Part shown: positions 1-64,000 of the stretch, one piece after another
Layout: the number at the start of each line of letters is the position of its first letter
How positions within the stretch are numbered: position 1 is the first letter of the stretch
NCBI GenBank assembly: GCA_005881575.1
Contig: VBCA01000001.1
Location: 85,611 to 149,610 of the forward strand
From: Betaproteobacteria bacterium
GTDB taxonomy: Bacteria; Pseudomonadota; Gammaproteobacteria; Burkholderiales; SG8-39
Length of the DNA stretch: 64,000 bases
Direction of reading: 5' to 3'
Made by a program: the position numbers and the translations under genes
Notes under the pieces: generated by a model
What the model was told of the DNA's origin: nothing
Databases searched by the model: none
The model's input: the letters and a program-made list of their open reading frames with translations, nothing else

Positions 1-57
1 AAACCCGACGAGACTGTGAAGGACGAGCCCTGCCTCCATTTCCGGTTTTGCAGCCGG

Positions 58-1086
58 TCAGGCGAGGCTCACGCCGAGCAGCGCGCCGACCAAGTAGGTG
101 ACCGCCCCCGCGCCGCCGCCTATCGCGAGCATGCGTAGGCCGTCGCGCACGGCGCTGCGGCCCGTGAAGAGGCTGATCATCGAGCCGACCCCGAACAAAG
201 CGACGGCGGTCAATGCGACCGCCGCGACGAGCGCGCCTTCGCCGCGCGCGAACAGAAACGGCGCGAGGGGCACCAGCGCGCCGACGCCGAAAGAAAAAAA
301 CGAGGACAGCGCCGCTCCCCAGGGCGAGCCGAGCTCCTGGGGATTGAGGCCGAGTTCTTCGCGCGCCAGCGTGTCGAGAGCCAGCTCGGGATTCGCGATG
401 GTGCGTTGTGCGAGCCCGTGGGCGTCACCCACGCTCAGCCCGCGTGCCGCATAGATCAACGCCAGCTCCTCGGCTTCCTCTTCCGGGTACTCGGCAAGCT
501 CGGCCCGCTCCAGCCCGATCTGATGCTCGTACATCTCCCGCTGCGAGCGCACCGAAACATACTCGCCGGCGGCCATTGAGAAGGCTCCCGCCAGCAGGCC
601 GGCGATACCGGAGAGCAGGATGGTGCTGTTGTTCGCCGAAGCACCCGCCACACCCAGGATGAGGCTTGCGTTCGACACCAGTCCGTCGTTGATGCCGAAC
701 ACGGCGGCACGCAGATTTCCGCCCCCCGCAATGCCGCGATGGCGCTTGCCGACCTCATCGGCCGAAGTCGGCGCCGGGTGCCCGGGCGCGGCGTGGCTGT
801 ATACGGAGAGCCCGCGTACCTTAATCGCGGCGAGGATGCCGCGCATCGAGCGCGGGCCGTAGCGACGCACCAGTCCCGCTACGATGCGGGTGCGCAAATC
901 GGGAACGAAGGCGGGCACCGACGCGAGCCCCGCGTTCTTCGCCCAGATCGCGGCCTGCCCTTCGGCCTCGTTCGCGAGCTTCCGGAACAGCTCCGAGCGC
1001 GGCGAGCCGCGCTCGACCTCCGCGATCACGCGGTAGAGATACGCGGAGCGTGTCTCGTCGAGCCAGCCTTCCCCTGATTGCGCCAT
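58..1086 (-). CDS. VIT1/CCC1-family iron/manganese transporter with a soluble N-terminal extension of about 115 aa
   Basis: 342-aa ORF. The C-terminal half carries the VIT signature GINDGLVSNASLILGVAGA and several hydrophobic helices. The N-terminal part is helical and soluble-looking. Confidence 0.8.
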   Translation of the reverse strand: MAQSGEGWLDETRSAYLYRVIAEVERGSPRSELFRKLANEAEGQAAIWAKNAGLASVPAFVPDLRTRIVAGLVRRYGPRSMRGILAAIKVRGLSVYSHAAPGHPAPTSADEVGKRHRGIAGGGNLRAAVFGINDGLVSNASLILGVAGASANNSTILLSGIAGLLAGAFSMAAGEYVSVRSQREMYEHQIGLERAELAEYPEEEAEELALIYAARGLSVGDAHGLAQRTIANPELALDTLAREELGLNPQELGSPWGAALSSFFSFGVGALVPLAPFLFARGEGALVAAVALTAVALFGVGSMISLFTGRSAVRDGLRMLAIGGGAGAVTYLVGALLGVSLA

Positions 1087-1122
1087 GCCTGTCCCGGTCC
1101 TCAGCCGGGATTCTAGGCGAAT

Positions 1123-1572
1123 TCAACCCTCGCCGGGGCCGCCGACGACGGCGCGAATCGCATCGAAGGAAAACCCTCGCGACTGAAGAAAGCGCATCTG
1201 CTTGGCCCGCTCCTCGCGGGTCCTCGGCGCGACCCGGAATTTTCTGCGCCAGACTTCGCGTGCGCGATCGACTTCGGTCGCGCGCGCGGCCCCGGATGCC
1301 TGCTCGGCAAGCTCCTTATCGAGGCCCTTCGCGCGCAACTCGTGGGCGATGCGCGCCGCTCCATACTTGCGCGAAAGAGCGTGGGCGCGCGATTCCGCGT
1401 AGCGCTCGTCGCACAGGAGCCTGCGTCGCGACAGGTCTTCGAGCAGGGCTTCGAGGTCCTCCTGCGGACTCGCGTACGTCCGGAGCTTCCCCGCCAGCTC
1501 GGCGCGGCTGTGCTCGCGCCGCGCGAGAAGTCGCAGGGCCCGCTCGCGCAGCGCCGGCCGCTTTTTTTTCAC
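1123..1572 (-). CDS. recX: Recombination regulator RecX
   Basis: The tail of ORF 1123..2700 reads [22 protein letters not shown]...[26 protein letters not shown]..., typical RecX helical repeats. GTG at 1572 overlaps the recA stop (GTGTGA). The gene lies directly downstream of recA. Confidence 0.8.
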
Positions 1573-2615
1573 ACCTCGGCGGTGACGGGAGCCAATGCCT
1601 CCGGAGTCTTGATGCCGAGCTTCTCGCGGATCTTCGCCTCGATCTCGGCGGCGAGCTCCGGGTTTTCTTTCAGGAAGTCGCGGGCGTTGTCCTTGCCCTG
1701 GCCGATGCGGTCCTTCTTGTACTGGTACCAGGCCCCGGACTTGTCGACCACGCCGCAACTGACGCCGAGCTCCAGGATCTCGCCCTCGAGGGACACCCCT
1801 TCGCCGTAGAGAATATCGAACAGCGCCTCGCGGAACGGCGGCGCGACCTTGTTCTTCACCACCTTCACGCGGGTTTCGGAGCCGATCACCTCGTCGCCGC
1901 GCTTGATGCTGCCGATGCGCCGGATGTCGAGGCGGCACGACGCGTAGAACTTGAGCGCGTTGCCTCCGGTGGTCGTCTCCGGATTGCCGAACATGACGCC
2001 GATCTTCATGCGGATCTGGTTGATGAAGATGACGAGCGTGTTGGTGCGCTTGATGTTGGAGGTGAGCTTCCTCAGCGCCTGGCTCATGAGGCGCGCCTGC
2101 AGGCCCATCTGCGGCTCGCCCATTTCGCCCTCGATCTCGGCCTTGGGGGTGAGCGCAGCGACCGAATCGATCACGATCACGTCGACCGAGCCCGAGCGCA
2201 CCAGCATGTCGGCGATCTCCAGCGCCTGCTCGCCGGTGTCGGGCTGGGAAATCAGCAGCTCGTCGATCTTGACGCCCAACTTGGCCGCATATTGCGGGTC
2301 GAGTGCGTTCTCGGCGTCGATGAAGGCCGCAGTTCCGCCCATCTTCTGCACCTGGGCGATCACCGAAAGGGTGAGGGTCGTCTTTCCCGAGGACTCGGGC
2401 CCGTAGATTTCGACCACGCGGCCGCGCGGCAATCCGCCTACTCCGAGCGCGATGTCCAGGCCCAGAGACCCGGTCGACACCACTTGCACGTCCTGCGCGG
2501 CCTGAGAGTCCATCTTCATGATGGAACCCTTGCCGAACTGTTTTTCGATCTGGGCCAGAGCGGCCTGCAGGGCCTTGGCCTTGGCTTCTTCCATGACTTT
2601 CCCTTCGTTGACCAT
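1569..2615 (-). CDS. recA: Recombinase RecA
   Basis: 348 aa. Walker [24 protein letters not shown] and [30 protein letters not shown] are unmistakable RecA segments. Confidence 0.98.
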
Positions 2616-2723
2616 TTTGATTATCTCCTAAATTTGTGCGTTGAAGCGGGCGCCCGCTGCCGTCATCGTCGCCGCCCTGACGCCGTTCCAGGGCTCCCAA
2701 CGCGCAAAGCGAGAAGCCGGTTG

Positions 2724-2743
2724 ACCTGGATTTTTATACAGGT
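2724..2743. promoter_or_regulatory. Candidate LexA (SOS) box upstream of recA
   Basis: ACCTGGATTTTTATACAGGT is a 20-bp palindrome-like site with CTG-N10-CAG and an AT-rich centre, about 110 nt upstream of the recA start. It has one deviation from CTGT-N8-ACAG. Confidence 0.5.
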
Positions 2744-2800
2744 TCAGGGGAAATGCAACCCCCCAAGTCAAATCAATGACTTAGGGATAGAATCGCTTCT

Positions 2801-3457
2801 GTGTCCAGCCCGTGGCAGGTGTTGAACGCTCGTGCGCTCCGCGAAGCTCCTCTCGTCGCGGAGCCCTTCCCCTATCTCATCGTCGACAACCTCATCCGTC
2901 CCGAGGTCCTTGCCGAGGTGGTCGAGAGCTTCCCACGCATCGACAAGCGGGGGAGTTTTCCGCCGGAAGCGGTTTCGTGCTCGGGCCGCTTCGCGACGCT
3001 CATGGCCGAGATGCACAGCGCCGAGCTCAGGGACTTGATCGGCGAGCGCCTCGGCATGGATCTCAAGGACAGGCCTCCGATGCTCACGGTTCGCGGCCGC
3101 ACCGGGAAAAAGGACGGCCGGATCCACACCGATTCCAAATCCAAGCTCGTCACCGTGCTGCTTTACCTGAACCCCGGCTGGAGCGCGGCCGAAGGGCGCC
3201 TCCGGCTCCTCTACAACGACCACGACCTGACTCGCTATGCTGCCGAAATATGCCCCGACGCCGGACGCTGCCTGATTTTCAAGGTTACCCCGAACTGCTG
3301 GCACGGACACGAGCCTTTCGAGGGCGAGCGGCGCACCATCCAGCTCAACTACGTCGCTTCCGAGGAAGCTCGCGAGCGCGACCTGAAGCGGCATCGCTTC
3401 AGCGCATTCCTGAAAGGGCTGCTTTCGAGGAAAGATGAGAAGAGTCCTGCTCATTAA
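2801..3457 (+). CDS. 2OG-Fe(II) oxygenase family protein (prolyl-hydroxylase-like fold)
   Basis: 218 aa with a GTG start. Candidate HxD...H facial triad (RIHTDS ... CWHGHEP). Its 3' end overlaps the waaC start by 23 nt. Confidence 0.75.
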   Translation: MSSPWQVLNARALREAPLVAEPFPYLIVDNLIRPEVLAEVVESFPRIDKRGSFPPEAVSCSGRFATLMAEMHSAELRDLIGERLGMDLKDRPPMLTVRGRTGKKDGRIHTDSKSKLVTVLLYLNPGWSAAEGRLRLLYNDHDLTRYAAEICPDAGRCLIFKVTPNCWHGHEPFEGERRTIQLNYVASEEARERDLKRHRFSAFLKGLLSRKDEKSPAH

Positions 3458-4514
3458 GCTCACGTCCCTGGGCGACCTGATCCACGCGCTCCCGGCTCTG
3501 AGCGACGCCCAAAGCGCCCGTCCAGGGCTCGAGTTCGACTGGGTCATCGACGAGAATTTCCGGGAAATCGCGCTCTGGCACCCGGCGGTGAGCCGCGTCA
3601 TCACCACCAATCACCGCGAATGGCGCGGGGCGTTGGCGAGCGCGGAGACGCACGGGTCCATTTCCAAGACGATCGAAGAGATCCGGGGCTCCGGGTACGA
3701 CCTGGTCATCGACGGGCAGGGCAATTTCAAGACGGCACTGCTTTCCCTCTTCGCCAGGGGGACTAGAGCCGGATTCGACAGTCATTCGGTGCGGGAATGG
3801 ATCGCCCACCTCGCCTACCAGCGGCGGTTCGCCGCCTCGAAGGATGCGCACGCCATCGAGCGCCTGCGGCGACTGTTCGCCTCCGCACTGGGCTACCCGA
3901 TGCCCGTCTCGGCGCCCGATTTCCGGATTCAGAGGGACAAATTCATCAAGCCGAAACTCGATCTTCCCGGCGAGTATCTCGTGTTCGTCCACAACGCGAG
4001 CTGGAAAACCAAACTGTGGCCCGAGGCCCACTGGGCGGCGCTCCTCGAGAAATCGGTTCAGGCCGGATTCAAGGTGCTGCTGCCATGGGGAAACGAGGCG
4101 GAGCAGGCGCGAGCGCGGCGCCTCGCGATCCGCTCCGAGGTCCGCGTTCTGCCCAAGCTCACTCTTTCCGAAATCGGCTACGTGATCGAGAGGGCCCGGG
4201 CATGCGTCTGCATGGACACGGGCTTGAGCCACCTCGCGGCGGCGCTCGACGTACCTTCGGTCACCCTCTATGGGTCGACCGACTCCGGGCTCATCGGCGC
4301 ATCGGGCGCCTCGCAGGTGCACTTAAAATCCGATCTTCACTGTTCTCCCTGCCGGGAAAAAACCTGCCGCTACACCTCGGGAGACAATCCCTGCCTGGAG
4401 AAAATCGGCCCGGAAAGGGTTTTCGGGGAGCTGCTGCGTCTCACCCGACGCGCACCCGAGCTCAGGCAAGTCCCAGTCTCACCGGTATCCGCTTCGGCCC
4501 GAAGGCTTTCTTGA
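3435..4514 (+). CDS. waaC: Lipopolysaccharide heptosyltransferase I (GT9)
   Basis: 359 aa. MRRVLLIKLTSLGDLIHALPALSDA..., FDWVIDENF, AIERLRRLFASALGY and VCMDTGLSHLAAAL are colinear with my recollection of E. coli RfaC. Confidence 0.88.
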   Translation: MRRVLLIKLTSLGDLIHALPALSDAQSARPGLEFDWVIDENFREIALWHPAVSRVITTNHREWRGALASAETHGSISKTIEEIRGSGYDLVIDGQGNFKTALLSLFARGTRAGFDSHSVREWIAHLAYQRRFAASKDAHAIERLRRLFASALGYPMPVSAPDFRIQRDKFIKPKLDLPGEYLVFVHNASWKTKLWPEAHWAALLEKSVQAGFKVLLPWGNEAEQARARRLAIRSEVRVLPKLTLSEIGYVIERARACVCMDTGLSHLAAALDVPSVTLYGSTDSGLIGASGASQVHLKSDLHCSPCREKTCRYTSGDNPCLEKIGPERVFGELLRLTRRAPELRQVPVSPVSASARRLS

Positions 4515-5550
4515 AGAGCTCGAAGCGCCCGGCGATCGCACCCCCGCACTGCTTGCACCTGCCATCATCGGTGACGCGATAGTCGAGGATGCTGTACCAG
4601 TCGCGAGCGATCACGGCGCTGCCGCAGCCCGGGCAGTAAGTCGATCCGCCCTCAGGGTCGTGCACGTTGCCCGTATACACGTAGCGCAGGCCGTGCTCCA
4701 GCGCGATCTTGCGCGCGCGCGTCAGCGTCGCGGCCGGCGTGGGAGGAATGTCGGTCATCTTGTAGTCGGGATGGAAAGCGGTGAAGTGCAGCGGAACGTC
4801 GGGGCCGAGCTCTTTGGCGATCCAGCGGCACTCGGCGTCGATCTCCGCGTCGCCGTCGTTCCTGCCCGGAATGAGCAGCGTGGTGATCTCGAACCAGACT
4901 TCGGTTTCGTGCTCGAGGTAGACGAGCGTCTCGAGCACGTCCTTCAAATGGGCGCTGCAGGTGCGAAAGTAGAACTCCTCGGTGAAAGCCTTCAAGTCGA
5001 CGTTGGCCGCGTCCATCTTGGCGTAAAACTCGCGCCGCGGCTCGTCGTGCATGTAACCGGCGGTCACGGCCACCGCCTTGACGCCGACCTCACGGCAGGC
5101 ATCGGCGACGTCCATCGCATACTCCGCAAAAATCACCGGATCATTGTAGGTAAAGGCGACGCTGCGGCACCCGTAATCGAGCGCGGCGCGCGCCAGCTGC
5201 TCCGGGCTCGCCGCATCGGCTAGCGTGTCCACGTCGCGCGACTTGGAAATGTCCCAGTTCTGGCAGAACTTGCAGGCGAGATTGCAGCCCGCGGTGCCGA
5301 AGGACAGGATGCCCGAGCCCGGATAGAAATGATTGAGCGGCTTCTTTTCGACCGGATCGATGCAAAATCCCGAGGAACGTCCGTAGGTCGTAAGCACCAT
5401 CTGGTCGTGCTCGCGCATGCGCACGAAACACGCGCCGCGCTGGCCCTCGTGCAGCCGGCAATCGCGCGGACAAAGGTCGCACTGCAGCCTGCCGTCCGCG
5501 AGCCTATGCCACCAGCGGCCGACGTAGGGTCCCTCTCGCACGGCGCTCAT
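4462..5550 (-). CDS. AmmeMemoRadiSam system radical SAM enzyme
   Basis: CX3CX2C motif CNLACKFC. N-terminal Cys cluster CDLCPRDC...C and C-terminal CPGC...CKQC ribbon. ATG at 5550 overlaps the upstream stop (ATGA). The longer ORF start at 5604 is less likely. Confidence 0.9.
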   Translation of the reverse strand: MSAVREGPYVGRWWHRLADGRLQCDLCPRDCRLHEGQRGACFVRMREHDQMVLTTYGRSSGFCIDPVEKKPLNHFYPGSGILSFGTAGCNLACKFCQNWDISKSRDVDTLADAASPEQLARAALDYGCRSVAFTYNDPVIFAEYAMDVADACREVGVKAVAVTAGYMHDEPRREFYAKMDAANVDLKAFTEEFYFRTCSAHLKDVLETLVYLEHETEVWFEITTLLIPGRNDGDAEIDAECRWIAKELGPDVPLHFTAFHPDYKMTDIPPTPAATLTRARKIALEHGLRYVYTGNVHDPEGGSTYCPGCGSAVIARDWYSILDYRVTDDGRCKQCGGAIAGRFELFKKAFGPKRIPVRLGLA

Positions 5551-6938
5551 CGACGAAGATCCGCTTCGCGCCACTTGAGCACGGTGTAACGTTTCACCCG
5601 GCAACGCCGGATATCGGTGCTCTGCGCGATCCCCGCCTTTTGCCTCAAGTGCGCGATGAACTGCTCCGGATCCGGGAGGCCCTCCCAGACCTGCGGCAGG
5701 AAGGTCGCACGCTTGCCTTCCTCACCTTGCTCGAGAATGATTCCATCCACGCCGGGGCGCAGACGAGCAATCAGCTCGGCGTGGTTTTCGAACGCCAGCC
5801 GCTTGGGCGTCGACAGGAGCGATACTTCGATGTCGATGCCCTCGAGCTCGTCGGGCGTGAGCGGCTTGAAGCGCGCGTCCTCGAACGCCGCAGCGCGGGC
5901 GTTCTCGGCGACGTCTTGCGCGAGCGGCCGCTGGGCCTCGAGCGCACCGACGCAGCCGCGCAGCTCACCACTTTGCATCAGGGTGACGAAGCTCGCGCGC
6001 GATTCGCGCAGCCAGGACTCCTCGGCGACCGGCGCGCGGGACTCTGCGCTTACTCCCAGCGCGGCGGAGATCGATTGACGCGCGATTTGCAGCAGCTTTC
6101 TTCCGTGCTCTGCCCCGTAGCGCGGGCTTTCGGATGCGAGCGCAAAGGAGGCGTAGCCGACGACCCGGTTCTTGTCGCCGGCGGTGTCGCCCGAGTTGCG
6201 GCAGTCGAGCAGCCTCGGCGCGAGTCCTTTGCGCTTGGCCGCGATCAGCATGCCGGCCACCGGCGTCGCCCCGCAGGCCTGCTCGTGACGGATTGCGGCG
6301 TCGAAGCCGAGAATCGCCTGCACGGTGGCGCCGTCGATCTCGCGCGCGGCCTCGTACGAATGGTAGTGCGAGAGGTCCGAGCTGATCACGATCAGCGTTT
6401 CGGTTCCGCCCCAGATGCGCTCCAGCACGTCGGCGACTTTCTCCGGAGCGGCGTCGCCCACCACCAGCGGCACCAGCGAGAATCCGTCCAGGACCTGCTG
6501 CAGGAACGGCAGCTGCACTTCGAGCGCGTGCTCTTCGGCGTGCGTCGCCGCCGATTCCACGACCTGGGGCAGGCCGCGGATCGAGGCGATCGCCTCTTCG
6601 TCCAGCGGGATCCGGCCAAGGGGTGTGTCGAATGCGCTCGCCCGCGGCAGCGCGAGGCCGTGCACGGGAATCCGGTGACAGGGACCGAGGATCACGACGC
6701 GTCTGACGATGCCGCGCGCCGGGCGCAGCTGATCGTAGGCGCTCGCCGCGACCGGTCCGGAATAGATAAAACCGGCGTGAGGGACGATCACCGCCTTGGG
6801 GAATCCCGGCGCGAGAGGCGCCTCCTCGGTCTGGTCGAGATAGGAAGCGACTTCTTCGGCGAGCACGCGCGCGTCCGCGGGGTAGAACAAGCTCGCGACC
6901 GCGGGCGGGCGCACTTCGGCGTCACGGAAGGAGCTCAT
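5547..6938 (-). CDS. Fused AmmeMemoRadiSam system protein B (Memo-like) and protein A (AMMECR1)
   Basis: The N-terminal half has VIVPHAGFIYSGPVAASAY, ISSDLSHYH and ACG (Memo family). The C-terminal half has SFVTLMQSGELRGCVGALEA (AMMECR1 LRGC-x-G motif). Both lie in one uninterrupted frame. ATG at 6938 (MSSFRDAEV) was verified in the sequence. Confidence 0.85.
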   Translation of the reverse strand: MSSFRDAEVRPPAVASLFYPADARVLAEEVASYLDQTEEAPLAPGFPKAVIVPHAGFIYSGPVAASAYDQLRPARGIVRRVVILGPCHRIPVHGLALPRASAFDTPLGRIPLDEEAIASIRGLPQVVESAATHAEEHALEVQLPFLQQVLDGFSLVPLVVGDAAPEKVADVLERIWGGTETLIVISSDLSHYHSYEAAREIDGATVQAILGFDAAIRHEQACGATPVAGMLIAAKRKGLAPRLLDCRNSGDTAGDKNRVVGYASFALASESPRYGAEHGRKLLQIARQSISAALGVSAESRAPVAEESWLRESRASFVTLMQSGELRGCVGALEAQRPLAQDVAENARAAAFEDARFKPLTPDELEGIDIEVSLLSTPKRLAFENHAELIARLRPGVDGIILEQGEEGKRATFLPQVWEGLPDPEQFIAHLRQKAGIAQSTDIRRCRVKRYTVLKWREADLRR

Positions 6939-6988
6939 GCTCTCAATATAGAGCACGGGCCTCCCGGACCCAAGCCCCGCGCGCGCCT

Positions 6989-7861
6989 TCAGCGTGGCGG
7001 CGATGCGCGGTGCCGGGCAGTCCAGGGCCCGCGCTGGTCGCGGGTCCGCACCTCGCCCGTCATGGCGTCCCCGGCCACGGTCCCCTCGAACGCCAGCAGC
7101 CGGCCCTTGTGGAGCAGCCCGAAGCGGACCTGCTCGCCCCGCACCGCCAAATCCTTGAGGGTGAGCTCGGCGCCGCCATCGCGCACGAATCCGCCGATGG
7201 CGTCGGGTTCCTGCGTGATCTGCAGCATGAGCGCGGCGCCCGCAAGCGTTTTGGGCAACGTGAGCTCCCACGCGCCATGCACGCGCGCCGGGACGACGTA
7301 GTAATAGAGCCTCGTCCAGGAAGTACCGCTGATCATCTCCTTTTCAGGGACGTCCATCGAAAGCTCCTTGTCGGGCGGCCAGGGAGAAAGCGGATAATCG
7401 TGGGACACGATGCGCGTTCCGGGACGCAGTTCCGCGCGCAGCTTCGGCACGAGACGCGTGACGAAGTGCGGCAGCAGGTACAGCATCACCACGCTCGCCG
7501 ACCGGATATCGGCCTGGAAGAGGTCGCCTTGCACGAACTTGACGCGATCCGCCACGCCCTCCTGTTTCGCGCCGATTCTCGCCGTCTCGACGAGCTCCGT
7601 CTGCAGCTCGACGCCTACCCCGCGCGCGCCGAAGCGCTTGGCCGCGGTGATCACCAACCTCCCGTCTCCCGAACCGAGGTCGTAAACCACGTCCTCGCCG
7701 CGGATATCGGCGAGTTTGAGCATCTCATCCACGATCACCCACGGCGTCGGTACGTAGGGGCCCGCGACGTTGTCCTTCGCATCGTCGAGGTCCTGCGCGA
7801 ATGCGGCCACGGCCGCGCAGAGCGCGAGCGCGGCTGCGACGCCGCGGAAAAACGAAATCAT
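6989..7861 (-). CDS. Class I SAM-dependent methyltransferase with N-terminal signal peptide or membrane anchor and an extra C-terminal domain
   Basis: 290 aa. Hydrophobic N-terminus MISFFRGVAAALALCAAVAAFAQ, then YVPTPWVIVDEML, motif I VYDLGSGDGRLV and GVELQ. An additional C-terminal region of about 100 aa follows. The ATG overlaps the pncC stop (ATGA). Confidence 0.8.
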   Translation of the reverse strand: MISFFRGVAAALALCAAVAAFAQDLDDAKDNVAGPYVPTPWVIVDEMLKLADIRGEDVVYDLGSGDGRLVITAAKRFGARGVGVELQTELVETARIGAKQEGVADRVKFVQGDLFQADIRSASVVMLYLLPHFVTRLVPKLRAELRPGTRIVSHDYPLSPWPPDKELSMDVPEKEMISGTSWTRLYYYVVPARVHGAWELTLPKTLAGAALMLQITQEPDAIGGFVRDGGAELTLKDLAVRGEQVRFGLLHKGRLLAFEGTVAGDAMTGEVRTRDQRGPWTARHRASPPR

Positions 7862-8355
7862 CCTGTTTCCTCCAGTCGTTCGAGCAGGCCTTTCAGCGCG
7901 AACGCCACCGACTGCCGGCGCACGCTGTCCCGGCCGCCGCGGAAATGCCGGGTATCGCTATCCATCGCGCCCCGTTTCCGCGACCAGGCGAAACACACCG
8001 TGCCGACGGGTTTCGCCTTCGTGCCGCCGGTCGGCCCCGCGACGCCGGTCACCGCGATCGAAACCTGCGCGCGGCTGCGCGCGAGCGCACCCGCCGCCAT
8101 TTCCTCCGCGGTTTCGCAGCTCACCGCGCCGCGCCGCGAGAGAGTCCGCTCGCGCACGCCGAGCAGCTCTTTCTTGGCTTCGTTGGAGTAGGTCACGAAT
8201 CCGCGGTCGAACCAGCCGGAGCTCCCCGACACGGAAGTCACGGCCTGGGCGATCCAGCCGCCGGTGCACGACTCTGCCGTGGCGAGCTTCAGATTGCGTT
8301 TCTTCAGGCGGGCGCCGATGCGTCCCGCGAGCAGCTTGAGCGCATCGCGAGCCAT
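7858..8355 (-). CDS. pncC: CinA C-terminal-domain protein / nicotinamide-nucleotide amidase
   Basis: 165 aa from MARDALKLLAG. Motifs LATAESCTGGW and VTGVAGPTGG. The rest of ORF 7858..9195 is out-of-frame read-through of pgpA/thiL. Confidence 0.85.
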   Translation of the reverse strand: MARDALKLLAGRIGARLKKRNLKLATAESCTGGWIAQAVTSVSGSSGWFDRGFVTYSNEAKKELLGVRERTLSRRGAVSCETAEEMAAGALARSRAQVSIAVTGVAGPTGGTKAKPVGTVCFAWSRKRGAMDSDTRHFRGGRDSVRRQSVAFALKGLLERLEETG

Positions 8356-8840
8356 CAGCCGAGAATTCTTTTCACTAGAGCGATGAGGAGCAGGGTGTAG
8401 AACGCCGCGACGGTGTCGTCGAACATCACGCCCAGGCCTCCTTTCATCGCACGGTCGATGTGGCGGATCGGCGGCGGCTTGACCACGTCGAAGAAGCGGA
8501 ACGCGAAGAACGCGAGGGCCCACCAGGCCCAGTCCGACGGTGTTAGCAACAGGATCAGCAGCATCGCGACCACCTCGTCCCAGTTCATTGCGCTGTGATC
8601 GGCGATGCCCAGATCGCGCCCGGTGCGCGCGCACGCCCAGATCCCGATCCCGAAGAAAACGACGATGACACCGAGAAGGGCGAGCGGCGCAAGCCAGAGG
8701 TCGAGCAGGAAGAAAAGCGGAAACGCGAGCAAGGTGCCTACGGTGCCCGGGGCGAGCGGCGCAAGCCCCGTTCCGAAACCGAGCGCGATGAAATGGGCCG
8801 GGTGGGCGAAGACGAAACCGGGGGCGGGCCGCGGGATCAT
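8355..8840 (-). CDS. pgpA: Phosphatidylglycerophosphatase A
   Basis: 161 aa from MIPRPAPGF. Motifs HPAHFIALGFGTGLAPLAPGTVGTL and FRFFDVVKPPPIR. ATGA overlap with the thiL stop. Confidence 0.9.
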   Translation of the reverse strand: MIPRPAPGFVFAHPAHFIALGFGTGLAPLAPGTVGTLLAFPLFFLLDLWLAPLALLGVIVVFFGIGIWACARTGRDLGIADHSAMNWDEVVAMLLILLLTPSDWAWWALAFFAFRFFDVVKPPPIRHIDRAMKGGLGVMFDDTVAAFYTLLLIALVKRILG

Positions 8841-9796
8841 GCGAAGTGATCGAAGCCCTTGCGCGGACGGGAAGCGAGCTTGCCCCGGGCGTCGCGCAGC
8901 CTCGCCACCGGATCGCCCGGAACGGCCGCGCCGATGAGGGCGAGCGGGATTTCGAGGTCCCTTCCCACGGCCCCGATCTGCGCGCGCTTGACCTTCGGCG
9001 CGGTGAATAGCAGCTCGTAATCGTCGCCGCCGGCGAGCAGGCAGTCCTCGGCGAGCGCCTTGTCCGGACAATCCGCGATCGCCCTCGCCCGCGGCAGCTT
9101 GTCCGAGGCGAGCTCGGCGCCGACGCGGGATGCCTCCAGAATGTGGCCGAGATCGGCGAGCAGGCCGTCGGAGACGTCGATTGCGCTGCGCGCAAGGCCG
9201 CGCAGCTTCACGCCGAGATCGACGCGCGGCTCCGGCGCGTGCAGCCGGGCGAGGCAGGCTTCGAGCGCCGCGCCCTCCAGCTTCACGCGCCCTTTGAGGT
9301 GGGCGAGCGCGAGCGCCGCTTCTCCGGTCGCGCCCGAAAGCCAGATATCGTCCCCGGCGAGCGCCGCGTCGCGCCGCAGCGCGAGCCCCGCCGGCACCTC
9401 GCCCATCACGGTGACCGAGATCGCGAGCGGCCCTCTCGTCGTGTCCCCGCCGATGAGCTCGGTTCTCCAGCGGCCTGCGAGACGGAAGAACCCTTGCGCG
9501 AACGCGGCGATCCACGTCTCGTCCGCCTCGGGCAGCGCGATCGCGAGCGTGGCCCAGCGCGGGCCGGCGCCCATCGCTGCGAGATCCGAGAGATTGACCG
9601 CCAGCGCCTTGTGCCCGAGCTTCGCCGGATCGGCGTCCGGGAAGAAATGAATTCCGGAGGTGAGCATGTCGGTCGAAACGGCGAGCAGCATTCCGGGGTC
9701 GGGCCGGAGGAGCGCGCAGTCGTCGCCCACCCCCAGGATCGCCGTCGGCGCTTCCCGGGTGAAGTATTTGCGGATGATGTCGAACTCGGAGGCCAC
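8837..9796 (-). CDS. thiL: Thiamine-monophosphate kinase
   Basis: 319 aa. EFDIIRKYF and LGVGDDCALL with PurM/AIR-synthase-like architecture. Confidence 0.9.
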   Translation of the reverse strand: MASEFDIIRKYFTREAPTAILGVGDDCALLRPDPGMLLAVSTDMLTSGIHFFPDADPAKLGHKALAVNLSDLAAMGAGPRWATLAIALPEADETWIAAFAQGFFRLAGRWRTELIGGDTTRGPLAISVTVMGEVPAGLALRRDAALAGDDIWLSGATGEAALALAHLKGRVKLEGAALEACLARLHAPEPRVDLGVKLRGLARSAIDVSDGLLADLGHILEASRVGAELASDKLPRARAIADCPDKALAEDCLLAGGDDYELLFTAPKVKRAQIGAVGRDLEIPLALIGAAVPGDPVARLRDARGKLASRPRKGFDHFA

Positions 9797-9800
9797 GTCT

Positions 9801-10223
9801 TCAGGCTTTTCTCTCCTGCGGGCGCAGCTCGGGGACGAGCTTGTCGAGCACGCCGTTCACGTACTTGTGGCCGTCGGTGCCGCCGAAGTCCTTGGCGAGC
9901 TCGATCGCCTCGTTGATCACCACCTTGTACGGGATATCGGTCGCGTTTTTCAGCTCGAACGCCGCGAGCAGCAGGATGCCGCGCTCCACCGGCGAGAGCT
10001 CCTTCAGCTTGCGATCGAGCAGGGGCGCGATCAGGCGCTCGAGTGAAGCGGCGTGCGTTATCGTCCCCTGCAGGAGCCGCGCGAAATACTCGGCGTCGGC
10101 CTTACCAAAGCTCTTTGATTCCGCCAGCTGGGACTGAAGGCCCGCCGCGTCGTCGCCCCCGAGCTGCCACGCGTACAGACCCTGCAGCGCGAGCTCGCGC
10201 GAACGGCGCCGCGCCGATTTCAT
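9801..10223 (-). CDS. nusB: Transcription antitermination factor NusB
   Basis: 140 aa. [15 protein letters not shown]... Conserved ribH-nusB-thiL order. Confidence 0.95.
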
Positions 10224-10678
10224 TTGTTGCTCTTCGCGATGCTCTTGGAGAGGTTCGCCATTTCCACAGCGACCTCGGCGCAGTCCCGGCCTTTTTGCGC
10301 AGCGCGCGCCTTCGCCTGTTCCTCGGTGTCGGTGGTGAGAATGCCGTTTGCGACCGGGATGCCGCTGTCGAGCTGCACCTGCATGAGGCCTGAAGCGGAT
10401 TCGTTCGCGACGACGTCGAAATGGTGCGTCTCGCCGCGTATGACCGCGCCGAGCGCGATCAGCGCATCGTACTTCTCCGTATTGGCGAGCTTCTGCAGGG
10501 CTAGCGGCGCCTCGAGCGCGCCCGGCACGCTGATCACGGTGAGGGCGGTCACATGCAATTCCGCGAGCCGCTTGCGGCAGGCTTCCAGCATCGCGACGCC
10601 GATGCGCGCGTTGAAGCGCGAGCGCACGATCCCGACGCGCAGGCCCTCCCCGCCCGAGTCGGGCTCGATCTCCGCCAT
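10220..10678 (-). CDS. ribH: 6,7-dimethyl-8-ribityllumazine synthase
   Basis: 152 aa from MAEIEPDSG. Motifs [10 protein letters not shown] and [15 protein letters not shown]. Confidence 0.95.
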
Positions 10679-11787
10679 CAGCCGTCCCGCGCCCTGGCGG
10701 CCTTTTCGACGTAACCCGCGATCTCCAGCTCCCACCCCGCCATGCTCGGCATCTTGCGTGGCGAGGCCATGAGGCGCATCTTGCCGACCCTGAGATCGCG
10801 CAGGATCTGCGCGCCGATTCCGTAGGTGAGGAAATCCATCTTGGACGGTCGATCGGGCCGCTGGGGCGATGCGACGCGCTCGATCAGCTGAGACGCGCTC
10901 TCCGCGCAATTGAGCAGCACCATGACGCCTTTGCCCTCCGCGGCGATGCGCTCGAGCGCGTCGGGCACCGACCAGGAGTGCGCCCGCCGTCCGGCCTCGA
11001 GCAGGTCGAGCACGGAGAGCGGCGCGTGCACGCGCACCAGCGTCTCCTTGTCGGGTGCGATCTCGCCCCGGACGAGCGCGAGCTGGGTCTCTCCGCTGAT
11101 CTTCTCCAGGTAGGCGACCAGCCGGAACGGCCCGAAGCGGGTTTCGATCACGCGCTCTGTCACGCGCTTGATGAGCGATTCGTTCTGGCTCCTGAAATGG
11201 ATGAGATCGGCGATCGAGCCGATCTTGAGCCCGTGATGTTTCGAGAACTCGACGAGGTCGGGCAGCCGCGCCATGCTTCCGTCGTCTTTCATGATCTCGC
11301 ACAGCACCGCCGCCGGATGGAGGCCGGCGAGCTGCGCGAGGTCGCAGCAGGCCTCGGTGTGCCCGGCGCGCACCAGCACCCCGCCTGCCTGCGCGATGAG
11401 CGGGAACACGTGGCCCGGCTGGACGATGTCCGCGGGCGTCGCCTTCGGGGAAGCCGCCACCTTGATGGTGTGCGCCCGGTCGGCCGCCGATATTCCCGTG
11501 GTCACGCCGGAGGCGGCTTCGATGGACACGGTGAAGTTGGTGCCGTGCACCGAACGGTTGCGCGCCACCATGGGCAGGAGATTCAGGCGTTCGGCGTGCG
11601 CCTCGGTGATCGGCATGCAGACCAGGCCGCGGCCGAACTTCGCCATGAAATTTATCTTTTCCGCGGTGACGAATTCCGCCGCGAAGATGAGATCGCCCTC
11701 GTTCTCGCGGTCCTCGTCGTCGACGAGCACGGCCATGCGGCCGGCTTTCAGCTCGGCGATGATTTCCTGGATCGAGTTGAGGCTCAT
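10678..11787 (-). CDS. ribBA: Bifunctional 3,4-dihydroxy-2-butanone-4-phosphate synthase / GTP cyclohydrolase II-like protein
   Basis: 369 aa from [14 protein letters not shown] synthase motif [16 protein letters not shown], followed by a C-terminal GCHII-like domain. The upstream extension to 11868 is judged non-coding. Confidence 0.9.
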
Positions 11788-11874
11788 GGTGTCGTCCGTC
11801 CGAGCGCGAATTTTACGCCTAACGGCGCCGCGCCGTTCCAGCAGGAACGCATTGCGGGAAAGGGGCATTAAGTT

Positions 11875-11977
11875 CCCCTCCTTGGATAAGGAGGGGTGGC
11901 GCGAAGCGCCGGGTGGTTTGACCGGATCACCCGACCACCCGCCGCCTACGGCGGCACCCCTCCTCGTCGAGGAGGGG
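11875..11977. repeat. Composite of five nested or adjacent GC-rich palindromes (REP-like element or terminator stack) between rplS and ribBA
   Basis: CCCCTCCTT-ggat-AAGGAGGGG (11875..11896). GGCGC-gaa-GCGCC (11898..11910). GGGTGGT...ACCACCC (11911..11940). GCCGCC-tac-GGCGGC (11941..11955). CCCCTCCTCG-t-CGAGGAGGGG (11957..11977). Confidence 0.55.
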
Positions 11978-11988
11978 ATGGACCGTGC

Positions 11989-12366
11989 TTACTGCTCGCC
12001 GCCCTGCTCGTGGCCTTCGATTTTCTCGCGGATGCGCGCGCCCTTGCCCGAGAGCTTGCGCATGTAGTAGAGCTTGGCGCGGCGCACGTCGCCTTTCCTC
12101 TTCAGCTCGATCGAATCGATCATCGGGGAATAAGTCTGGAAAGTGCGCTCCACGCCCTCGCCCGAGGACACCTTACGTACCGTGAACGAGGAATTGATGC
12201 CGCGGTTCCTCTTGGCGATCACTACGCCCTCGTAGGCCTGCACGCGCTTGCGCTCGCCCTCGACGACGCCGACGTTGACGATCACCGTGTCGCCCGGGGA
12301 GAACTCGGGGAGCTTCTTCCCCATGCGCTTGATTTCTTCCTCTTCGAGCTTTTGAATGATGTTCAT
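11989..12366 (-). CDS. rplS: 50S ribosomal protein L19
   Basis: 125 aa. [37 protein letters not shown]. Confidence 0.97.
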
Positions 12367-13118
12367 CGCTTCGCTCCTTGGTCCAATTCCTGCCTGAACT
12401 CTTCAAGCAGTTTGCGTTCGCCCTCGCTCATCCCGCGGCGCTCGAGCAGCTCGGGTCTCCTCAGCCACGTGCGGCCGAGCGACTGCTTCAGCCGCCAGCG
12501 CTCGATCTGCGCATGGTGCCCCGAGAGCAGCACCGGCGGCACCGCCTCGCCCGCGTACGTTTCCGGCCGCGTGTACTGCGGGCAGTCGAGGAGCCCGTTC
12601 ACGAACGAGTCCTGCGCAGCCGACAGTCCGTCTCCGAGCGCGCCGGGCAACTGCCGCACCACCGCGTCGATCAGCACCATCGCAGCGAGCTCGCCGCCGG
12701 AGAGGACATAGTCGCCGATCGACAGCTCCTCGTCCACACTACGGCGAATCAGGCGCTCGTCGACGCCTTCGTAGCGTCCGGCGAGCAACACCCACCGTGC
12801 CCCCTCCGCCAGCTCCATCACCTTGCGGTGGTCCATCACCGGCCCTTGAGGCGAGAGATAGATCACTTTCGTATCGCCTCGCGCCGCGGCCTTTGCCGCG
12901 GCGATCGCCTTCTCCAGCGGTTCGGCGAGCATCACCATGCCGGGCCCGCCTCCGTACGGCCGGTCGTCGACCGTGCGGTAATTGTCCGTCGTGAAATCGC
13001 GCGGATTCCACAGCGAGAGACTCCACAGCCCCTGTTCCAGCGCCCGGCGCGTCACGCCCGAGTCCGTGACCGCCGCGAACGCCTCGGGAAACAGCGTCAC
13101 GCAATCGAAGCGGATCAC
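12363..13118 (-). CDS. trmD: tRNA (guanine37-N1)-methyltransferase
   Basis: 251 aa. [11 protein letters not shown] and [20 protein letters not shown] overlaps on both sides. Confidence 0.97.
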
Positions 13119-13642
13119 CAGTCCGCTCCCCAGTCGACTTCGACCGTGCCTGCGGCGAGGTCGACTTTGCGGATCACCTCCGCGGTGGCCGGCACGAGGC
13201 GCTCTCCGGATTCGTGCGCGACTCGCATCACATCGTTCGCGCCGGTAGTGATGAATCCCGCCACGCGGCCCAAACGTTCGCCCCGTTCATTGACAACTTC
13301 GAGGCCGATCAAATCGACCTGGTAGAACTCGTGCGCGGCCGGCTCAGGCAGATCCTCGCGTTTGAGCGCCACCTCGGCTCCGCGGTAGGCTCCGGCCTTC
13401 TCCGGACTGTCGCATCCCCGGAAGCGCGCCACCAGATAGGCGCCGTGCGCGCGGCACTCCGCCACTGCGACCTCGCTGAGCTTCCCCGGCTTGCCGACCC
13501 ACCACGCGGAATACTTGCAGAGGTTGCCGCTTCCTGAGCCGAAAGGCTCGATCTTCAGAGCACCCTTCACGCCCCAGGGCGCCATCACGCGCCCCATCAC
13601 CACCCACCTGGTTGGCTCGCTCGTCGCCAACCCGCTTCGCAA
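13115..13642 (-). CDS. rimM: Ribosome maturation factor RimM
   Basis: 175 aa. [18 protein letters not shown] and a PRC-barrel tail. Sits in rpsP-rimM-trmD-rplS order. Confidence 0.9.
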
Positions 13643-13649
13643 GCCTGAG

Positions 13650-13913
13650 CTACTTGGCCGCGGCTTCAGCCGGCGCCTTGTAGCCCTTCAGAAGTCGAGC
13701 CACCGTCGGGCTCAACTGCGCGCCCTTGCCGCGCCAGTACGTCAGGCGGTCGGTGGCGAAGCGCAGCGACTCGCGGCCCTCGGGCGCCTTCGGATCGTAG
13801 AACCCGACGCGCTCGATGAAGAGCTTGCCTGCGGCCCTGCGCGAATCGGCAACCACCACATTGAAAAAGGGCCGCTTCTTGGCGCCGCCGCGGGAAAGAC
13901 GAATCACCACCAT
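13650..13913 (-). CDS. rpsP: 30S ribosomal protein S16
   Basis: 87 aa from [25 protein letters not shown]. Confidence 0.95.
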
Positions 13914-13987
13914 GACGAATTTGACCGAAGCCGAAAAGGGCGTGATTTTACGCGAGCTTAGGTGAGCTTGGCAAGGGAAAACGGGGT

Positions 13988-14494
13988 CTACCTCACCCGT
14001 CTCCACACATTGGTGTTAACTCGGCCCGCCAGCGTCGACGGATTGATGTAGACCAGGTCCTCGGCGGTCAGAGTCTTGACGACTCGCTTGAAGGACGAGC
14101 CGTTCTGGTTGGGGAACGAGCTTCGCTCGATGTTGAGCGTCAGGACCCCGTCGCCTTCGCTGAGCGAGTAGGTCCCGTAGTACGAGAGCACGCCGTGCGC
14201 GACGGCCTTGTTTTCCTCCGGCGTCGTCTTCAGGCGGTCGTTGGAGGCGAGCTTGGGAAACTCCGACATGATCTGGAGCGAGAAGCGGATGCCGTCGAAG
14301 ATGAGCAGGCCCTTGGGATTTGTTCCCTCCACCAGCGGAAACCTGGTGCCGTCCTTGGCGACGGACTCCGCCCTGACGTACGACCAGTTTCCGACGAGCA
14401 GCTTCTTCGAGATCGGGCCTCTTTGCTGCGCCCAGGCTTCCGAGGCTCCAACGAGCATCAAGACGGCTAAAGCGGCAGCGATCGATCTGTGCAT
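13988..14494 (-). CDS. Secreted lipocalin-like domain protein
   Basis: 168 aa from ATG 14494 (verified). Signal peptide [30 protein letters not shown] is a lipocalin-like opening strand. The sequence looks beta-rich. Confidence 0.6.
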
Positions 14495-14529
14495 GGCGTT
14501 TCCTTCCTCCAACAGTCTATACCGGCTAG

Positions 14530-16161
14530 TCATGCTTCGGTGAGGCCGGGCTTGCCATTCTCGACCACGAAGCTCTTGCGCGTCGACAGGCGGCCATCGC
14601 GTACGCTGACCTTGTCGAGCACCTGGTAATCGGCCTGCCAGCGCTGCGGCGTCACGGTGTGGCGAACGTAGCCGCGCTGGCCGTTGAAGAACTTCAGGTG
14701 CGGGTCCTGCTGCATCAGCGCCTTGAAGCGATCGTTGATGTCGAAGCCGTCGCCGAGCGAGGAAACCGACGTCGCCACGAACTCGACGCCGAGCGTCGCA
14801 GATTTCTCGTCGGCGAAATTCTTCTTCAGCTCCGCCGCCCAGTTCTGGTGAACGTCGCCGGTGACGACGACCAGATTCCGGAGCTTCGCCGCCTCGACCG
14901 CGGCGAACAGCCGGTCGCGCGCGGCCACGGCACCGTCCCACTTGTCGAGGCTGGGGACGAAGACGTTCGGATCGGGATCGCGGTCGTTGCGCGCGACGAT
15001 GACTTGCTGCGCGAGCAGGTTCCAGTGCGCCTTCGAGCTCCTGAACCCGTCGTAGAGCCAGCGCTCCTGCGTTGCGCCGAGCATGGTCCGGTTCCCCTCC
15101 AGGGCCTCGGCGCAGTTCGCCTGCTGCCGAGGTCCGTCGGCACACGCCTGCGGGGAACGGAAGAGTCGCGTATCGAGCACGTTCATGGAGAGGAGATCGC
15201 CCACCGCGAAGCGGCGGTACGCCAGGATGTCCGGTCCGCGCGGCAACTGCGCGCGCCGCAGCGGCAGATGCTCGTACCACGCCTGGAACGCCGCGGCGCG
15301 GCGCAGCACGAAGAGCTCCGGGGGCGCTTTCTTTTCGTTCGTGTCGCCGGCCCAGTCGTTCTCGACCTCGTGATCGTCGTAGCTCATAACGAACGGAGCG
15401 GACGCGTGCGCGGCCTGCAGGTCCGCGTCGAGCTGATGCAGACTGTAGCGATGCCGGTAGTCGTCCAACGTGTAGCACTCGTCCGGATCGCCAGGCATGA
15501 CGCGCACGACGGGCAGCTTGCGCTCGTTCGGGCGTAGCACGGGCCCCTCGTAGATGTAGTCACCGTAGTGGAACACGAAGTCGAAGCGCTCGGCCGCGAT
15601 GTTCCGGTATGCGGTGAAGTAGCCGTCTTCGTAGCGCTGGCACCCGGCGGCCGCGAAGCGCAGCCGCGGCAACGCCAGGCCGGTAGGCGGCAGGGTGTGC
15701 GCCCGCCCGATGCCGCTGCGCTCGCCGCCGACCGTGAACCGGTAGTAGTACTCCCGCGCCGACTCGAGCCCACCGACCTCGACATGGACCGAGTGCCCGA
15801 GCTCTGGGGGCGCGATCGCCTTTCCGCTACGCACGAGCTTGCCCATCTGCGGATCCGCCGCGACCACCCACTCGACCTCGACCGCCTTCTTCGGCATGCC
15901 GCCGCCGCGCTCCAACGGCTTCGGCGCGATCTTGGTCCAGATCACAAAGCCGTCCGTCGCCGGGTCGCCGGAGGCCACGCCCAATGGGAACGGGTAGGTC
16001 GCGAATACCGGGTTTCCCCAGAGAGATCGCGCAAAGAAGCCTCCCGTCGAAGTAAGGAGGGCCGCGGCACCGAGCGCGCGCAGTAACCCGCGCCGATTCA
16101 CGGTCGCGAATTCGTCGATGTTCAAACGTGCGGGAAAGCGAGACGACATGTGCACTCCCAT
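14530..16161 (-). CDS. phoD: Tat-exported alkaline phosphatase D family protein
   Basis: 543 aa. Twin-arginine signal NRRGLLRALGAAALL. Metallophosphatase motifs HYGDYIYE, DDHEVENDW and VVVTGDVHQNW. Confidence 0.85.
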   Translation of the reverse strand: MGVHMSSRFPARLNIDEFATVNRRGLLRALGAAALLTSTGGFFARSLWGNPVFATYPFPLGVASGDPATDGFVIWTKIAPKPLERGGGMPKKAVEVEWVVAADPQMGKLVRSGKAIAPPELGHSVHVEVGGLESAREYYYRFTVGGERSGIGRAHTLPPTGLALPRLRFAAAGCQRYEDGYFTAYRNIAAERFDFVFHYGDYIYEGPVLRPNERKLPVVRVMPGDPDECYTLDDYRHRYSLHQLDADLQAAHASAPFVMSYDDHEVENDWAGDTNEKKAPPELFVLRRAAAFQAWYEHLPLRRAQLPRGPDILAYRRFAVGDLLSMNVLDTRLFRSPQACADGPRQQANCAEALEGNRTMLGATQERWLYDGFRSSKAHWNLLAQQVIVARNDRDPDPNVFVPSLDKWDGAVAARDRLFAAVEAAKLRNLVVVTGDVHQNWAAELKKNFADEKSATLGVEFVATSVSSLGDGFDINDRFKALMQQDPHLKFFNGQRGYVRHTVTPQRWQADYQVLDKVSVRDGRLSTRKSFVVENGKPGLTEA

Positions 16162-16209
16162 GAGCTGATTAGATTACAAATGGGGAATAGTTGAAAATGA
16201 TAGCTATGC

Positions 16210-17559
<1,350 letters not shown>

Positions 17560-17591
17560 GGGAGGGCGTGGCGTCGGTGTAAACTGCGAGG

Positions 17592-18413
17592 ATGCCGGCG
17601 ATTCTACTCTACGCTGCCGCGTCGCTCTTCTACGCCATCCTCGCTTTTCATTTCTGGCGCACGCGCTGGCGCGGCGCGAGCGCGCCGCGGCTCGCGCGCC
17701 TGGAGCGGGCAGCGATCCTCGCGCCGTTCGCGCTGCATACCTGGCTCGTCTACGACATGCTGTGGGCCCAGTCCGAGCTGCACTTCGGTTTCGGGCAGGC
17801 GCTCTCGGTGATGCTGTGGCTCGCGGTGCTGATCTACTGGATCGAGAGCCGGTTCCTCGAGCTCGAAGGCATGCAGGCGCCGATCCTCGCGCTGGCCGCC
17901 GTTTGCGCGCCGCTGCCGGCGCTCTTCCCGGGGCTTGCGGGTGCGCCGTACACGCATTCGACCGAATTCAGGCTGCACCTCGCGCTCGCGATGGTCGCCT
18001 ACGGCATGTTCACGATCGCGGCGCTGCACGCGCTCTTGATGACGCTGATGGAGCGCCGGCTGCACGGCGGAGCGCTCGCCGGGCCGCTCGCCGCGCTGCC
18101 GCCCCTGCTGACGATGGAAAGGCTGCTTTTCCAGATCATCCTCGCGGGATTCGTGTTCCTCACGCTGACGCTCGCCACCGGAATCGCGTTCTCGGAAACG
18201 CTCTTCGGCCGCGCGATGAAATTCGACCACAAGACGGTGTTCGCCGTGGCTTCCTGGCTCATTTTCGCGGCGCTCCTCGCCGGGCGCTATCTCTACGGCT
18301 GGCGGGGACGGGTCGCGCTGCGCTGGACGCTCGTCGGTTTTGTCGCGCTGCTGCTCGCCTATGTCGGCAGCCGCTTCGTGCTCGAAGTGATCCTGCGGCG
18401 CGGTCTCGTCTAG
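17592..18413 (+). CDS. ypjD: Cytochrome c assembly (CcsA-like) family inner membrane protein
   Basis: 273 aa, polytopic. Divergent from ffh as in enterobacterial ffh/ypjD synteny. Confidence 0.75.
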   Translation: MPAILLYAAASLFYAILAFHFWRTRWRGASAPRLARLERAAILAPFALHTWLVYDMLWAQSELHFGFGQALSVMLWLAVLIYWIESRFLELEGMQAPILALAAVCAPLPALFPGLAGAPYTHSTEFRLHLALAMVAYGMFTIAALHALLMTLMERRLHGGALAGPLAALPPLLTMERLLFQIILAGFVFLTLTLATGIAFSETLFGRAMKFDHKTVFAVASWLIFAALLAGRYLYGWRGRVALRWTLVGFVALLLAYVGSRFVLEVILRRGLV

Positions 18414-18451
18414 GCTATACTCCGCTCCCTTTCTGTCCCTGGGCGCCCGCT

Positions 18452-19741
18452 TTGGACGACATTCGGTTGGCGGTGCAGTTCGTCGCGCTCGCCGTCCTGC
18501 TCGTAATCTCAGGTCTTTTCTCCATCGCCGAAACCAGCATGATGGCGGTCAACCGCTATCGGCTGAAGGCGCTCGTTCGCATGGGGAACCGGGGCGCCCA
18601 GTACGCCGCCGAGCTGCTCGCGAAGACCGACAAGCTCCTCGGGGTCATCCTGCTCGGCAATAATCTGGTGAACGCCGCAGCCGCGTCGCTCGTCACCGTC
18701 ATCGGCATCGAGCTATTCGGGGACGACAAGTACGTGATGATGGCTGCCACCCTGGTGATCACCTTCCTGATTCTCGTCTTCTCCGAGGTCACGCCCAAAG
18801 TCATCGGTGCGGCCTACGCCGAACGCATCGCGCCCCTCGCGAGCTATGTGCTCAAGCCGCTGCTCAGGATCCTCTACCCGGTCGTCTGGTTCGTGAACCT
18901 GTTCGTCGCCCCGCTGCTCTACGTGTTCCGCGTGCACTCGAAGAGCGGCACCCACTCGCAGAGGATGACGATGGAGGAGCTGCGCCTGCTCGTGCTGGAA
19001 TCCGGTCAGTTCATGCCGAAGAAGCACCAGAGCATTCTCGTCAACCTGTTCGACCTCGAAGCGATCACCGTCGAGGACGTGATGACGCCGCGCGCGCAGA
19101 TCGAGGCGATCGACCTCGAAGCGTCGAACGAAACCATCCTCGCGCAGCTCACCACCGCGTATCACACGCGGCTCCCCGCCTACCGGGGCGAGCTCGGCAA
19201 CCTCGCGGGTATCCTGCATCTGCGCAAGGCGATGTACCTCGTGCGCTCGGAAGACTTCGACCGGAAGGCGCTCGCCGGACTGCTGGCGGAGCCCTATTTC
19301 GTCCCGGTGGGCACGCCCGCGTTCGCGCAACTGCAGTATTTCCAGGAGAACCACCAGCGCATCGCGCTCGTGGTGGACGAGTACGGGGAGCTGCAGGGGC
19401 TGGTCACCCTCGAGGACATCATCGAGGAGATCATCGGCGAGTTCACCACCACTGCGCCGGTGAAATCGGAGACCTATTTCTGGGACAAGGACGGCAGCGC
19501 CCTGGTCGAGGGCTCGAGCGTGCTGCGCGAGCTGAACCGAAAGCTCGGGCTTGCGCTGCCCCTGGATGGGCCGAAGACCCTAAACGGTCTCATCCTGGAA
19601 CACCTGCAGGACATTCCCGCGGCAGGGGTTGCGCTCAAGATCGCCGACGTGCCGATGGAGATCGTGCAGACCCAAGACCGGGTGATCAAGACCGTGCGGC
19701 TTTTCCGCCCCCGCGTATCCGATCTCGCGCGGGCCGCCTGA
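18452..19741 (+). CDS. CNNM/HlyC/CorC-family transporter (DUF21 + CBS pair + CorC_HlyC)
   Basis: C-terminal 429 aa of ORF 17213..19741. DUF21 segment GLFSIAETSMMAVNRYRL, then CBS-like repeats and a CorC tail. TTG at 18452 is the nearest in-frame start upstream of DUF21, so the start is uncertain. Confidence 0.8.
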   Translation: MDDIRLAVQFVALAVLLVISGLFSIAETSMMAVNRYRLKALVRMGNRGAQYAAELLAKTDKLLGVILLGNNLVNAAAASLVTVIGIELFGDDKYVMMAATLVITFLILVFSEVTPKVIGAAYAERIAPLASYVLKPLLRILYPVVWFVNLFVAPLLYVFRVHSKSGTHSQRMTMEELRLLVLESGQFMPKKHQSILVNLFDLEAITVEDVMTPRAQIEAIDLEASNETILAQLTTAYHTRLPAYRGELGNLAGILHLRKAMYLVRSEDFDRKALAGLLAEPYFVPVGTPAFAQLQYFQENHQRIALVVDEYGELQGLVTLEDIIEEIIGEFTTTAPVKSETYFWDKDGSALVEGSSVLRELNRKLGLALPLDGPKTLNGLILEHLQDIPAAGVALKIADVPMEIVQTQDRVIKTVRLFRPRVSDLARAA

Positions 19742-19949
19742 AGAGCTCCGCGGGTCGCGCGGCGCAGGAAGTATTTCACGGTCCGCGCACCGCCTATTTA
19801 CGTCTTGTCTTCAATGCATTGCGGGAAGTACTTGAGACTTTACAAAGAGCCTTTGCCCATGCATCATCGCGGGACCGTCCGCGAGCGTCCCGGCTTCGCC
19901 GGAGGAAGTCGCAGGCTCTGCACCGGCGAAAGAAGCAGGAGAAACCACT

Positions 19950-21170
19950 ATGGCAACCGCAGCAGCAGTCGCCAAAGTCAAGGAAGTCACCTACCTTTGG
20001 GAAGGCAAGGACAAGTCCGGCAAGATCATCAAAGGCCAGATGCGCGCGGGCGGCGAGGCCCTCGTCAACGTCACACTGCGCCGCCAGGGAATCGTCGTCA
20101 CCAAGGTCCACAAGCAGCGCCTCGGCAGGGGTGGCAAGGTCAGCGACAAGGACGTGAGCCTCTTTACCCGCCAGATGGCGACGATGATGAAAGCCGGCGT
20201 CCCGCTCCTTCAGTCCTTCGACATCGTCGGCAAAGGCCACGCCAACCCTGCGGTGGCGAGATTGCTGATGGGGATCAAGACCGACGTGGAGACAGGGTCC
20301 TCGCTCGCCTCGGCATTCCGGAAGTACCCGCTTCACTTCGACGCCCTGTACTGCAACCTCGTTGCGGCCGGCGAGCAGGCCGGGATTCTCGAAACCCTTC
20401 TGGAACGCCTTGCGACCTACAAGGAAAAAATCCTCGGCATCAAATCGAAGATCAAGTCGGCCCTGTTCTATCCGATCGCAATCGTTGTCGTTGCCTTCAT
20501 CATCACCGCGGTTATCATGATTTTCGTGATTCCCGCGTTCAAGGAGGTCTTCACCAGCTTCGGCGCCGATCTCCCCGCCCCGACCTTGGTCGTCATGGGG
20601 ATCTCGAACTTTTTCGTCAATTACTGGTACATCATCTTCCCCGCCGTCATCGGGGGCGTATGGGGGTTTTTCGAGCTGTGGAAGCGCTCCGTGCCGGTTC
20701 AGGTGTACATGGATCGGCTGATGCTCAAAGTGCCGGTTTTCGGCGACCTCATCAAGAAATCCACCATTGCACGCTGGACCCGGACGCTCTCCATCATGTT
20801 CGCGGCGGGCGTGCCTCTGGTCGAGGCGCTCGACTCGGTCGGCGGCGCTTCCGGAAATTACGTCTACGCGGTGGCCACCAAGGAAATCCAGAGGAAGGTT
20901 AGCACCGGGACTAGCCTGACCGCCTCGATGCAGGAATCCAACGTCTTCCCCAACATGGTCGTGCAGATGGTGTCGATCGGGGAGGAGTCTGGCGCGCTCG
21001 ATGCCATGCTCGGCAAAGTCGCGGACTTCTTCGAGGCGGAGGTCGACGACGCGGTCGACGCGCTCACCAGTCTGATGGAACCGATGATCATGGTGGTCCT
21101 CGGCGTGCTGATCGGCGGCATGGTGATCGCGATGTACCTGCCGATCTTCAAGATCGGCCAAGCGGTCTAG
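19950..21170 (+). CDS. pilC: Type IV pilus platform protein PilC (T2SS-F family)
   Basis: 406 aa with two GspF-type repeats. AGGAGA ribosome-binding site upstream of the ATG. Confidence 0.9.
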   Translation: MATAAAVAKVKEVTYLWEGKDKSGKIIKGQMRAGGEALVNVTLRRQGIVVTKVHKQRLGRGGKVSDKDVSLFTRQMATMMKAGVPLLQSFDIVGKGHANPAVARLLMGIKTDVETGSSLASAFRKYPLHFDALYCNLVAAGEQAGILETLLERLATYKEKILGIKSKIKSALFYPIAIVVVAFIITAVIMIFVIPAFKEVFTSFGADLPAPTLVVMGISNFFVNYWYIIFPAVIGGVWGFFELWKRSVPVQVYMDRLMLKVPVFGDLIKKSTIARWTRTLSIMFAAGVPLVEALDSVGGASGNYVYAVATKEIQRKVSTGTSLTASMQESNVFPNMVVQMVSIGEESGALDAMLGKVADFFEAEVDDAVDALTSLMEPMIMVVLGVLIGGMVIAMYLPIFKIGQAV

Positions 21171-21199
21171 CATTATTCCCATCGCGCACCTGGGCGAGG

Positions 21200-21230
21200 G
21201 GGTTACGGTCCAGCCGTAACCCTTTTTATT
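21200..21230 (+). terminator. Rho-independent terminator-like hairpin between pilC and pilD
   Basis: GGGTTACGG-tccag-CCGTAACCC is a perfect 9-bp stem, followed by TTTTTATTT. It sits 30 nt after the pilC stop and ends 8 nt before the pilD ATG. Confidence 0.6.
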
Positions 21231-21237
21231 TGATCCG

Positions 21238-22101
21238 ATGAGCGATATTCTCAAAGCGGCCGCCCATCCGACGGTGTTCCCGTGGCTGTGCCTGGTGTTC
21301 GGGCTCGTGGTCGGCTCGTTTCTGAACGTGGTCATTCATCGCTTGCCGAAGATGATGGAGCGCGGTTGGCAGGAGGAATGCGCGGACTTGCGCGGCGAGG
21401 CCATCGCGCCGGCGGAAAGGTTCAATCTTTTCGTTCCGCGCTCGCGCTGCCCGGCGTGCGGCCACACTGTCGCAGCGGTGGAAAACATCCCGCTCGTTTC
21501 CTGGGTGATGCTGCGCGGACGCTGCTCGGCGTGCAAAACGCGCATCAGCCCGCGCTACCCGCTGGTCGAGCTCCTCGGAGGCGCCGGCGCGGCCTGGTCG
21601 GCGGCGCACTTCGGCTTCGGCGTCGCCGCATTCGCCGCGATGGTGTTCTTGTGGTGCATCGTCGCCGCGAGCTTCATCGATTTCGATACCCAGCTATTGC
21701 CCGATTCGATCACGCTGCCGCTCCTGTGGCTGGGACTGCTCGTCAATGCAGGCGGCGTCTTCACCGACCTGCGTTCCGCGGTGATCGGCGCGGCCGCGGG
21801 ATATCTCGCTCTTTGGAGCGTGTACTGGGTGTTCAAGCTCGTGACGGGCAAGGAGGGGATGGGATTCGGCGACTTCAAGCTGCTCGCCGCCATCGGCGCA
21901 TGGTGCGGGTGGCAGGCCTTGCCCCTCACGATCCTGCTGTCGTCCTTCATCGGGGCAGCCGTGGGAATCGTCCTCATGGTTTTTCTCCGGCACGGCCGCA
22001 GCGTGCCGATTCCCTTCGGGCCCTATTTGGGCGCCGCCGGGATCTTCGCCCTGTTCTGGGGACCCCAGATCACCCGCCAATACCTCAACCAGTTCATGTG
22101 A
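21238..22101 (+). CDS. pilD: Prepilin peptidase / N-methyltransferase (A24 family)
   Basis: 287 aa. Cys motif CPACGH...CSAC and aspartyl protease motif GFGDFKLL. Confidence 0.9.
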   Translation: MSDILKAAAHPTVFPWLCLVFGLVVGSFLNVVIHRLPKMMERGWQEECADLRGEAIAPAERFNLFVPRSRCPACGHTVAAVENIPLVSWVMLRGRCSACKTRISPRYPLVELLGGAGAAWSAAHFGFGVAAFAAMVFLWCIVAASFIDFDTQLLPDSITLPLLWLGLLVNAGGVFTDLRSAVIGAAAGYLALWSVYWVFKLVTGKEGMGFGDFKLLAAIGAWCGWQALPLTILLSSFIGAAVGIVLMVFLRHGRSVPIPFGPYLGAAGIFALFWGPQITRQYLNQFM

Positions 22102-22718
22102 ATCCGTACACGGTCGGACTGACGGGCGGCATCGGCAGCGGCAAGAGCGTGGTCGCCGGGCTGTTCGCCAAACGCGGGGTTGCCGTGATCGACACCGACG
22201 AGATCGCTCACGAGCTCACGCGCCCGGGGGGCGAGGCGATCGAGGCGATACGCGCTGCGTTCGGCGCAAGCTTGATCGGCGCGGACGGCGCACTCGATCG
22301 TACCGCGATGCGCAAGCTCGTGTTCGGCGATGCGGCGGCGAGAAAAAAACTCGAGGCAATCCTGCATCCGCTCATACGCAAGGAAAGCGCTCGCCGTCGC
22401 GCGAGCGCGCAGAGCCCCTACGCAATTCTCGTGGCCCCGCTCCTGGTAGAGGGCGGCGTCGACCGATCGCGCTTTGCGCGAGTGCTCGTGGTCGATTGTC
22501 CCGAGGCGCAGCAGATCGAGCGGGCCATGCGGCGAAGCCGCGTATCGGAGACCGAAGTGCGGGCCATCCTTGCCGCGCAGGCGACGCGCGAGCAGCGTCT
22601 CGCCCAAGCCGACGACGTGATCGACAACAGCGGAACACCCGAGGCGCTCGAACGCCAGGTGTCGAATCTGAATGAGAAATATCTCACGCTGGCCGCGCTG
22701 TCCAGGACAACGTCATAG
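22098..22718 (+). CDS. coaE: Dephospho-CoA kinase
   Basis: 206 aa. P-loop GLTGGIGSGKS. The GTG start overlaps the pilD stop (ATGTGA). Confidence 0.9.
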   Translation: MNPYTVGLTGGIGSGKSVVAGLFAKRGVAVIDTDEIAHELTRPGGEAIEAIRAAFGASLIGADGALDRTAMRKLVFGDAAARKKLEAILHPLIRKESARRRASAQSPYAILVAPLLVEGGVDRSRFARVLVVDCPEAQQIERAMRRSRVSETEVRAILAAQATREQRLAQADDVIDNSGTPEALERQVSNLNEKYLTLAALSRTTS

Positions 22719-22810
22719 CGCACGCCCGTTGTCAATTCGCGGCGGATCGGGGAGAATCCGGCGAGGCTCCCCGGGATCAATCGCCTACCCTCCCGGCTGC
22801 GGGTGTCAAG

Positions 22811-23554
22811 GTGATCACCTACGAGTATCCACTCAACGAACGAATCCGGACCCTGCTGCGTCTGGAAGACCTGTTCGAGCGCGCCAATCACTTTGTAACC
22901 GAGGAAGACCCGCGCGCGCACCACGCCGCCCTGATGACGCTGTTTGAGATCCTAGAAGTCGCCGGTCGCGCCGAGCTCAAGTCGGATCTGCTGCAGGAGC
23001 TCGAACGGCAGAAACAGATCCTGCTCGGGTTTCGCAACAACCCCCAAATCGCGGAAGGCGTGCTCCAGCAGGTCATCTCCGACATCGAGCGCTCGAGCGC
23101 GGCGCTCTTCGCGATGACTGGCAAGATCGGTCAGTACCTTCGCGAGAACGATTGGCTGATGTCGATCAAGCAGCGCAGCGGGATCCCCGGCGGGGTTTGC
23201 GAATTCGACCTTCCCTCCTACCATTTCTGGTTGCACCGCGAAGAGGCCAGGCGCGGAACCGATCTCGGCACCTGGATCTCCCCTTTGCTGCCGATCCGCG
23301 ATGCGTCATCCATCGTGCTGAAACTGCTGCGCGAAGGCGGAAAGCCCGTGAAGCACGTCGCACAGCGCGCCGCTTTTTCGCAAATGTTGGGCGGCAAGAT
23401 GTCGCAGATGGTGCGCATCCGGCTGCCGCGCGAATCGCAGTTCATCCCCGAGATCAGCGCAAACCGCTACGCGCTGAACGTCCGCTTCAGCACTTTCGGC
23501 ACACGGGTATGCGAGGCGGACGTCGAGTTCGAGCTGACTTTCTGCAATCTGTAA
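22811..23554 (+). CDS. zapD: Cell division protein ZapD
   Basis: 247 aa with a GTG start. [21 protein letters not shown]. Sits in coaE-zapD-yacG synteny. Confidence 0.9.
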
Positions 23555-23558
23555 AACC

Positions 23559-23765
23559 GTGGCCAAGGCGCGCTTCGTGAACTGCCCGCGCTGCGGCGCA
23601 CAGGTGGCGTGGTCGCCCGAGAACCGCTACCGGCCGTTCTGTTCCGAACGCTGCAAGCTGATCGATCTCGGTGATTGGGCGATGGAAAAGTTCCGGGTTC
23701 CGGTGGAGGAGAGCAAGGATGCGCCGGATGAAGAGCAGGATGAAGGATCAGGAACCAGGGATTGA
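23559..23765 (+). CDS. yacG: DNA gyrase inhibitor YacG (zinc ribbon)
   Basis: 68 aa. CPRCG...[13 protein letters not shown]. Confidence 0.9.
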
Positions 23766-23885
23766 TCCTACCCTGCATCCTATCTGTACGGCGCTCGCGC
23801 GTGACGGGTCCCAAACAAACGAGCGCCTCCGCCAGCGATTCGTAGGGTATCTCCATGTGTGGAGGAAGACAACGAAGAGCCCGGA

Positions 23886-24860
23886 TCATCCGGAAGTGCT
23901 CTGGGGTTGTACCCCGATTCCCCAGCTGCCGCGCACCATGGCGATACCGTGTGCGCCGTAGCTCGAAGCTCGCTCAAGATCGCTAGGGGCGATCCCGCCC
24001 AGCGCGTAGACCGGCACCGCAGCGTCCTTCGCGACCTCCCGGAATCTTTCCCACCCGAGCGGCGCAACGTCCGAGTGTGAAGGTGTCGGGCGCACTGGGC
24101 CGAGCACGACAAAATCCGCGCCGAGCGCTTCGGCTCTGCGCAGCTCCTCGCTCGAGTGGCATGAGGCGCCGCACCAAGGGAGATCCGGTCGGTTTGAGGC
24201 ACCGCGCAATTGCTCGGCGGTGAGATGCACGCCGTCGGCGCCGATTTTGCGCGCGAGGTCGGCATCCGAGTTGACGAGGATTTTCGCACCGTGAGCGCGG
24301 GCTAGGGCGGTCACGCGTCGCGCGAACTCCGCCACGACCGGGGGCGCGAGGGTTTTTTCGCGTATCTGGACGAGCTTGAGGCCGCCCCGCAGCCTCGCCT
24401 CGAGCTTCGAGAGAAACAGCTCGACACCGAGCGCGCCGGCGTGCGTGATGGCGTACTCGGAGGGCAGCAGCAAGCTGCGTATCACCGGGGCGTTGGCGGG
24501 CAGGAGCGGCTCGAGCTCGATCGCATCGGGACGCTGCCAGGCGATGGCCTGGTGTTCGACCGCGCGCGGCTCGCCGCGCCACGCCTGGACCCTGTAGAAA
24601 TGCAGGCGCACCGTGGCATGCGGATAGGCGAAGACCCGGGTGATCCAGGGATAAGCGCGCTCGACCTCGACGCCGAGCTCCTCGCGGACCTCGCGCCTGA
24701 GCGCGTCGGGGACCGGCTCGCCCGGCTCGATCTTGCCTCCGGGAAATTCCCAGTAGCCCGAGTAGACCTTGGTTTCGGGACGCTGAGCGAGAAGCACGGC
24801 GCCGTCGGAACGGATCAGCACCGCCACGGCGACGCCCACCGGGGCCGACTTCGTGGACAC
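23886..24860 (-). CDS. Nudix (MutT-like) hydrolase fused to a ThiE/TenI-like TIM-barrel domain
   Basis: 324 aa. Nudix box GGKIEPGEPVPDALRREVREELGV. The C-terminal part of about 200 aa has VQIREK, GADGVHL and VLGPV segments typical of thiamine-phosphate-synthase-like folds. Confidence 0.85.
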   Translation of the reverse strand: MSTKSAPVGVAVAVLIRSDGAVLLAQRPETKVYSGYWEFPGGKIEPGEPVPDALRREVREELGVEVERAYPWITRVFAYPHATVRLHFYRVQAWRGEPRAVEHQAIAWQRPDAIELEPLLPANAPVIRSLLLPSEYAITHAGALGVELFLSKLEARLRGGLKLVQIREKTLAPPVVAEFARRVTALARAHGAKILVNSDADLARKIGADGVHLTAEQLRGASNRPDLPWCGASCHSSEELRRAEALGADFVVLGPVRPTPSHSDVAPLGWERFREVAKDAAVPVYALGGIAPSDLERASSYGAHGIAMVRGSWGIGVQPQSTSG

Positions 24861-24863
24861 CTG

Positions 24864-25748
24864 CTAGCGTCTTGCCTTCGCGTCGCCGGCGTTGCGCCCG
24901 GCGTAGTCGCGCGCGAACTGCCACGCCACGCGGCCGCTGCGCGATCCGCGCAGCAAAGCCCACTGCAGCGCTTCTGCCCGTGCCTTGGGGATCTCGGCTT
25001 CGCTGCACCCGAGCTCGCGCAGCCAGTGTCCCGCGATGTCCAGGTAGGCGTCCTGGTCGAACGGGTAGAAGGAGACCCACAATCCGAAGCGCTCGGAAAG
25101 CGAGATTTTCTCCTCCACCGTTTCGGCGGGATGAATCTCATCGCCGAGGTGCCTGGTCTCGAGATTTTCCTGCATGTACTCGGGCATAAGATGACGCCGA
25201 TTCGACGTCGCGTAGATGAGGAGATTCTCGGAAGTCGCTGCGATCGAACCGTCGAGCACGACCTTGAGCGCCTTGTAGCCCGCGGCCTCCGAGAGCTCGA
25301 ACGACAAGTCGTCGCAGAACAGGATAAACCGCTCTGACCGCCCGGCCACCTGATCGACGATATCGGGGAGATCGATGAGATCGTGCTTTTCCACTTCGAT
25401 GAGGCGCAGGCCTTGGGGGTGGAATTTCTCGAGCACGGCCTTGACGAGCGAGGACTTTCCCGTGCCGCGCGCCCCGGTCAGGAGCGCGTTGTTGGCCGTT
25501 CGGCCTTCGACGAACTGGCGCGTGTTCTGCTCGATCAGCGCCTTCTGGCTGTCGACTCCGTGCAGGTCGGACAGGCGGATGCGGTGCAGATTCGCAACCG
25601 GCTGGATGAAGCCGCGGCGCGAGGTCTTGCGCCAGCGAAAAGCTACGCTCGCCTGCCAGTCCACGGGGCGCGATGCCGGCGGGAGCAGCGTTTCCACGCG
25701 CTCGAGCAAGGCTTCGCCGCGCTTGATCAGTCGTTCGAGCTCGGACAT
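24864..25748 (-). CDS. DUF815-type AAA ATPase
   Basis: 294 aa from MSELERLIKRG. Walker A GARGTGKSS and Walker B FILFCDDLSF. Confidence 0.8.
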   Translation of the reverse strand: MSELERLIKRGEALLERVETLLPPASRPVDWQASVAFRWRKTSRRGFIQPVANLHRIRLSDLHGVDSQKALIEQNTRQFVEGRTANNALLTGARGTGKSSLVKAVLEKFHPQGLRLIEVEKHDLIDLPDIVDQVAGRSERFILFCDDLSFELSEAAGYKALKVVLDGSIAATSENLLIYATSNRRHLMPEYMQENLETRHLGDEIHPAETVEEKISLSERFGLWVSFYPFDQDAYLDIAGHWLRELGCSEAEIPKARAEALQWALLRGSRSGRVAWQFARDYAGRNAGDAKARR

Positions 25749-25756
25749 GGCTCGTC

Positions 25757-26983
25757 CTAGGTCCTGTACTGGGCGTTGATGGTAACGTAATCGTGCGAAA
25801 GGTCGCAGGTCCACACCGTGGTGGTCGCAAGCCCGCGGTTGAGCACGACGCGAACCGTGATCTCGCTTTTTGCCATGACGCGCTTCCCGTCCTCCTCGCG
25901 GTAATCCGGAGCGCGGCCTCCATCTTTCGACACCAGCACCTCGTCGAGGTAAAGCTCGACGCGGCCGACTTCGAGATCGCGCACGCCGGCGTTGCCGATC
26001 GCGGCGAGCAGCCGCCCCAGATTCGGATCGGATGCAGAAAACGCGGTCTTCACGAGCGGCGAGTGCGCGATCGAATAGGCGACGTTCGCACATTCGGTTT
26101 CGGTCCGGCCTTTTTCCACGCGGACCGTGATGAATTTGGTCGCGCCTTCGCCGTCGCGCACGATCGCCTGCGCGAGCCCCTGCGCTACCTCGAGCACCGC
26201 TTCCCGCAACGGCGCGAATCCGGGATGGCTCGGGTCGTCGATCATCGTCCCGCCGCTCGCGCCGGTTGCAATGAGGACGAAGGAATCGTTGGTGGACGTA
26301 TCGCCGTCCACGCTGATGCGGTTGAACGAGCGCGCCGCGGCGTCGGCGAGGAGCTGGCGCAGCGCACCTAGAGCGACCGGGGCGTCCGTCGCGACGAACG
26401 CGAGCAACGTCGCCATGTCGGGGCGGATCATGCCCGAGCCCTTCGCGATCCCGGTGACGGTCACTGCGCCCCCCCCAAGCTGCGCGCGCTGCGACCGGGC
26501 TTTCGGCACCGTATCGGTCGTCATGATCGCCTCGGCCGCCCTCGCCCAGTTGTCCTCGCGCAGGTCGGCGACGCATGTCGGCAGGCCCGCGACGATGCGC
26601 TCCACGGGCAGGAGTTCCATGATAACGCCCGTCGAAAACGGCAAAACCCGGAGGGATTCGCAGCCGACGAGCTTGGCGGCGGCGGCGCAGCTCGCCCTTG
26701 CGCCGGCAATCCCGGCCTCCCCGGTACCGGCGTTGGCGTTGCCGGTGTTGACGAGAAGTGCCCGGGGAAACCCGGAAGCCAAGTGCTCCTTTGCCACCTG
26801 GACCGGCGCCGCGCAGAACCGATTCTGGGTGAACACGCCCGAGACGGACGCGCCCTCCGCAAGCGTCATGAGAAGCAGGTCCTTGCGCCCGGCCCTGCGG
26901 ATTCCGGCCTCGGCGACGCCGAGCTTGACGCCCCTCACGGGCAACAAGTCCTCCGGCCGCGGAGGGTTCAAATTGACAGCCAT
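25757..26983 (-). CDS. argJ: Bifunctional glutamate N-acetyltransferase / amino-acid acetyltransferase
   Basis: 408 aa from MAVNLNPP. Autoproteolysis region [11 protein letters not shown]. Confidence 0.93.
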
Positions 26984-27032
26984 ATTCTTCCGGCCATTCT
27001 TCGAAGCGGGCCGCCCGCCGGGCCGCGCCGGC

Positions 27033-29804
27033 TCAAGCCAGTTTGCCGTGACAGTGCTTGTATTTTTTTCCCGATCCACACGGGCAAGGATCGTTGCGGC
27101 CGATCTTGCCCATCTGCCTGACGAAAGGCGCCGGCTTCGACGCCGGGGCCGCTTCCGCCCCCGCTCCGGCGAGGGCCTCTTCATATCCAGCGTGCTGGTA
27201 CTGGACATTTTCGATCGCGGGCAATTGAACTTTTTCCACCTCCTCGACCTGCTCCGGGTTTCGAAGTTCGGCCGTCATGAGCGTGCGCGTCACTTCCAGT
27301 TTGACCGATTCCACGAGGTTCCCGAACAGCTCGAATGCTTCGCGCTTGTATTCCTGCTTCGGGTTCTTCTGCGCGTAACCGCGCAGATGGATTCCCTGGC
27401 GCAGGTGGTCGAGCGCGGCGAGGTGCTCGAGCCAGTGGTTGTCCAGCGTCGAGAGCAGTATGAGGCGCTCCACGTGATGCACGGCTTCCGGCGGATTGCC
27501 AGCCATCTTGCGGCGATAGGCCGCGTGGGCCTCGTCGATTGCGCGCTTGAGCAGCGCGTCGTCGTCCATACCCGGGTCGCTCTCGAGCCACTTCGACAGA
27601 GGCAGCTCGAGCCGGAGCTCGGCGGCGTACACTTTTTCAAGGCCCGGAATGTCCCACTGCTCTTCCATGCTCTCTTCAGGGACGTGGGTGCGCAAGAAAT
27701 CGGTCACCACTCCCTCGCGCAGCGCCGCGATCTGGTCCGAGACGTCCTGCGATTCGAGGATTGAATTCCTCAACTGATAGATTTCGCGACGCTGGTCGTT
27801 CGCGACATTGTCGTATTCCAGCAGTTGCTTGCGGATGTCGAAGTTGTGCGCCTCGACCTTGCGCTGCGCGCTCTCGATCGATCGTGTGACCAGACCGTGC
27901 TCGATCGGCTCGCCCTCGGGCATCCCGAGGCGCTGCATGATGGCGTTGACCCGCTCTCCGGCGAAGATCCGCAGCAGTGGGTCCTCCAGCGAAAGGAAAA
28001 AACGCGAGGAGCCCGGATCGCCTTGGCGGCCGGAGCGGCCGCGCAGCTGATTGTCGATGCGCCGGGCTTCGTGCCTCTCGGTTCCAATGATGTGCAGGCC
28101 GCCCGCCGCGATGACACGGTTGTGCAGGTCCTGCCACTCATGACGCAGCTCGCTGATGCGGCGCTCCTTCTCGGCGGCATCGAGATCGTCCTTCTCTCGC
28201 ACGAGATCGATCTGCTTCTCGACGTTGCCGCCCAAGACGATGTCCGTGCCTCGGCCCGCCATGTTGGTCGCGATCGTGATCACCTTTGGACGCCCGGCCT
28301 GGGCGACGATCTCCGCCTCGCGTGCGTGTTGCTTCGCGTTCAGGACCTGGTGCGCCAACTTGTCCTTCTCCAGCATTCCCGAGATGAGCTCGGAATTCTC
28401 GATCGAGGTCGTGCCAACCAGGACCGGCTGGCCGCGCCCGTAGCAGTCCTTGATATCGCCGATGATCGCTTTGTATTTTTCCGCTACGGTGCGAAAGACC
28501 TGGTCGTTGCGGTCGGCGCGGATCATCGGCATGTGCGTCGGGACGACGACGACCTCAAGCCCGTAGATCTCCTGGAATTCGTAGGCCTCGGTATCGGCCG
28601 TTCCGGTCATCCCCGCAAGCTTGCGGTACATGCGGAAGTAATTTTGGAACGTGATCGACGCCAGGGTCTGGTTCTCGCTCTGGATCGACACGTTCTCCTT
28701 CGCCTCGATCGCCTGGTGCAGTCCATCGGACCACCGCCGCCCCGGCATGAGCCGGCCGGTAAACTCGTCGACGATGATTACCTCGCCGTCCTGGACTACG
28801 TAATGCCGGTCGCGAAAGAAAAGGTTGTGCGCTCTGAGCGCCGCGTTCAAGTGATGCATGAGGTTGACGTACGCAGGTTCGTAGAGACTGCGCCCTTCGG
28901 GCAGTAGCCCCGCGCGGCCGAGGAGCGCCTCGGCGTGCTCGTGCCCGTCTTCGGAGAGCAGTACCGTGTGGTTTTTCTCGTCAACGTGGAAATCGCCTGG
29001 CGCGCCTTCCTTCTCCTGGCGCTTGAGCATCGGCGCCACCTTGTCCATGCGCTGGTAGATCTCGGTGCGGTCCTCGGCCCGCCCGGAAATGATGAGCGGC
29101 GTACGCGCCTCGTCGATCAGGATCGAGTCGACTTCGTCGACGATCGCGTAGTTCAGCTTGCGCTGGAAGCGGTCGCCCATCTGCATCGCCATGTTGTCGC
29201 GCAGGTAGTCGAAGCCGAATTCGTTGTTGGTGCCGTAGGTGATGTCGGCGGCGTAGGCAGATTGCTTTTCGGCGTGCGGCATCTGGGTCAGAATCACCCC
29301 TACCGACAGCCCGAGGAATTTGTAGACTTTCCCCATCCACTCTGCGTCGCGGCTCGCGAGGTAGTCGTTGACAGTGACGATGTGCACGCCGCGGCTAGAG
29401 AGCGCGTTGAGGTACGCGGGCAAGGTTGCAACCAGCGTCTTGCCTTCGCCGGTGCGCATCTCCGAGATCTTCCCGTCGTGCAGGACCATGCCACCGATCA
29501 GCTGCACGTCGAAATGGCGCATGTTGAGCACGCGCTTCGCCGCCTCGCGAACCACGGCGAAGGACTCCGGGAGGAGTTCGAGGAGCGCCGCTTTTTCCGC
29601 CGCGTCGCGTTCCTCTTCGGGAACGCCCTGGACCCTTTTTGCGAAACGCTCCCTAAGCTCGATCGTTTTGGCCCCCAGGCCGTGATCCGGGAGGGCCGCC
29701 ATCGAAGGCTCGAGATCGTTGATCGAACGCACCGACCTGCCGTAGTGCTTGAGCAGCCGATCATTGCGGCTGCCGAACACCGCCTTCAGTACGCGGGAAA
29801 TCAT
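27033..29804 (-). CDS. secA: Preprotein translocase ATPase SecA
   Basis: 923 aa. [11 protein letters not shown] and a DEAD-like motor. C-terminal zinc finger [14 protein letters not shown]. Confidence 0.98.
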
Positions 29805-29945
29805 CGAGGAATGACTGCCGTGGAGTGCAAAGGTTCGAAGTTTATCACGCCGGAGCGGCTGCTCCCCGCGACTAGACGGTAACGGGAGCGCGCGGGAAAC
29901 CGCGCGATTGGGATTTCCAGTGCTTGGGCGCGGCCGAGTTGCCGC

Positions 29946-30866
29946 CTAGCGCGCCGTGGCCTGAAGGAATCGGATCGGGTTCTGCGCTACGCTGCGGTAG
30001 CGGACTTCAAAGTGAAGGTGCGGGCCAGTGGCGCGGCCAGTTGATCCGGATTCGGCGATCTTGCTTCCGCGCTGAACTACCTCGCCTTCCCTGACCAGGA
30101 CTCTCGAGCAATGAGCGTAGCGGGTCGTGAAATCGTTGCCGTGGTCGATCTCAACCAGAAACCCGTACTGTGGATGCGGTCCCGAGTAGATCACCACGCC
30201 GCCCGCCGCCGCGAAAACGGGGGTCCCGATATCCACCGGGAAATCCACGCCCTCGTGCATGGCGAGCATGCCGTTGAACGGATCGATGCGCCAGCCGTAG
30301 CTGGACGCGCTATAGGCCGCGTCCACTGGAGGGATGGTCGGCATGAGCTTCTTCTTCACCTTGGCGTCGAACAGCTGCGACTCGAGGATCCCGAGGGAGT
30401 CGCTGCGGTTTTCCATCTGTCTGGAGAGCTGATCGAGCTGCCGGTTGAACTCCGCCATCGAGAGATCCTTGGGAGGAATGCTCGACAGCGCGCCGCCTCG
30501 GCCGGGCGCCTCGTTAAAGCGGAATTCCCCGGGCTTGAGCCCGGCAAGGGTCGACAGGCGCTCGCCAAGCGCGTCCAGGCGCATGAGCTGGGCCTGCATC
30601 TGCCCGAGCTTCACCGCCATCGCGTTCAGGTTTTCCCGCAGGAATTCTTCCGTCTTGCGCCGCTGGGCTTCCTGCGCCGACGAGACCAGCGAATCGAGCA
30701 GCGGAAGCTTGAATTCGGTGGCGTGGCGTACCGTGATCCAGAACAGCGCGAGCGTGAGGCTAAATAAGAGGACCGCCATGAGCAAGGCGCCAGCGATCAG
30801 GTGTCGGTTGGTCAGGGTCCAGGACCTCGACTTCGCCAACTTGCTCGAGACAAGAATAATATGCAT
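29946..30866 (-). CDS. M23-family peptidoglycan DD-metalloendopeptidase with N-terminal anchor and coiled coil
   Basis: 306 aa. HEGVDF and GPHLHFEV are LytM metal motifs. TM segment LIAGALLMAVLLFSLTLALFWI. Confidence 0.85.
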   Translation of the reverse strand: MHIILVSSKLAKSRSWTLTNRHLIAGALLMAVLLFSLTLALFWITVRHATEFKLPLLDSLVSSAQEAQRRKTEEFLRENLNAMAVKLGQMQAQLMRLDALGERLSTLAGLKPGEFRFNEAPGRGGALSSIPPKDLSMAEFNRQLDQLSRQMENRSDSLGILESQLFDAKVKKKLMPTIPPVDAAYSASSYGWRIDPFNGMLAMHEGVDFPVDIGTPVFAAAGGVVIYSGPHPQYGFLVEIDHGNDFTTRYAHCSRVLVREGEVVQRGSKIAESGSTGRATGPHLHFEVRYRSVAQNPIRFLQATAR

Positions 30867-30923
30867 GCTGCCCTCTCCTGGGGCCGCACTCTATAACTAA
30901 CGTAACGTCGTACGCGTACGCCT

Positions 30924-31346
30924 ATGAAGAACCCCTACGCCTTCTTGAACCAGCCCGACGGCATCGCTCCGCTCATGCCGCAGGCGCGGCGCTTGATCGA
31001 GTTACGCGAGATTCTCGCTGCGGTGCTGCCGGAATCCCTCGCACGATGCTGCTCGATCGCAAACTTCAAGCAGGGAAAAGTCGTTATTTTTGCTGCCAAC
31101 GGCGCGATCGCCGCCAAACTGAAACTTATGCTCCCGACATTATTGGAGCAGCTTTCGAAGCGAGCGATGGAGGTTACCGGATTGGAGGTGTGCGTGCAAC
31201 CCCTGGCTTCCGACCTTCAAGTTGTTGAAAAGTCGGCGAAAATGAGTGTCGAAGCCGCGGACGGCTTAGCCCAGCTCTGTGAGCAACTCCCTGATTCAGA
31301 ATTGAAAATTACTCTCGCGAATATCGCGGCGCGACACCGCAAGTAA
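30924..31346 (+). CDS. DUF721 (DciA-like) domain protein
   Basis: 140 aa. The central segment ...CSIANFKQGKVVIFAANGAIAAKLKLMLPTLLEQL resembles DUF721. Located between the M23 peptidase and lpxC, as in many proteobacteria. Confidence 0.65.
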   Translation: MKNPYAFLNQPDGIAPLMPQARRLIELREILAAVLPESLARCCSIANFKQGKVVIFAANGAIAAKLKLMLPTLLEQLSKRAMEVTGLEVCVQPLASDLQVVEKSAKMSVEAADGLAQLCEQLPDSELKITLANIAARHRK

Positions 31347-31354
31347 GTACCTGC

Positions 31355-31540
31355 CTAGACGAGCACAATTGCACGCTCGAGCATCAGAAGGCCGAAGACC
31401 AGCAGGGCGAAGATGACCGCGTATTTGAATACCTGAAACCCGAAGCGCAGATACTTCCTGTCGCGGGTTAGTAGATACAGGATTATTCCGGCCGCGGTGG
31501 CGAGCACCGCGAGAATTGCAGCAATGCGCAGAGCGAGCAT
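31355..31540 (-). CDS. Small two-helix membrane protein (hypothetical)
   Basis: 61 aa with two hydrophobic helices separated by TRDRKYLRFG. Lies immediately downstream of lpxC on the same strand. Confidence 0.5.
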   Translation of the reverse strand: MLALRIAAILAVLATAAGIILYLLTRDRKYLRFGFQVFKYAVIFALLVFGLLMLERAIVLV

Positions 31541-31559
31541 CAGGCCCGCGACACTCCGC

Positions 31560-32477
31560 TCAACCGGCAGGCAGGGCGAACAACCGGGACAGGGCAGCCG
31601 GTGCGTCCTCTTCGCGCTCGAAAGTCACGCATTCCACAGCGTCGTTGGAAGCAAGCGTCTCCCGCAGCAAACGGTTGTTCAGGGCATGGCCGGATTTATG
31701 GGCCGAAAAATAGCCGATCAGCGGGTGCCCGATCAGGTATAGATCGCCGATTGCGTCGAGCAGCTTGTGCTTGACGAACTCGTCGCTGTAGCGCAGTCCC
31801 TCGGCGTTCAGCACGCGGTACTCGTCTACCACGACTGCGTTTTCGAGGCTCCCGCCCAGAGCGAGACCGGAATCGCGCAACGCCTCCACGTCCTGTATGA
31901 AACCAAAGGTGCGCGCTCGGGCGACTTCCTTGACGTAGGACGTATCGGCAAAATCGACGTGGGCCGCCTGCGCCGAGCGCTCGAAAGCGGGGTGGTCGAA
32001 CTCGATCGAAAACGAAAGTTTGAAACCCTCGAACGGCTCGAAGCGCGCCCACTTGTCGCCGTCTGTCACTTCGACTGTGCTCTTGATTCTGAAAAAACGC
32101 TTGGGGGCAGGTTGCTGCTCGATGCCCGCAGACTGGATGAGAAACACGAAAGGCGCGGCGCTACCGTCCATGATCGGAACTTCCGACCCGGTGAGATCGA
32201 CGTAGGCGTTGTCGATGCCGAGCCCCGCGAATGCCGACATGATATGCTCAACTGTCGCCACTTTTGCCCCGTTTGCTTCCAGTGCGCTGCAAAGACGCGT
32301 GTCGGTGATCTTGAAGGCATCGGCTGGGATGTCGATCGGCACGGGCAAATCGATGCGCCGGAACACGATGCCCACGTCGGGCGAAGCCGGTCGCAGCGTC
32401 ACGGCGACTTTCTCGCCGGTGTGCAGACCGACGCCGGTCGCGCGGATCACGGATTTGAGAGTGCGCTGCTTGAACAT
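31560..32477 (-). CDS. lpxC: UDP-3-O-acyl-N-acetylglucosamine deacetylase
   Basis: 305 aa from [24 protein letters not shown]. Also HKSGHALNN. Confidence 0.95.
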
Positions 32478-32743
32478 TTGCGTCGTTGCAGCAATTGCCG
32501 TAGCCACTTGAAAGCACGGGATTTTAGCATAGTGCGCGGGCTCACCGACCCGGAATTCCGGTGGGCCCACGCCGTTTGCGCATTCAATGCGGTCGCTTAC
32601 GCAGGTACGCAGGGACGAAAGCGACGGTGCGGATCAGCACCGGCGCCGTTCGAATGGGTAATCGCACGCTCGTTCTGACGATTATGGGCTTGCGCAAATA
32701 GCGCGGCATGCCCGGTCTCTTGGCTGTGCTCATGTGATATCTC

Positions 32744-33895
32744 CTAGTCGGCTTGCTTGCGCAGGAAGGCCGGGATGTCGTACTTGTCGACTCCGCTGTT
32801 CTGCAGCGCTTCTATCGTGGAGGCGCGGTTCTTGCGGATCACCGCCGGCATCTCGTCGAGCACGCGATAATCCAAACCTGCAACAGGTCGGTTGTCGGTC
32901 CCGGTCTTTTGCACCAGCTTCGGCCTGGACTGACGCGCCACCAGCGGCTGGCCTAGGCCCGTCGCAATCACGGTGACCCGCAGCTCCTCGCCCATGGGAT
33001 CGTCATAGACAGCGCCGAAGATGATGGTCGCGTCGTCTGCAGCGAAACCGCGGATGGTGTTCATCACCTCCTTGGTCTCGCGCAGCTTTAGGCTCGATTT
33101 GTTGGCCGTGATGTTCACCACCACACCGCGCGCGCCCGACAGATTGACGCCTTCGAGCAAGGGGCAAGCCACTGCCTGCTCGGCGGCGATGCGCGCTCGA
33201 TCGACGCCGGAGGCAGCCGCCGAACCCATCATCGCCATCCCCTGCTCGGCCATCACGGTCCGGACGTCCTGGAAGTCCACGTTGATCAGGCCGGGAACGT
33301 TGATGATTTCGGAAATGCCCGCGACAGCGTTTTTCAGCACGCTGTCAGCTGCCGAAAACGCCTCCTCCATCGACACGTCGTCGCCGAGTACTTCTTCGAG
33401 TTTCTCGTTGAGGATCACGATGACGGAGTCGACATGCTGGGACAGCTCGTCGATGCCTGTCTCTGCGGCCTGCATCCGGCGCACGCCTTCGAACGAGAAG
33501 GGTTTGGTCACGACCGCGACAGTGAGGATTCCCATTTCCTTGGCAACCTCCGCAACCACGGGTGCCGCGCCGGTGCCGGTGCCGCCGCCCATTCCAGCGG
33601 TGATGAAGGCCATGTGCGAGCCGCGCAGGGCATCGGCTATTTGGTCGCGAGCCTCGAGCGCCGCGGCGCGCCCGGCTTCCGGCTTGGCGCCCGCGCCGAG
33701 TCCTGTCGACCCGAGTTGGATCTGGCTCTTTGCCTGGGTGCGCGACAGCGCCTGTCCGTCAGTATTGGCGGTGATGAATTCGACGCCGGCCACGCCGTTT
33801 CGGATCATGTGATCGACGGCATTGCCGCCCGCGCCACCGACACCGATCACCTTGATCACGGTGCCGCTCGCTGTGTTTTCGACGACTTCAAACAT
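32744..33895 (-). CDS. ftsZ: Cell division GTPase FtsZ
   Basis: 383 aa. Tubulin signature GGGTGTGAAPV. C-terminal DIPAFLRKQAD. Confidence 0.98.
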   Translation of the reverse strand: MFEVVENTASGTVIKVIGVGGAGGNAVDHMIRNGVAGVEFITANTDGQALSRTQAKSQIQLGSTGLGAGAKPEAGRAAALEARDQIADALRGSHMAFITAGMGGGTGTGAAPVVAEVAKEMGILTVAVVTKPFSFEGVRRMQAAETGIDELSQHVDSVIVILNEKLEEVLGDDVSMEEAFSAADSVLKNAVAGISEIINVPGLINVDFQDVRTVMAEQGMAMMGSAAASGVDRARIAAEQAVACPLLEGVNLSGARGVVVNITANKSSLKLRETKEVMNTIRGFAADDATIIFGAVYDDPMGEELRVTVIATGLGQPLVARQSRPKLVQKTGTDNRPVAGLDYRVLDEMPAVIRKNRASTIEALQNSGVDKYDIPAFLRKQAD

Positions 33896-33937
33896 GCTGA
33901 CCTCCTTCCGGGGTGAAGAAAAAAAACGCTTGCCAGG

Positions 33938-35167
33938 CTAAAAATTCCGTTGAAACCATTGGCGCATCCTCTTTGCGACGTGCTTCACAGATCCACCCTG
34001 CCGGGCGATGAGCCCACGCTGCGTCTGCACCACGCCCTCGAGCAACAAGCCGACGCCGGTGGCGTAGCGCGGGCTGCGGACCACATCCGACAGGGAGCCC
34101 GTGTAGCGGGGAATGCCCAGCCGCACCGGCATGTGAAAAATCTCCTCTCCCAGCTCCACCATGCCCTGCATCACGGCGGAGCCTCCCGTCAGAACGACCC
34201 CGGAGGAAAGCAGTTCCTCGTAACCGGAATCGCGTAGCACCTGTTGAATGAGCGAGTAGAGTTCTTCGACGCGGGGCTCGACGACTTCTGCGAGCGTCTG
34301 ACGCGAAAGCATTCGCGGCGGGCGGTCGCCCACGCCCGCGACCTCGATCATCTGGCCGGCCTCCGCAAGCTGCCTGAGCGCGCAGCCGTGGCGGACCTTG
34401 AGTTCTTCGGCCTCCGCGGTGGGCGTGCGCAAGGCCATCGCGATGTCGTTGGTGATCTGGTCTCCGGCGATTGGGACCACGGCCGTGTGGCGGATCGCGC
34501 CTTCGCGGAATACGGCGATATCGCTCGTGCCACCGCCGATGTCGACGAGGCACACGCCGAGCTCCTTTTCGTCCTCGGTCAGCACGGCAAGCGAAGACGC
34601 CAGCGGCTGCAAGATCAGATCGTTCACTTCCAGTCCACAGCGACGCACGCACTTAACGATGTTCTGCGCCGCCGAGACCGCTCCGGTGACGATGTGCACC
34701 TTGACTTCGAGCCGCACGCCGCTCATGCCGAGCGGCTCGCGCACTCCGTCCTGCCCGTCGATGATGAATTCCTGGGTGAGGATGTGCAGGACCTGCTGGT
34801 CGGTCGGAATGGGCATGGCGCGCGCGGTCTCGATCGCGCGCTCCACGTCGATCGGCGTCACCTCCTTGTCCTTGATCGCTACCATCCCGGTGGAGTTGAA
34901 GCTCTTGATGTGGCTCCCGGCGATGCCCGTGAAAACGCGCTCGATCTTGCAGTCGGCCATCAGTTCCGCTTCTTCGAGCGTGCGCTGGATGGCGTTCACG
35001 GTCGCCTCGATGTTTACGACCACGCCCTTTTTCAGGCCCTTGGATTCGTGACCGCCAGTCCCGATGATGTCCATGCGCCCGTCAGGGAAAAGTTCCGCGA
35101 CCATTGCCGCCACCTTGGAGGTGCCGATGTCCAGAGCAACGATGAGGTTCTTGTTTTCCCTCGCCAT
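33938..35167 (-). CDS. ftsA: Cell division protein FtsA
   Basis: 409 aa from MARENKNLIVALDIGTSKV. Actin-like fold with a C-terminal amphipathic helix. Confidence 0.95.
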   Translation of the reverse strand: MARENKNLIVALDIGTSKVAAMVAELFPDGRMDIIGTGGHESKGLKKGVVVNIEATVNAIQRTLEEAELMADCKIERVFTGIAGSHIKSFNSTGMVAIKDKEVTPIDVERAIETARAMPIPTDQQVLHILTQEFIIDGQDGVREPLGMSGVRLEVKVHIVTGAVSAAQNIVKCVRRCGLEVNDLILQPLASSLAVLTEDEKELGVCLVDIGGGTSDIAVFREGAIRHTAVVPIAGDQITNDIAMALRTPTAEAEELKVRHGCALRQLAEAGQMIEVAGVGDRPPRMLSRQTLAEVVEPRVEELYSLIQQVLRDSGYEELLSSGVVLTGGSAVMQGMVELGEEIFHMPVRLGIPRYTGSLSDVVRSPRYATGVGLLLEGVVQTQRGLIARQGGSVKHVAKRMRQWFQRNF

Positions 35168-35168
35168 G

Positions 35169-35921
35169 TCAGACTCGCTTGCGAGCGCGGGGCTCGGGCC
35201 CGGCGATATCGGGAACGCGGAGGGCAAAGCCGTTGGGATAGCGCAGGTCGACGTAGTCGAGATGCTGCCGGGACTCCCCTAGGGTCTGCGGGTATACGGA
35301 GACGAGCCTTGCAAGACGGCCCTCGACGCGGTCCTTGTCCGAGTCGTGCCCGAGTTGCACGGTGAGTCCGTTGGAGAGCGTGATCTGCCATGACAGCCTG
35401 GAACTCAGCAGCACCTGCCGAGGTTCGAGGGCGAGCGGAACCAGCAAACCCCGAAAGGCAAGGTAGCGTTGCGTGACTTCGCCTTCGCTGCCGGCGGGCC
35501 CGGAGAAGACCGGCAGGTTAGGGTCACTCTGCCCCCGGAAAAGCTCTCCATGAGTATTCACGAGCTGAGGCCCTATTCTTTGGCGCCAGCGCGCGAGCGC
35601 TACGTGCTCTTCGATGCGCACTTCCAGGCGATCGGGCCAGTCGCGCCGCAGTTCCGCTCGGCGCACCCAGGGAATCCCCTCGAACAGCGCCCGCACCGTC
35701 TCCAGGTCCACGGTGAAAAAAGTGCCCTTGACGCGCCCCTGGAGCGCGCCGACGATTTCGTCGCGCGCGACGTGCTGAAGCTCGCCCCCCACGACGATGG
35801 TCTTGAGCGAAAACACGGAGGACTCGAACAGGACACGCGCGCCTGCATAGACGATGAGCGCGAGCGCAATCGCGTAGAGCGCGTTTGCGGCGACGTTGGC
35901 GAGGCGCGGGTTATCCCACAC
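35169..35921 (-). CDS. ftsQ: Cell division protein FtsQ
   Basis: 250 aa with a single N-terminal TM helix and a POTRA-like region. Lies between ddl and ftsA. Confidence 0.85.
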
Positions 35922-36852
35922 TATCGTCTCCCGCCTCCGCGAACTGTGCCAGCTCGAGAATTCGCAGGCACAGATCTTCGAAGGACAATCCCGCGTGGCG
36001 CGCCGCCATCGGCACGAGCGAGTGGTCGGTCATCCCTGGAGAGGTGTTGACCTCGAGGAAATAGGGCTTTCCAGTGCGGTCTAGCATGAGGTCCACGCGG
36101 CCCCACCCGCTGCAGCCCAAGATTCGGAAAGCCCGCAGCGCCTCGTCCTGGATGATGCGCTCGGCATCGGGGGGCAATCCGCTGGGAATGATGTAGCGAG
36201 TGTCCTCGGCGCTGTACTTCGCCGCGTAGTCGTAGAACTCGCGCGGCGTTTCGAGCTTGATCACAGGAAGGGCCGTATCTCCCAGCACTCCGACGGTCAG
36301 CTCGACGCCGTCCACGAATGTTTCGGCGATCACGACGCGGTCGTAGTTGGCGGCAAGCGCGTAGGCTTCCTGGAGATCGCGGGCGCTCTTCACCTTGGTC
36401 ATACCGATCGAGGAGCCTTCGTTGGCGGGCTTGATCATCAGGGGGAGCTCCAGCCGCGTCGCGACGCCATGAAGATCCGTTTCGCGAGTGAGAAGCTCGT
36501 AGTGCGGCGTCGGAATCCCGCTCGCCTGCCAGACGAGCTTGGTGCGCCACTTGTCCATCGCGAGCGCGCTCCCCAGAACGCCCGAGCCGGTGTAGGGGAT
36601 CCCGAGGAGCTCGAGCGCGCCCTGGACCGTGCCGTCCTCGCCGTAGCGACCGTGCAGCGCGATGAAGACTCGGTCGAACCGTTCTTTGACGATCGCGTCG
36701 AGCCCCCACTCTTTCGTGTCGAAGGCGTGGGCGTCCACCCCCTTCTTCTTCAAGGCGCCCAGCACCATCGAGCCGCTCTTGAGCGACACGGCGCGCTCGG
36801 CAGAGCGCCCGCCCATCATTACGGCGACCCTGCCGAAGTCGCGGGCGTTCAT
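35911..36852 (-). CDS. ddl: D-alanine--D-alanine ligase
   Basis: 313 aa with an ATP-grasp fold. [17 protein letters not shown] and EVNTSPGMT. Confidence 0.95.
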
Positions 36853-37772
36853 GCGTCCCCCACGATACGCACCTCGGGAACGAGATCGACGCCGAAGCGC
36901 CGCTTCACGGTATCGCGAGCGTGCTCGATCAGCGCCTCGATGTCCGAAGCACGCGCCCTTCCCTTCGGGTTGACGATGAAATTCGCGTGCTTCTCCGAGA
37001 TTCGAGCACCGCCGATCTCATACCCCCTGAGCCCGCTGGCCTCGATCAGGCGCGCGGCGTATTTGCCGGGAGGGTTGCGGAATACCGAGCCGGCATTCGG
37101 AAGATCGAGCGGCTGCTCCGCGATGCGCTTCGCGAGCAGCTCCTTGATGCGGGCTCGGGCGCGCTTCTGGTCACCCGCGCGAAAACGGAGCCAAGCTGCG
37201 AGAAACCATTCCTCCTCGCCCAGTTTCGATCCGAGCAGCGCAACGCGCCGATAGCCGACTTCGAAATCAGCGGGCTTGCGCTCGTTCAATCTCCCGGCGC
37301 GCGATATCGTCAGCGCCTTCGCGACGGCGTCCCAGATTTCCGACCCGTAGCAGCCGGCGTTCATCGCGAGCGCTCCGCCCACCGTTCCGGGCACTCCGGC
37401 GAGAAATTCCGCGCCCTCGAAGCCGCGTGTCGCCGCGAGGCGCGCCACCTTGGGACAGGCGACGCTCGCTTCGGCGTAAATCAAGTCGCCCTCGATGCGC
37501 ATCGCGCCGTGCGGGCTGTGCATCAAGACGACCGTCCCGTGAAATCCGCCGTCACGCACGAGCAGATTGCTTCCGAGTCCCACAAAGCAGACCGGCTCGC
37601 CCCTGGGAAGGGTCGTAAGGAATGCGGCGAGATCGGCACGGTCGACCGGAACGTAGGCCCGCGCGGCGACACCGCCGGCGCGCCAGCTCAGGTGCTTCGC
37701 CATCGGCTCGTTCAGTCGCAAGGAACCGCGCAACGCGACGCCGGATCGGTCGACCGGCTCAGTCATCTTCAT
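36849..37772 (-). CDS. murB: UDP-N-acetylenolpyruvoylglucosamine reductase
   Basis: 307 aa. FAD-binding [10 protein letters not shown] and AGSVFRNP. Confidence 0.9.
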
Positions 37773-39166
37773 CTTCCGGTCCTGGCGAGCGCAGCAGGCA
37801 CGCCGCCGATCGAACCCGCACCCATGGTCAGCACGACGTCACCCGGGCGCACGATCTTGCGGATGGCATCGGCCATGTCGGCGATTCTCTCGACGAATAC
37901 GGGCTCGGTCTTGCCCGCAACGCGGATCGCGCGGGCGAGCGAGCGCCCGTCGGCTGCAACGATCGGTGACTCGCCCGCCGGATAGACCTCCGCGAGCAGC
38001 AGCGCGTCCGCGCCAGAAAGAGCCTTCACGAAGTCCTCGAACAGATCGCGCGTGCGCGTATAACGGTGGGGCTGAAAGGCGAGCACGATGCGTCGACCTG
38101 GAAAAGCGCTGCGCGCGGCGTCGAGCGTCGCGCGCATCTCGACCGGGTGATGCCCGTAGTCGTCCACCAGGGTGAAACTTCCCGACGCCTTGCCGTTCAG
38201 CGAGACGGGGATCTCGCCGTAGCGCTGGAAGCGCCTGCCGACGCCGCGGAACTCTGCGAGCGCCTTTCGGATCGCCGCATCGGGGACGCCAAGCTCGGTA
38301 GCCACGGCGATCGCGGCGAGTGCGTTCTGTACGTTGTGCCGTCCCGGTAGATTGAGCGTGATTTCCAGGGTCCCGGCGCCTTCCCGCAATGCCCTGAAGC
38401 GCATGCGGTCTCCGGGAACGATCTCGGTCCCCCGAACCATCGTGTCCTCGCGCATTCCGTAGGTCACGATCGGCTTCGAGACGGAGGGCAGGATTTCGCG
38501 CACGTTGGCGTCGTCGGTACAGACGATGGCGCTGCCGTAGAAAGGGAGGTTCTGCAGAAAATCGACGAACGCCTGTTTCAGCCGCGAAAAATCGTACTGA
38601 TAGGTCTCCATGTGGTCGGCGTCGATGTTGGTCACCACCGCGACCACCGGCTGCAGATTCAGAAAAGAGGCGTCGGACTCGTCGGCCTCGACGACGATAA
38701 ATTCTCCGGTCCCAAGCCGCGCATTGGAGGCCGCGCTCACCAGCCTTCCGCCGATCACGAAGGTGGGGTCCAGCCCGCCTTCGGCGAGCACGCTCGCAAC
38801 GAGGCTCGTAGTGGTCGTCTTGCCGTGGGTTCCGGCGATCGCGATCCCCTGCTTCAGGCGCATGAGCTCGGCGAGCATCAGCGCGCGCGGCACGACCGGA
38901 ATACGCTTCGCCTTCGCGGCGAGGATCTCGACGTTGCCCGGGGTCACCGCCGAGGACACGACCACGGCGTCGACCGACGCGATGTTGCCGGCATCGTGGC
39001 CCAACACGACTTTCGCCCCGAGACCGGCAAGCCGCTCGGTGGCCGCGTTGGCGGCGAGGTCTGACCCGCTCACTTTGTAGCCTAGATTGAGCAGCACCTC
39101 CGCGATGCCGCTCATTCCGCTACCGCCGATGCCGACAAAATGAATTCGCTTGACCTTGTGCTTCAT
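37769..39166 (-). CDS. murC: UDP-N-acetylmuramate--L-alanine ligase
   Basis: [18 protein letters not shown] and [11 protein letters not shown] at 39166 overlaps the murG stop (ATGA, verified). Confidence 0.95.
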
Positions 39167-40221
39167 GGGGCAAGCTCCGCGCAAGCCATGGCGACCGCCG
39201 ACGCAGCCCCGGGCCTGGCGAGCGACCGGGCGCGTCTGGCCATGTCACGCAAGCGCACGCGATCGAACCCGGCGAGCACGTCCGCGAGCCACTCGGCGCT
39301 GAGCTCGCTTTGTGCCACGAGTACCGCGGCGCCCGCGTCGGCGAGAAAGCGCGCATTGGCAGTCTGGTGGTCGTCCACGGCGTGCGGATAGGGAATCAGG
39401 ACGCTCGCTACGCCTGCGGCCGCGATCTCCGCGACCGTGGTCGCGCCAGCGCGGCACACGACGACGTCCGCCTCGGCATAGGCCGCGGCCATGTCCTCGA
39501 TGAAGGCGGACGTCTTCGCGGGTACACCGGCTGCGGAGTAGGCGCGCCGCAGCGAGTCGACGTGCTGCGCACCCGACTGATGGGTCAGGACCGGCCTTTC
39601 GCCGGTCAGAAGCGCCACCGCCCGGGGAACGACATCGTTGAGCGCCTGTGCGCCGAGACTGCCGCCGACGACAAGGACGCGAATCGGGCCCGAGCGCTCG
39701 GCGTAGCGGCTCTCCGGGGTCGCGATCGCTGCGATCTCCGGCCGCACCGGATTGCCGGTCAAGCTTGCGCCTTTGAGCGCGCCAGGGAATGCGCACAGAA
39801 CGCGGTCGGCGACTCCGGCGAGCACCTTGTTAGCGAGGCCCGCGATCGCGTTCTGTTCGTGGACAACGAGCGGCTTTCCGAGGAGCGCCGCCATCATGCC
39901 GCCGGGAAACGAGATATAGCCGCCCATGCCGAGGACCACGTCCGGGCGGTACGCGAAGATCGCGCGCGCGCTTTGCCAGAAAGCGACGAGCAGCCTGAGC
40001 GGAAGGAGCATCAACGCCAGCAGCCCCCTGCCGCGCACGCCCGAAAAACTTACCCAAGCCATGTCGTATCCGCGCTTGGGCACCAGGGCCGCTTCCATCC
40101 CGGTCTTCGCGCCGAGCCAGACCACGCGCCAGCCGGACCGGCGAAGGAGTTCGGCCACCGCGAGACCGGGAAAAACATGGCCTCCTGTGCCGCCTGCCAT
40201 GATCATGATGGTTCGCGCCAC
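39163..40221 (-). CDS. murG: Undecaprenyl-PP-MurNAc-pentapeptide GlcNAc transferase
   Basis: 352 aa. [16 protein letters not shown] and [10 protein letters not shown]. Confidence 0.95.
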
Positions 40222-40237
40222 GATGGCGTCGCCCAGC

Positions 40238-41452
40238 TCATGCGCGGACTCCGCGCATGAGCTGGCGATTCTCCCAATCGATCCGCATCAGCACCGCGAG
40301 CGCCAGGCAATTCGCCAGCAGCCCGCTCCCGCCGAAGCTCATAAACGGAAGCGTGAGGCCCTTAGTGGGCAGCACGCCCATGTTCACGCCCATGTTGATG
40401 AACGACTGCACCCCGAACCACACCCCGATCCCCTGAGCGACCAGCGCCGGGTACGGGCGCTCGAGTGCGACCGCCTGGCGGCCGATGGCGAATGCTCGCA
40501 GCACCAGCCAGGAAAAGAGCGCGATCACCGCGATCACCCCCACGAATCCCAGCTCTTCCCCGATCACCGCGAGCAGGAAGTCGGTATGCGCTTCCGGGAG
40601 ATAGAGGAGCTTTTCGACGCTTGCCCCCAATCCGACGCCGAACCATTCGCCGCGGCCGAATGCGATCAGCGCATGCGAAAGCTGGTATCCGCGGCCGAAC
40701 GGATCCGACCAGGGATCCATGAAGCCAAAAATCCGCTGCATGCGGTACGGAGAAGACAGGACCAGCCCGACGAAGCCCGCTGCCATCATCACGAGTAAAC
40801 CCCCGAACCACTTGCCGTTCATGCCGCCGAGGAACAGGATCCCCGTGGTGATCGCCGTGATCACCACGAAAGCGCCGAAGTCGGGCTCTCGCAGCAAGAG
40901 CCAGCCGACCACCAGCATCACGGCAAACATCGGGAGAAGGCCCCGCTTGAAGCTGTGCATCAGGGCGAGCTTGCGCACCGTGTAGTCGGCCGCGTAAAGA
41001 ACGACGAATAGCTTCATGAACTCGGAGGGTTGCAGGTTTACGAGCCCGAGCGAGAGCCAGCGACGCGCGCCGTTGACTTCCCGGCCCAGTCCAGGAGCGA
41101 GCAACAGGGCGAGCAGCGCGACGCCGAGCACGAAAAGCCACGGCGCTGCCTGCTGCCAGAGACGCACAGGCACCTGAAAAGCGAGCATCCCGGCGAACAG
41201 GCTCGCGGCGAGAAACAGCGCGTGCCGCTGGAGGAAGTACGCAGGGCTTCCTCTCGTGAACTTGCTCGCCTCGGCCATCGCGATCGAAGAGGAATACACC
41301 ATCACCATGCCAAATGTAAGCAGGAGAAGCGCCGCCCACAGCACGCCGCTGTCGTACTCGGCAAGCGGCGCTCGACCCGGGCTAATGCTTCGGAGCACCG
41401 ATGACTCTTTCCACCGCCAGGCGAAATACTTCGCCGCGATGCCTATAGTCAC
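40238..41452 (-). CDS. ftsW: Peptidoglycan glycosyltransferase FtsW (SEDS)
   Basis: 404 aa, polytopic. LPEAHTDF and LPFMSFGGS. The ORF start at 41452 overlaps the murD 3' end by 71 nt, so the true start may lie further downstream. Confidence 0.88.
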
Positions 41453-42767
41453 GAAACATGTCGAAACTCGCGCAGGCGGGCGAAAGCAGCACCGCGTCGC
41501 CAGGGCGCGCCGCTTGCGCGGCCAGCGCCACCGCTTCGTCCATGGATGGGGCGCGTCGGATCGGGACGCCGGCGCCCGCGACCGCCGCTTCGATCAGCGG
41601 CGCGTCGCGGCCGATGAGCACGAGCGCGCGCGCCGAGCGCGCCACGGCATCTTTCAGAGGAGAGAAGTTCTGTCCCTTGCCGTCGCCTCCGGCGATGAGA
41701 ATCACCTTCGAATCACCCTGCGCGAGCCCAGCGAGCGCGGCAACCGTCGCGCCGACATTAGTTCCCTTGGAGTCGTCGAACCAGCGCACCCGGTGCGCTT
41801 CACCGACCAGCTCGACGCGATGCGGGAGCCCTTTGAACTGGCGCAGCGCCGCGAGCAGGGGCTGAAGCGGCAGTGCGAGCGCGCGGCAAAGCGCGAGCGC
41901 GGCGAGTGCGTTGGCGGCGTTGTGCAATCCCGCGAGCTTCATTTCTCGTACAGCGAGGAGCGCGTCTGCGCCCTGCGCGAGCCAGGGCTCGCCGCCGAGC
42001 GAGACCAGACCCCAGTCCCGTGATTGCCGTGCGGCATCGAGGCCGAAAGTGATCGTTTTTCGCCCGGGCTGCGCCAATGCGAGGCTGCGCGGGTCATCGC
42101 GATTGAGCACTTGGATGCCGTCGCCGGAAAAGATCCGCGCTTTGGCACGAACGTAGTCGTCGATGCCGCGGTAACGGTCCAGATGGTCTTCGGTGACGTT
42201 GAGGACCGTAGCCGCGTCCGCGGCAAGCGACGTCGTCGTCTCGAGCTGGAAGCTGGAGAGCTCCAGCACCCAGAGACCGGCAGCTTGTCCCTTGTCCTCG
42301 CGGCGCATCAGAGCGTCCAGCACCGCCGGCCCGATGTTTCCGGCGACCTCGCAGTCGGCGCCCGCAGCTCTCGCCATGGATCCGGCGAGCGAGGTCACGG
42401 TGCTCTTGCCGTTGGTGCCCGTCACGGCGATGATCCGCGGACGGCGCTCCGGGAGCGCCTGCGCGAACAGCTCGACGTCGCCCACGACCTTTGCGCCGGC
42501 ATCGAGCGAGCGCCGCACGGCGGGATCCGCGAGCGGCACGCCTGGGCTCACGGCGATGAGTTCGACGTCCGCGAATATTTCGTCGCGGAACGGACCGCAA
42601 AGGGCTGGAACGGACGGCAGCGAACGATTGAGCTCCGCGAGTCGCGGCGGGGACGCGCGCGTATCGGCGACTCGCACCGACGCGCCTCGGCGAGAGAGCC
42701 ACTTCGCCATCGACAAACCCGTGTCACCCAAACCGAGCACCAGCACCTTTCTGCCTGCGAGATTCAC
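41382..42767 (-). CDS. murD: UDP-N-acetylmuramoylalanine--D-glutamate ligase
   Basis: 461 aa. [17 protein letters not shown] and GTNGKST. The GTG start overlaps the mraY stop (GGTGA). Confidence 0.9.
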
Positions 42768-43918
42768 CGCAGCTTCAAAGTGGACAGACCGAACAGGACC
42801 AGCATCATGGTGATGATCCAGAAGCGCACGACGACCTGCGATTCCTTCCACCCCGAGAGCTCGTAGTGGTGATGGAGCGGGGCCATTCGGAAAATGCGTT
42901 TGCCCCCGCTCCACTTGTAATAGAGCACCTGGAGCATCACCGAGAGCGTTTCCGCGACGAACACGCCGCCCATGATGAGAAGCACGATCTCCTGCCGGAC
43001 GATCACTGCGACCGTCCCGAGCGCAGCGCCTAGGGAAAGCGCACCCACGTCGCCCATGAAGACGTCGGCCGGGTACGCGTTGAACCAGAGAAAGCCGAGC
43101 CCCGCCCCGACGAGCGCGCCGCAAAAAACCGTCAGCTCGGCCGCTCCAGGAATGTAGGGAAAGAGCAGATAGCGGGAGTAGTCGACCCGCCCCGTGACCA
43201 TCGCAAATACCCCAAGGCCGCCCGCGACCATCACGGCCGGCATGATCGCGAGCCCATCCAGTCCGTCGGTCAAGTTGACCGCGTTCGAGGTCCCGACGAT
43301 GACGAAGTAGCTGAGCGTGATGAAGCCGAAAGCACCGAGCGGGTAGGCGATGTTCTTAAAGAACGGCACGATCAAGTCGGCATTGGGCGGCAGGTCCATG
43401 GAAAATCCGCTCCCCACCCAGGCCATGAAGAAATCGAGGACCTTCGCGGTACTCGGAGCCGACACGGCGAAGGCGAGATAGGTTGCCGCGACGAGGCCGA
43501 TCAGAGATTGCCAGAAGAATTTCGCCCTCGGCGAAAGACCCTTCGGATTGTTCTTCACGACCTTGCGGTAATCGTCGATCCAGCCGATCGCACCAAAACC
43601 GAAGGTGACCACGAGTACGACCCAGACGAACCGGTTGCTGAGGTCTCCCCACAAGAGCGTAGTGATCAGAATGGAGAGCAACACGAGCGCCCCGCCCATG
43701 GTGGGCGTGCCCGCCTTGGTGAGATGGGACTGGGGACCGTCGTCGCGCACCGCTTGGCCGATCTTATAGGCGGTGAGCTTGCGAATCACCAGCGGACCGG
43801 CGAGCAGCGAGATCGCGAGGGCGGTGAGCGTCGCGAGCACTGCGCGCAGCGTGATGTACTGGAACACATTGAACGCGCGCACGTCCTGGGCGAGCCATTG
43901 CGTAAGAGCGAGGAGCAT
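42764..43918 (-). CDS. mraY: Phospho-N-acetylmuramoyl-pentapeptide transferase
   Basis: 384 aa. [20 protein letters not shown] and APLHHHYE. Confidence 0.97.
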
Positions 43919-45298
43919 CTAGTGCCCTCCTGCCGAAGAGGATTCGCCGGCCAGAGCCTGGACGACCCGCTCCATGCGCATGAAGCGCGAGCCTTTTACA
44001 AGCATCGTGGTTCGCGGCCGCAGCTCCGCGCGAGCCGCGGAGATCAAGGCTTCCACGGTGGCGAAGTGTCGGGCCCCTTCTCCGAAGGCGGCGACGCAGG
44101 CGGAAGACAACTCTCCGACGCCAAGCAGACGGTCTATGCCGCGCTCGCGCGCATAACGACCGATCTCCTGATGGAATTCCACCCCGCGATCGCCCACCTC
44201 CCCCATGTCGCCGAGCAGGAGGACCTTCGCGCCGCCTTCCGCGGCAAGCACGTCGATCGCGGCGCGCACCGAATCCGGATTGGCGTTGTAACTGTCGTCG
44301 ATGAGCTTCGTACCCGAGGAAGCGGTCCGCCGCTGCATGCGTCCGCCGATCGGACGGAACGCCGCAAGGCCCCGCGCCACCGCTTCGAGGCTTGCGCCCG
44401 CGGCGAGGCCGCATGCGGCAGCGGCGAAAGCGTTCAGGACGTTGTGTCGCCCATCGACATGGAGCTCGACCCGGGCCGCACCTCGCGGGGTGTGCAGATC
44501 TATCTCGCTTCCGAAATGCGTGAAGCGGTGGCGACCGCCCACCTGTGCGGGTTTCTCGAGTCCGAAGTCCCGAACGCGCCTGCCCGCGAGAAGCCCGCGC
44601 CAGTAGCCAGAGAATTCATCGTCCGCATTGATCACACCCGTGCCCTCCGGCCGCATCGCTGCGAACACTGCGCCGTGCTCGCGCGCGACCTCGGCGACAC
44701 CCTTCATGAATTCCTGGTGTTCACGCTGCGCGTTGTTGATGAGCGCGACCGTCGGAGAGGCGATGGCGGCGAGGGTGGCGGTTTCGCCCGGGTGATTGAC
44801 CCCCAGCTCGACCACCGCTGCGCGGTGGTTCGGGCGCAGTTTCAGCAACGTCAGCGGCAGGCCGATGTCGTTGTTGAGGTTGCCCTCGGTCGCGAGCGCG
44901 TGCGTCTCGCCGAAATGCTCGCGCAGGATCGCCGCGATCATCTCCTTGACCGTGGTTTTACCATTGGAGCCGCTGACCGCCACCAGCGGAATGTCGAAGC
45001 GCCCGCGCCAATGCGCGGCGAGCCGTCCGAGCGCGAGACGCGAGTTTTCGACTACGAGAAACGGAAGGTCCCCCTGAGAAGAATCGGGTTCTTCGACGAT
45101 TGCCGCGACGGCTCCGCGTTCCTTTGCCGCCCCGATGAACCGGAGCCCGTCGAATCTCTGGCCGCTCAGAGCGATGAACAGCGCGCCCAGCTCGAGCGTA
45201 CGGCTGTCGGTCGAGACGGAGTCGAAGCGGACATCCTCACCGATGAGGCGCGCCCCGATTGCGGTCGCCGCCTCGCGCAGGCTCATCATCGGCCCCAT
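43919..45298 (-). CDS. murF: UDP-MurNAc-tripeptide--D-alanyl-D-alanine ligase
   Basis: 459 aa. GSNGKTT and DDSYNANP. An alternative ATG at 45289 would overlap the murE stop. Confidence 0.9.
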   Translation of the reverse strand: MGPMMSLREAATAIGARLIGEDVRFDSVSTDSRTLELGALFIALSGQRFDGLRFIGAAKERGAVAAIVEEPDSSQGDLPFLVVENSRLALGRLAAHWRGRFDIPLVAVSGSNGKTTVKEMIAAILREHFGETHALATEGNLNNDIGLPLTLLKLRPNHRAAVVELGVNHPGETATLAAIASPTVALINNAQREHQEFMKGVAEVAREHGAVFAAMRPEGTGVINADDEFSGYWRGLLAGRRVRDFGLEKPAQVGGRHRFTHFGSEIDLHTPRGAARVELHVDGRHNVLNAFAAAACGLAAGASLEAVARGLAAFRPIGGRMQRRTASSGTKLIDDSYNANPDSVRAAIDVLAAEGGAKVLLLGDMGEVGDRGVEFHQEIGRYARERGIDRLLGVGELSSACVAAFGEGARHFATVEALISAARAELRPRTTMLVKGSRFMRMERVVQALAGESSSAGGH

Positions 45299-46797
45299 CG
45301 CGCGAGCGCTTCTTCGGCTTCGAGCGCATCGGAAAAAGGCAGTCGGCGGCCGGCGATTTCTTGGTAGGACTCGTGACCTTTTCCGGCGATGAGCACTACG
45401 TCACCGCGGCTCGCTGAAGCGATGGCGCCGGCGATCGCCGTCCGTCGATCTTCGATGGCTTCGTGCGCGACGGGGATGGCCGCGGTGATTTCGGCGATGA
45501 TGGCACCGGGATCCTCGCCGCGCGGATTGTCGCTCGTCACCATGATCGCATCGGCGTGCCGCGATGCGACCGCCCCCATCAACGGCCGCTTGCCACGGTC
45601 GCGCTCGCCTCCGGCGCCGAATACGGCCACCAGGCGTCCGCCGCCCGCCCGGGCAACGTCCTTCAGCGCAACCAGGGTTTTTTCGAGCGCGTCGGGTGTG
45701 TGGGCGTAGTCCACCACCACGAGAGGCTTGCCCCCTCCGCCCAGGCGCTGCATGCGTCCTGCGACCGGTTGCAGGTCTGCGAGCGCCGCTGTGGCGCGCT
45801 CGATGGCCACTCCGGAAACGAGCATCGTCGTGAGGACTCCCAGCAGGTTGGACACGTTGAAGCGCCCAAGCAGGGTGCTTTCGACGCGCGCCTCACCCCA
45901 GGAACTCTTGACGTCGAATGCGATCCCCTTCGGCGATACTTCGATCGCGTGCGCCTCGGCATGGCTCTCGAGTCCTGCCCCGGCGGCGACTCCCGCGAAA
46001 CAACTGTAGCCCGCGCGGTTCGGGCCGCGTCCGGCGAGCGCTCGGGCAAGCCGCACTCCCTGCACGTCGTCCAGATTGAGCACGGCGTGCTTGAGATCGG
46101 GCACTTCGAACAGGCGCTGCTTCGCGCGCGCATAGTTCTCCATGTCGCCGTGATAGTCGAGGTGATCGCGCGAGAGATTGGTGAACAGAGCGGCCCCGAA
46201 AGCGACGCCGTTAACGCGCCCCTGCTCCAAGCCGATCGAAGTGACTTCGATCGCCACACCCTGCGCCCCTGCGGCAAGCAGTCGGGCGAGCGAACGGTGC
46301 AGCGCGACAGCATCCGGCGTGGTGTTGAGTCCGGCGTCCAATTTTCCAGGTTCCTTACTTCCCGGCAGGGCCGGGAAGCCCGTGCCCAGAGTGCCGATCA
46401 CTGCGGTTCGAGCGCCGCACACGCCACACGCCTGGGCGATCCAGTGGCTGCACGAGGTCTTGCCGTTGGTCCCCGTCACGCCCATCGTCCACAGTTTCGC
46501 TGAGGGACGTCCGTAGACTTCGTGCGCAAGAGGCCCGGCGAAATTGCGCAGATTCTGGACCCCGATGTTGGGCACGCGCCAGGCGCTGTTCCATTCGAAG
46601 CCTTCGCTTTCCCACAGAACGGCGGTGGCGCCGCGCTCGAGCGCGCTCGGAATGAAGTCGCGCCCGTCGTGGCGCGCACCCGGGTAGGCAAGAAACACTT
46701 CCCCTGCGGCCAGTGTGCGGCTGTCCACGGCAAGACCCGTCATGCGCGTTCCTTGCGCAGCGAGTCGCTGCTGGATGTGCTCGACTTGATCCCGCAC
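45286..46797 (-). CDS. murE: UDP-MurNAc-L-Ala-D-Glu--2,6-diaminopimelate ligase
   Basis: 503 aa from GTG 46797, 2 nt after the ftsI stop. DSRTLAAGEVFLAY, GTNGKTS and a DNPR motif (SDNPRGEDP). Confidence 0.88.
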   Translation of the reverse strand: MRDQVEHIQQRLAAQGTRMTGLAVDSRTLAAGEVFLAYPGARHDGRDFIPSALERGATAVLWESEGFEWNSAWRVPNIGVQNLRNFAGPLAHEVYGRPSAKLWTMGVTGTNGKTSCSHWIAQACGVCGARTAVIGTLGTGFPALPGSKEPGKLDAGLNTTPDAVALHRSLARLLAAGAQGVAIEVTSIGLEQGRVNGVAFGAALFTNLSRDHLDYHGDMENYARAKQRLFEVPDLKHAVLNLDDVQGVRLARALAGRGPNRAGYSCFAGVAAGAGLESHAEAHAIEVSPKGIAFDVKSSWGEARVESTLLGRFNVSNLLGVLTTMLVSGVAIERATAALADLQPVAGRMQRLGGGGKPLVVVDYAHTPDALEKTLVALKDVARAGGGRLVAVFGAGGERDRGKRPLMGAVASRHADAIMVTSDNPRGEDPGAIIAEITAAIPVAHEAIEDRRTAIAGAIASASRGDVVLIAGKGHESYQEIAGRRLPFSDALEAEEALARWGR

Positions 46798-46799
46798 AC

Positions 46800-48530
46800 T
46801 TAAACGCTTTCCTTCACTTCCTCTCCTTCGGGAGGCAGCTCGATCGGCTGCATCGGCCCGTCGGGCGGCACGTCGAGCACCCGCAGCGCCCCCGCCATCA
46901 CCTGCGCAAATACCGGCGCCGCCACGGTCCCGCCGTAGTACCGACCGGCCGAGGGCTCGTCGATCATCACGGCGATCACGAGGCGCGGGTGCGAGGCGGG
47001 CGCGAAGCCGACGAACGAGGAGACGTACTTGTCGGCCGCATAGACGCCGTTTTCCTGCTTGTGCGCGGTGCCCGTCTTTCCGGCGACGCGATAGCCCATG
47101 ATCTGCGCGCGCGGCGCAGTGCCACCCCGGTTTACCGCCATCTCGAGCATCGCGCGAACCGCGCCGGCAGTTCTCCGGGCCATCACGCGCCGCGCAGGGG
47201 GAGGCATGTCCACACGAAGCATGGAAAGCGGAATCAGCTCTCCGTCGCGCGCGAAGACGCTGTAGGCGCGCGCGAGCTGCACGAGCGAGACCGATATGCC
47301 GTGTCCGTAGGACATCGTCGCCTGCTCGATCGGTCGCCAGTTCCGGTACGGCCGGAGCTTTCCGGCAGCCTCTCCGGGAAAACCGAGGCCGGGCGCGGCG
47401 CCGAAGCCCACGTCCCGGAACATTTCCCACATCGACTCGGCAGAGAGTGCGAGCGCGATCTTCGCCGCGCCGACGTTGGAGGATTTCTGGATGATCTGCG
47501 CCACCGTGAGCGAGCGCTCGAAATGGGCATCGTGGATGGTGGATGCCCCTATGCTCAAGCTTCCGGGCGCAATCTGGATGACGGAATCCGGCCTGACCCG
47601 CCCCCCTTCCAGAGCGAGAGCCACGGTAAAGGGCTTGAGCGTCGAACCGGGTTCGAACGTATCGGTCAGCGCCCGGTTCCGAAGCTGCGCCCCGGCAAGC
47701 TTGTGGCGATTGTTGGGGTTGTACGTCGGGAAATTCGCGAGCGCGAGCAGCTCGCCCGTGTCGACGTCGACCACGACGACGCCGCCCGCCTTCGCTCGGT
47801 GCTGGGCGACCGCGGCTTTCAGCTGGCTGAAAGCGAGGTTCTGGATGCGAGCATCCAAAGCAAGAGCGAGGTCGTGCCCGTCCTGCGCAGCTTTGATCGA
47901 CTCGACATCCTCGACCGTCTGGCCGAGTCGGTCCTTGATCACCCGGCGGCTGCCGGGCTTGCCCGCGAGCCCGTCCTGAAACGCGAGCTCGACACCCTCC
48001 TGGCCTATGTCGTCAACGCCCGTGAAGCCGAGTACGTGCGCAGCGACTTCGCCACTTGGGTAGTAGCGCCGGTACTCGCGGTTCTGGAACAGCCCGGGGA
48101 TGTGCAGAGCCGCAACGCGTTCGGCCACTTCCGGGGGGATCTGCCGTTTGAGGAAAACAAAGTCCCGACCCGTTTCGGCGAGGCGATTTTCGATTTCCCT
48201 CGGTGACATCTCGAGCAATGCCCCCAAACGCGCGAGCTGCCGTTCGCTTGGACGCACTTCGCCCGGGATCGCCCAGATCGACTTCACCGGGGTGCTGATG
48301 GCGAGCGCTTCACCGTTGCGGTCAAGGATGCGGCCGCGGTTTGCCGGAATTTCGATAACCCGGCTGTAGCGGGACTCGCCTTTTGCCTGCAGAAAATCGT
48401 TGTTCAGGCCCTGCAGGTAGACGGCGCGGCCGAGGAGCACGGCAAAGCACGCGATGAAGACGTAGAGCAGGAGTCTCGAACGCCACGTAGGCAGGGTGAG
48501 CGCGAGAACCGGACTGGCAGCGAAATTCAT
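46800..48530 (-). CDS. ftsI: Peptidoglycan D,D-transpeptidase FtsI (PBP3)
   Basis: 576 aa from MNFAASPVL. SxxK (STLKP), SxN (SSN) and KTG (KTGTA) motifs. Confidence 0.9.
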   Translation of the reverse strand: MNFAASPVLALTLPTWRSRLLLYVFIACFAVLLGRAVYLQGLNNDFLQAKGESRYSRVIEIPANRGRILDRNGEALAISTPVKSIWAIPGEVRPSERQLARLGALLEMSPREIENRLAETGRDFVFLKRQIPPEVAERVAALHIPGLFQNREYRRYYPSGEVAAHVLGFTGVDDIGQEGVELAFQDGLAGKPGSRRVIKDRLGQTVEDVESIKAAQDGHDLALALDARIQNLAFSQLKAAVAQHRAKAGGVVVVDVDTGELLALANFPTYNPNNRHKLAGAQLRNRALTDTFEPGSTLKPFTVALALEGGRVRPDSVIQIAPGSLSIGASTIHDAHFERSLTVAQIIQKSSNVGAAKIALALSAESMWEMFRDVGFGAAPGLGFPGEAAGKLRPYRNWRPIEQATMSYGHGISVSLVQLARAYSVFARDGELIPLSMLRVDMPPPARRVMARRTAGAVRAMLEMAVNRGGTAPRAQIMGYRVAGKTGTAHKQENGVYAADKYVSSFVGFAPASHPRLVIAVMIDEPSAGRYYGGTVAAPVFAQVMAGALRVLDVPPDGPMQPIELPPEGEEVKESV

Positions 48531-48805
48531 TTCGCCATCTCCGGCGGCCGTACTATGATGTGGAGGCGTTTCGCGTCGGGGACACGCATGTGCAGCTGGC
48601 GGCTGGCGATGCGTTCGACGCGTGCGTGCACTGCCCACGTGCTGGCTTCGAGCTGCAGCTGACCGTATTCGACCCCGAGCTGCTGCGAACGTTCCTGCTC
48701 CTGCTCGAGCTCGCTAAAGAGCGTGCGCGCCCGGTGCTGTGAGGTCACCAAGCCCAGAGCACATGCGGTCAGCACAACCATCAGGAGTAAGTTCAAGCGG
48801 GTCAT
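48527..48805 (-). CDS. ftsL: Cell division protein FtsL
   Basis: 92 aa with a single TM helix and a leucine-zipper-like region. Lies between rsmH and ftsI. Confidence 0.8.
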   Translation of the reverse strand: MTRLNLLLMVVLTACALGLVTSQHRARTLFSELEQEQERSQQLGVEYGQLQLEASTWAVHARVERIASRQLHMRVPDAKRLHIIVRPPEMAK

Positions 48806-48812
48806 CGTGGGC

Positions 48813-49742
48813 TCATGGAAGTTTCTCGGCGACGCGCAGCACGGCGCTCCTCGAGCGGGGATTTGCCCTGATTTCCTCGGCGCTGGGCTTTGCCGGCCGG
48901 CCGACGATGCGCAGCTTCGGAGGCGGCAGCTCCCGAGCCCTCACGGGCAGACGCTCGGGCAAGGTGGGCCGCGCGGCGCCGCGCATGAAGTTCTTTACGA
49001 TGCGGTCCTCGAGTGAATGGAAGCTGATCACGGCGAGGCGACCACGGGAATCGAGGACGGCGAGCGCTTGCGGCAGCGCTAGCGACAATTCCTCAAGCTC
49101 CTGATTGACGTGAATCCGTAGAGCCTGAAACGTCCGCGTCGCCGGATCCTGCCCCGGTTCACGCGTCCGGGCGGACGCAGCCACGAGAGCGGCAAGTTCC
49201 CCGGTCCGCCGGACAGGCCCTCTTCGCCGAGTAGCAACAATCGCCTTTGCAATCTGTTTAGCAAACCGTTCTTCGCCATAGCCGCTGAGGACCTCCCTGA
49301 TCTCGGACTCGTCCGCCCGTTCGAGCCACTCGAACGCACTTTGACCCCGCGTCGGGTCCATGCGCATATCGAGCGGCCCGTCAGACCGGAAGCTGAAGCC
49401 GCGCTGCGGGTCGTCGAGCTGAGGCGAGGACACGCCCAGATCGAACAGCACCCCATCGACGCCGCCCGCGCGCAGCGCGGCTAGCCTCGCCTGCAATTCG
49501 CTGAAACGCGCATGCACCGGCGTAAAACGCGGGTCGCGTATCCTGCGCGCAGATGCGATCGCCTCCGGATCCCGGTCCATGCCGATCAACCGGCCTCGGG
49601 GTCCCAGCCGCTCCAGAATCAACCGGCTGTGACCGCCTCTGCCGAATGTCGCGTCCACGAAAGTGCCGTCGTTCCGTGATTCGATCGCGAGGGCATCGAC
49701 TGCCGGGCGGAGGAGCACGGGAAGGTGCGCATCGGCGCTCAC
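48813..49742 (-). CDS. rsmH: 16S rRNA (cytosine1402-N4)-methyltransferase
   Basis: 309 aa. [16 protein letters not shown] and SFHSLEDR. Confidence 0.95.
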
Positions 49743-50182
49743 AATGAGAAGTTTTCTGTGCCCGGTGGCGGGTCAGTGCCCACTTGCGCGAGACCCCGCG
49801 CAAGACGCTCGTCCCAAGCTGCAATGTCCCAGATCTCGAAATGGCTCCCCTGCCCCACCAGCATCACGTCTTTTTTCAATCCAGCAAACTTGCGTAACGC
49901 GGGCGACACGAGGATGCGCCCTTGGGCGTCGAGCTCCAGCTCTTCGGCGAAGCCCACCAGCAGCCGCTGCCACCAGCGCGCTTGCTCGTTGAAGCTGGAG
50001 AGCGCCTGGACTTTGGCGCCGATCGGTTCCCAGGCGACGCGTGGATAAAGAAGAAGACAGCTATCGGGGTGAGCGGTGAGAACCACCGCGCGCTCTCCCG
50101 ATAGCAAGGCGTCCCGGTACCGGGTAGGCACAGCAAGCCTTCCCTTGGCGTCGAGACTCAGCTCTGTCGCCCCTTGAAGCAA
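49739..50182 (-). CDS. mraZ: Transcriptional regulator MraZ
   Basis: 147 aa with a TTG start. [10 protein letters not shown] and LDAQGRILV are the two SpoVT/AbrB-type repeats. Confidence 0.93.
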
Positions 50183-50212
50183 CGGTCCCCCTTCGAGTGG
50201 CGAAATGGAGCG

Positions 50213-50246
50213 CCACAGTTCCCCACTAAAATCTACTTCCTACCAC
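50213..50246 (-). promoter_or_regulatory. Candidate MraZ operator: phased GTGG repeats
   Basis: On the mraZ strand, GTGG occurs at 50246..50243, 50226..50223 and 50216..50213. Spacings are 20 and 10 bp, 31-64 nt upstream of the TTG start. Confidence 0.35.
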
Positions 50247-50470
50247 TCTAGAGGAAACAGGGGAGGCGGTCAAGCCTGAAATTGATGAAATTTTTAGCTA
50301 CAACAGGGACTTAAGATGGCTTTTCTAGAAACTGTGTGACATAAAATAAAAAGATACAAATTAATACGTTACCGTGTAAAGTGAATGTAATACATTAGGA
50401 AATCAAAGGGTTCCGATGAAAAGGCTGGAAGCCGCCTGTAGAGGGCGGATCCACCTTCGGCCTGCGATTT

Positions 50471-51013
50471 CTAGTGCAGGTGCTTTTTTCCGGAAACCCC
50501 GCCGGAACGGACCTGAGTCCGGTCCTGCGGCGCGTCGGAGGCGCGGCGGGCGAACATCTGATTGACCAGGGCGGTCGCCTCGCCGATCTCGGCGTCGCCG
50601 AAATGACGTGCGAGCAGGGCCGAAAGGTCGTCTATCATGCGTCGCCGCTGCATGTCGCGGATCGACTCGGGCGTCGGCCCGACGAACACCCAGCTGTGCT
50701 CATCCTGGCCGTCTTCCTGGTAGTAGCTCACCTCGACCGCCGCCGCCTCCTCGGAGTAGGGCGACAGCGATTCGAATGCGCCCTCGAGCGAATGCTGGAA
50801 ATTGCGCCCGACGTACCCCGTCCAGCAGATGTCGAGCGAGCGGCGGCGCCGGTCGAATACGATGCCGGGCTCGTCCTGGTGGGCGCTGCGCGCATCGGCG
50901 AGGCCGTCCACGTCGACGTAATCGAACCAGTGTCTGAGCGCAAGCTCGATGTCAGTCTGGCTGACGCCGCTCTTCAACAATACCGTGCCGTGAACATGAA
51001 CTTCAGTATGCAT
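50471..51013 (-). CDS. Hypothetical protein (180 aa, acidic, no motif I recognise)
   Basis: ATG-initiated ORF with genome-typical composition. Divergent from the NYN-LOTUS gene and co-directional with mraZ. Confidence 0.6.
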   Translation of the reverse strand: MHTEVHVHGTVLLKSGVSQTDIELALRHWFDYVDVDGLADARSAHQDEPGIVFDRRRRSLDICWTGYVGRNFQHSLEGAFESLSPYSEEAAAVEVSYYQEDGQDEHSWVFVGPTPESIRDMQRRRMIDDLSALLARHFGDAEIGEATALVNQMFARRASDAPQDRTQVRSGGVSGKKHLH

Positions 51014-51131
51014 TTGCTTGCCCCCGAAACGCCGATGCTAGTCCGAGAAAGCCGGGACTTCAACCTTTTCCGATCATGGCCTGGACCGGGGGATGGGATA
51101 ATACCGCCTCCGCCATGTCCAAGGACCCGAA

Positions 51132-51944
51132 ATGAGCGCATCGAGCGACACCGTAAACATGGCGCTTTTCTGCGACTTCGAGAACGTCGCGCTCGGCGTG
51201 CGCGACGCAAAGTACGCCAAGTTCGACATCAACAAGGTCCTCGAGCGCCTGCTGCTGAAAGGGAGCATCGTGCTGAAGAAGGCTTATTGCGACTGGGAAC
51301 GGTACAAGGAGTTCAAATCCGACATGCATGAAGCGTCGTTCGAGCTCATCGAGATCCCGCACGTACGCATGTCGGGAAAGAACTCAGCCGATATCCGCAT
51401 GGTCGTGGATGCGCTGGATCTTTGCTACACCAAGTCGCACGTCGACACTTTCGTCATCATCAGCGGCGATTCCGATTTCTCGCCGCTCGTCTCGAAGCTG
51501 CGCGAAAACGACAAGACCGTGATCGGGGTGGGCGTGAAGAACTCCAGCTCCGATCTGTTGGTGGCGAACTGCGACGAATTCATCTTCTACGACGACCTGG
51601 TGCGCGAAAAACCGGGACGCCAGCCACCGAGGAAAAAACCGCAGGCGAAGCCGGCCGCGAGTGGGGAAGCGGTGCCAAAGGACAACGAGGACAAGACCGA
51701 CAAGGCGCTGGATCTGGTGATGCAGACCGTCGAGGCGCTGATTGCAGAGCGGGGCGCCGAAGAGAAGATCTGGGGCTCGATGGTGAAGCAGGCGCTCAAG
51801 CGCCGCAACCCAGGCTTCAACGAGTCCTACTACGGCTTTTCGTCGTTCTCGAAGCTGCTCGACGAAGCCGAGTCGCGCAAGATGCTGCAGCTCGAGCGCG
51901 ATGAAAAATCAGGCGGCTACATCGTCAAGAGCGTCGCGCACTAG
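51132..51944 (+). CDS. NYN (LabA-like, PIN-fold) nuclease domain fused to an OST-HTH/LOTUS domain
   Basis: 270 aa. LFCDFENV and IISGDSDFSPLV are NYN acidic motifs. A basic Pro/Lys linker follows. C-terminal ...IWGSMVKQALKRRNPGFNESYYGFSSFSKLL is the LOTUS pattern. Confidence 0.85.
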   Translation: MSASSDTVNMALFCDFENVALGVRDAKYAKFDINKVLERLLLKGSIVLKKAYCDWERYKEFKSDMHEASFELIEIPHVRMSGKNSADIRMVVDALDLCYTKSHVDTFVIISGDSDFSPLVSKLRENDKTVIGVGVKNSSSDLLVANCDEFIFYDDLVREKPGRQPPRKKPQAKPAASGEAVPKDNEDKTDKALDLVMQTVEALIAERGAEEKIWGSMVKQALKRRNPGFNESYYGFSSFSKLLDEAESRKMLQLERDEKSGGYIVKSVAH

Positions 51945-51949
51945 GAAGT

Positions 51950-53155
51950 TCAAACCCGTTCGATGACCAGGGCGATCCCCTGGCCTACGCCGATGCACAT
52001 GGTGCACAGCGCATAACGGGTTTTTGTCGCGTGCAATTGGTACATTGCCGTGGTCACGAGGCGCGCGCCGGATGCGCCCAGCGGATGGCCGATCGCGATC
52101 GCACCGCCATTGGGATTCACATGCGCGGCGTCGTCGGGAAGCCCGAGGTCGCGAGTCACCGCGAGCGCTTGTGCAGCAAACGCTTCGTTGAGCTCGATCA
52201 CTTCCATCTGCGATAGTTTCAGCCCCGTTTTCCCCAGGACCTTCCTGGTCGCGGGCGCGGGGCCGACACCCATGATGCGCGGCGCGACGCCCGCAGTGGC
52301 CATGCCCAAGACGCGCGCCTTGAGGTTGAGCTTGTGCTTTTTCGCCGCAGCCTCCGAAGCGAGAATGATCGCGCAGGCGCCGTCGTTTACACCCGAGGCA
52401 TTGCCCGCGGTAACCGTGCCTTCGGGCTTCACCACGCCCTTCAACTTCGCCAGCGCTTCGATCGTCGCGTCCGGGCGCGGATGCTCGTCGCGGTCCACTA
52501 CCGTCGCCGCCCCCTTCTTCCCCGGAACGGAGACAGGGATGATCTCGCTGCGATAGAAGCCTTTCGCCTGTGCATTCGCCCAACGCTGCTGGCTTCGGAG
52601 CGCAAAGGCGTCCTGGTCGGCGCGCCCCACCTTGAATTCTTCAGCGACGTTCTCGGCGGTCTCCGGCATCGAGTCGATGCCGTACTTCGCCTTCATCAGC
52701 GGGTTGACGAAACGCCAGCCGATGGTCGTGTCCTCGATTTTCGCCGAGCGTGAGAACGCGCTGTCCGCCTTGGGCATGACGAAGGGGGCACGCGACATGC
52801 TCTCGACGCCTCCTGCGATCATCAATTGAGTCTCCCCGCAACGCATCGCCCGCGCGGCGGTGCCCACCGCATCCAGGCTCGACCCGCACAGACGGTTGAC
52901 TGTCGCGCCCGGCACGGTCTGCGGGAGTCCGGCGAGAAGCAGCGCCATGCGCGCGACGTTGCGGTTGTCTTCCCCCGCCTGGTTGACGCAGCCATAGATC
53001 ACGTCGTCGAGGGCAGCCCAGTCCACCGAGGGATTGCGCTCAACCAGCGCCTTGATCGGAAGGGTCGCGAGATCGTCCGTCCGGATCGAAGCGAGCGCGC
53101 CACCGTAGCGCCCGAAGGGCGTGCGAACGGCATCGCAGATGAATACCTCGGTCAT
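51950..53155 (-). CDS. Acetyl-CoA C-acyltransferase / 3-oxoadipyl-CoA thiolase-like
   Basis: 401 aa. CDAVRTPFGRYGG, NRLCGSSLDA (active Cys), NGGAIAIGHPLGASG and CIGVGQG. Confidence 0.88.
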   Translation of the reverse strand: MTEVFICDAVRTPFGRYGGALASIRTDDLATLPIKALVERNPSVDWAALDDVIYGCVNQAGEDNRNVARMALLLAGLPQTVPGATVNRLCGSSLDAVGTAARAMRCGETQLMIAGGVESMSRAPFVMPKADSAFSRSAKIEDTTIGWRFVNPLMKAKYGIDSMPETAENVAEEFKVGRADQDAFALRSQQRWANAQAKGFYRSEIIPVSVPGKKGAATVVDRDEHPRPDATIEALAKLKGVVKPEGTVTAGNASGVNDGACAIILASEAAAKKHKLNLKARVLGMATAGVAPRIMGVGPAPATRKVLGKTGLKLSQMEVIELNEAFAAQALAVTRDLGLPDDAAHVNPNGGAIAIGHPLGASGARLVTTAMYQLHATKTRYALCTMCIGVGQGIALVIERV

Positions 53156-53167
53156 GTCTCGGAATCT

Positions 53168-53866
53168 TCAAACGAGGCCGGTCACGGGAATCGCCGCGCC
53201 GTGGATTGCGCGCGCGGCGTCCGAAGCCAAGAACAAGATCACCTCGGCGAGCGCCTCCGGCGCCACCCAGCGCCGCGGATCGGCGCCGGGCATGTCGGCG
53301 CGGTTCTGCGGCGTGTCGATGATGCTGGGCAGTACGCAGTTGACGTTGATGCCTTTGTCGCGCAGCTCGGCCGACATGCTCTCGGTAAGCCGGATTACCG
53401 CGCTTTTCGCCGCGCTGTACGCGCCCATATTCGCTTTGCCGCTAAGACCCGCGACGGCTCCGATATTGATGATCTTTCCGCGCCCCGCGGCGAGCATCTT
53501 CGGCACGACCGCGCGTGCGGTGTTGATCACCGATTTGGCGTTGAGATCGAGCATCAGCTCCCAGACGTTTTCAGGAGTCTCGTGCACCGGCTTCCCCATG
53601 CGGAAACCGCCTGCGATGTTGCACAGAACGTCGATCCGTTGAAACCGAACGGCCGCCAGCGCCTGCGCCACCGACGCCGCGTCGAGCAAATTGGCGGGCA
53701 CCAGGAACCTGCGTTCATCGTCGCGCTCAAAGCTGGACCGCAACACTTTATCGTCGAGATCGACGAGGACCAGGGAAGCGCCCGCCAACGCGAAGGCCGC
53801 GGCAACTGCGCGGCCTAGATTGCCCGCAGCGCCCGTGATCAGACACGTCTTGCCTTCGAATGTCAC
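53168..53866 (-). CDS. SDR-family oxidoreductase
   Basis: 232 aa from GTG 53866. TGAAGNLG and YSAAK. Confidence 0.8.
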   Translation of the reverse strand: MTFEGKTCLITGAAGNLGRAVAAAFALAGASLVLVDLDDKVLRSSFERDDERRFLVPANLLDAASVAQALAAVRFQRIDVLCNIAGGFRMGKPVHETPENVWELMLDLNAKSVINTARAVVPKMLAAGRGKIINIGAVAGLSGKANMGAYSAAKSAVIRLTESMSAELRDKGINVNCVLPSIIDTPQNRADMPGADPRRWVAPEALAEVILFLASDAARAIHGAAIPVTGLV

Positions 53867-53894
53867 GGCGTAAGCGGCGGGCCGGCCCGCCGGG

Positions 53895-54551
53895 CTAGGC
53901 GACCTTCTTCGAGCTTGCCGGGGCAGACTTCGCCCAGTACTCGGTCGAAGCTTTCGCCTCGGCAAGCGCCTTGGCGTCCTCGAACCCCGGCGCCATCGAC
54001 GCCGACGTCCCGGCGAGCACCTGGTGGTGGTCGATGCCGAGCAACCTCAACCAGCTCTGCTGGCCCATGGTGAGCGCGATGAAGCAGCCCAGCTCGACCA
54101 GCTCGGGCTCGCTGAAATGCCTGTGGAGCCGGTCCCAGAACGCATCATCGGTGTTCAGGTGCCAGGTGATCGCCTCGGCATAAGCAAGCGCCGCCTTCTG
54201 GCGCTCGTCGTAATTGCTGGACTTCTCGAAATTCAGCAGATCCTTGACGTGATCCTCCATGACGGCGCCGCTAGCGGCCGCCTTGATCGAGCGCTGATTG
54301 CCGCAGTATTCACATTGAACGGAGCGCGATACGTAGAGCCTACACAGCTCCTTGATGGAGTGATCGCACACGCCGTTCCTGAAGATGTCGCGCCAGGAGT
54401 TGGCAAAGGCCCAGAAGCATTCGGGCACATGCGCGCGCACCGCGGAGCTCTCGGGCCTGGGCGTGCCTTCCCGCTGGCAGCGCTCCATTTCCCTGCGCAT
54501 CTCCGCGTCCATCTGCTCGAGCGGAACGTAGCTGATTCTCTGCTTTGCCAT
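53895..54551 (-). CDS. Carboxymuconolactone decarboxylase / AhpD-like family protein
   Basis: 218 aa. CxxC-type motif VQCEYCGNQ in an all-helical context. Confidence 0.75.
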   Translation of the reverse strand: MAKQRISYVPLEQMDAEMRREMERCQREGTPRPESSAVRAHVPECFWAFANSWRDIFRNGVCDHSIKELCRLYVSRSVQCEYCGNQRSIKAAASGAVMEDHVKDLLNFEKSSNYDERQKAALAYAEAITWHLNTDDAFWDRLHRHFSEPELVELGCFIALTMGQQSWLRLLGIDHHQVLAGTSASMAPGFEDAKALAEAKASTEYWAKSAPASSKKVA

Positions 54552-54703
54552 GGATGTCCTCGCCGGCCGCGTTCGACCGGTCTCTCAAATCCGAAGTATC
54601 GAAGTCTGCCTCTTCGGGGACGGGCTGGCAAGATCGACCCAAGCGGGATTCGACGGACCTCCGCCCATTCGTGCTTACTGAGCTCGCGCAAGCGGCTGAG
54701 CCA

Positions 54704-55666
54704 TCACTGCGGCTGGATGCCGGCCGCCTTGACAACCCGCGCGTATTCCTTGACTTCGCTCCGCACGAATATCTTGAATTCCTCCGGCGACATGTCCATG
54801 GTGTCGTTGCCGAGGCCTACGAGCCGGTCCCGCACCGCCGGATCCTTCAGCGCCTTGCGCGTGTCGGCCGAGATCTTGTTCACGATCCCCGCCGGGATGC
54901 CCGCCGGGCCCCACACTGCGAACCACAGCGGCGCATCGGCGCCTTCGACACCCGCTTCGCCGGTGGTCGGTACGTCCGGCAATTGGCCGTTGCGCTTCGC
55001 CGTGCTCACAGCGAGCGGTCGAACCCTGCCGCCCTTGATGTGCGGTATCGCCGCCGAGATCGGCGCCCAGTAGCAATCCACCGACTGGCTCAACATCGCC
55101 TGGATCACTTCCGGCGTGCCCTTGAACGGGACCTGGGTGACGTTGATTTTCGCCGCGTCGACGAACTTCTCCGTGTTGAGGTGCGTGCCGCTGCCCACGC
55201 CGGCATGGCCCCAGTTGATCGCGCCCGGTTTTGCCTTCGCCGCATTCACGACGTCCATCAGGGTCTTGTAAGGTGACCCCGTATTGACGATCAAGACATT
55301 CGGCTGCACCGCGAGCGGCACGATATCGACGAAGTCCTTCTCCACATCGTAGGGCAGCTTCGCGTAGATCGACGGCGTCACCGTGTGCGCATTGGAATCG
55401 ATGAGCAGCGTATAGCCGTCCGCCGGCGCCTTGGCGACGAACGCCGTGCCGATCGAGCCGCCAGCGCCGGCGCGGTTCTCCGCGAGCACCGGCTGGCCCC
55501 ACATCTCCGCAAGCTTCTGCGCTACCACGCGCCCCACGATGTCGGTCGAGCTGCCCGGCGAGAACGAGATGATCACGTGCACGGGCTTGTTCGGATACGC
55601 CTGCGCCCACGCCTGGGACGCGGCTACCGCCAGCGCCACTGCGGCAATACCAATTATTTTTTTCAT
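54704..55666 (-). CDS. Tripartite tricarboxylate transporter substrate-binding protein (Bug/TctC family)
   Basis: 320 aa. Signal peptide, then YPNKPVHVIISFSPGSSTDIVGR. Confidence 0.9.
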   Translation of the reverse strand: MKKIIGIAAVALAVAASQAWAQAYPNKPVHVIISFSPGSSTDIVGRVVAQKLAEMWGQPVLAENRAGAGGSIGTAFVAKAPADGYTLLIDSNAHTVTPSIYAKLPYDVEKDFVDIVPLAVQPNVLIVNTGSPYKTLMDVVNAAKAKPGAINWGHAGVGSGTHLNTEKFVDAAKINVTQVPFKGTPEVIQAMLSQSVDCYWAPISAAIPHIKGGRVRPLAVSTAKRNGQLPDVPTTGEAGVEGADAPLWFAVWGPAGIPAGIVNKISADTRKALKDPAVRDRLVGLGNDTMDMSPEEFKIFVRSEVKEYARVVKAAGIQPQ

Positions 55667-55687
55667 CTGAAGCTCCTCTGCGAAAGA

Positions 55688-56620
55688 TTATTGCGACAGT
55701 CCGTCGCCGACTGCTTTGTCTTCCGGTTTCAGCTCGATCCCCGACGCCTTCGCCTGGTGCAAGAGCAAGGTCGAGAAGTCCTCCTCGGTCATGCCGGCGC
55801 CCATCATCGATTGGATCAGATCGCGGGTGATCGAGGCGAGCGGCATCGGCACTTCGAGCTTGCGGCCGGCCTCGAGTCCCAGGTCCATGTCCTTGCGCAG
55901 CAGGTACGGCGTAAACGTAATGTGGAAGTCGAGATTGACGAAGGCCGGGGCCTTATAGCGCGTGAAGGTCGAGCCCATCACGCTCTTGTTGAGGAAATCG
56001 AGGAAGGCGTGGCGCGGCACGCCCGCCTTCTGCGCGAGCACAGTGATCTCCGCCATGCACTGCGTCACCACGCCCAGCATCACGTTGTGACAGATCTTCA
56101 CGATGCGCGAAAGCTCCCCTTCGCCGACGTAGGAGGACCCCTGCCCCATCATGTCGAGGTAAGGCGCCGCCGCATCGTAGGCGCTCCTCGGGCCGGAAAC
56201 CACGAAAGTGAGCTTGCCCGCCTTGATCACCTTCGCGTTCCCCGAGACCGGCGCGGACAGCAGCTCGACGCCCTTCGCGGAGAGGATCTTGCGCAGCTCG
56301 GCGGAGCCCTCGAGCGAAATCGAAGAACACTCGACCACCATCTTCGGTCTGGCGCTTCCGGACAATAAGCCTTTCGGTCCGGCGATCACTTCCTTGACGT
56401 CGTCGTAAGTCGAGACCATGCAGAACACGATGTCGCAGCCGGCGAGCTCCGGCAAGCCGTCCGCGATCTTGGCGCCGTCCTTGGCGAGTGGCTCGGCTTT
56501 CGCGCGCGTGCGATTCCACACCGTGATGGCGCAACCGCCTTTCGCCAGGCGGCGCGCCATTTCGAAACCCATGCGCCCGGCGCCGATCCAACCGAGCTTC
56601 ACTACTTTTGCCGCAGTCAA
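55688..56620 (-). CDS. NAD(P)-dependent oxidoreductase, 3-hydroxyisobutyrate/6-phosphogluconate dehydrogenase-like
   Basis: 310 aa. Rossmann motif LGWIGAGRMGFEMARRL. Confidence 0.85.
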   Translation of the reverse strand: MTAAKVVKLGWIGAGRMGFEMARRLAKGGCAITVWNRTRAKAEPLAKDGAKIADGLPELAGCDIVFCMVSTYDDVKEVIAGPKGLLSGSARPKMVVECSSISLEGSAELRKILSAKGVELLSAPVSGNAKVIKAGKLTFVVSGPRSAYDAAAPYLDMMGQGSSYVGEGELSRIVKICHNVMLGVVTQCMAEITVLAQKAGVPRHAFLDFLNKSVMGSTFTRYKAPAFVNLDFHITFTPYLLRKDMDLGLEAGRKLEVPMPLASITRDLIQSMMGAGMTEEDFSTLLLHQAKASGIELKPEDKAVGDGLSQ

Positions 56621-56638
56621 CTCAACTCTCCTTGGGAA

Positions 56639-56878
56639 TTACTTCGGCGCGGTCTCGATCACCGCGAGCACGGTCCCCACCGGCACCGTGGTTCCCGGCT
56701 CGACGAGGATCGCTTTGAGCACACCGCTTGCAATGGCCGGGATCTCCGTCGTCACCTTGTCGGTCTCGACGTCGAAAAGAGGCTCATCCGCTCTGACTGC
56801 ATCACCGACTTTCTTGTACCAGTTGGCGACGGTGCCTTCGGTCACCGTCTCGCCCAGCTGAGGCATGATCACGTCCAT
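56639..56878 (-). CDS. Stand-alone lipoyl-attachment domain protein (79 aa)
   Basis: [48 protein letters not shown] contains the lipoyl-lysine motif ETDK. The ORF ends after the single domain. Confidence 0.8.
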
Positions 56879-56898
56879 TTCTTCCGTCTCCGTCCAGT

Positions 56899-57891
56899 TC
56901 ACGCCGCGCGGCGCGAGTCCAGGCCGCGGCGGACTTCCGCTACGATGCGCGCGACCGAAGGCACGACCGCGTCCTCGAGCTGGTCGGCGGCGGGCAGCGG
57001 CACGTGCGGCGTGGTGATCCGCACGATCGGTCCCTTGAGAGCGCCGAAAATTTCTTCCTGGATGACCGAGGCGATCTCCGCGCCCCAGCCGCACAGCCGC
57101 GGGTTTTCCTCGACCGTGAACACGCGCCCGGTGCGCGCCGATTCGGCGAGCAGTGTCTTCGCGTCGAGCGGCACGAGCGAGCGCAGGTCCATCACCGTTG
57201 CGGAAATTCCGTGCTCCGCGGCAAGAGTCTCGGCGGCCTTGAGCGCGCGCGGAACCATGGCGGCGAGCGCGATCACGGTGATGTCCTTGCCTTCGCGCAG
57301 CACCTTGGCCTTTCCGAGCGGCTCGACGTGCTCGCCCTCGGGCACCTCGGCTTTGTTGGCGAGCAGGCTCTTGTGCTCGAAGAACACGACCGGATCGGGA
57401 TCGCGAATTGCGGCGGCGAGCAGCCCCTTGGCGTCGGCCGGCGTGGAAGGCGCCACGACTTTCAGGCCCGGTATCGCCATCGCCCAGTTCTCCACGCTCT
57501 GCGAGTGCTGCGCACCGAAGCGCGAGCCCGCGCCGTTCGCGGTGCGGATGACGAGTGGAATGGAAATCTGCCCATCGCTCATGTAGCGCGTTTTGGCGAT
57601 CTCGTTGGCGACATAGTCCCAGCAGCAGGCGAGGAAATCCGAGAACATGATCTCTGCCACCGGCCGCAATCCCGTCATCGCCGCGCCCATCGCCGCGCCG
57701 AGGATGGCGAGCTCCGAGATCGGAGTGTCTTTCACGCGCCTCGGCCCGAACTCCTCGAAGAGGCCCACCGTGGTCTTGAACACGCCGCCTGCGGCGGCGG
57801 TGTCTTCGCCGAAGAGCACGACGCGTTCGTCGCGCCTCATTTCCTGCGCGATCGCGGCAGCGACCGCGTCCCGGTAGCTCAGTTGCGCCAT
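56899..57891 (-). CDS. TPP-dependent 2-oxoacid/acetoin dehydrogenase E1 component, beta subunit
   Basis: 330 aa from [10 protein letters not shown] (ATG 57891 verified). Transketolase-like pyrimidine-binding and C-terminal domains. Confidence 0.9.
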
Positions 57892-58901
57892 GCGTTGCCT
57901 CCGTCCGCCCATACGTCGCTCATCGCCGACTCGAGCGAGGGTGTGGGCGAAGCCTTTGCGGCTTCGGTCGCCTGATCGAGTTTCGTCATTGCTTCGGATT
58001 CGATCTTCGCGAGCGTGCCTTCCGCGACGCCGCTCGCGAGCAAGCGGTTGCGGTAAAGCGTCACCGGATCGCGCTTGAGCCACTCCTCGAGCTCCTCTTT
58101 CGGACGGTATTTCGCCGGGTCGGCGCGCGAGTGCCCGCTGTGCCGATAGGTGAGGCATTCGATGAGGGAGGGGCCGCCGCCCGAGCGCGCCTTGGCGAAG
58201 GCGTCGCGCGCAGCGCTGTATACGACGTCGGCGTCGTTGCCGTCGATGACCTGGCGCTCCAGGCCGTAGCTTGCAGCGCGGTCGGCGGCCGGGTGTTTCA
58301 CCGCGGTGACTGCGGAGATCGGCGTGTACTCCATGTACATGTTGTTCTCGCAGCAGAAGACGACAGGCAGCTTCCATACCGCCGCGAGATTCAGCGCCTC
58401 GTGAAAGGCGCCGATGTTGGTCGCGCCATCGCCGAAGAAGGCACAGGCGACCTGCTTCGTTCCGCGGTACTGCGCCGACCACGCGGCGCCGGCGGCGATC
58501 GGCAGATGCGCGCCGACGATGGCATAGGAACCCATCACCCCATGCGCGACGCTCGTGAGGTGCATCGAGCCGCCTTTGCCCTTCATCAGGCCGCACTGCC
58601 GTCCCATCAGCTCGCCCAGCACGGAGAGCATCGGCGCACCCCGCGCGAGCGTGTGGTGATGGCCGCGATAGGTGCAGAAGGTGTAGTCGTCCGGGTTCAT
58701 CGCCGCGGCGAAGCCGGCCGCGACCGCCTCCTGGCCGAGCGCGAGATGGCTCGTCCCCTTCACCAAGTTCTGCAGGAACAGGTCGTAGGCGCGCTTCTCG
58801 CAGTAGCGGATCTCGACCTGCAGCTTGAACAAGCGCAGCCGCGTCGCTTCGGGGATCTCCTGATTTCTCTGCGCCGAATGCGCCTTTTGCGTGACGCTCA
58901 T
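57879..58901 (-). CDS. TPP-dependent dehydrogenase E1 component, alpha subunit
   Basis: 340 aa. TPP motif [31 protein letters not shown]. Overlaps the E1 beta start by 13 nt. Confidence 0.9.
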
Positions 58902-58916
58902 GTTGGACTCGCTCCT

Positions 58917-60230
58917 TCAGCTTCGGTATGGATTCGCGATCGGCAACTCTTCGGCGGGATAAAGCGAGATGATCTTCGCGCCCTCGGGCGTGAGGATCAC
59001 TTCTTCCTCGATGCGCGCGGCCGAGATGCCGTCGCTCGCGGGGCAGTAGGTCTCCACGGCGAACACCATGCCCGCCTTCAGCTCGATCGGCTCCTTGAAC
59101 GAAGTGAGCCGCGAGACGAGCGGCCGCTCATGCAAGCCGAGCCCCAGCCCGTGGCAGAAGTTCAGACCAAAGGCCTCCATCTCGCTCGAAAAGCCGATCT
59201 CCTTCGCCTCCGGGAAGGCCCGCGCGATCTTGTCGCTGGCCACCCCGGGCTTCAAGAGGTCGATCGCCTTGTCCATCCACTCGCGCGCCTTCCGGTACGC
59301 GGTGCGCTGCGGGGCGGTCGCGCGCCCGACGTTGAAGGTGCGGTAGTAGCAGGTGCGGTAGCCCATGAACGACTGGATGATGTCGAAGAAGGCCTGGTCG
59401 CCGGGCCGGATCAGGCGGTCGGTGAAGTTGTGCGGGTGCGGCGAGCAGCGCTCGCCTGAAATGGAATTGATCGCCTCGACACAGTCCGAGCCCATCTGGT
59501 AGAGCCGCGAGGTCGCGAGCGCGACGATCTCGGATTCCTTGACGCCGGGCTTCAGTACCTCGGCGATGTCCTGGTAGACCCCGTCGACCATCGCCGAGGC
59601 CATGTTGAGGAGGGTCAGCTCGTCGATGTTCTTCACTTCGCGCGCCTGGAGCATCACCTGCTGGCCGTCGCGCACCTCGATCCCGAGTTTCTGCAGCTCG
59701 AACAGCATCGGCGGCTCGACCACGTCGAGACCCAGCGGCATGCCGCCCACGCCTTCGGCGTCGAGGATCGCCTTGATCTCCGTTGCCGCCTCGCGAAACA
59801 GCGTGATGTCGCTTCCTACCGCCCCGCGCAATCCGAGGAGCCCCGCCTTGCAGTGATCGACCTGCAGCCAGGGCGCGTAGAGGCGGTGGTGCTTCGCGGC
59901 GCTGCCGAAATCCCAGATGTAGGGGTCGCCGTTGCCGGTGAGGAGCGAGTAGCGCGTCAGCTTGTCGCGCGCCCATTCGCCGATGACGGTGCTGGTGGTG
60001 TAGCGGATGTTGTGCTGGTCGAACGAAAGCAACGCACCCAGGCCCGAGGCCGCGAGCGCGGCGCGCACGCGCGCGAGGCGGTAGTCGTGCAGCCGCCTGA
60101 AGTTGATGCGCTCCTCGAAATCGACCTGGGTGTGACCCGGCGCGTGCAGCGGCCGCTTCCAGTTGTGGTGCGGGTCGATGTCGTCGGGCTGGATGATTTT
60201 CGGCTCGGCGGTTTTTTTCGGTTTGGCCAT
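58917..60230 (-). CDS. M24-family (creatinase/prolidase-fold) enzyme with an atypical metal site
   Basis: 437 aa. GDQAFFDIIQSFMGYRTCYYRTF, CHGLGLGLHE, FAVETY and RIEEEV. See the finding for the Asp->Cys substitution. Confidence 0.85.
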   Translation of the reverse strand: MAKPKKTAEPKIIQPDDIDPHHNWKRPLHAPGHTQVDFEERINFRRLHDYRLARVRAALAASGLGALLSFDQHNIRYTTSTVIGEWARDKLTRYSLLTGNGDPYIWDFGSAAKHHRLYAPWLQVDHCKAGLLGLRGAVGSDITLFREAATEIKAILDAEGVGGMPLGLDVVEPPMLFELQKLGIEVRDGQQVMLQAREVKNIDELTLLNMASAMVDGVYQDIAEVLKPGVKESEIVALATSRLYQMGSDCVEAINSISGERCSPHPHNFTDRLIRPGDQAFFDIIQSFMGYRTCYYRTFNVGRATAPQRTAYRKAREWMDKAIDLLKPGVASDKIARAFPEAKEIGFSSEMEAFGLNFCHGLGLGLHERPLVSRLTSFKEPIELKAGMVFAVETYCPASDGISAARIEEEVILTPEGAKIISLYPAEELPIANPYRS

Positions 60231-60298
60231 CGACTTTTCCCCAGGACGACTTTTTGGGAGAACGCGAAGTATGCCACGCGGCCGCGAAGGGGTCCGCT

Positions 60299-61258
60299 CT
60301 AATTAGCGGTTATGCCCGCCGCCTTGATCAGCTGGGCGTTCGACTCGAACTCCTTCTTGATCATCGCCTCGAAGTCGGGCAGCGACATGCTCAAGGGATC
60401 CACACCCAGCTTGAGAAATTTTTCGCGCACCTCGGGCGAGCTCACCGCGGCGTTGAACTCCTTGTTGAGGCGCAGAACGATGTCGCGCGGGGTCCTGGAG
60501 GCGACCAGGGCGCCGATCCAGAAGTTGTAGTCGGAGTTCGGATAGCCGGCTTCGACGGTGGTGGGGACGTCCGGAAAAAGCGCGCTCCTCTTGGGCGAGC
60601 CCACCGCGAGCGCGCGCAGCTTGCCCTCCTTGACCTGAGGCCCCACCTGGAACGGCAGCGCAAAATAGAAATCGGCGCGACCGGTAAGCACTTCGGTGAG
60701 CGCATCGGGCGCGCCCTTCATCGGCACGTGCAGCACTTCGATTCCCGCCGCGATGCGAAAACGCTCCAGGTTCATGTGCGTGGAGCTGCCGATGCCGGCA
60801 GTCGTGGCGACGACCGCCCCGGCCTTCGCCTTGGCCGCGGCGACGAGGTCCGCCACGGTCTTGTAGCTCTTGGCGGTCGAGACGACCAGCACCGTGGGAA
60901 CCGTTCCGAGAGTCGCGACCGGCGTGAGTTCCTTCGGATCGAGCGGTCCCGGGGAGAGGAGCGGCGCCACCGTGAACGCGGAGGTGTAAATGCTGATCAT
61001 GTGCCCGTCCGGATCGGCCTTGGCGACATAGGCAGCGCCGATCAGCCCGCCCACGCCGAGCTTGTTCTCGACGATCACCGCCTGACCGAGGCTCGCCTGC
61101 AATTTCTCGGCGACGATGCGCGCCGTGGTATCCGACGCGCTGCCCGGGGTGACGCCCGAAACGAGATGAATGGTCCTGCTGGGAAAAGTCTGGGCGGCGG
61201 CGACGCCCGACGCGAGCGACGCCGCGGCAATCGCAATCCAGCAAACGCGTTTCAACAT
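60299..61258 (-). CDS. Bug/TctC-family periplasmic substrate-binding protein
   Basis: 319 aa from MLKRVCWIAIAAASLASGVAAAQ. FPSRTIHLVSGVTPGSASD. Confidence 0.9.
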   Translation of the reverse strand: MLKRVCWIAIAAASLASGVAAAQTFPSRTIHLVSGVTPGSASDTTARIVAEKLQASLGQAVIVENKLGVGGLIGAAYVAKADPDGHMISIYTSAFTVAPLLSPGPLDPKELTPVATLGTVPTVLVVSTAKSYKTVADLVAAAKAKAGAVVATTAGIGSSTHMNLERFRIAAGIEVLHVPMKGAPDALTEVLTGRADFYFALPFQVGPQVKEGKLRALAVGSPKRSALFPDVPTTVEAGYPNSDYNFWIGALVASRTPRDIVLRLNKEFNAAVSSPEVREKFLKLGVDPLSMSLPDFEAMIKKEFESNAQLIKAAGITAN

Positions 61259-61280
61259 GGTTTTCTCCTCTGTTCGGCTG

Positions 61281-62381
61281 TCAGATCCTGGGCAGCTCCA
61301 GCTGCCCGGCAAGCCAGTCGGCCGTCCGGCTCCGATAGCGATAAGGACGGTTGTTGGCATTGTGCCCGCCGTCCTCGACGATCAGCAACTCCACCGGCCC
61401 CGAGACACTTTCCGCCAGGCGCTCCGCGTGCGAGGCGGGCACGAGCCGGTCCTCGCGACCGGTGACGATGAAGATCGGGCAGGCGATTTTCGCCGCCGCC
61501 TCTTTCATCGACAGGGTCGCGGCGTTCTTCAGCGCGTCGGCTTCGCTTGCACAATGGCTGCGCGCGCGGAACGCCTCGCGCGTCAGCGCCGGCAGCGCGC
61601 CCCAGATTTCCTTCCACTCGAACGGCCCGGAGAGCGCGATGCAGGCCTTGATGCGTTTTTCGTAGGCGGTCGCGCGCGGCGCGTAGTAACCACCGAGGCT
61701 CACGCCCCACATGGCGATCTTCGCCGCGTCGAGATCGGCGCGCTTCTCGACCCAATCGCACACCGCGCGCGCGGCGCGCTCGTAGTCGCCGCAAATCGGG
61801 ATCTCGTACTCCGCCTCGCCCTGCCCGGGTCCGTCGATCGCCAGGATCGCGACGCCGCGCGCGAGGAAAGGCTCCGCGTAGGCGTGAAGCTCTTCCTTGG
61901 TGGAATCCAGTCCGGGCGCCATGATCAATACCGGCGAGCGTCCCGTTGCGCCCACCGGTCGCCGCAAGATTCCGTAAAGGGTTTTTCCCTCGAACGGTAT
62001 CGAAACGCGCTCGCCCGTCGGGCGCATGAGCGGAAGCGCCAATTGGTAGCATTCGACCGAGCGTAGGTGCGCGTCTCGCATCTGCTTCTGATCGTGCACG
62101 AAAACGAACTTGGCGAAGTGGTAGTACATCGCCGCCCGCACCAGGTGCTCGCCGGCCGTGAGCTTGTAGCCTTGGGCGAGCGCCTCGCGCCCGAGCGCCT
62201 CGTGGACCTTGCCGCGCTCGCACCAGGCGCGGCACCAGTCCTCCCAGCGCTCGATGCCGGCGGTGACCTCCTCGAAATCGGCGAGCAGAACGCCGTTCGA
62301 CACGAAGCGCGGCGCCCAATGCGCGATCGCCGTCGCGACGCGCGGGTCGATGGATCTTGTCTTGGCTGCGACTTCGGGCAT
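61281..62381 (-). CDS. Alpha/beta hydrolase with a helical N-terminal region of about 130 aa
   Basis: 366 aa. Nucleophile elbow GVSLGG, Asp in GREDRLVP, His in DGGHNA. Confidence 0.8.
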   Translation of the reverse strand: MPEVAAKTRSIDPRVATAIAHWAPRFVSNGVLLADFEEVTAGIERWEDWCRAWCERGKVHEALGREALAQGYKLTAGEHLVRAAMYYHFAKFVFVHDQKQMRDAHLRSVECYQLALPLMRPTGERVSIPFEGKTLYGILRRPVGATGRSPVLIMAPGLDSTKEELHAYAEPFLARGVAILAIDGPGQGEAEYEIPICGDYERAARAVCDWVEKRADLDAAKIAMWGVSLGGYYAPRATAYEKRIKACIALSGPFEWKEIWGALPALTREAFRARSHCASEADALKNAATLSMKEAAAKIACPIFIVTGREDRLVPASHAERLAESVSGPVELLIVEDGGHNANNRPYRYRSRTADWLAGQLELPRI

Positions 62382-62610
62382 GAACGATCGGCTATTCCAG
62401 CCTCTGTCAGGTCACTGACAGCATCGAAAAACGCTCTCCGCCCCTGGCATTGGTCTTGCTATCTGTATGGGCGAGGTCCCTGACCTGAGTGCTTGACCGG
62501 CAGCGGGGTGTAGCTTGGCAGGTGTCCGTCACAACTGACGCTTCCGCGACGCCGGCAAGAGCGAGGACAGGGGATGGTTCGATAACCGCAGCAGTACCAG
62601 GAGAAAAGCT

Positions 62611-62826
62611 ATGCGTGCTCTGAGGATCGTGTTTGCAAGTGCAGCCTTCTTGACCGTTTCCGCCTTCGCGGCCGACACGCAGGTGCAGCCGTCGGCGCAA
62701 CGGACGACGCCGAATATCGTCGTGGCGTCCGCGGAGAAGCATGTCAAGCAGGCGCCCCGCGTCGCTAAGACCGAAGCCCCGGTGCGCGTGTGGACCCTCG
62801 AGATGGCCTGCTGCGAGGCGCAGTAG
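62611..62826 (+). CDS. Small secreted protein with a C-terminal twin-Cys motif (hypothetical)
   Basis: 71 aa. AGGAGA ribosome-binding site 7 nt upstream of the ATG. Signal peptide MRALRIVFASAAFLTVSAFA|AD. Third-position GC is high, like the surrounding genes. Ends ...WTLEMACCEAQ. Confidence 0.5.
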   Translation: MRALRIVFASAAFLTVSAFAADTQVQPSAQRTTPNIVVASAEKHVKQAPRVAKTEAPVRVWTLEMACCEAQ

Positions 62827-62884
62827 GACGTCCTGGCGCCCTTCCGTCGAGAAGTTGATCATCGATTCGTCCGCCGCTGCGAAC

Positions 62885-63544
62885 TCAAGCGGCGGCCCGG
62901 GCGGCGGAGGGCGATAGGGGCACTCCGCTCAGCCGCTGCAGCTCCTCGCAGGCGAGTCCTGGCACCAGGCGGCTCGCCACGAGGCCGCCCGGCGTGACGT
63001 CGATGACCGCGAGATCGGTATAGATGCGCTTGACCACAGCGATGCCGGTAAGCGGATAGGTGCAGCGCTCGACGATTTTCGATTCGCCGCCCTTGGTGAG
63101 CTGCTCCATCATCACCCAGACGCTCTTCGCACCGACCGCAAGGTCCATCGCACCCCCCACTGCCGGAATTGCGTCGCCGCCGGTGTGCCAGTTGGCGAGG
63201 TCGCCGGAGACGGATACCTGAAAGGCGCCCAGCACGGCGATGTCGAGGTGCCCGCCGCGCATCATCGCGAAGGAATCGGTGTGGTGGAAGTACGCGCCGC
63301 CCGTCAGCAAGGTCACGGGCTCTTTTCCGGCATTGATCAGATCCAGGTCCTCCAGCCCCGGCGCGGGCGCCGGCCCCATTCCCAGGATGCCGTTTTCGCT
63401 GTGCAGGATGATCTCGCGGTCCTTCGGCAGATGGTTTCCGACCAGGGTCGGCATGCCGATCCCCAGATTGACGTAGGCGCCTTCGGGGATGTCGCGCGCG
63501 ATACGCGCGGCGATCTGGTCGCGCGTTAGCTTCACGTAGCTCAT
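62885..63544 (-). CDS. 3-oxoacid (3-oxoadipate/succinyl-CoA) CoA-transferase subunit B
   Basis: 219 aa. VNLGIGMPTLV and the SENG motif (LHSENGILGMG). Confidence 0.9.
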   Translation of the reverse strand: MSYVKLTRDQIAARIARDIPEGAYVNLGIGMPTLVGNHLPKDREIILHSENGILGMGPAPAPGLEDLDLINAGKEPVTLLTGGAYFHHTDSFAMMRGGHLDIAVLGAFQVSVSGDLANWHTGGDAIPAVGGAMDLAVGAKSVWVMMEQLTKGGESKIVERCTYPLTGIAVVKRIYTDLAVIDVTPGGLVASRLVPGLACEELQRLSGVPLSPSAARAAA

Positions 63545-64000
63545 GCCGCCTGCTCCCGAACCTGCGCGGCTTGTTTCTTCCGCGGCACCTTCACCACGCG
63601 CGTGACGAAAATACCCGGGGTCACGACGTGCTCGGGATCGAGCGCGCCGAGCTCGACGGTCTCATAGACCTGGGCGATGGTGCACTTCGCCGCGCTCGCC
63701 ATGGTCGGCCCGAAGTTGCGCGCGCTTTTCCTGTAGACGAGATTTCCCCAGCGGTCGCCGCGCTCCGCCTTGACGAGCGCCACGTCGCCGCGGATCGGGT
63801 ATTCGAGCACGTGGCCCTTGCCGTCGATCATCCGCGTTTCCTTGCCTTTCCCGAGATCCGTGCCGTAGCCGGTGGGCGTGTAGAAGGCGCCGATCCCGGC
63901 GCCCGCGGCGCGCATGCGCTCCGAGAGCGTCCCCTGCGGCACGAGGTCGAGCTCGATTTTCCCGGCGCGATAGAGGGCATCGAACACGTAGGAATCGGCC
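63541..64000 (-). CDS. 3-oxoacid CoA-transferase subunit A, 5'-truncated by the window edge
   Basis: ...LDLVPQGTLSERMRAAGAGIGAFYTPTGYGT... The reading frame stays open to the window end. ATGA overlap with subunit B. Confidence 0.85.
   Translation of the reverse strand, partial: ADSYVFDALYRAGKIELDLVPQGTLSERMRAAGAGIGAFYTPTGYGTDLGKGKETRMIDGKGHVLEYPIRGDVALVKAERGDRWGNLVYRKSARNFGPTMASAAKCTIAQVYETVELGALDPEHVVTPGIFVTRVVKVPRKKQAAQVREQAA

What the first reader, a model, noticed from the sequence alone, without database searches (positions are those of the whole stretch)
4462..6938. AmmeMemoRadiSam module with Memo and AMMECR1 fused into one polypeptide, coupled to its radical SAM partner
Seen in sequence: a 463-aa protein carries Memo-type motifs in its N-terminal half (VIVPHAGFIYSGPVAASAY, SSDLSHYH, ACG). 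Its C-terminal half carries the AMMECR1 LRGCVG motif. Its stop overlaps the start (ATGA at 5547..5550) of a radical SAM enzyme. That enzyme has CNLACKFC plus two extra Cys clusters. Established knowledge: the three families co-occur as the AmmeMemoRadiSam system, and Memo and AMMECR1 have human homologues. No substrate or product is known for the bacterial system. A covalent B-A fusion argues for a physical complex with 1:1 stoichiometry. A TATATT element lies about 13 nt upstream of the ATG, so the pair may also have its own promoter. This is a genuine known-unknown system and a tractable entry point.
Basis: partly seen in the sequence, partly recalled or inferred. Interest (0 to 1): 0.7.

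Follow-up and report, generated by a model that had tools for sequence, protein, structure and literature searches.

The report
Ordinary fused amrBA–amrS radical SAM operon
This is a standard two-gene AmmeMemoRadiSam module with Memo fused to AMMECR1 and a radical SAM partner; its function is unknown, but this fused layout is common and already catalogued in public databases.

Summary
On the minus strand, ATG 6938 to stop 5547 encodes a 463-aa protein. Its N-terminal half is AmmeMemoRadiSam protein B (Memo; TIGR04336, 266 bits, cutoff 26). Its C-terminal half is protein A (AMMECR1; TIGR04335, 186 bits, cutoff 99). Its TGA overlaps the ATG (5547-5550) of a 362-aa radical SAM enzyme (TIGR04337, 647 bits, cutoff 220; PflA model only 46 against 232). 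That enzyme has three invariant Cys clusters. The TATATT box is real. With a TTGGGT box 17 nt upstream, it is the only conserved intergenic block in 15 related loci. It ends 6 nt before an invariant ATG, so an own promoter and a probably leaderless mRNA are likely. The B-A fusion is not unusual. All 120 best database clusters are fused, and some are already named "protein B/protein A". So are about 75 of the 80 best species-representative genome loci and about 135 of the 150 best 50%-identity cluster representatives. A 99%-identical protein is already public. Beyond the radical SAM gene, no further conserved partner gene was found. No paper found in the held library and no solved structure gives a function. 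Verdict: correctly identified, already known, modest interest.

The parts
5547..6938 (-). amrBA fusion gene, 463 aa plus stop. The real start is ATG 6938, not the GTG at 6956 used by the 469-aa database models.
   Evidence: Translation. HMM hits. ATG is invariant, and GTG is not conserved, with indels upstream, in 15 loci. The 469-aa models begin MLYIE[SG]M.
6141..6911 (-). Memo / AmmeMemoRadiSam protein B domain (residues 10-266). Its metal-site residues are H54, H88, H137, E140, D188, H191 and C222.
   Evidence: TIGR04336 265.8 bits, PF01875 164.7 bits. Aligns to the PHAG, GPSHH and SSDFCHW motifs of human MEMO1. These residues are invariant in 84 diverse fusions. Foldseek matches 3bcz, 7kq8 and 7l5c at about 6e-24.
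5574..6098 (-). AMMECR1 / AmmeMemoRadiSam protein A domain (residues 281-455), with the LRGCVG loop (G328, C329, G331).
   Evidence: TIGR04335 186 bits, PF01871 153.5 bits. G328, C329, G331, D354 and R356 are invariant. Foldseek matches 1wsc, 1zq7 and 1vaj at 1e-15 to 2e-18.
5547..5550 (-). ATGA stop/start overlap that couples amrBA to amrS.
   Evidence: Read directly from the sequence. The same 1-nt tblastn overlap occurs in the closest loci only: L001, L003-L005, L007-L011, L014 and L022.
4462..5550 (-). amrS, the AmmeMemoRadiSam radical SAM enzyme, 362 aa plus stop.
   Evidence: TIGR04337 646.7 bits against a cutoff of 220. TIGR02493 (PflA) 46.2 bits against 231.75. PF04055. The closest solved structure, by sequence and by fold, is PflA.
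5263..5286 (-). CNLACKFC, the canonical CX3CX2C radical SAM [4Fe-4S] motif (C89, C93, C96).
   Evidence: Invariant in 68 of 68 sequences.
5428..5481 (-). N-terminal auxiliary Cys cluster C24-x2-C27-x3-C31-x9-C41.
   Evidence: Invariant in 68 of 68 sequences. The structure model is unreliable here.
4546..4635 (-). C-terminal Cys cluster C306-x2-C309-x22-C332-x2-C335. Reading it as a zinc-ribbon or rubredoxin type is an inference from the spacing.
   Evidence: Invariant in 68 of 68 sequences.
6945..6950 (-). TATATT, a -10-like box that ends 6 nt before the ATG.
   Evidence: A, T, A and T are invariant and the flanking C, T and G nearly invariant in 15 loci. The rest of the intergenic region varies.
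6968..6973 (-). TTGGGT, a -35-like box 17 nt upstream of TATATT.
   Evidence: The CTTGGG block is conserved in 15 loci. The sister clade has TTGACC-N16-TAGAAT in the corresponding intergenic region upstream of amrBA.

Best explanation
SHOWN. This is a two-gene operon, amrBA-amrS, of the AmmeMemoRadiSam system. One polypeptide carries a Memo-type (LigB/PCAD-superfamily) domain with an intact His/His/Asp/His/Cys metal site. It also carries an AMMECR1 domain with its invariant Gly-Cys-x-Gly loop. AlphaFold2 predicts the two domains with high whole-chain confidence. The downstream gene starts inside the fusion's stop codon. It encodes a PflA-like radical SAM enzyme with the SAM-cleaving CX3CX2C cluster plus two further invariant Cys clusters. 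Across distant lineages the only conserved linkage is between these two genes.

INFERRED, moderate confidence. The pair has its own sigma-70-type promoter (TTGGGT-N17-TATATT). The -10 box ends 6 nt before the ATG, so the mRNA is leaderless or nearly so. amrS is translated by termination-reinitiation at ATGA.

INFERRED, low confidence, from family knowledge. AmrS reductively cleaves SAM, and the 5'-deoxyadenosyl radical abstracts a hydrogen from a substrate held by AmrBA. The AMMECR1 cysteine acts as a nucleophile or covalent handle. The Memo metal centre performs or assists a redox step. From my memory of Burroughs et al. 2019 (J Biol Chem; the paper could not be opened here) and from Burroughs and Aravind 2014 (PMC4075521), the most often predicted substrate class is a nucleotide base in RNA, with an isoprenoid as the alternative.
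For: Identity: NCBIfam scores are 265.8/186/646.7 bits against cutoffs of 26/99/220. Pfam finds Memo, AMMECR1 and Radical_SAM.

Catalytic residues are invariant in 84 diverse fusions and 68 rSAM sequences. They align with the MEMO1 metal-site motifs.

Folds: pLDDT 95.8 and pTM 0.93. Foldseek matches MEMO1 and AMMECR1 structures and PflA.

Linkage: amrS lies within the flank in 67 of 80 loci. In 56 it is immediately downstream of amrBA. In ten gammaproteobacterial-type loci it is divergent upstream. No third conserved neighbour was found.

Promoter: conserved -35-like and -10-like blocks in 15 loci, an invariant ATG, and indels that rule out coding upstream. The sister clade has TTGACC-N16-TAGAAT in the corresponding intergenic region upstream of amrBA. 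No Rfam element is present.

RNA-modification idea: PMC4075521.
Against: No substrate, product or phenotype is known for any member.

The consensus promoter scan found nothing, because the -35 box matches only 3 of 6 positions.

The upstream methyltransferase gene ends only 50 nt away on the same strand. Read-through transcription is therefore possible.

The ATGA overlap is confined to the closest clade. Elsewhere the genes are 3-190 nt apart or divergent, so tight translational coupling is not a family property.

The rSAM model is poor (pLDDT 68.7, N-terminus unreliable).

Eukaryotes keep Memo and AMMECR1 without the rSAM. This statement is from family knowledge and was not tested here. It means the B and A chemistry cannot strictly depend on AmrS.
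Confidence: 0.85

Rival explanations
1. AmrS is an activase whose substrate is AmrBA itself. It would install a protein radical or a post-translational modification, for example at the invariant G328-C329-x-G331 loop of the AMMECR1 domain. This would parallel PflA acting on a glycine loop of pyruvate formate-lyase.
For: By both sequence and fold, the nearest characterised relatives of AmrS are protein-directed activases such as PflA. BA is the only conserved partner. The Gly-Cys-x-Gly loop is invariant.
Against: The loop does not match the RVxG[FYW] glycyl-radical motif. From family knowledge, eukaryotic AMMECR1 keeps the loop without any rSAM partner. The host lineage is soil Burkholderiales. 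I assume these are aerobic, and a glycyl radical would be oxygen-labile there. There is no experimental hint.
Confidence: 0.12
2. The radical SAM gene is an ordinary PflA-type glycyl-radical-enzyme activase. Its real partner would lie elsewhere in the genome, and its adjacency to the Memo-AMMECR1 gene would be incidental.
For: JGI pipelines name homologues 'pyruvate formate lyase activating enzyme'. PflA is the best PDB hit.
Against: TIGR02493 scores 46 bits against a cutoff of 231.75, while TIGR04337 scores 647 against 220. The linkage to BA is kept in 67 of 80 loci, including after gene-order rearrangement. Two extra invariant Cys clusters were found that I do not believe occur in PflA; this was not compared here. 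No long ORF in the 64-kb window carries an RV[SACG]G[YFW] motif (a weak test).
Confidence: 0.03
3. The conserved TATATT/TTGGGT blocks are not a promoter. Instead, amrBA-amrS would be transcribed by read-through from the upstream pncC and methyltransferase genes. The blocks would then be a regulator site or a translation signal.
For: The genes share a strand and the gap is only 50 nt. The scan tool calls no promoter. No terminator-like site follows the upstream gene on the minus strand.
Against: The spacing (17 nt between boxes, 5-9 nt to an invariant ATG) fits a sigma-70 promoter. The sister clade carries near-consensus TTGACC-N16-TAGAAT in the corresponding intergenic region upstream of amrBA. 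No usable Shine-Dalgarno spacing exists between TATATT and the ATG.
Confidence: 0.3
4. The apparent fusion is an assembly or frameshift artefact that joins two separate genes.
For: Natural split versions exist. Three Sulfuricella loci have separate, overlapping B and A ORFs.
Against: The ORF is continuous here. It is also continuous in about 75 of 80 independent genome loci, in all 120 best protein clusters and in about 135 of the 150 best 50%-identity cluster representatives. The junction is modelled with pLDDT above 90.
Confidence: 0.01

Closest known systems
AmmeMemoRadiSam system (NCBIfam TIGR04335 / TIGR04336 / TIGR04337; PGAP gene symbols amrA, amrB, amrS)
   Same: All three family models are matched far above their cutoffs. 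The genes are adjacent. The catalytic motifs are intact.
   Different: B and A form one polypeptide instead of two. This is itself a common, already annotated variant: JGI names it 'protein B/protein A'. In this clade the rSAM start overlaps the fusion's stop codon.
Human MEMO1 (PDB 3BCZ; iron-bound 7KQ8; copper-bound 7L5C)
   Same: Same fold (Foldseek 6e-24, TM 0.79 on the target). Same metal-site motifs PHAG, GP.H and SSD..H.
   Different: About 24% identity. MEMO1 stands alone and, from family knowledge, has no rSAM partner.
Archaeal AMMECR1 homologues ST0229 (1WSC), MM0484 (1ZQ7) and PH0010 (1VAJ)
   Same: Same fold, and the LRGC[IV]G and LPQV motifs are shared.
   Different: Those proteins stand alone. 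In archaea, AMMECR1 genes are linked to NFACT and Mut7-C RNase genes (PMC4075521; PMC6393860).
Pyruvate formate-lyase activating enzyme PflA (PDB 3C8F, 3CB8, 8FO0)
   Same: The radical SAM core is shared, and PflA is the best solved relative (phmmer 5e-7; Foldseek 4e-10).
   Different: AmrS scores 46 bits on the PflA model against a cutoff of 231.75. It is about 120 aa longer (362 against 245 aa). It has an N-terminal four-Cys and a C-terminal four-Cys cluster. No glycyl-radical enzyme partner was seen.

Membership tests
AmmeMemoRadiSam system | Protein B (Memo-like) matches TIGR04336 above the curated cutoff. | tested here: met
   265.8 bits against 26, residues 10-266.
AmmeMemoRadiSam system | Protein A (AMMECR1-like) matches TIGR04335 above the curated cutoff. 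| tested here: met
   186 bits against 99, residues 281-455.
AmmeMemoRadiSam system | The radical SAM enzyme matches TIGR04337 above the curated cutoff. | tested here: met
   646.7 bits against 220, full length, profile positions 2-349 of 349.
AmmeMemoRadiSam system | The three components are genomically linked. | tested here: met
   Adjacent with an ATGA overlap here. Linked in 67 of 80 related loci.
AmmeMemoRadiSam system | CX3CX2C radical SAM cluster motif, plus the family's auxiliary Cys clusters. | tested here: met
   C89/93/96, C24/27/31/41 and C306/309/332/335 are invariant in 68 sequences.
AmmeMemoRadiSam system | Memo metal-site residues and the AMMECR1 catalytic Cys are retained. | tested here: met
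   H54, H88, H137, D188, H191, C222 and C329 are invariant in 84 fusions and align with MEMO1.
AmmeMemoRadiSam system | SAM cleavage activity and a defined substrate or product. | not testable with these tools
   No biochemical data exist for any member in the held literature.
PflA-type glycyl-radical enzyme activase | Matches the TIGR02493 / TIGR02494 equivalog models above their cutoffs. | tested here: not met
   46.2 bits against 231.75, and 45.2 bits against 174.35.
PflA-type glycyl-radical enzyme activase | A cognate glycyl-radical enzyme is encoded nearby. | tested here: not met
   No long ORF with an RV[SACG]G[YFW] motif in the 64-kb window. The neighbours are a methyltransferase, CinA/PncC, a GT9 glycosyltransferase and a 2OG oxygenase. 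The rest of the genome was not available.
Leaderless mRNA genes | The transcription start coincides with an AUG start codon, with no Shine-Dalgarno leader. | tested here: inconclusive
   The -10-like box ends 5-9 nt (6 nt here) before an invariant ATG in 15 loci. No transcript data are available.

The most novel reading that the evidence does not exclude
AmrS would not be a small-molecule or RNA enzyme. It would be a dedicated activase acting on the rigid AmrBA body. It would generate a radical or a covalent modification at the invariant Gly-Cys-x-Gly loop of the AMMECR1 domain, next to the Memo metal site. The system would then be a new class of radical-activated metalloenzyme, and eukaryotic relatives would have replaced the activation step. 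In this clade the module would also be expressed from its own leaderless transcript.
Probability: 0.1. Interest if true: 0.75.

Novelty: already known. Interest (0 to 1): 0.25.

Why it matters
The function of the AmmeMemoRadiSam system is a real open question. Two of its components have human homologues: MEMO1, and AMMECR1, whose variants are reported in patients with developmental delay, hearing loss and elliptocytosis (PMC9305766). This locus adds no new handle on that question. The fusion, the linkage and the motifs are typical of hundreds of catalogued copies, including copies in cultured strains.

The small additions made here are these:
- a corrected start codon;
- a conserved promoter that probably gives a leaderless mRNA;
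- evidence that the BA:rSAM pair is the whole conserved module;
- a confident prediction that B and A fold with high whole-chain confidence (pTM 0.93).

Tried and rejected
1. Burroughs et al. 2019 (J Biol Chem) is the main comparative study of Memo-AMMECR1-rSAM systems. It could not be opened by DOI or PMC id. Its conclusions are cited from memory only.

2. Literature searches for AmmeMemoRadiSam, AMMECR1 with Memo and radical SAM, and the TIGR/IPR accessions gave only incidental mentions.

3. I looked for a triple S-B-A fusion among unusually long homologues of 533-810 aa. None carries a radical SAM domain. They only have long linkers or insertions.

4. De novo clustering of neighbouring ORFs across 80 loci found no third conserved partner. 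The first, ungreedy clustering was polluted by antisense ORFs, which are common in high-GC DNA.

5. The consensus promoter scan found nothing. The promoter case rests on conservation instead.

6. The Rfam scan of 4300-8000 was empty.

7. The rSAM structure prediction from a shallow alignment (77-94% identity to the query) was poor. Nothing is concluded from it about the N-terminal cluster.

8. Composition shows no sign of recent horizontal transfer: 62-71% GC against 65% for the window. The window holds no paralogues.
Full report
**Observation.** The finding's coordinates exactly bound two minus-strand genes.
- ATG 5550 to stop 4464-4462 encodes 362 aa, with CNLACKFC at residues 89-96.
- The plus-strand 'tcat' at 5547-5550 is ATGA on the coding strand. 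The fusion's stop and the rSAM start therefore share TG.
- TATATT lies at 6945-6950, which is -12 to -7 from the ATG.

**Identity.** NCBIfam places the N-terminal half in TIGR04336 (AmmeMemoRadiSam protein B; 265.8 bits, cutoff 26; residues 10-266). The C-terminal half falls in TIGR04335 (protein A; 186 bits, cutoff 99; residues 281-455). The second protein falls in TIGR04337 (646.7 bits, cutoff 220, full length). The PflA and other glycyl-radical-activase models reach only 20-46 bits against cutoffs of 131-500. Pfam agrees: Memo plus AMMECR1, and Radical_SAM.

**Is the fusion real, and is it unusual?** It is real but not unusual.
- All 120 best 90%-identity clusters in the 5.8-billion-protein collection are 453-496 aa and carry both Pfam domains.
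- Several are already named 'AmmeMemoRadiSam system protein B/AmmeMemoRadiSam system protein A'. The best is 99% identical.
- A scan of one genome per GTDB species found 265 loci with a relative of this protein.
- About 75 of the 80 best loci carry one continuous match that covers both domains, roughly residues 9-455.
- They span Burkholderiales, Novimethylophilus, Rubrivivax, Endozoicomonas and Kistimonas, Pseudomarimonas, Steroidobacter, Magnetococcales, Verrucomicrobiae and others.
- An exhaustive HMMER pass over 1.84 billion 50%-identity cluster representatives gave 3,392 hits at E ≤ 1e-30.
- About 135 of the best 150 are 430-550 aa and span both domains. The list is still at E = 1e-86 where it is cut off.
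- Longer members only have longer linkers, and none adds a radical SAM domain.
- Natural split relatives exist. In three Sulfuricella genomes B and A are separate ORFs. In L077, the one inspected, they overlap by 11 nt.

**Anatomy and conservation.** In 84 diverse fusions (36-89% identical to this one) the invariant positions include H54, H88, H137, E140, D188, H191 and C222. They also include G328, C329, G331, D354, R356 and W418. The first set aligns with the PHAG, GPSHH and SSDFCHW motifs of human MEMO1. From the MEMO1 literature as I recall it, these motifs contain the Fe/Cu ligands. The second set is the AMMECR1 LRGCxG loop.

AlphaFold2 gives mean pLDDT 95.8 and pTM 0.93 with no low-confidence linker. 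I read this as one compact two-domain body, although no inter-domain error estimate or coordinates were returned. Foldseek recovers MEMO1 (3bcz, 7kq8, 7l5c; about 6e-24) and the archaeal AMMECR1 structures (1wsc, 1zq7, 1vaj). It also finds LigB-type dioxygenases more distantly.

In AmrS, all eleven cysteines of three clusters are invariant in 68 sequences:
- C24-x2-C27-x3-C31-x9-C41
- C89-x3-C93-x2-C96
- C306-x2-C309-x22-C332-x2-C335

The AmrS model is only moderate (pLDDT 68.7). Its barrel core matches PflA best, followed by HydE, LIAS, SuiB and viperin.

**Linkage and context.** amrS lies within the flank in 67 of 80 loci.
- In 56 loci, mostly annotated as betaproteobacteria, it follows amrBA directly on the same strand. 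The 1-nt-resolution ATGA overlap is confined to the closest clade. Elsewhere the gap is 3-190 nt.
- In ten gammaproteobacterial-type loci it is divergently transcribed about 100-250 nt upstream.
- Five loci with several kb of flank on both sides show none nearby.
- No other gene is conserved next to the pair across distant lineages.

In this window and its relatives the pair sits in a housekeeping string: ribBA-ribH-nusB-thiL-pgpA-pncC-(methyltransferase)-amrBA-amrS ... recA-recX. I treat this as lineage synteny, not as functional evidence. GC content is ordinary and there are no paralogues in the window.

**Promoter and start codon.** I aligned the 120 nt around the start in 15 close loci. 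The 50-nt intergenic region is variable except for two blocks, GCTTGGGTC and CTATATTG, which lie 17 nt apart hexamer to hexamer. These are followed 5-9 nt later (6 nt here) by an invariant ATG. The GTG at 6956, used by the 469-aa database models (MLYIESM...), is not conserved. Indels between TATATT and the ATG break that frame.

The sister clade (L015-L033) has a near-consensus TTGACC-N16-TAGAAT in the corresponding intergenic region upstream of amrBA, about 30 nt before its ATG. The simple consensus scan finds nothing because the -35 box is only 3 of 6. No Rfam family matches.

I conclude three things:
- the real start is ATG 6938;
- a -10 box that ends 6 nt before the ATG implies a leaderless or near-leaderless mRNA. 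This last point is an inference, and read-through from the upstream gene remains possible.

**Mechanism.** What is shown is the domain composition, the intact catalytic residues, the two-gene module and the coupling. What the system does is not known. Six papers in the held library use the system's name. The three I opened mention it only in gene lists or a figure legend. No solved structure of the TIGR04337 family exists.

The most likely scheme is as follows:
- AmrS cleaves SAM reductively and abstracts a hydrogen from a substrate bound to AmrBA.
- The AMMECR1 cysteine serves as a nucleophile.
- The Memo metal centre contributes a redox step.
- The substrate is most often predicted to be an RNA base (PMC4075521) or an isoprenoid (Burroughs 2019, from memory).

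The main alternative is that AmrS acts on AmrBA itself, as PflA acts on its protein substrate. The evidence here cannot separate these two.

**Verdict.** The finding is correctly read and correctly interpreted. However, it describes an ordinary, already catalogued member of a known 'function unknown' system. The fusion that motivated the high score is a common architecture. Interest is modest (0.25).

Noticed in passing
window 6939-6956 (minus strand): Many public gene models of this protein (469 aa, beginning MLYIE[SG]M) start at a non-conserved GTG. They translate the TATATT box as Leu-Tyr-Ile. Conservation and indels show the true start is the ATG six codons downstream.
   Followed up: yes
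window 6989-7861 (minus strand): A 290-aa class I SAM-dependent methyltransferase, apparently with an N-terminal signal peptide, sits between pncC and amrBA. It is present in 16 loci, 15 of them in the closest clade. Its function and any link to the module are unknown.
   Followed up: partly
window 4462-4514: The 3' end of a convergent GT9 heptosyltransferase-like gene (3435-4514, plus strand) overlaps the 3' end of amrS by 53 nt. A similar overlap occurs in close relatives. A palindromic hairpin at 4492-4504 lies inside both coding regions.
   Followed up: partly
window 1123-11868; L015-L034: The module is inserted between pncC (cinA family) and recA-recX, inside a ribBA-ribH-nusB-thiL-pgpA-pncC string. 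In the sister clade all of these genes share one strand. In this window's clade a GT9 gene and a 2OG-Fe(II) oxygenase gene are wedged convergently between amrS and recA.
   Followed up: partly
L074, L075, L077 (Sulfuricella): B and A are separate genes here (in L077, B is 5791-6807 and A is 6797-7351, an 11-nt overlap), at about 60-64% (B) and 49-52% (A) identity to the fused protein. This is a natural fission, or the ancestral split state, in a near relative.
   Followed up: yes
L041, L051, L055-L057, L061, L062, L064, L065, L069: In gammaproteobacterial-type loci amrS is divergently transcribed upstream of amrBA rather than downstream. The linkage therefore survives rearrangement, but translational coupling does not.
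   Followed up: partly
L040, L074, L075, L077: An ispD-like and ispF-like gene pair (isoprenoid precursor synthesis), identified only by reading the ORF translations, lies directly upstream of amrB or amrBA on the opposite strand. This is seen in Novimethylophilus and Sulfuricella, four loci in all. It is possibly plain synteny, but it echoes the published isoprenoid hypothesis.
   Followed up: no
L015-L033, about 10-20 nt upstream of the amrBA ATG: In the sister clade the roughly 30-nt leader downstream of TTGACC-N16-TAGAAT contains a recurring CCCCCATAT-like element and no obvious Shine-Dalgarno sequence. This is unexplained.
   Followed up: no
P0269, P0234, P0208, P0134, P0212 (distant homologues): Some B-A fusions carry linkers or insertions of 60-200 aa between the domains. 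One (P0212) has a weak, sub-threshold TPR-like (ANAPC3) match in its N-terminal extension. The very short linker seen in this window is therefore not universal.
   Followed up: partly

Follow-up and report, generated by a model that had tools for sequence, protein, structure and literature searches.

Pantothenate is degraded by pantothenase, pantoate 4-dehydrogenase, dehydropantoate dehydrogenase, dimethylmalate dehydrogenase and then 2-oxoisovalerate dehydrogenase. The identity of the pantothenase protein is stated to be unknown (PMC10393543). In haloarchaea, orphan pairs of E1-alpha and E1-beta have been described as acetoin dehydrogenase-like, without an identified substrate (PMC8305020). 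The window considered here, which is the whole 64-kb stretch of DNA that was analysed, carries eleven co-directional genes on the minus strand at positions 51950–62381, as judged from ORF positions and family-profile matches. No described pathway matches this combination of genes. The sequence-only reading had likewise recognised a co-directional catabolic array without being able to name its substrate, and the gene order proved to be conserved. In uncultured soil bacteria these eleven genes form a genuine catabolic operon, at whose centre stands an uncharacterised set of enzymes that marine bacteria, actinomycetes and salt-loving archaea possess as well.

Table 1. Features of the array and the adjoining CoA-transferase genes.
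Feature	Position	Strand	Basis or remark
pcaI/scoA-type 3-oxoacid CoA-transferase subunit A	63541..64000	-	5' end outside window
pcaJ/scoB-type 3-oxoacid CoA-transferase subunit B	62885..63544	-	NCBIfam TIGR02428
71-aa opposite-strand ORF, signal-peptide-like N-terminus	62611..62826	+	within seam 1 (pcaJ/hydrolase)
Alpha/beta hydrolase, DHPON-hydrolase/AntI/Ayg1 type, probable C-C hydrolase	61281..62381	-	PDB 2jbw
Bug/TctC periplasmic binding protein 1 (Bug1)	60299..61258	-	Pfam PF03401, 204.6 bits
M24-fold protein, 'Cys variant' family	58917..60230	-	Pfam PF00557
TPP-dependent E1-alpha, PDH/acetoin-DH type	57879..58901	-	Pfam PF00676
E1-beta	56899..57891	-	Pfam PF02779 + PF02780; NF006667
Free-standing 79-aa lipoyl carrier	56639..56878	-	Pfam PF00364, 78.8 bits; ETDK motif
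Beta-hydroxyacid dehydrogenase, HIBADH family	55688..56620	-	Pfam PF03446 + PF14833
Bug/TctC periplasmic binding protein 2 (Bug2)	54704..55666	-	Pfam PF03401, 222.9 bits
Seam 2, 152-nt spacer	54552..54703	.	length varies, insertion site in related contigs
AhpD-fold CxxC protein, Bmp8/YciW-like	53895..54551	-	Pfam CMD, PDB 6ohi
Classical SDR, FabG/butanediol-DH-like, GTG start	53168..53866	-	Pfam PF00106
PcaF-type 3-oxoadipyl-CoA thiolase	51950..53155	-	NCBIfam TIGR02430

The intergenic gaps of the array measure 12–28 nt, apart from a 13-nt overlap between the E1-alpha and E1-beta genes and two larger gaps of 68 nt (60231–60298) and 152 nt (seam 2); gene positions and gaps reproduce those first read from the sequence. 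No terminator-like site of note was found inside the array, and seam 2 returned neither an Rfam match nor a terminator-like site. The pcaJ and pcaI genes lie upstream, where they had been placed previously, and score 295 bits against TIGR02428 (cutoff 243.55) and 225.6 bits against NCBIfam TIGR02429 (cutoff 128.5), respectively; a complete pcaI gene (233 aa) is present in the related locus L002. In this window, pcaJ and the hydrolase gene are 503 nt apart, and this interval contains an opposite-strand ORF, which is preceded by a Shine–Dalgarno sequence, is called as a gene in related loci L002–L007 too, gave no match in a Pfam search, and would interrupt co-transcription of pcaIJ and the array. 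A tblastn search of the window turned up neither an E2 catalytic domain nor an E3 or an SSADH-type aldehyde dehydrogenase (ALDH), and no regulator or TctA/B was seen within or beside the array, in agreement with the earlier view that E2 core, E3, TctA/B and regulator are missing in cis.

Conservation was assessed in 80 soil-metagenome contigs with the same E1-alpha (86–99% identity), neighbours being counted only where a contig extends that far. Around the E1-alpha orthologues, the genes for M24 (61/61), E1-beta (63/63), HIBADH (56/56), the lipoyl protein (59/59, free-standing in 58), Bug2 (43/43) and the hydrolase (36/36) were always present, and those for Bug1 were present in 46/47, the AhpD-like protein in 33/37, the SDR in 28/32 and pcaF in 23/28. 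Since the same order recurs both in these contigs and in species-representative MAGs (L010), the arrangement is far beyond chance juxtaposition. Furthermore, dN/dS values of 0.03–0.22, with L010 as reference, indicate purifying selection on all 11 genes. Three modules can be distinguished, namely pcaIJ, hydrolase–Bug–M24–E1-alpha/beta–lipoyl–HIBADH–Bug, and AhpD-like–SDR–pcaF, with two variable seams between them. In related contigs, seam 1 spans 6–2277 nt and seam 2 13–2421 nt, the latter carrying an inserted CN_hydrolase gene in L010. The initial picture of a nine-gene insert splitting a pcaIJF operon is thus replaced by one of two variable-length seams, while the whole set is still kept together across the clade. 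In related lineages, M24–HIBADH adjoins pcaIJ in other arrangements too.

It is proposed, with a probability of roughly 45%, that the array represents a catabolic cluster conserved within a clade of uncultured soil Burkholderiales, probably expressed as one or two transcripts and acting by the stepwise mechanism set out below. Against this proposal stand the absence in cis of an E2 core to discharge the acyl-lipoyl group, the opposite-strand ORF between pcaIJ and the array in this window, and the restriction of the pcaIJ/pcaF link to related Burkholderiales-type lineages near the dcw cluster, which could therefore reflect inherited synteny rather than function.

Alternatively, the three modules may merely have been inherited side by side, at a variable chromosomal site next to the dcw cluster, and act on different substrates, pcaIJ and pcaF being ordinary beta-ketoadipate genes and the middle module an unrelated pathway. 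This alternative is possible, if somewhat doubtful. It would account for seams that vary in length and accept insertions (the CN_hydrolase gene in L010), the opposite-strand ORF, the inversion of pcaJI or its location on the other side of M24–HIBADH in seven loci, the hydroxyquinol-pathway genes between pcaIJ and M24 in L047, and the occurrence of M24–HIBADH without any pca gene outside the related lineages. However, full gene order is retained over many contigs, down to about 85% protein identity, and the seams shrink to 6–18 nt in five contigs, which fits co-transcription.

Outside the clade, the core unit, which recurs from haloarchaea to Proteobacteria, is the Cys-variant M24 protein, in nearly all cases with a beta-hydroxyacid dehydrogenase as its partner, and often joined by a PDH/acetoin-type E1-alpha/beta and a lipoyl carrier separate from the E2 core. 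HIBADH comes next after M24 in about 51 of the 80 species-representative loci. The order M24–E1-alpha–E1-beta–lipoyl protein–ALDH–E2 core is found in Phaeobacter, Pacificitalea, Roseibium and Salinarimonas, HIBADH–M24–ALDH with a fused E1-alpha/beta–E2 in Streptomyces, and RidA–M24–HIBADH–SDR–LpdA in Paenarthrobacter, where the RidA and M24 genes show translational coupling. In Haloferax mediterranei, M24 retains the ligand Cys and adjoins E1-alpha/beta, ALDH and hydrolase genes. The functionally relevant unit is M24 plus HIBADH (with or without E1-alpha/beta and lipoyl protein), conserved far beyond the clade and independent of pcaIJF.

In L051, RidA is also found, here placed between M24 and HIBADH, and six Casimicrobiaceae loci have it next to the pair; genes for an amidohydrolase, a CN-hydrolase or an amidase turn up repeatedly in the vicinity, and no aminotransferase was seen in the bacterial clusters. 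One aminotransferase lies ~4.5 kb from M24 in H. mediterranei. Transporters near M24 differ by lineage (TTT, TRAP, MFS, POT, CUT2 and BCAA-type ABC), and regulators in other lineages are of the LacI or IclR type. As the neighbours of M24 vary so widely, the substrate of the module may differ from host to host, which counts against the proposed mechanism.

E1-alpha scores 330.7 bits against NCBIfam TIGR03182, under the cutoff of 393.85, shows a GDG...NN motif and has human PDH E1-alpha as its top PDB match, and E1-beta scores 353.5 bits against NF006667 (cutoff 321). The lipoyl protein shares 73% identity with the N-terminus of a full E2 in L019 and has a dN/dS of 0.034; the earlier label of lipoyl carrier can be kept and refined to a strongly conserved E2 that lacks its catalytic core. 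The separate E2 core of other lineages is closest to AceF-type acetyltransferases. The HIBADH-like protein falls under all NCBIfam equivalog cutoffs (top PDB matches 3pef, 2uyy, 3cky and 1vpd).

E1-alpha/beta and the lipoyl carrier might instead work in the manner of acetoin dehydrogenase, with a carboxylated methyl-ketol made or unmasked by the M24 enzyme as substrate, yielding acetyl-lipoyl and an acid semialdehyde, which HIBADH would reduce or the alphaproteobacterial ALDH oxidise. In keeping with this, an ALDH gene separates the lipoyl protein from the E2 core in all alphaproteobacterial cases seen, HIBADH comes after the lipoyl/E2 gene in Betaproteobacteria, acetoin-reductase-like SDRs flank the Phaeobacter cluster, an acetoin-DH E2 model matches the lipoyl protein at 81.9 bits (SucB-type models score higher), and the haloarchaeal orphan pairs are likewise acetoin-DH-like (PMC8305020). 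Acyloin cleavage is nevertheless unlikely. Most M24–HIBADH loci are without any E1, which means that HIBADH cannot rely on E1 for its substrate, and acyloin-cleaving and pyruvate E1 enzymes are not separable from sequence alone.

The metal-ligand positions of the M24 protein are D283, C294, H360, E393 and E408. C294 occupies the alignment position of Asp220 in prolidase 1pv9 and of Asp307 in DddP, and is invariant in 83/83 relatives and kept in 16/17 distant representatives. As the second (bridging) Asp ligand is replaced by an invariant Cys, the protein does not appear to be a standard metallopeptidase. It is very improbable that M24 acts as a true Xaa-Pro (or hydroxyproline) dipeptidase feeding peptide-derived amino acids into metabolism, despite the retained prolidase HGxGLxxHE motif, the database label of Xaa-Pro peptidase and a POT transporter in L059; besides the Cys at the bridging position, it shows low identity to prolidases of solved structure (best E 1e-19), and it is partnered by dehydrogenases instead of enzymes for proline or hydroxyproline.

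The core module could also represent the classical, gene-orphan pantothenate route, with M24 as amide hydrolase, HIBADH as primary-alcohol hydroxy-acid dehydrogenase, ALDH as semialdehyde dehydrogenase, SDR as secondary alcohol dehydrogenase and E1-alpha/beta as 2-oxo acid dehydrogenase. The unassigned pantothenase protein (PMC10393543) and a POT peptide transporter at one locus would agree with this stepwise match. However, E1-alpha and the E2 core are of PDH/AceF rather than branched-chain type, no isocitrate/isopropylmalate-type dehydrogenase was seen beside M24 in proteobacterial or actinobacterial clusters, the clade of the window has no ALDH, and a vitamin is an improbable cause of such abundance and conservation; the route is most improbable here. 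In Rokubacteria loci, a 354-aa isocitrate/isopropylmalate-type dehydrogenase lies four genes upstream.

That M24 is a DddP-type lyase whose substrate is DMSP or some comparable beta-substituted propionate, with HIBADH oxidising the resulting 3-hydroxypropionate, is scarcely credible: DddP is the closest full-length solved structure, N-terminal domain included (E 4e-21), and the top NCBIfam match, but its 109 bits are far under the cutoff of 600, Asp307, Asp377 (the proposed base) and Asp297, which we take to be functional residues of DddP, align with Cys, His and a gap, the conserved neighbours include neither an acrylate hydratase nor a CoA ligase, and the hosts are mainly soil bacteria.

The hydrolase has 2jbw as its top PDB match (E 3e-45, residues 25–359), with the Ser of GxSxG, the Asp and the His in alignment, and resembles 2,6-dihydroxy-pseudo-oxynicotine (DHPON) hydrolase, a C-C hydrolase, rather than PcaD; the latter assignment was rejected at 44.6 bits against TIGR02427 (cutoff 255.85). 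The AhpD-like protein scores 24.8 bits against Pfam CMD, just over the cutoff of 23, and 56 bits against a YciW-related NCBIfam model, and its C-E-Y-C motif aligns with C-M-Y-C of its top PDB match, Bmp8 (6ohi). PcaC was rejected in favour of an AhpD/Bmp8-like CxxC thiol protein. Profile scores and PDB matches hence bear out the earlier view that these genes are not PcaC or PcaD, and of the label 'AhpD/CMD-like' the AhpD fold stands and the CMD part is replaced. Every NCBIfam match of the SDR is under its cutoff, while the thiolase passes the TIGR02430 equivalog (735 bits, cutoff 597).

In the proposed catabolic cluster, the two Bug proteins would capture a carboxylate, for which an N-containing organic acid (N-heterocyclic or dipeptide-like) is the best-fitting candidate. 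The DHPON-hydrolase-like enzyme would cleave a C-C bond adjacent to a carbonyl, a step suggested by its likeness to a C-C hydrolase. Cys-M24 may cleave a C-N bond (amide, enamide or amidine) to give an enamine or imine that collapses to a semialdehyde or 2-oxo compound; RidA coupling, the recurring amidase-type genes and the lack of an aminotransferase in bacterial clusters point to C-N cleavage yielding an imine or aldehyde. HIBADH would interconvert semialdehyde and hydroxy acid. E1-alpha/beta could oxidatively cleave a 2-oxo acid or acyloin and load a small acyl group onto the free lipoyl carrier, probably acetyl, because E1-alpha is closest to PDH and the E2 core to AceF. Housekeeping E2/E3 would then act on the carrier in trans, a role that might also fall to the AhpD-like thiol protein; the case for the latter is weak, since AhpD-like orthologues adjoin M24 without E1 or lipoyl carrier in six loci. 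Finally, SDR, PcaIJ and PcaF would convert a 3-hydroxy or 3-oxo acid into acetyl-CoA and succinyl-CoA.

The array sits in the core chromosome beside dcw cell-division genes, and the remaining genes of the window appear to be core-chromosome genes.

A Burkholderiales catabolic operon for some acid is a familiar kind of thing. What is new in this array is the Cys-variant M24 family with its fixed partnerships, a lipoyl carrier detached from its core, and a module that is both widespread and abundant. The eleven minus-strand genes, and the gaps between them, were placed by ORF listing and family scans exactly where the sequence-only reading had put them. When gene neighbourhoods were checked with E1-alpha and M24, the same array order was found to recur, with M24 (61 of 61) and the 3-hydroxyisobutyrate dehydrogenase-like (HIBADH) gene (56 of 56) always around E1-alpha. 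These counts are restricted to contigs reaching each gene and come from a metagenome contig scan that gave 80 soil contigs with E1-alpha 86-99% identical to that of the window, which are close relatives and not independent.

Array genes and pcaJ, with the share of reachable soil contigs in which each neighbours E1-alpha
Feature	Position	Strand or location	Neighbour of E1-alpha
pcaF-type thiolase	51950-53155	minus	23/28
SDR	53168-53866	minus	28/32
CMD/AhpD-like protein	53895-54551	minus	33/37
Bug/TctC (Bug2)	54704-55666	minus	43/43
HIBADH-family dehydrogenase	55688-56620	minus	56/56
79-aa lipoyl protein	56639-56878	minus	59/59
E1-beta	56899-57891	minus	63/63
E1-alpha	57879-58901	minus	
M24 protein	58917-60230	minus	61/61
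Second Bug/TctC (Bug1)	60299-61258	minus	46/47
Alpha/beta hydrolase	61281-62381	minus	36/36
pcaJ	62885-63544	upstream of array	14/22

The exact M24 protein is also encoded on soil-metagenome scaffolds and on one MAG contig, with identical gene order. On L010, a species-representative MAG contig, the order is the same with one extra inserted nitrilase-family gene, and dN/dS between the window and L010 is 0.03-0.22 for all eleven genes. The neighbour counts and low dN/dS together indicate that the array is a maintained unit in an uncultured clade of soil Burkholderiales, rather than a run of chance ORFs.

The closest solved structures to the M24 protein are the DddP DMSP lyases (E 4e-21) and prolidases. 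By sequence it shares the two-domain fold of the M24B enzymes (prolidase/aminopeptidase P, DddP, creatinase and DoeA), and alignment to prolidases and DddP reveals that four of the five metal-ligand positions (D283, H360, E393 and E408) and the prolidase HE motif are kept. The M24B enzymes have a second Asp ligand, which bridges the two metals (Asp220 in Pyrococcus prolidase), whereas the window family has an invariant Cys (Cys294) at this position and thus four of the five ligands that define M24 metallopeptidases. Of 83 relatives, among them actinobacterial and roseobacterial proteins, all 83 have Cys294, and it is also kept in the haloarchaeal protein. Among full-length representatives drawn from 532 representative clusters (E <= 1e-30), 16 of 17 have the Cys, down to 32% identity.

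The M24 protein scores far under every curated model: 109 against a cutoff of 600 for DddP (NF043017), 60 against 630 for PepQ, 44.6 against 613 for DoeA (TIGR02993) and 35.3 against 575 for creatinase (NF038259), with a creatinase PDB match at E 1e-6. Identity with DddP was rejected on its 109 bits and on the residues Asp297, Asp307 and Asp377, functional in DddP, which here fall in a gap, are replaced by Cys and are replaced by His, respectively. Identity with ectoine hydrolase (DoeA) or creatinase was likewise rejected, both curated cutoffs being missed. Database names for the protein are all generic ("Xaa-Pro peptidase"), and literature searches on new M24 functions, M24 with HIBADH, Phaeobacter plasmid clusters, sad clusters and thiodipropionate catabolism returned no paper describing the family. 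By these sequence comparisons Cys-M24 is an old branch of the M24 fold, distinct from the others and so far uncharacterised, and its invariant Cys in place of the bridging ligand points to chemistry that would be undescribed for this fold. An AlphaFold2 model from a 25-sequence alignment had a mean pLDDT of 62, with residues 259-303 below 50, and was too poor for a fold search. One relative, the 691-aa protein P0072, combines an M24 domain 93% identical to that of the window with E1-alpha domains; it may be a genuine fusion, or else the product of reading through the 15-nt gap. The third-position GC (0.91) and coding score of the M24 gene are the highest in the array, which may reflect high expression.

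More distant M24 relatives were sought by tblastn among annotated plasmids, and their gene contexts were read. In Phaeobacter inhibens and Pacificitalea (M24 57-60% identity), the order is SDR, M24, E1-alpha, E1-beta, a 428-aa protein with two lipoyl domains and no catalytic core, an SSADH-like aldehyde dehydrogenase (ALDH) and a 292-aa E2 catalytic core. LpdA follows this core in Phaeobacter, the Pacificitalea locus ends at it, and in the roseobacter loci a HIBADH-like gene lies in an adjacent, divergent transporter operon. Roseibium marinum and Salinarimonas rosea have M24, E1-alpha, E1-beta, a lipoyl protein, ALDH and E2 core, with HIBADH nearby. Streptomyces sp. YIM 121038 (M24 62% identity) has HIBADH (52% identical), M24, ALDH, fused E1ab and E2 core; Paenarthrobacter sp. 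R1 (M24 52% identity) has RidA-M24-HIBADH-like-SDR-LpdA; and in Haloferax mediterranei (M24 35% identity), M24 has E1-alpha/E1-beta, an SSADH-like ALDH, an IclR regulator and a hydrolase as neighbours. The M24-HIBADH and M24-E1ab/lipoyl links hold across phyla and two domains of life, and these partnerships are the strongest evidence for a joint function of the genes. Cultured carriers include Phaeobacter inhibens, Roseibium marinum, Salinarimonas rosea, Reyranella sp., Streptomyces sp. and Haloferax mediterranei.

The accessory genes around M24 differ by lineage. Transporters are of TTT, TRAP, MFS, POT, CUT2 sugar-type ABC and branched-chain-type ABC classes, or are represented by NMT1-type binding proteins, and regulators are of the LacI or IclR type. 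In Paenarthrobacter, RidA and M24 are coupled in translation; at one further locus (L051) RidA stands between M24 and HIBADH, and in six Casimicrobiaceae loci it adjoins the M24-HIBADH pair. Genes for amide-cleaving enzymes recur near M24. No aminotransferase gene was found in the bacterial M24 clusters that were read, and one lies ~4.5 kb from M24 in Haloferax mediterranei. In Rokubacteria an Iso_dh gene lies near M24; as it may be no more than leuB, it was given no weight. In a Caldimonas MAG (L059:1322-5837), a POT/PTR2 peptide transporter directly follows M24-HIBADH-SDR, a hint that the substrate of this lineage resembles a dipeptide. On the Paenarthrobacter sp. R1 plasmid (L094, 6190-13458), the RidA-M24-HIBADH-SDR-LpdA set adjoins the sulfonamide-degradation flavin reductase gene SulR and a copy of IS6100. 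A link to sulfonamide degradation was considered and rejected: the set lies near sad genes and IS6100, yet the paper on the sad cluster makes no mention of it (PMC10873849), and the proximity was taken as plasmid mosaicism.

A scan of one genome per species with M24 returned 583 relatives, of which the best 80 loci were read; genes in unannotated loci were called with a GC-frame scoring script, which matched the public calls on the relative L002, and by tblastn with window proteins, and the products were clustered. A HIBADH orthologue comes next after M24 in ~51 of these 80 loci (counted by eye), usually followed by a Bug gene. The E1-alpha, E1-beta and lipoyl genes stand between M24 and HIBADH only in L008 and L010 (both of the window clade), L019, L021 and L084. 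In the last three, a complete E2 (lipoyl domain plus acyltransferase core) comes after E1-beta, and among the soil contigs a short free-standing lipoyl gene is found in 58 of 59, with a full E2 in one (L171). In soil metagenomes the module is highly abundant; a database search with M24 gave at least 8000 candidates, and the best 120 listed were all >= 85% identical. At L084:11402-18169, two Amidohydro_3 genes lie between E1-beta and the full E2, which has an E3-binding domain. A Burkholderiales MAG locus (L047:4053-20397) runs from pcaIJ through a maleylacetate-reductase-like Fe-ADH, a hydroxyquinol-type intradiol dioxygenase, a second HIBADH, an amidohydrolase, M24, HIBADH, Bug and an ABC transporter, and finally to pcaF. 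In a sister lineage (L024, L036, L040 and L043), M24-HIBADH is followed downstream by a MetE-like gene (Meth_synt_2), Peripla_BP_6, an AhpD-like orthologue and Bug, with inverted pcaJI beside mraZ and MlaE/MlaD-like genes upstream.

E1-alpha (PF00676) and E1-beta (PF02779, PF02780) are both present, and the GDG...NN TPP motif is found in the translation. E1-alpha is closest to PDH-type E1, with a PDH equivalog score of 330.7 against a cutoff of 393.85. The lipoyl protein matches PF00364 (78.8 bits) and has the lipoyl-lysine motif ETDK; its dN/dS of 0.034 is the lowest in the array, which argues that the free lipoyl gene is not a decaying remnant. In its TPP E1-alpha/E1-beta sequence type and lipoyl-lysine acceptor, the system resembles acetoin dehydrogenase (AcoA/AcoB/AcoC/AcoL) and PDH with a heterotetrameric E1, and the alphaproteobacterial relatives share with these an E2 core and LpdA. 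Unlike Aco and PDH, the window has its lipoyl domain as a lone protein with neither E2 core nor E3, the alphaproteobacterial relatives have lipoyl protein and E2 core as separate genes with an ALDH gene between them, and the E1ab system is always coupled to Cys-variant M24. The absence of an E2 core and E3 noted from sequence alone held up when the whole 64 kb was searched by tblastn with three E2 cores and LpdA; the E2-core queries matched just the lipoyl part. Nor did tblastn of the whole 64-kb window find an SSADH-type aldehyde dehydrogenase. The direction of E2 evolution, whether by core loss or by fusion, is read from gene distribution rather than from a rooted tree. The Phaeobacter E2 core, encoded separately, is closest to AceF-type acetyltransferases which, together with the PDH-type E1-alpha, suggests that E1/E2 may handle a small acyl group.

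The oadhAB2 and oadhAB3 operons of Haloferax volcanii are said, in work by van Ooyen and Soppa from 2007, to carry an unattached lipoyl domain without E2 or E3. On that account they resemble the window in their orphan E1ab, detached lipoyl domain and absence of E2/E3. Both operons encode acetoin-dehydrogenase-like E1ab pairs with no assigned substrate, pyruvate and 2-oxoglutarate having been excluded (PMC8305020). The Haloferax mediterranei plasmid locus differs from the window in that E1ab is convergent with M24 and no lipoyl gene is annotated.

The alpha/beta hydrolase aligns over its full length with 2,6-dihydroxy-pseudo-oxynicotine (DHPON) hydrolase (2jbw, E 3e-45); the Ser-Asp-His triad is kept, with GVSLGG opposite GRSLGG of 2jbw and the Asp and His also aligned. 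The next-best matches are the retro-Claisen enzymes AntI and Ayg1, which share this full-length similarity and triad. The protein thus probably belongs with DHPON-hydrolase-type C-C hydrolases, and C-C cleavage is its putative activity, although its identity to the enzyme from the nicotine pathway of Paenarthrobacter nicotinovorans is moderate, and no further gene of that pathway is found here. AcoC-type E2 proteins carry an alpha/beta-hydrolase domain, and the hydrolase was considered as an AcoC-like replacement for the E2 core; the match is 26.8 bits over only ~50 residues of a full-length DHPON-hydrolase relative, and this is left as a weak possibility.

That the hydrolase and CMD-like genes are not canonical PcaD and PcaC, as their sizes had suggested in the sequence-only reading, is borne out by model scores. 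The hydrolase reaches 44.6 bits against a TIGR02427 (PcaD) cutoff of 255.85, over residues 282-356 only, and the 218-aa CMD-like protein, which has a CxxC motif, reaches just 24.8 bits for Pfam CMD and matched no PcaC model. Its best structure match is the thiol-dependent debrominase Bmp8, with C-E-Y-C opposite C-M-Y-C, and it weakly matches YciW/AhpD-type models. The CMD/AhpD fold and aligned C-x-x-C are common to it and the AhpD/Bmp8 family, whereas its length, its extra N- and C-terminal sequence and its weak score (E 4e-6) set it apart, and neither AhpC nor halogenated-pyrrole genes lie nearby. It is accordingly predicted to be a thiol redox protein rather than PcaC.

The HIBADH-family protein (PF03446 and PF14833) has a catalytic-Lys motif of the GxGxxxKxxxN type, GEGELSRIVKICHN, in its translation. 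Among solved structures, the closest to it are a succinic-semialdehyde/4-hydroxybutyrate enzyme, GLYR1, 2-(hydroxymethyl)glutarate dehydrogenase (3cky, E 5e-36) and tartronate semialdehyde reductase. It lies below all equivalog cutoffs (TIGR01692, 141.6 against 291.6; TIGR01505, 165.6 against 340.75), and assignment as 3-hydroxyisobutyrate dehydrogenase or tartronate semialdehyde reductase was rejected on these scores. The lower beta-ketoadipate pathway is represented by PcaIJ and PcaF, all above cutoff. PcaF scores 735 bits over its full length against an equivalog cutoff of 597 (TIGR02430, 3-oxoadipyl-CoA thiolase), and PcaI (TIGR02429, 225.6 against 128.5) and PcaJ (TIGR02428, 295 against 243.55) match models that do not split beta-ketoadipate from acetoacetate specificity. 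In contrast to that pathway, PcaB, PcaC, PcaD, PcaG and PcaH are missing here, and pcaIJ and pcaF are 9.7 kb apart.

Across related contigs, the spacing between pcaJ and the hydrolase gene ranges from 6 to 2277 nt and that between Bug2 and the CMD-like gene from 13 to 2421 nt, and all other junctions are tight. These two variable junctions divide the genes into three modules: pcaIJ; hydrolase-Bug1-M24-E1-alpha-E1-beta-lipoyl-HIBADH-Bug2; and CMD-like-SDR-pcaF. A serious alternative to one pathway is therefore a mosaic, in which the three modules are neighbours by descent only. The variable length of both seams favours it, as do the other positions and orientations that pcaIJ takes relative to M24-HIBADH in related lineages and the hydroxyquinol-pathway genes that come in between in L047. 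The conserved core falls within the central module.

It is proposed that Cys-M24, a beta-hydroxyacid dehydrogenase and E1ab with its detached lipoyl carrier make up a catabolic pathway, hitherto undescribed and common to haloarchaea, actinomycetes and Alpha- and Betaproteobacteria, in which the key step would be a new pita-bread-fold reaction using a metal-site Cys. We hold this reading tentatively, at about one chance in three. The recurrent partners of Cys-M24 are HIBADH (a primary-alcohol/semialdehyde dehydrogenase), a semialdehyde dehydrogenase, SDR, a PDH/acetoin-type dehydrogenase and RidA. Cys-M24 would cleave a C-N bond to give an imine or enamine, which in turn would collapse, leaving an aldehyde or a 2-oxo compound; HIBADH or ALDH would handle the resulting semialdehyde; and E1ab would oxidatively cleave a 2-oxo acid or ketol and load the lipoyl carrier. 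In the window clade, the C-C hydrolase may act upstream of the M24 step, and SDR, PcaIJ and PcaF may act downstream, converting a 3-hydroxy/3-oxo acid into acetyl-CoA and succinyl-CoA. From the presence of two Bug proteins, the substrate would be a carboxylate, and the carrier would be served in trans, since no E2 core or E3 is found in cis. This scheme appears the simplest fit to gene content, conservation and family assignments. In nicotinate fermentation by Eubacterium barkeri, a ring-opening C-N hydrolase yields a formyl acid that is then reduced by a HIBADH-family enzyme. The step logic of this enamidase and 2-(hydroxymethyl)glutarate dehydrogenase is shared, as an analogy and not a homology; the enamidase belongs to the amidohydrolase superfamily, whereas its window counterpart is M24. 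Mycobacteria have an AhpD-like protein for which a lipoyl protein can serve as reductant. A similar service to the carrier by the AhpD-like protein here is a weak idea, because AhpD-like orthologues adjoin M24 in loci with no E1 or lipoyl gene.

Acyloin cleavage, with E1ab acting on a ketol, is in keeping with the constant ALDH gene between lipoyl protein and E2 core in the Alphaproteobacteria, but it leaves the many M24-HIBADH loci without E1 unexplained. The gene-orphan route of pantothenate degradation, one specific candidate for the shared pathway, calls for the same enzyme types at each step, and according to a 2023 paper (PMC10393543) the protein behind pantothenase has yet to be identified; with their PDH/AceF-type features, E1 and E2 speak against a branched-chain 2-oxo acid, and we consider this route improbable. 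A plain prolidase or DddP-type lyase is disfavoured by the ligand changes and scores of M24.

If the shared Cys-M24 pathway is real, it might also give a substrate to orphan acetoin-dehydrogenase-like E1ab operons, such as the unassigned Haloferax ones, and its solution would improve the annotation of thousands of genes. Although detached from any E2 core, the lipoyl carrier is under very strong purifying selection.

Within the array, consensus scans turned up neither a convincing terminator nor a convincing promoter, and the sites they gave did not outnumber those of shuffled sequence; Rfam, searched over 50000-64000 up to E 1, gave no match. A single transcript from hydrolase to pcaF is possible, the consensus scan neither proving nor disproving it. 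The pcaIJ genes are probably transcribed separately in this window, because an opposite-strand ORF, missed in the sequence-only reading, intervenes in the 503-nt gap between pcaJ and the hydrolase. This ORF (62611-62826, plus strand, 71 aa) has a GGAGAA ribosome-binding site and a hydrophobic, signal-peptide-like N-terminus, had no match in Pfam, and is seen only in contigs of the same population. The region upstream of the hydrolase is not conserved across the clade, and a local palindrome was all that was found there. This perfect palindrome, CTGTCAG-tgac-CTGACAG (~62420-62440), lies ~35-50 nt upstream of the hydrolase start codon, is common only to the closest contigs (L095 and L097) and could be an operator.

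The array holds two TctC genes, with no TctA/B within or adjoining it, and no membrane-transporter gene was recognised in the window gene list, Pfam/NCBIfam searches having covered the genes from 46800 on. By the N-terminal sequences of our own gene list, the rest of the window resembles core chromosome (recA, rib genes, ffh, secA, lpxC and then the dcw cluster), with ftsI, rsmH and mraZ at 46800-50182 as the sole non-array core genes checked against family libraries. The array thus does not appear to lie on an obvious mobile element. pcaI, upstream of the array, is truncated in the window; on related scaffolds the rest of pcaI is followed by a divergent ILVD/EDD-family dehydratase gene and a small gene that is intradiol-dioxygenase-like. 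Separating the array from mraZ are genes for a DUF6806 protein (50471-51013, minus strand) and an NYN + OST-HTH (LOTUS) protein (51132-51944, plus strand), a pair (50471-51944) also present in L010 and related soil contigs. At 40001-44000, among apparent dcw-cluster membrane-protein genes, AT skew is +0.16 to +0.22, well above the rest of the window.
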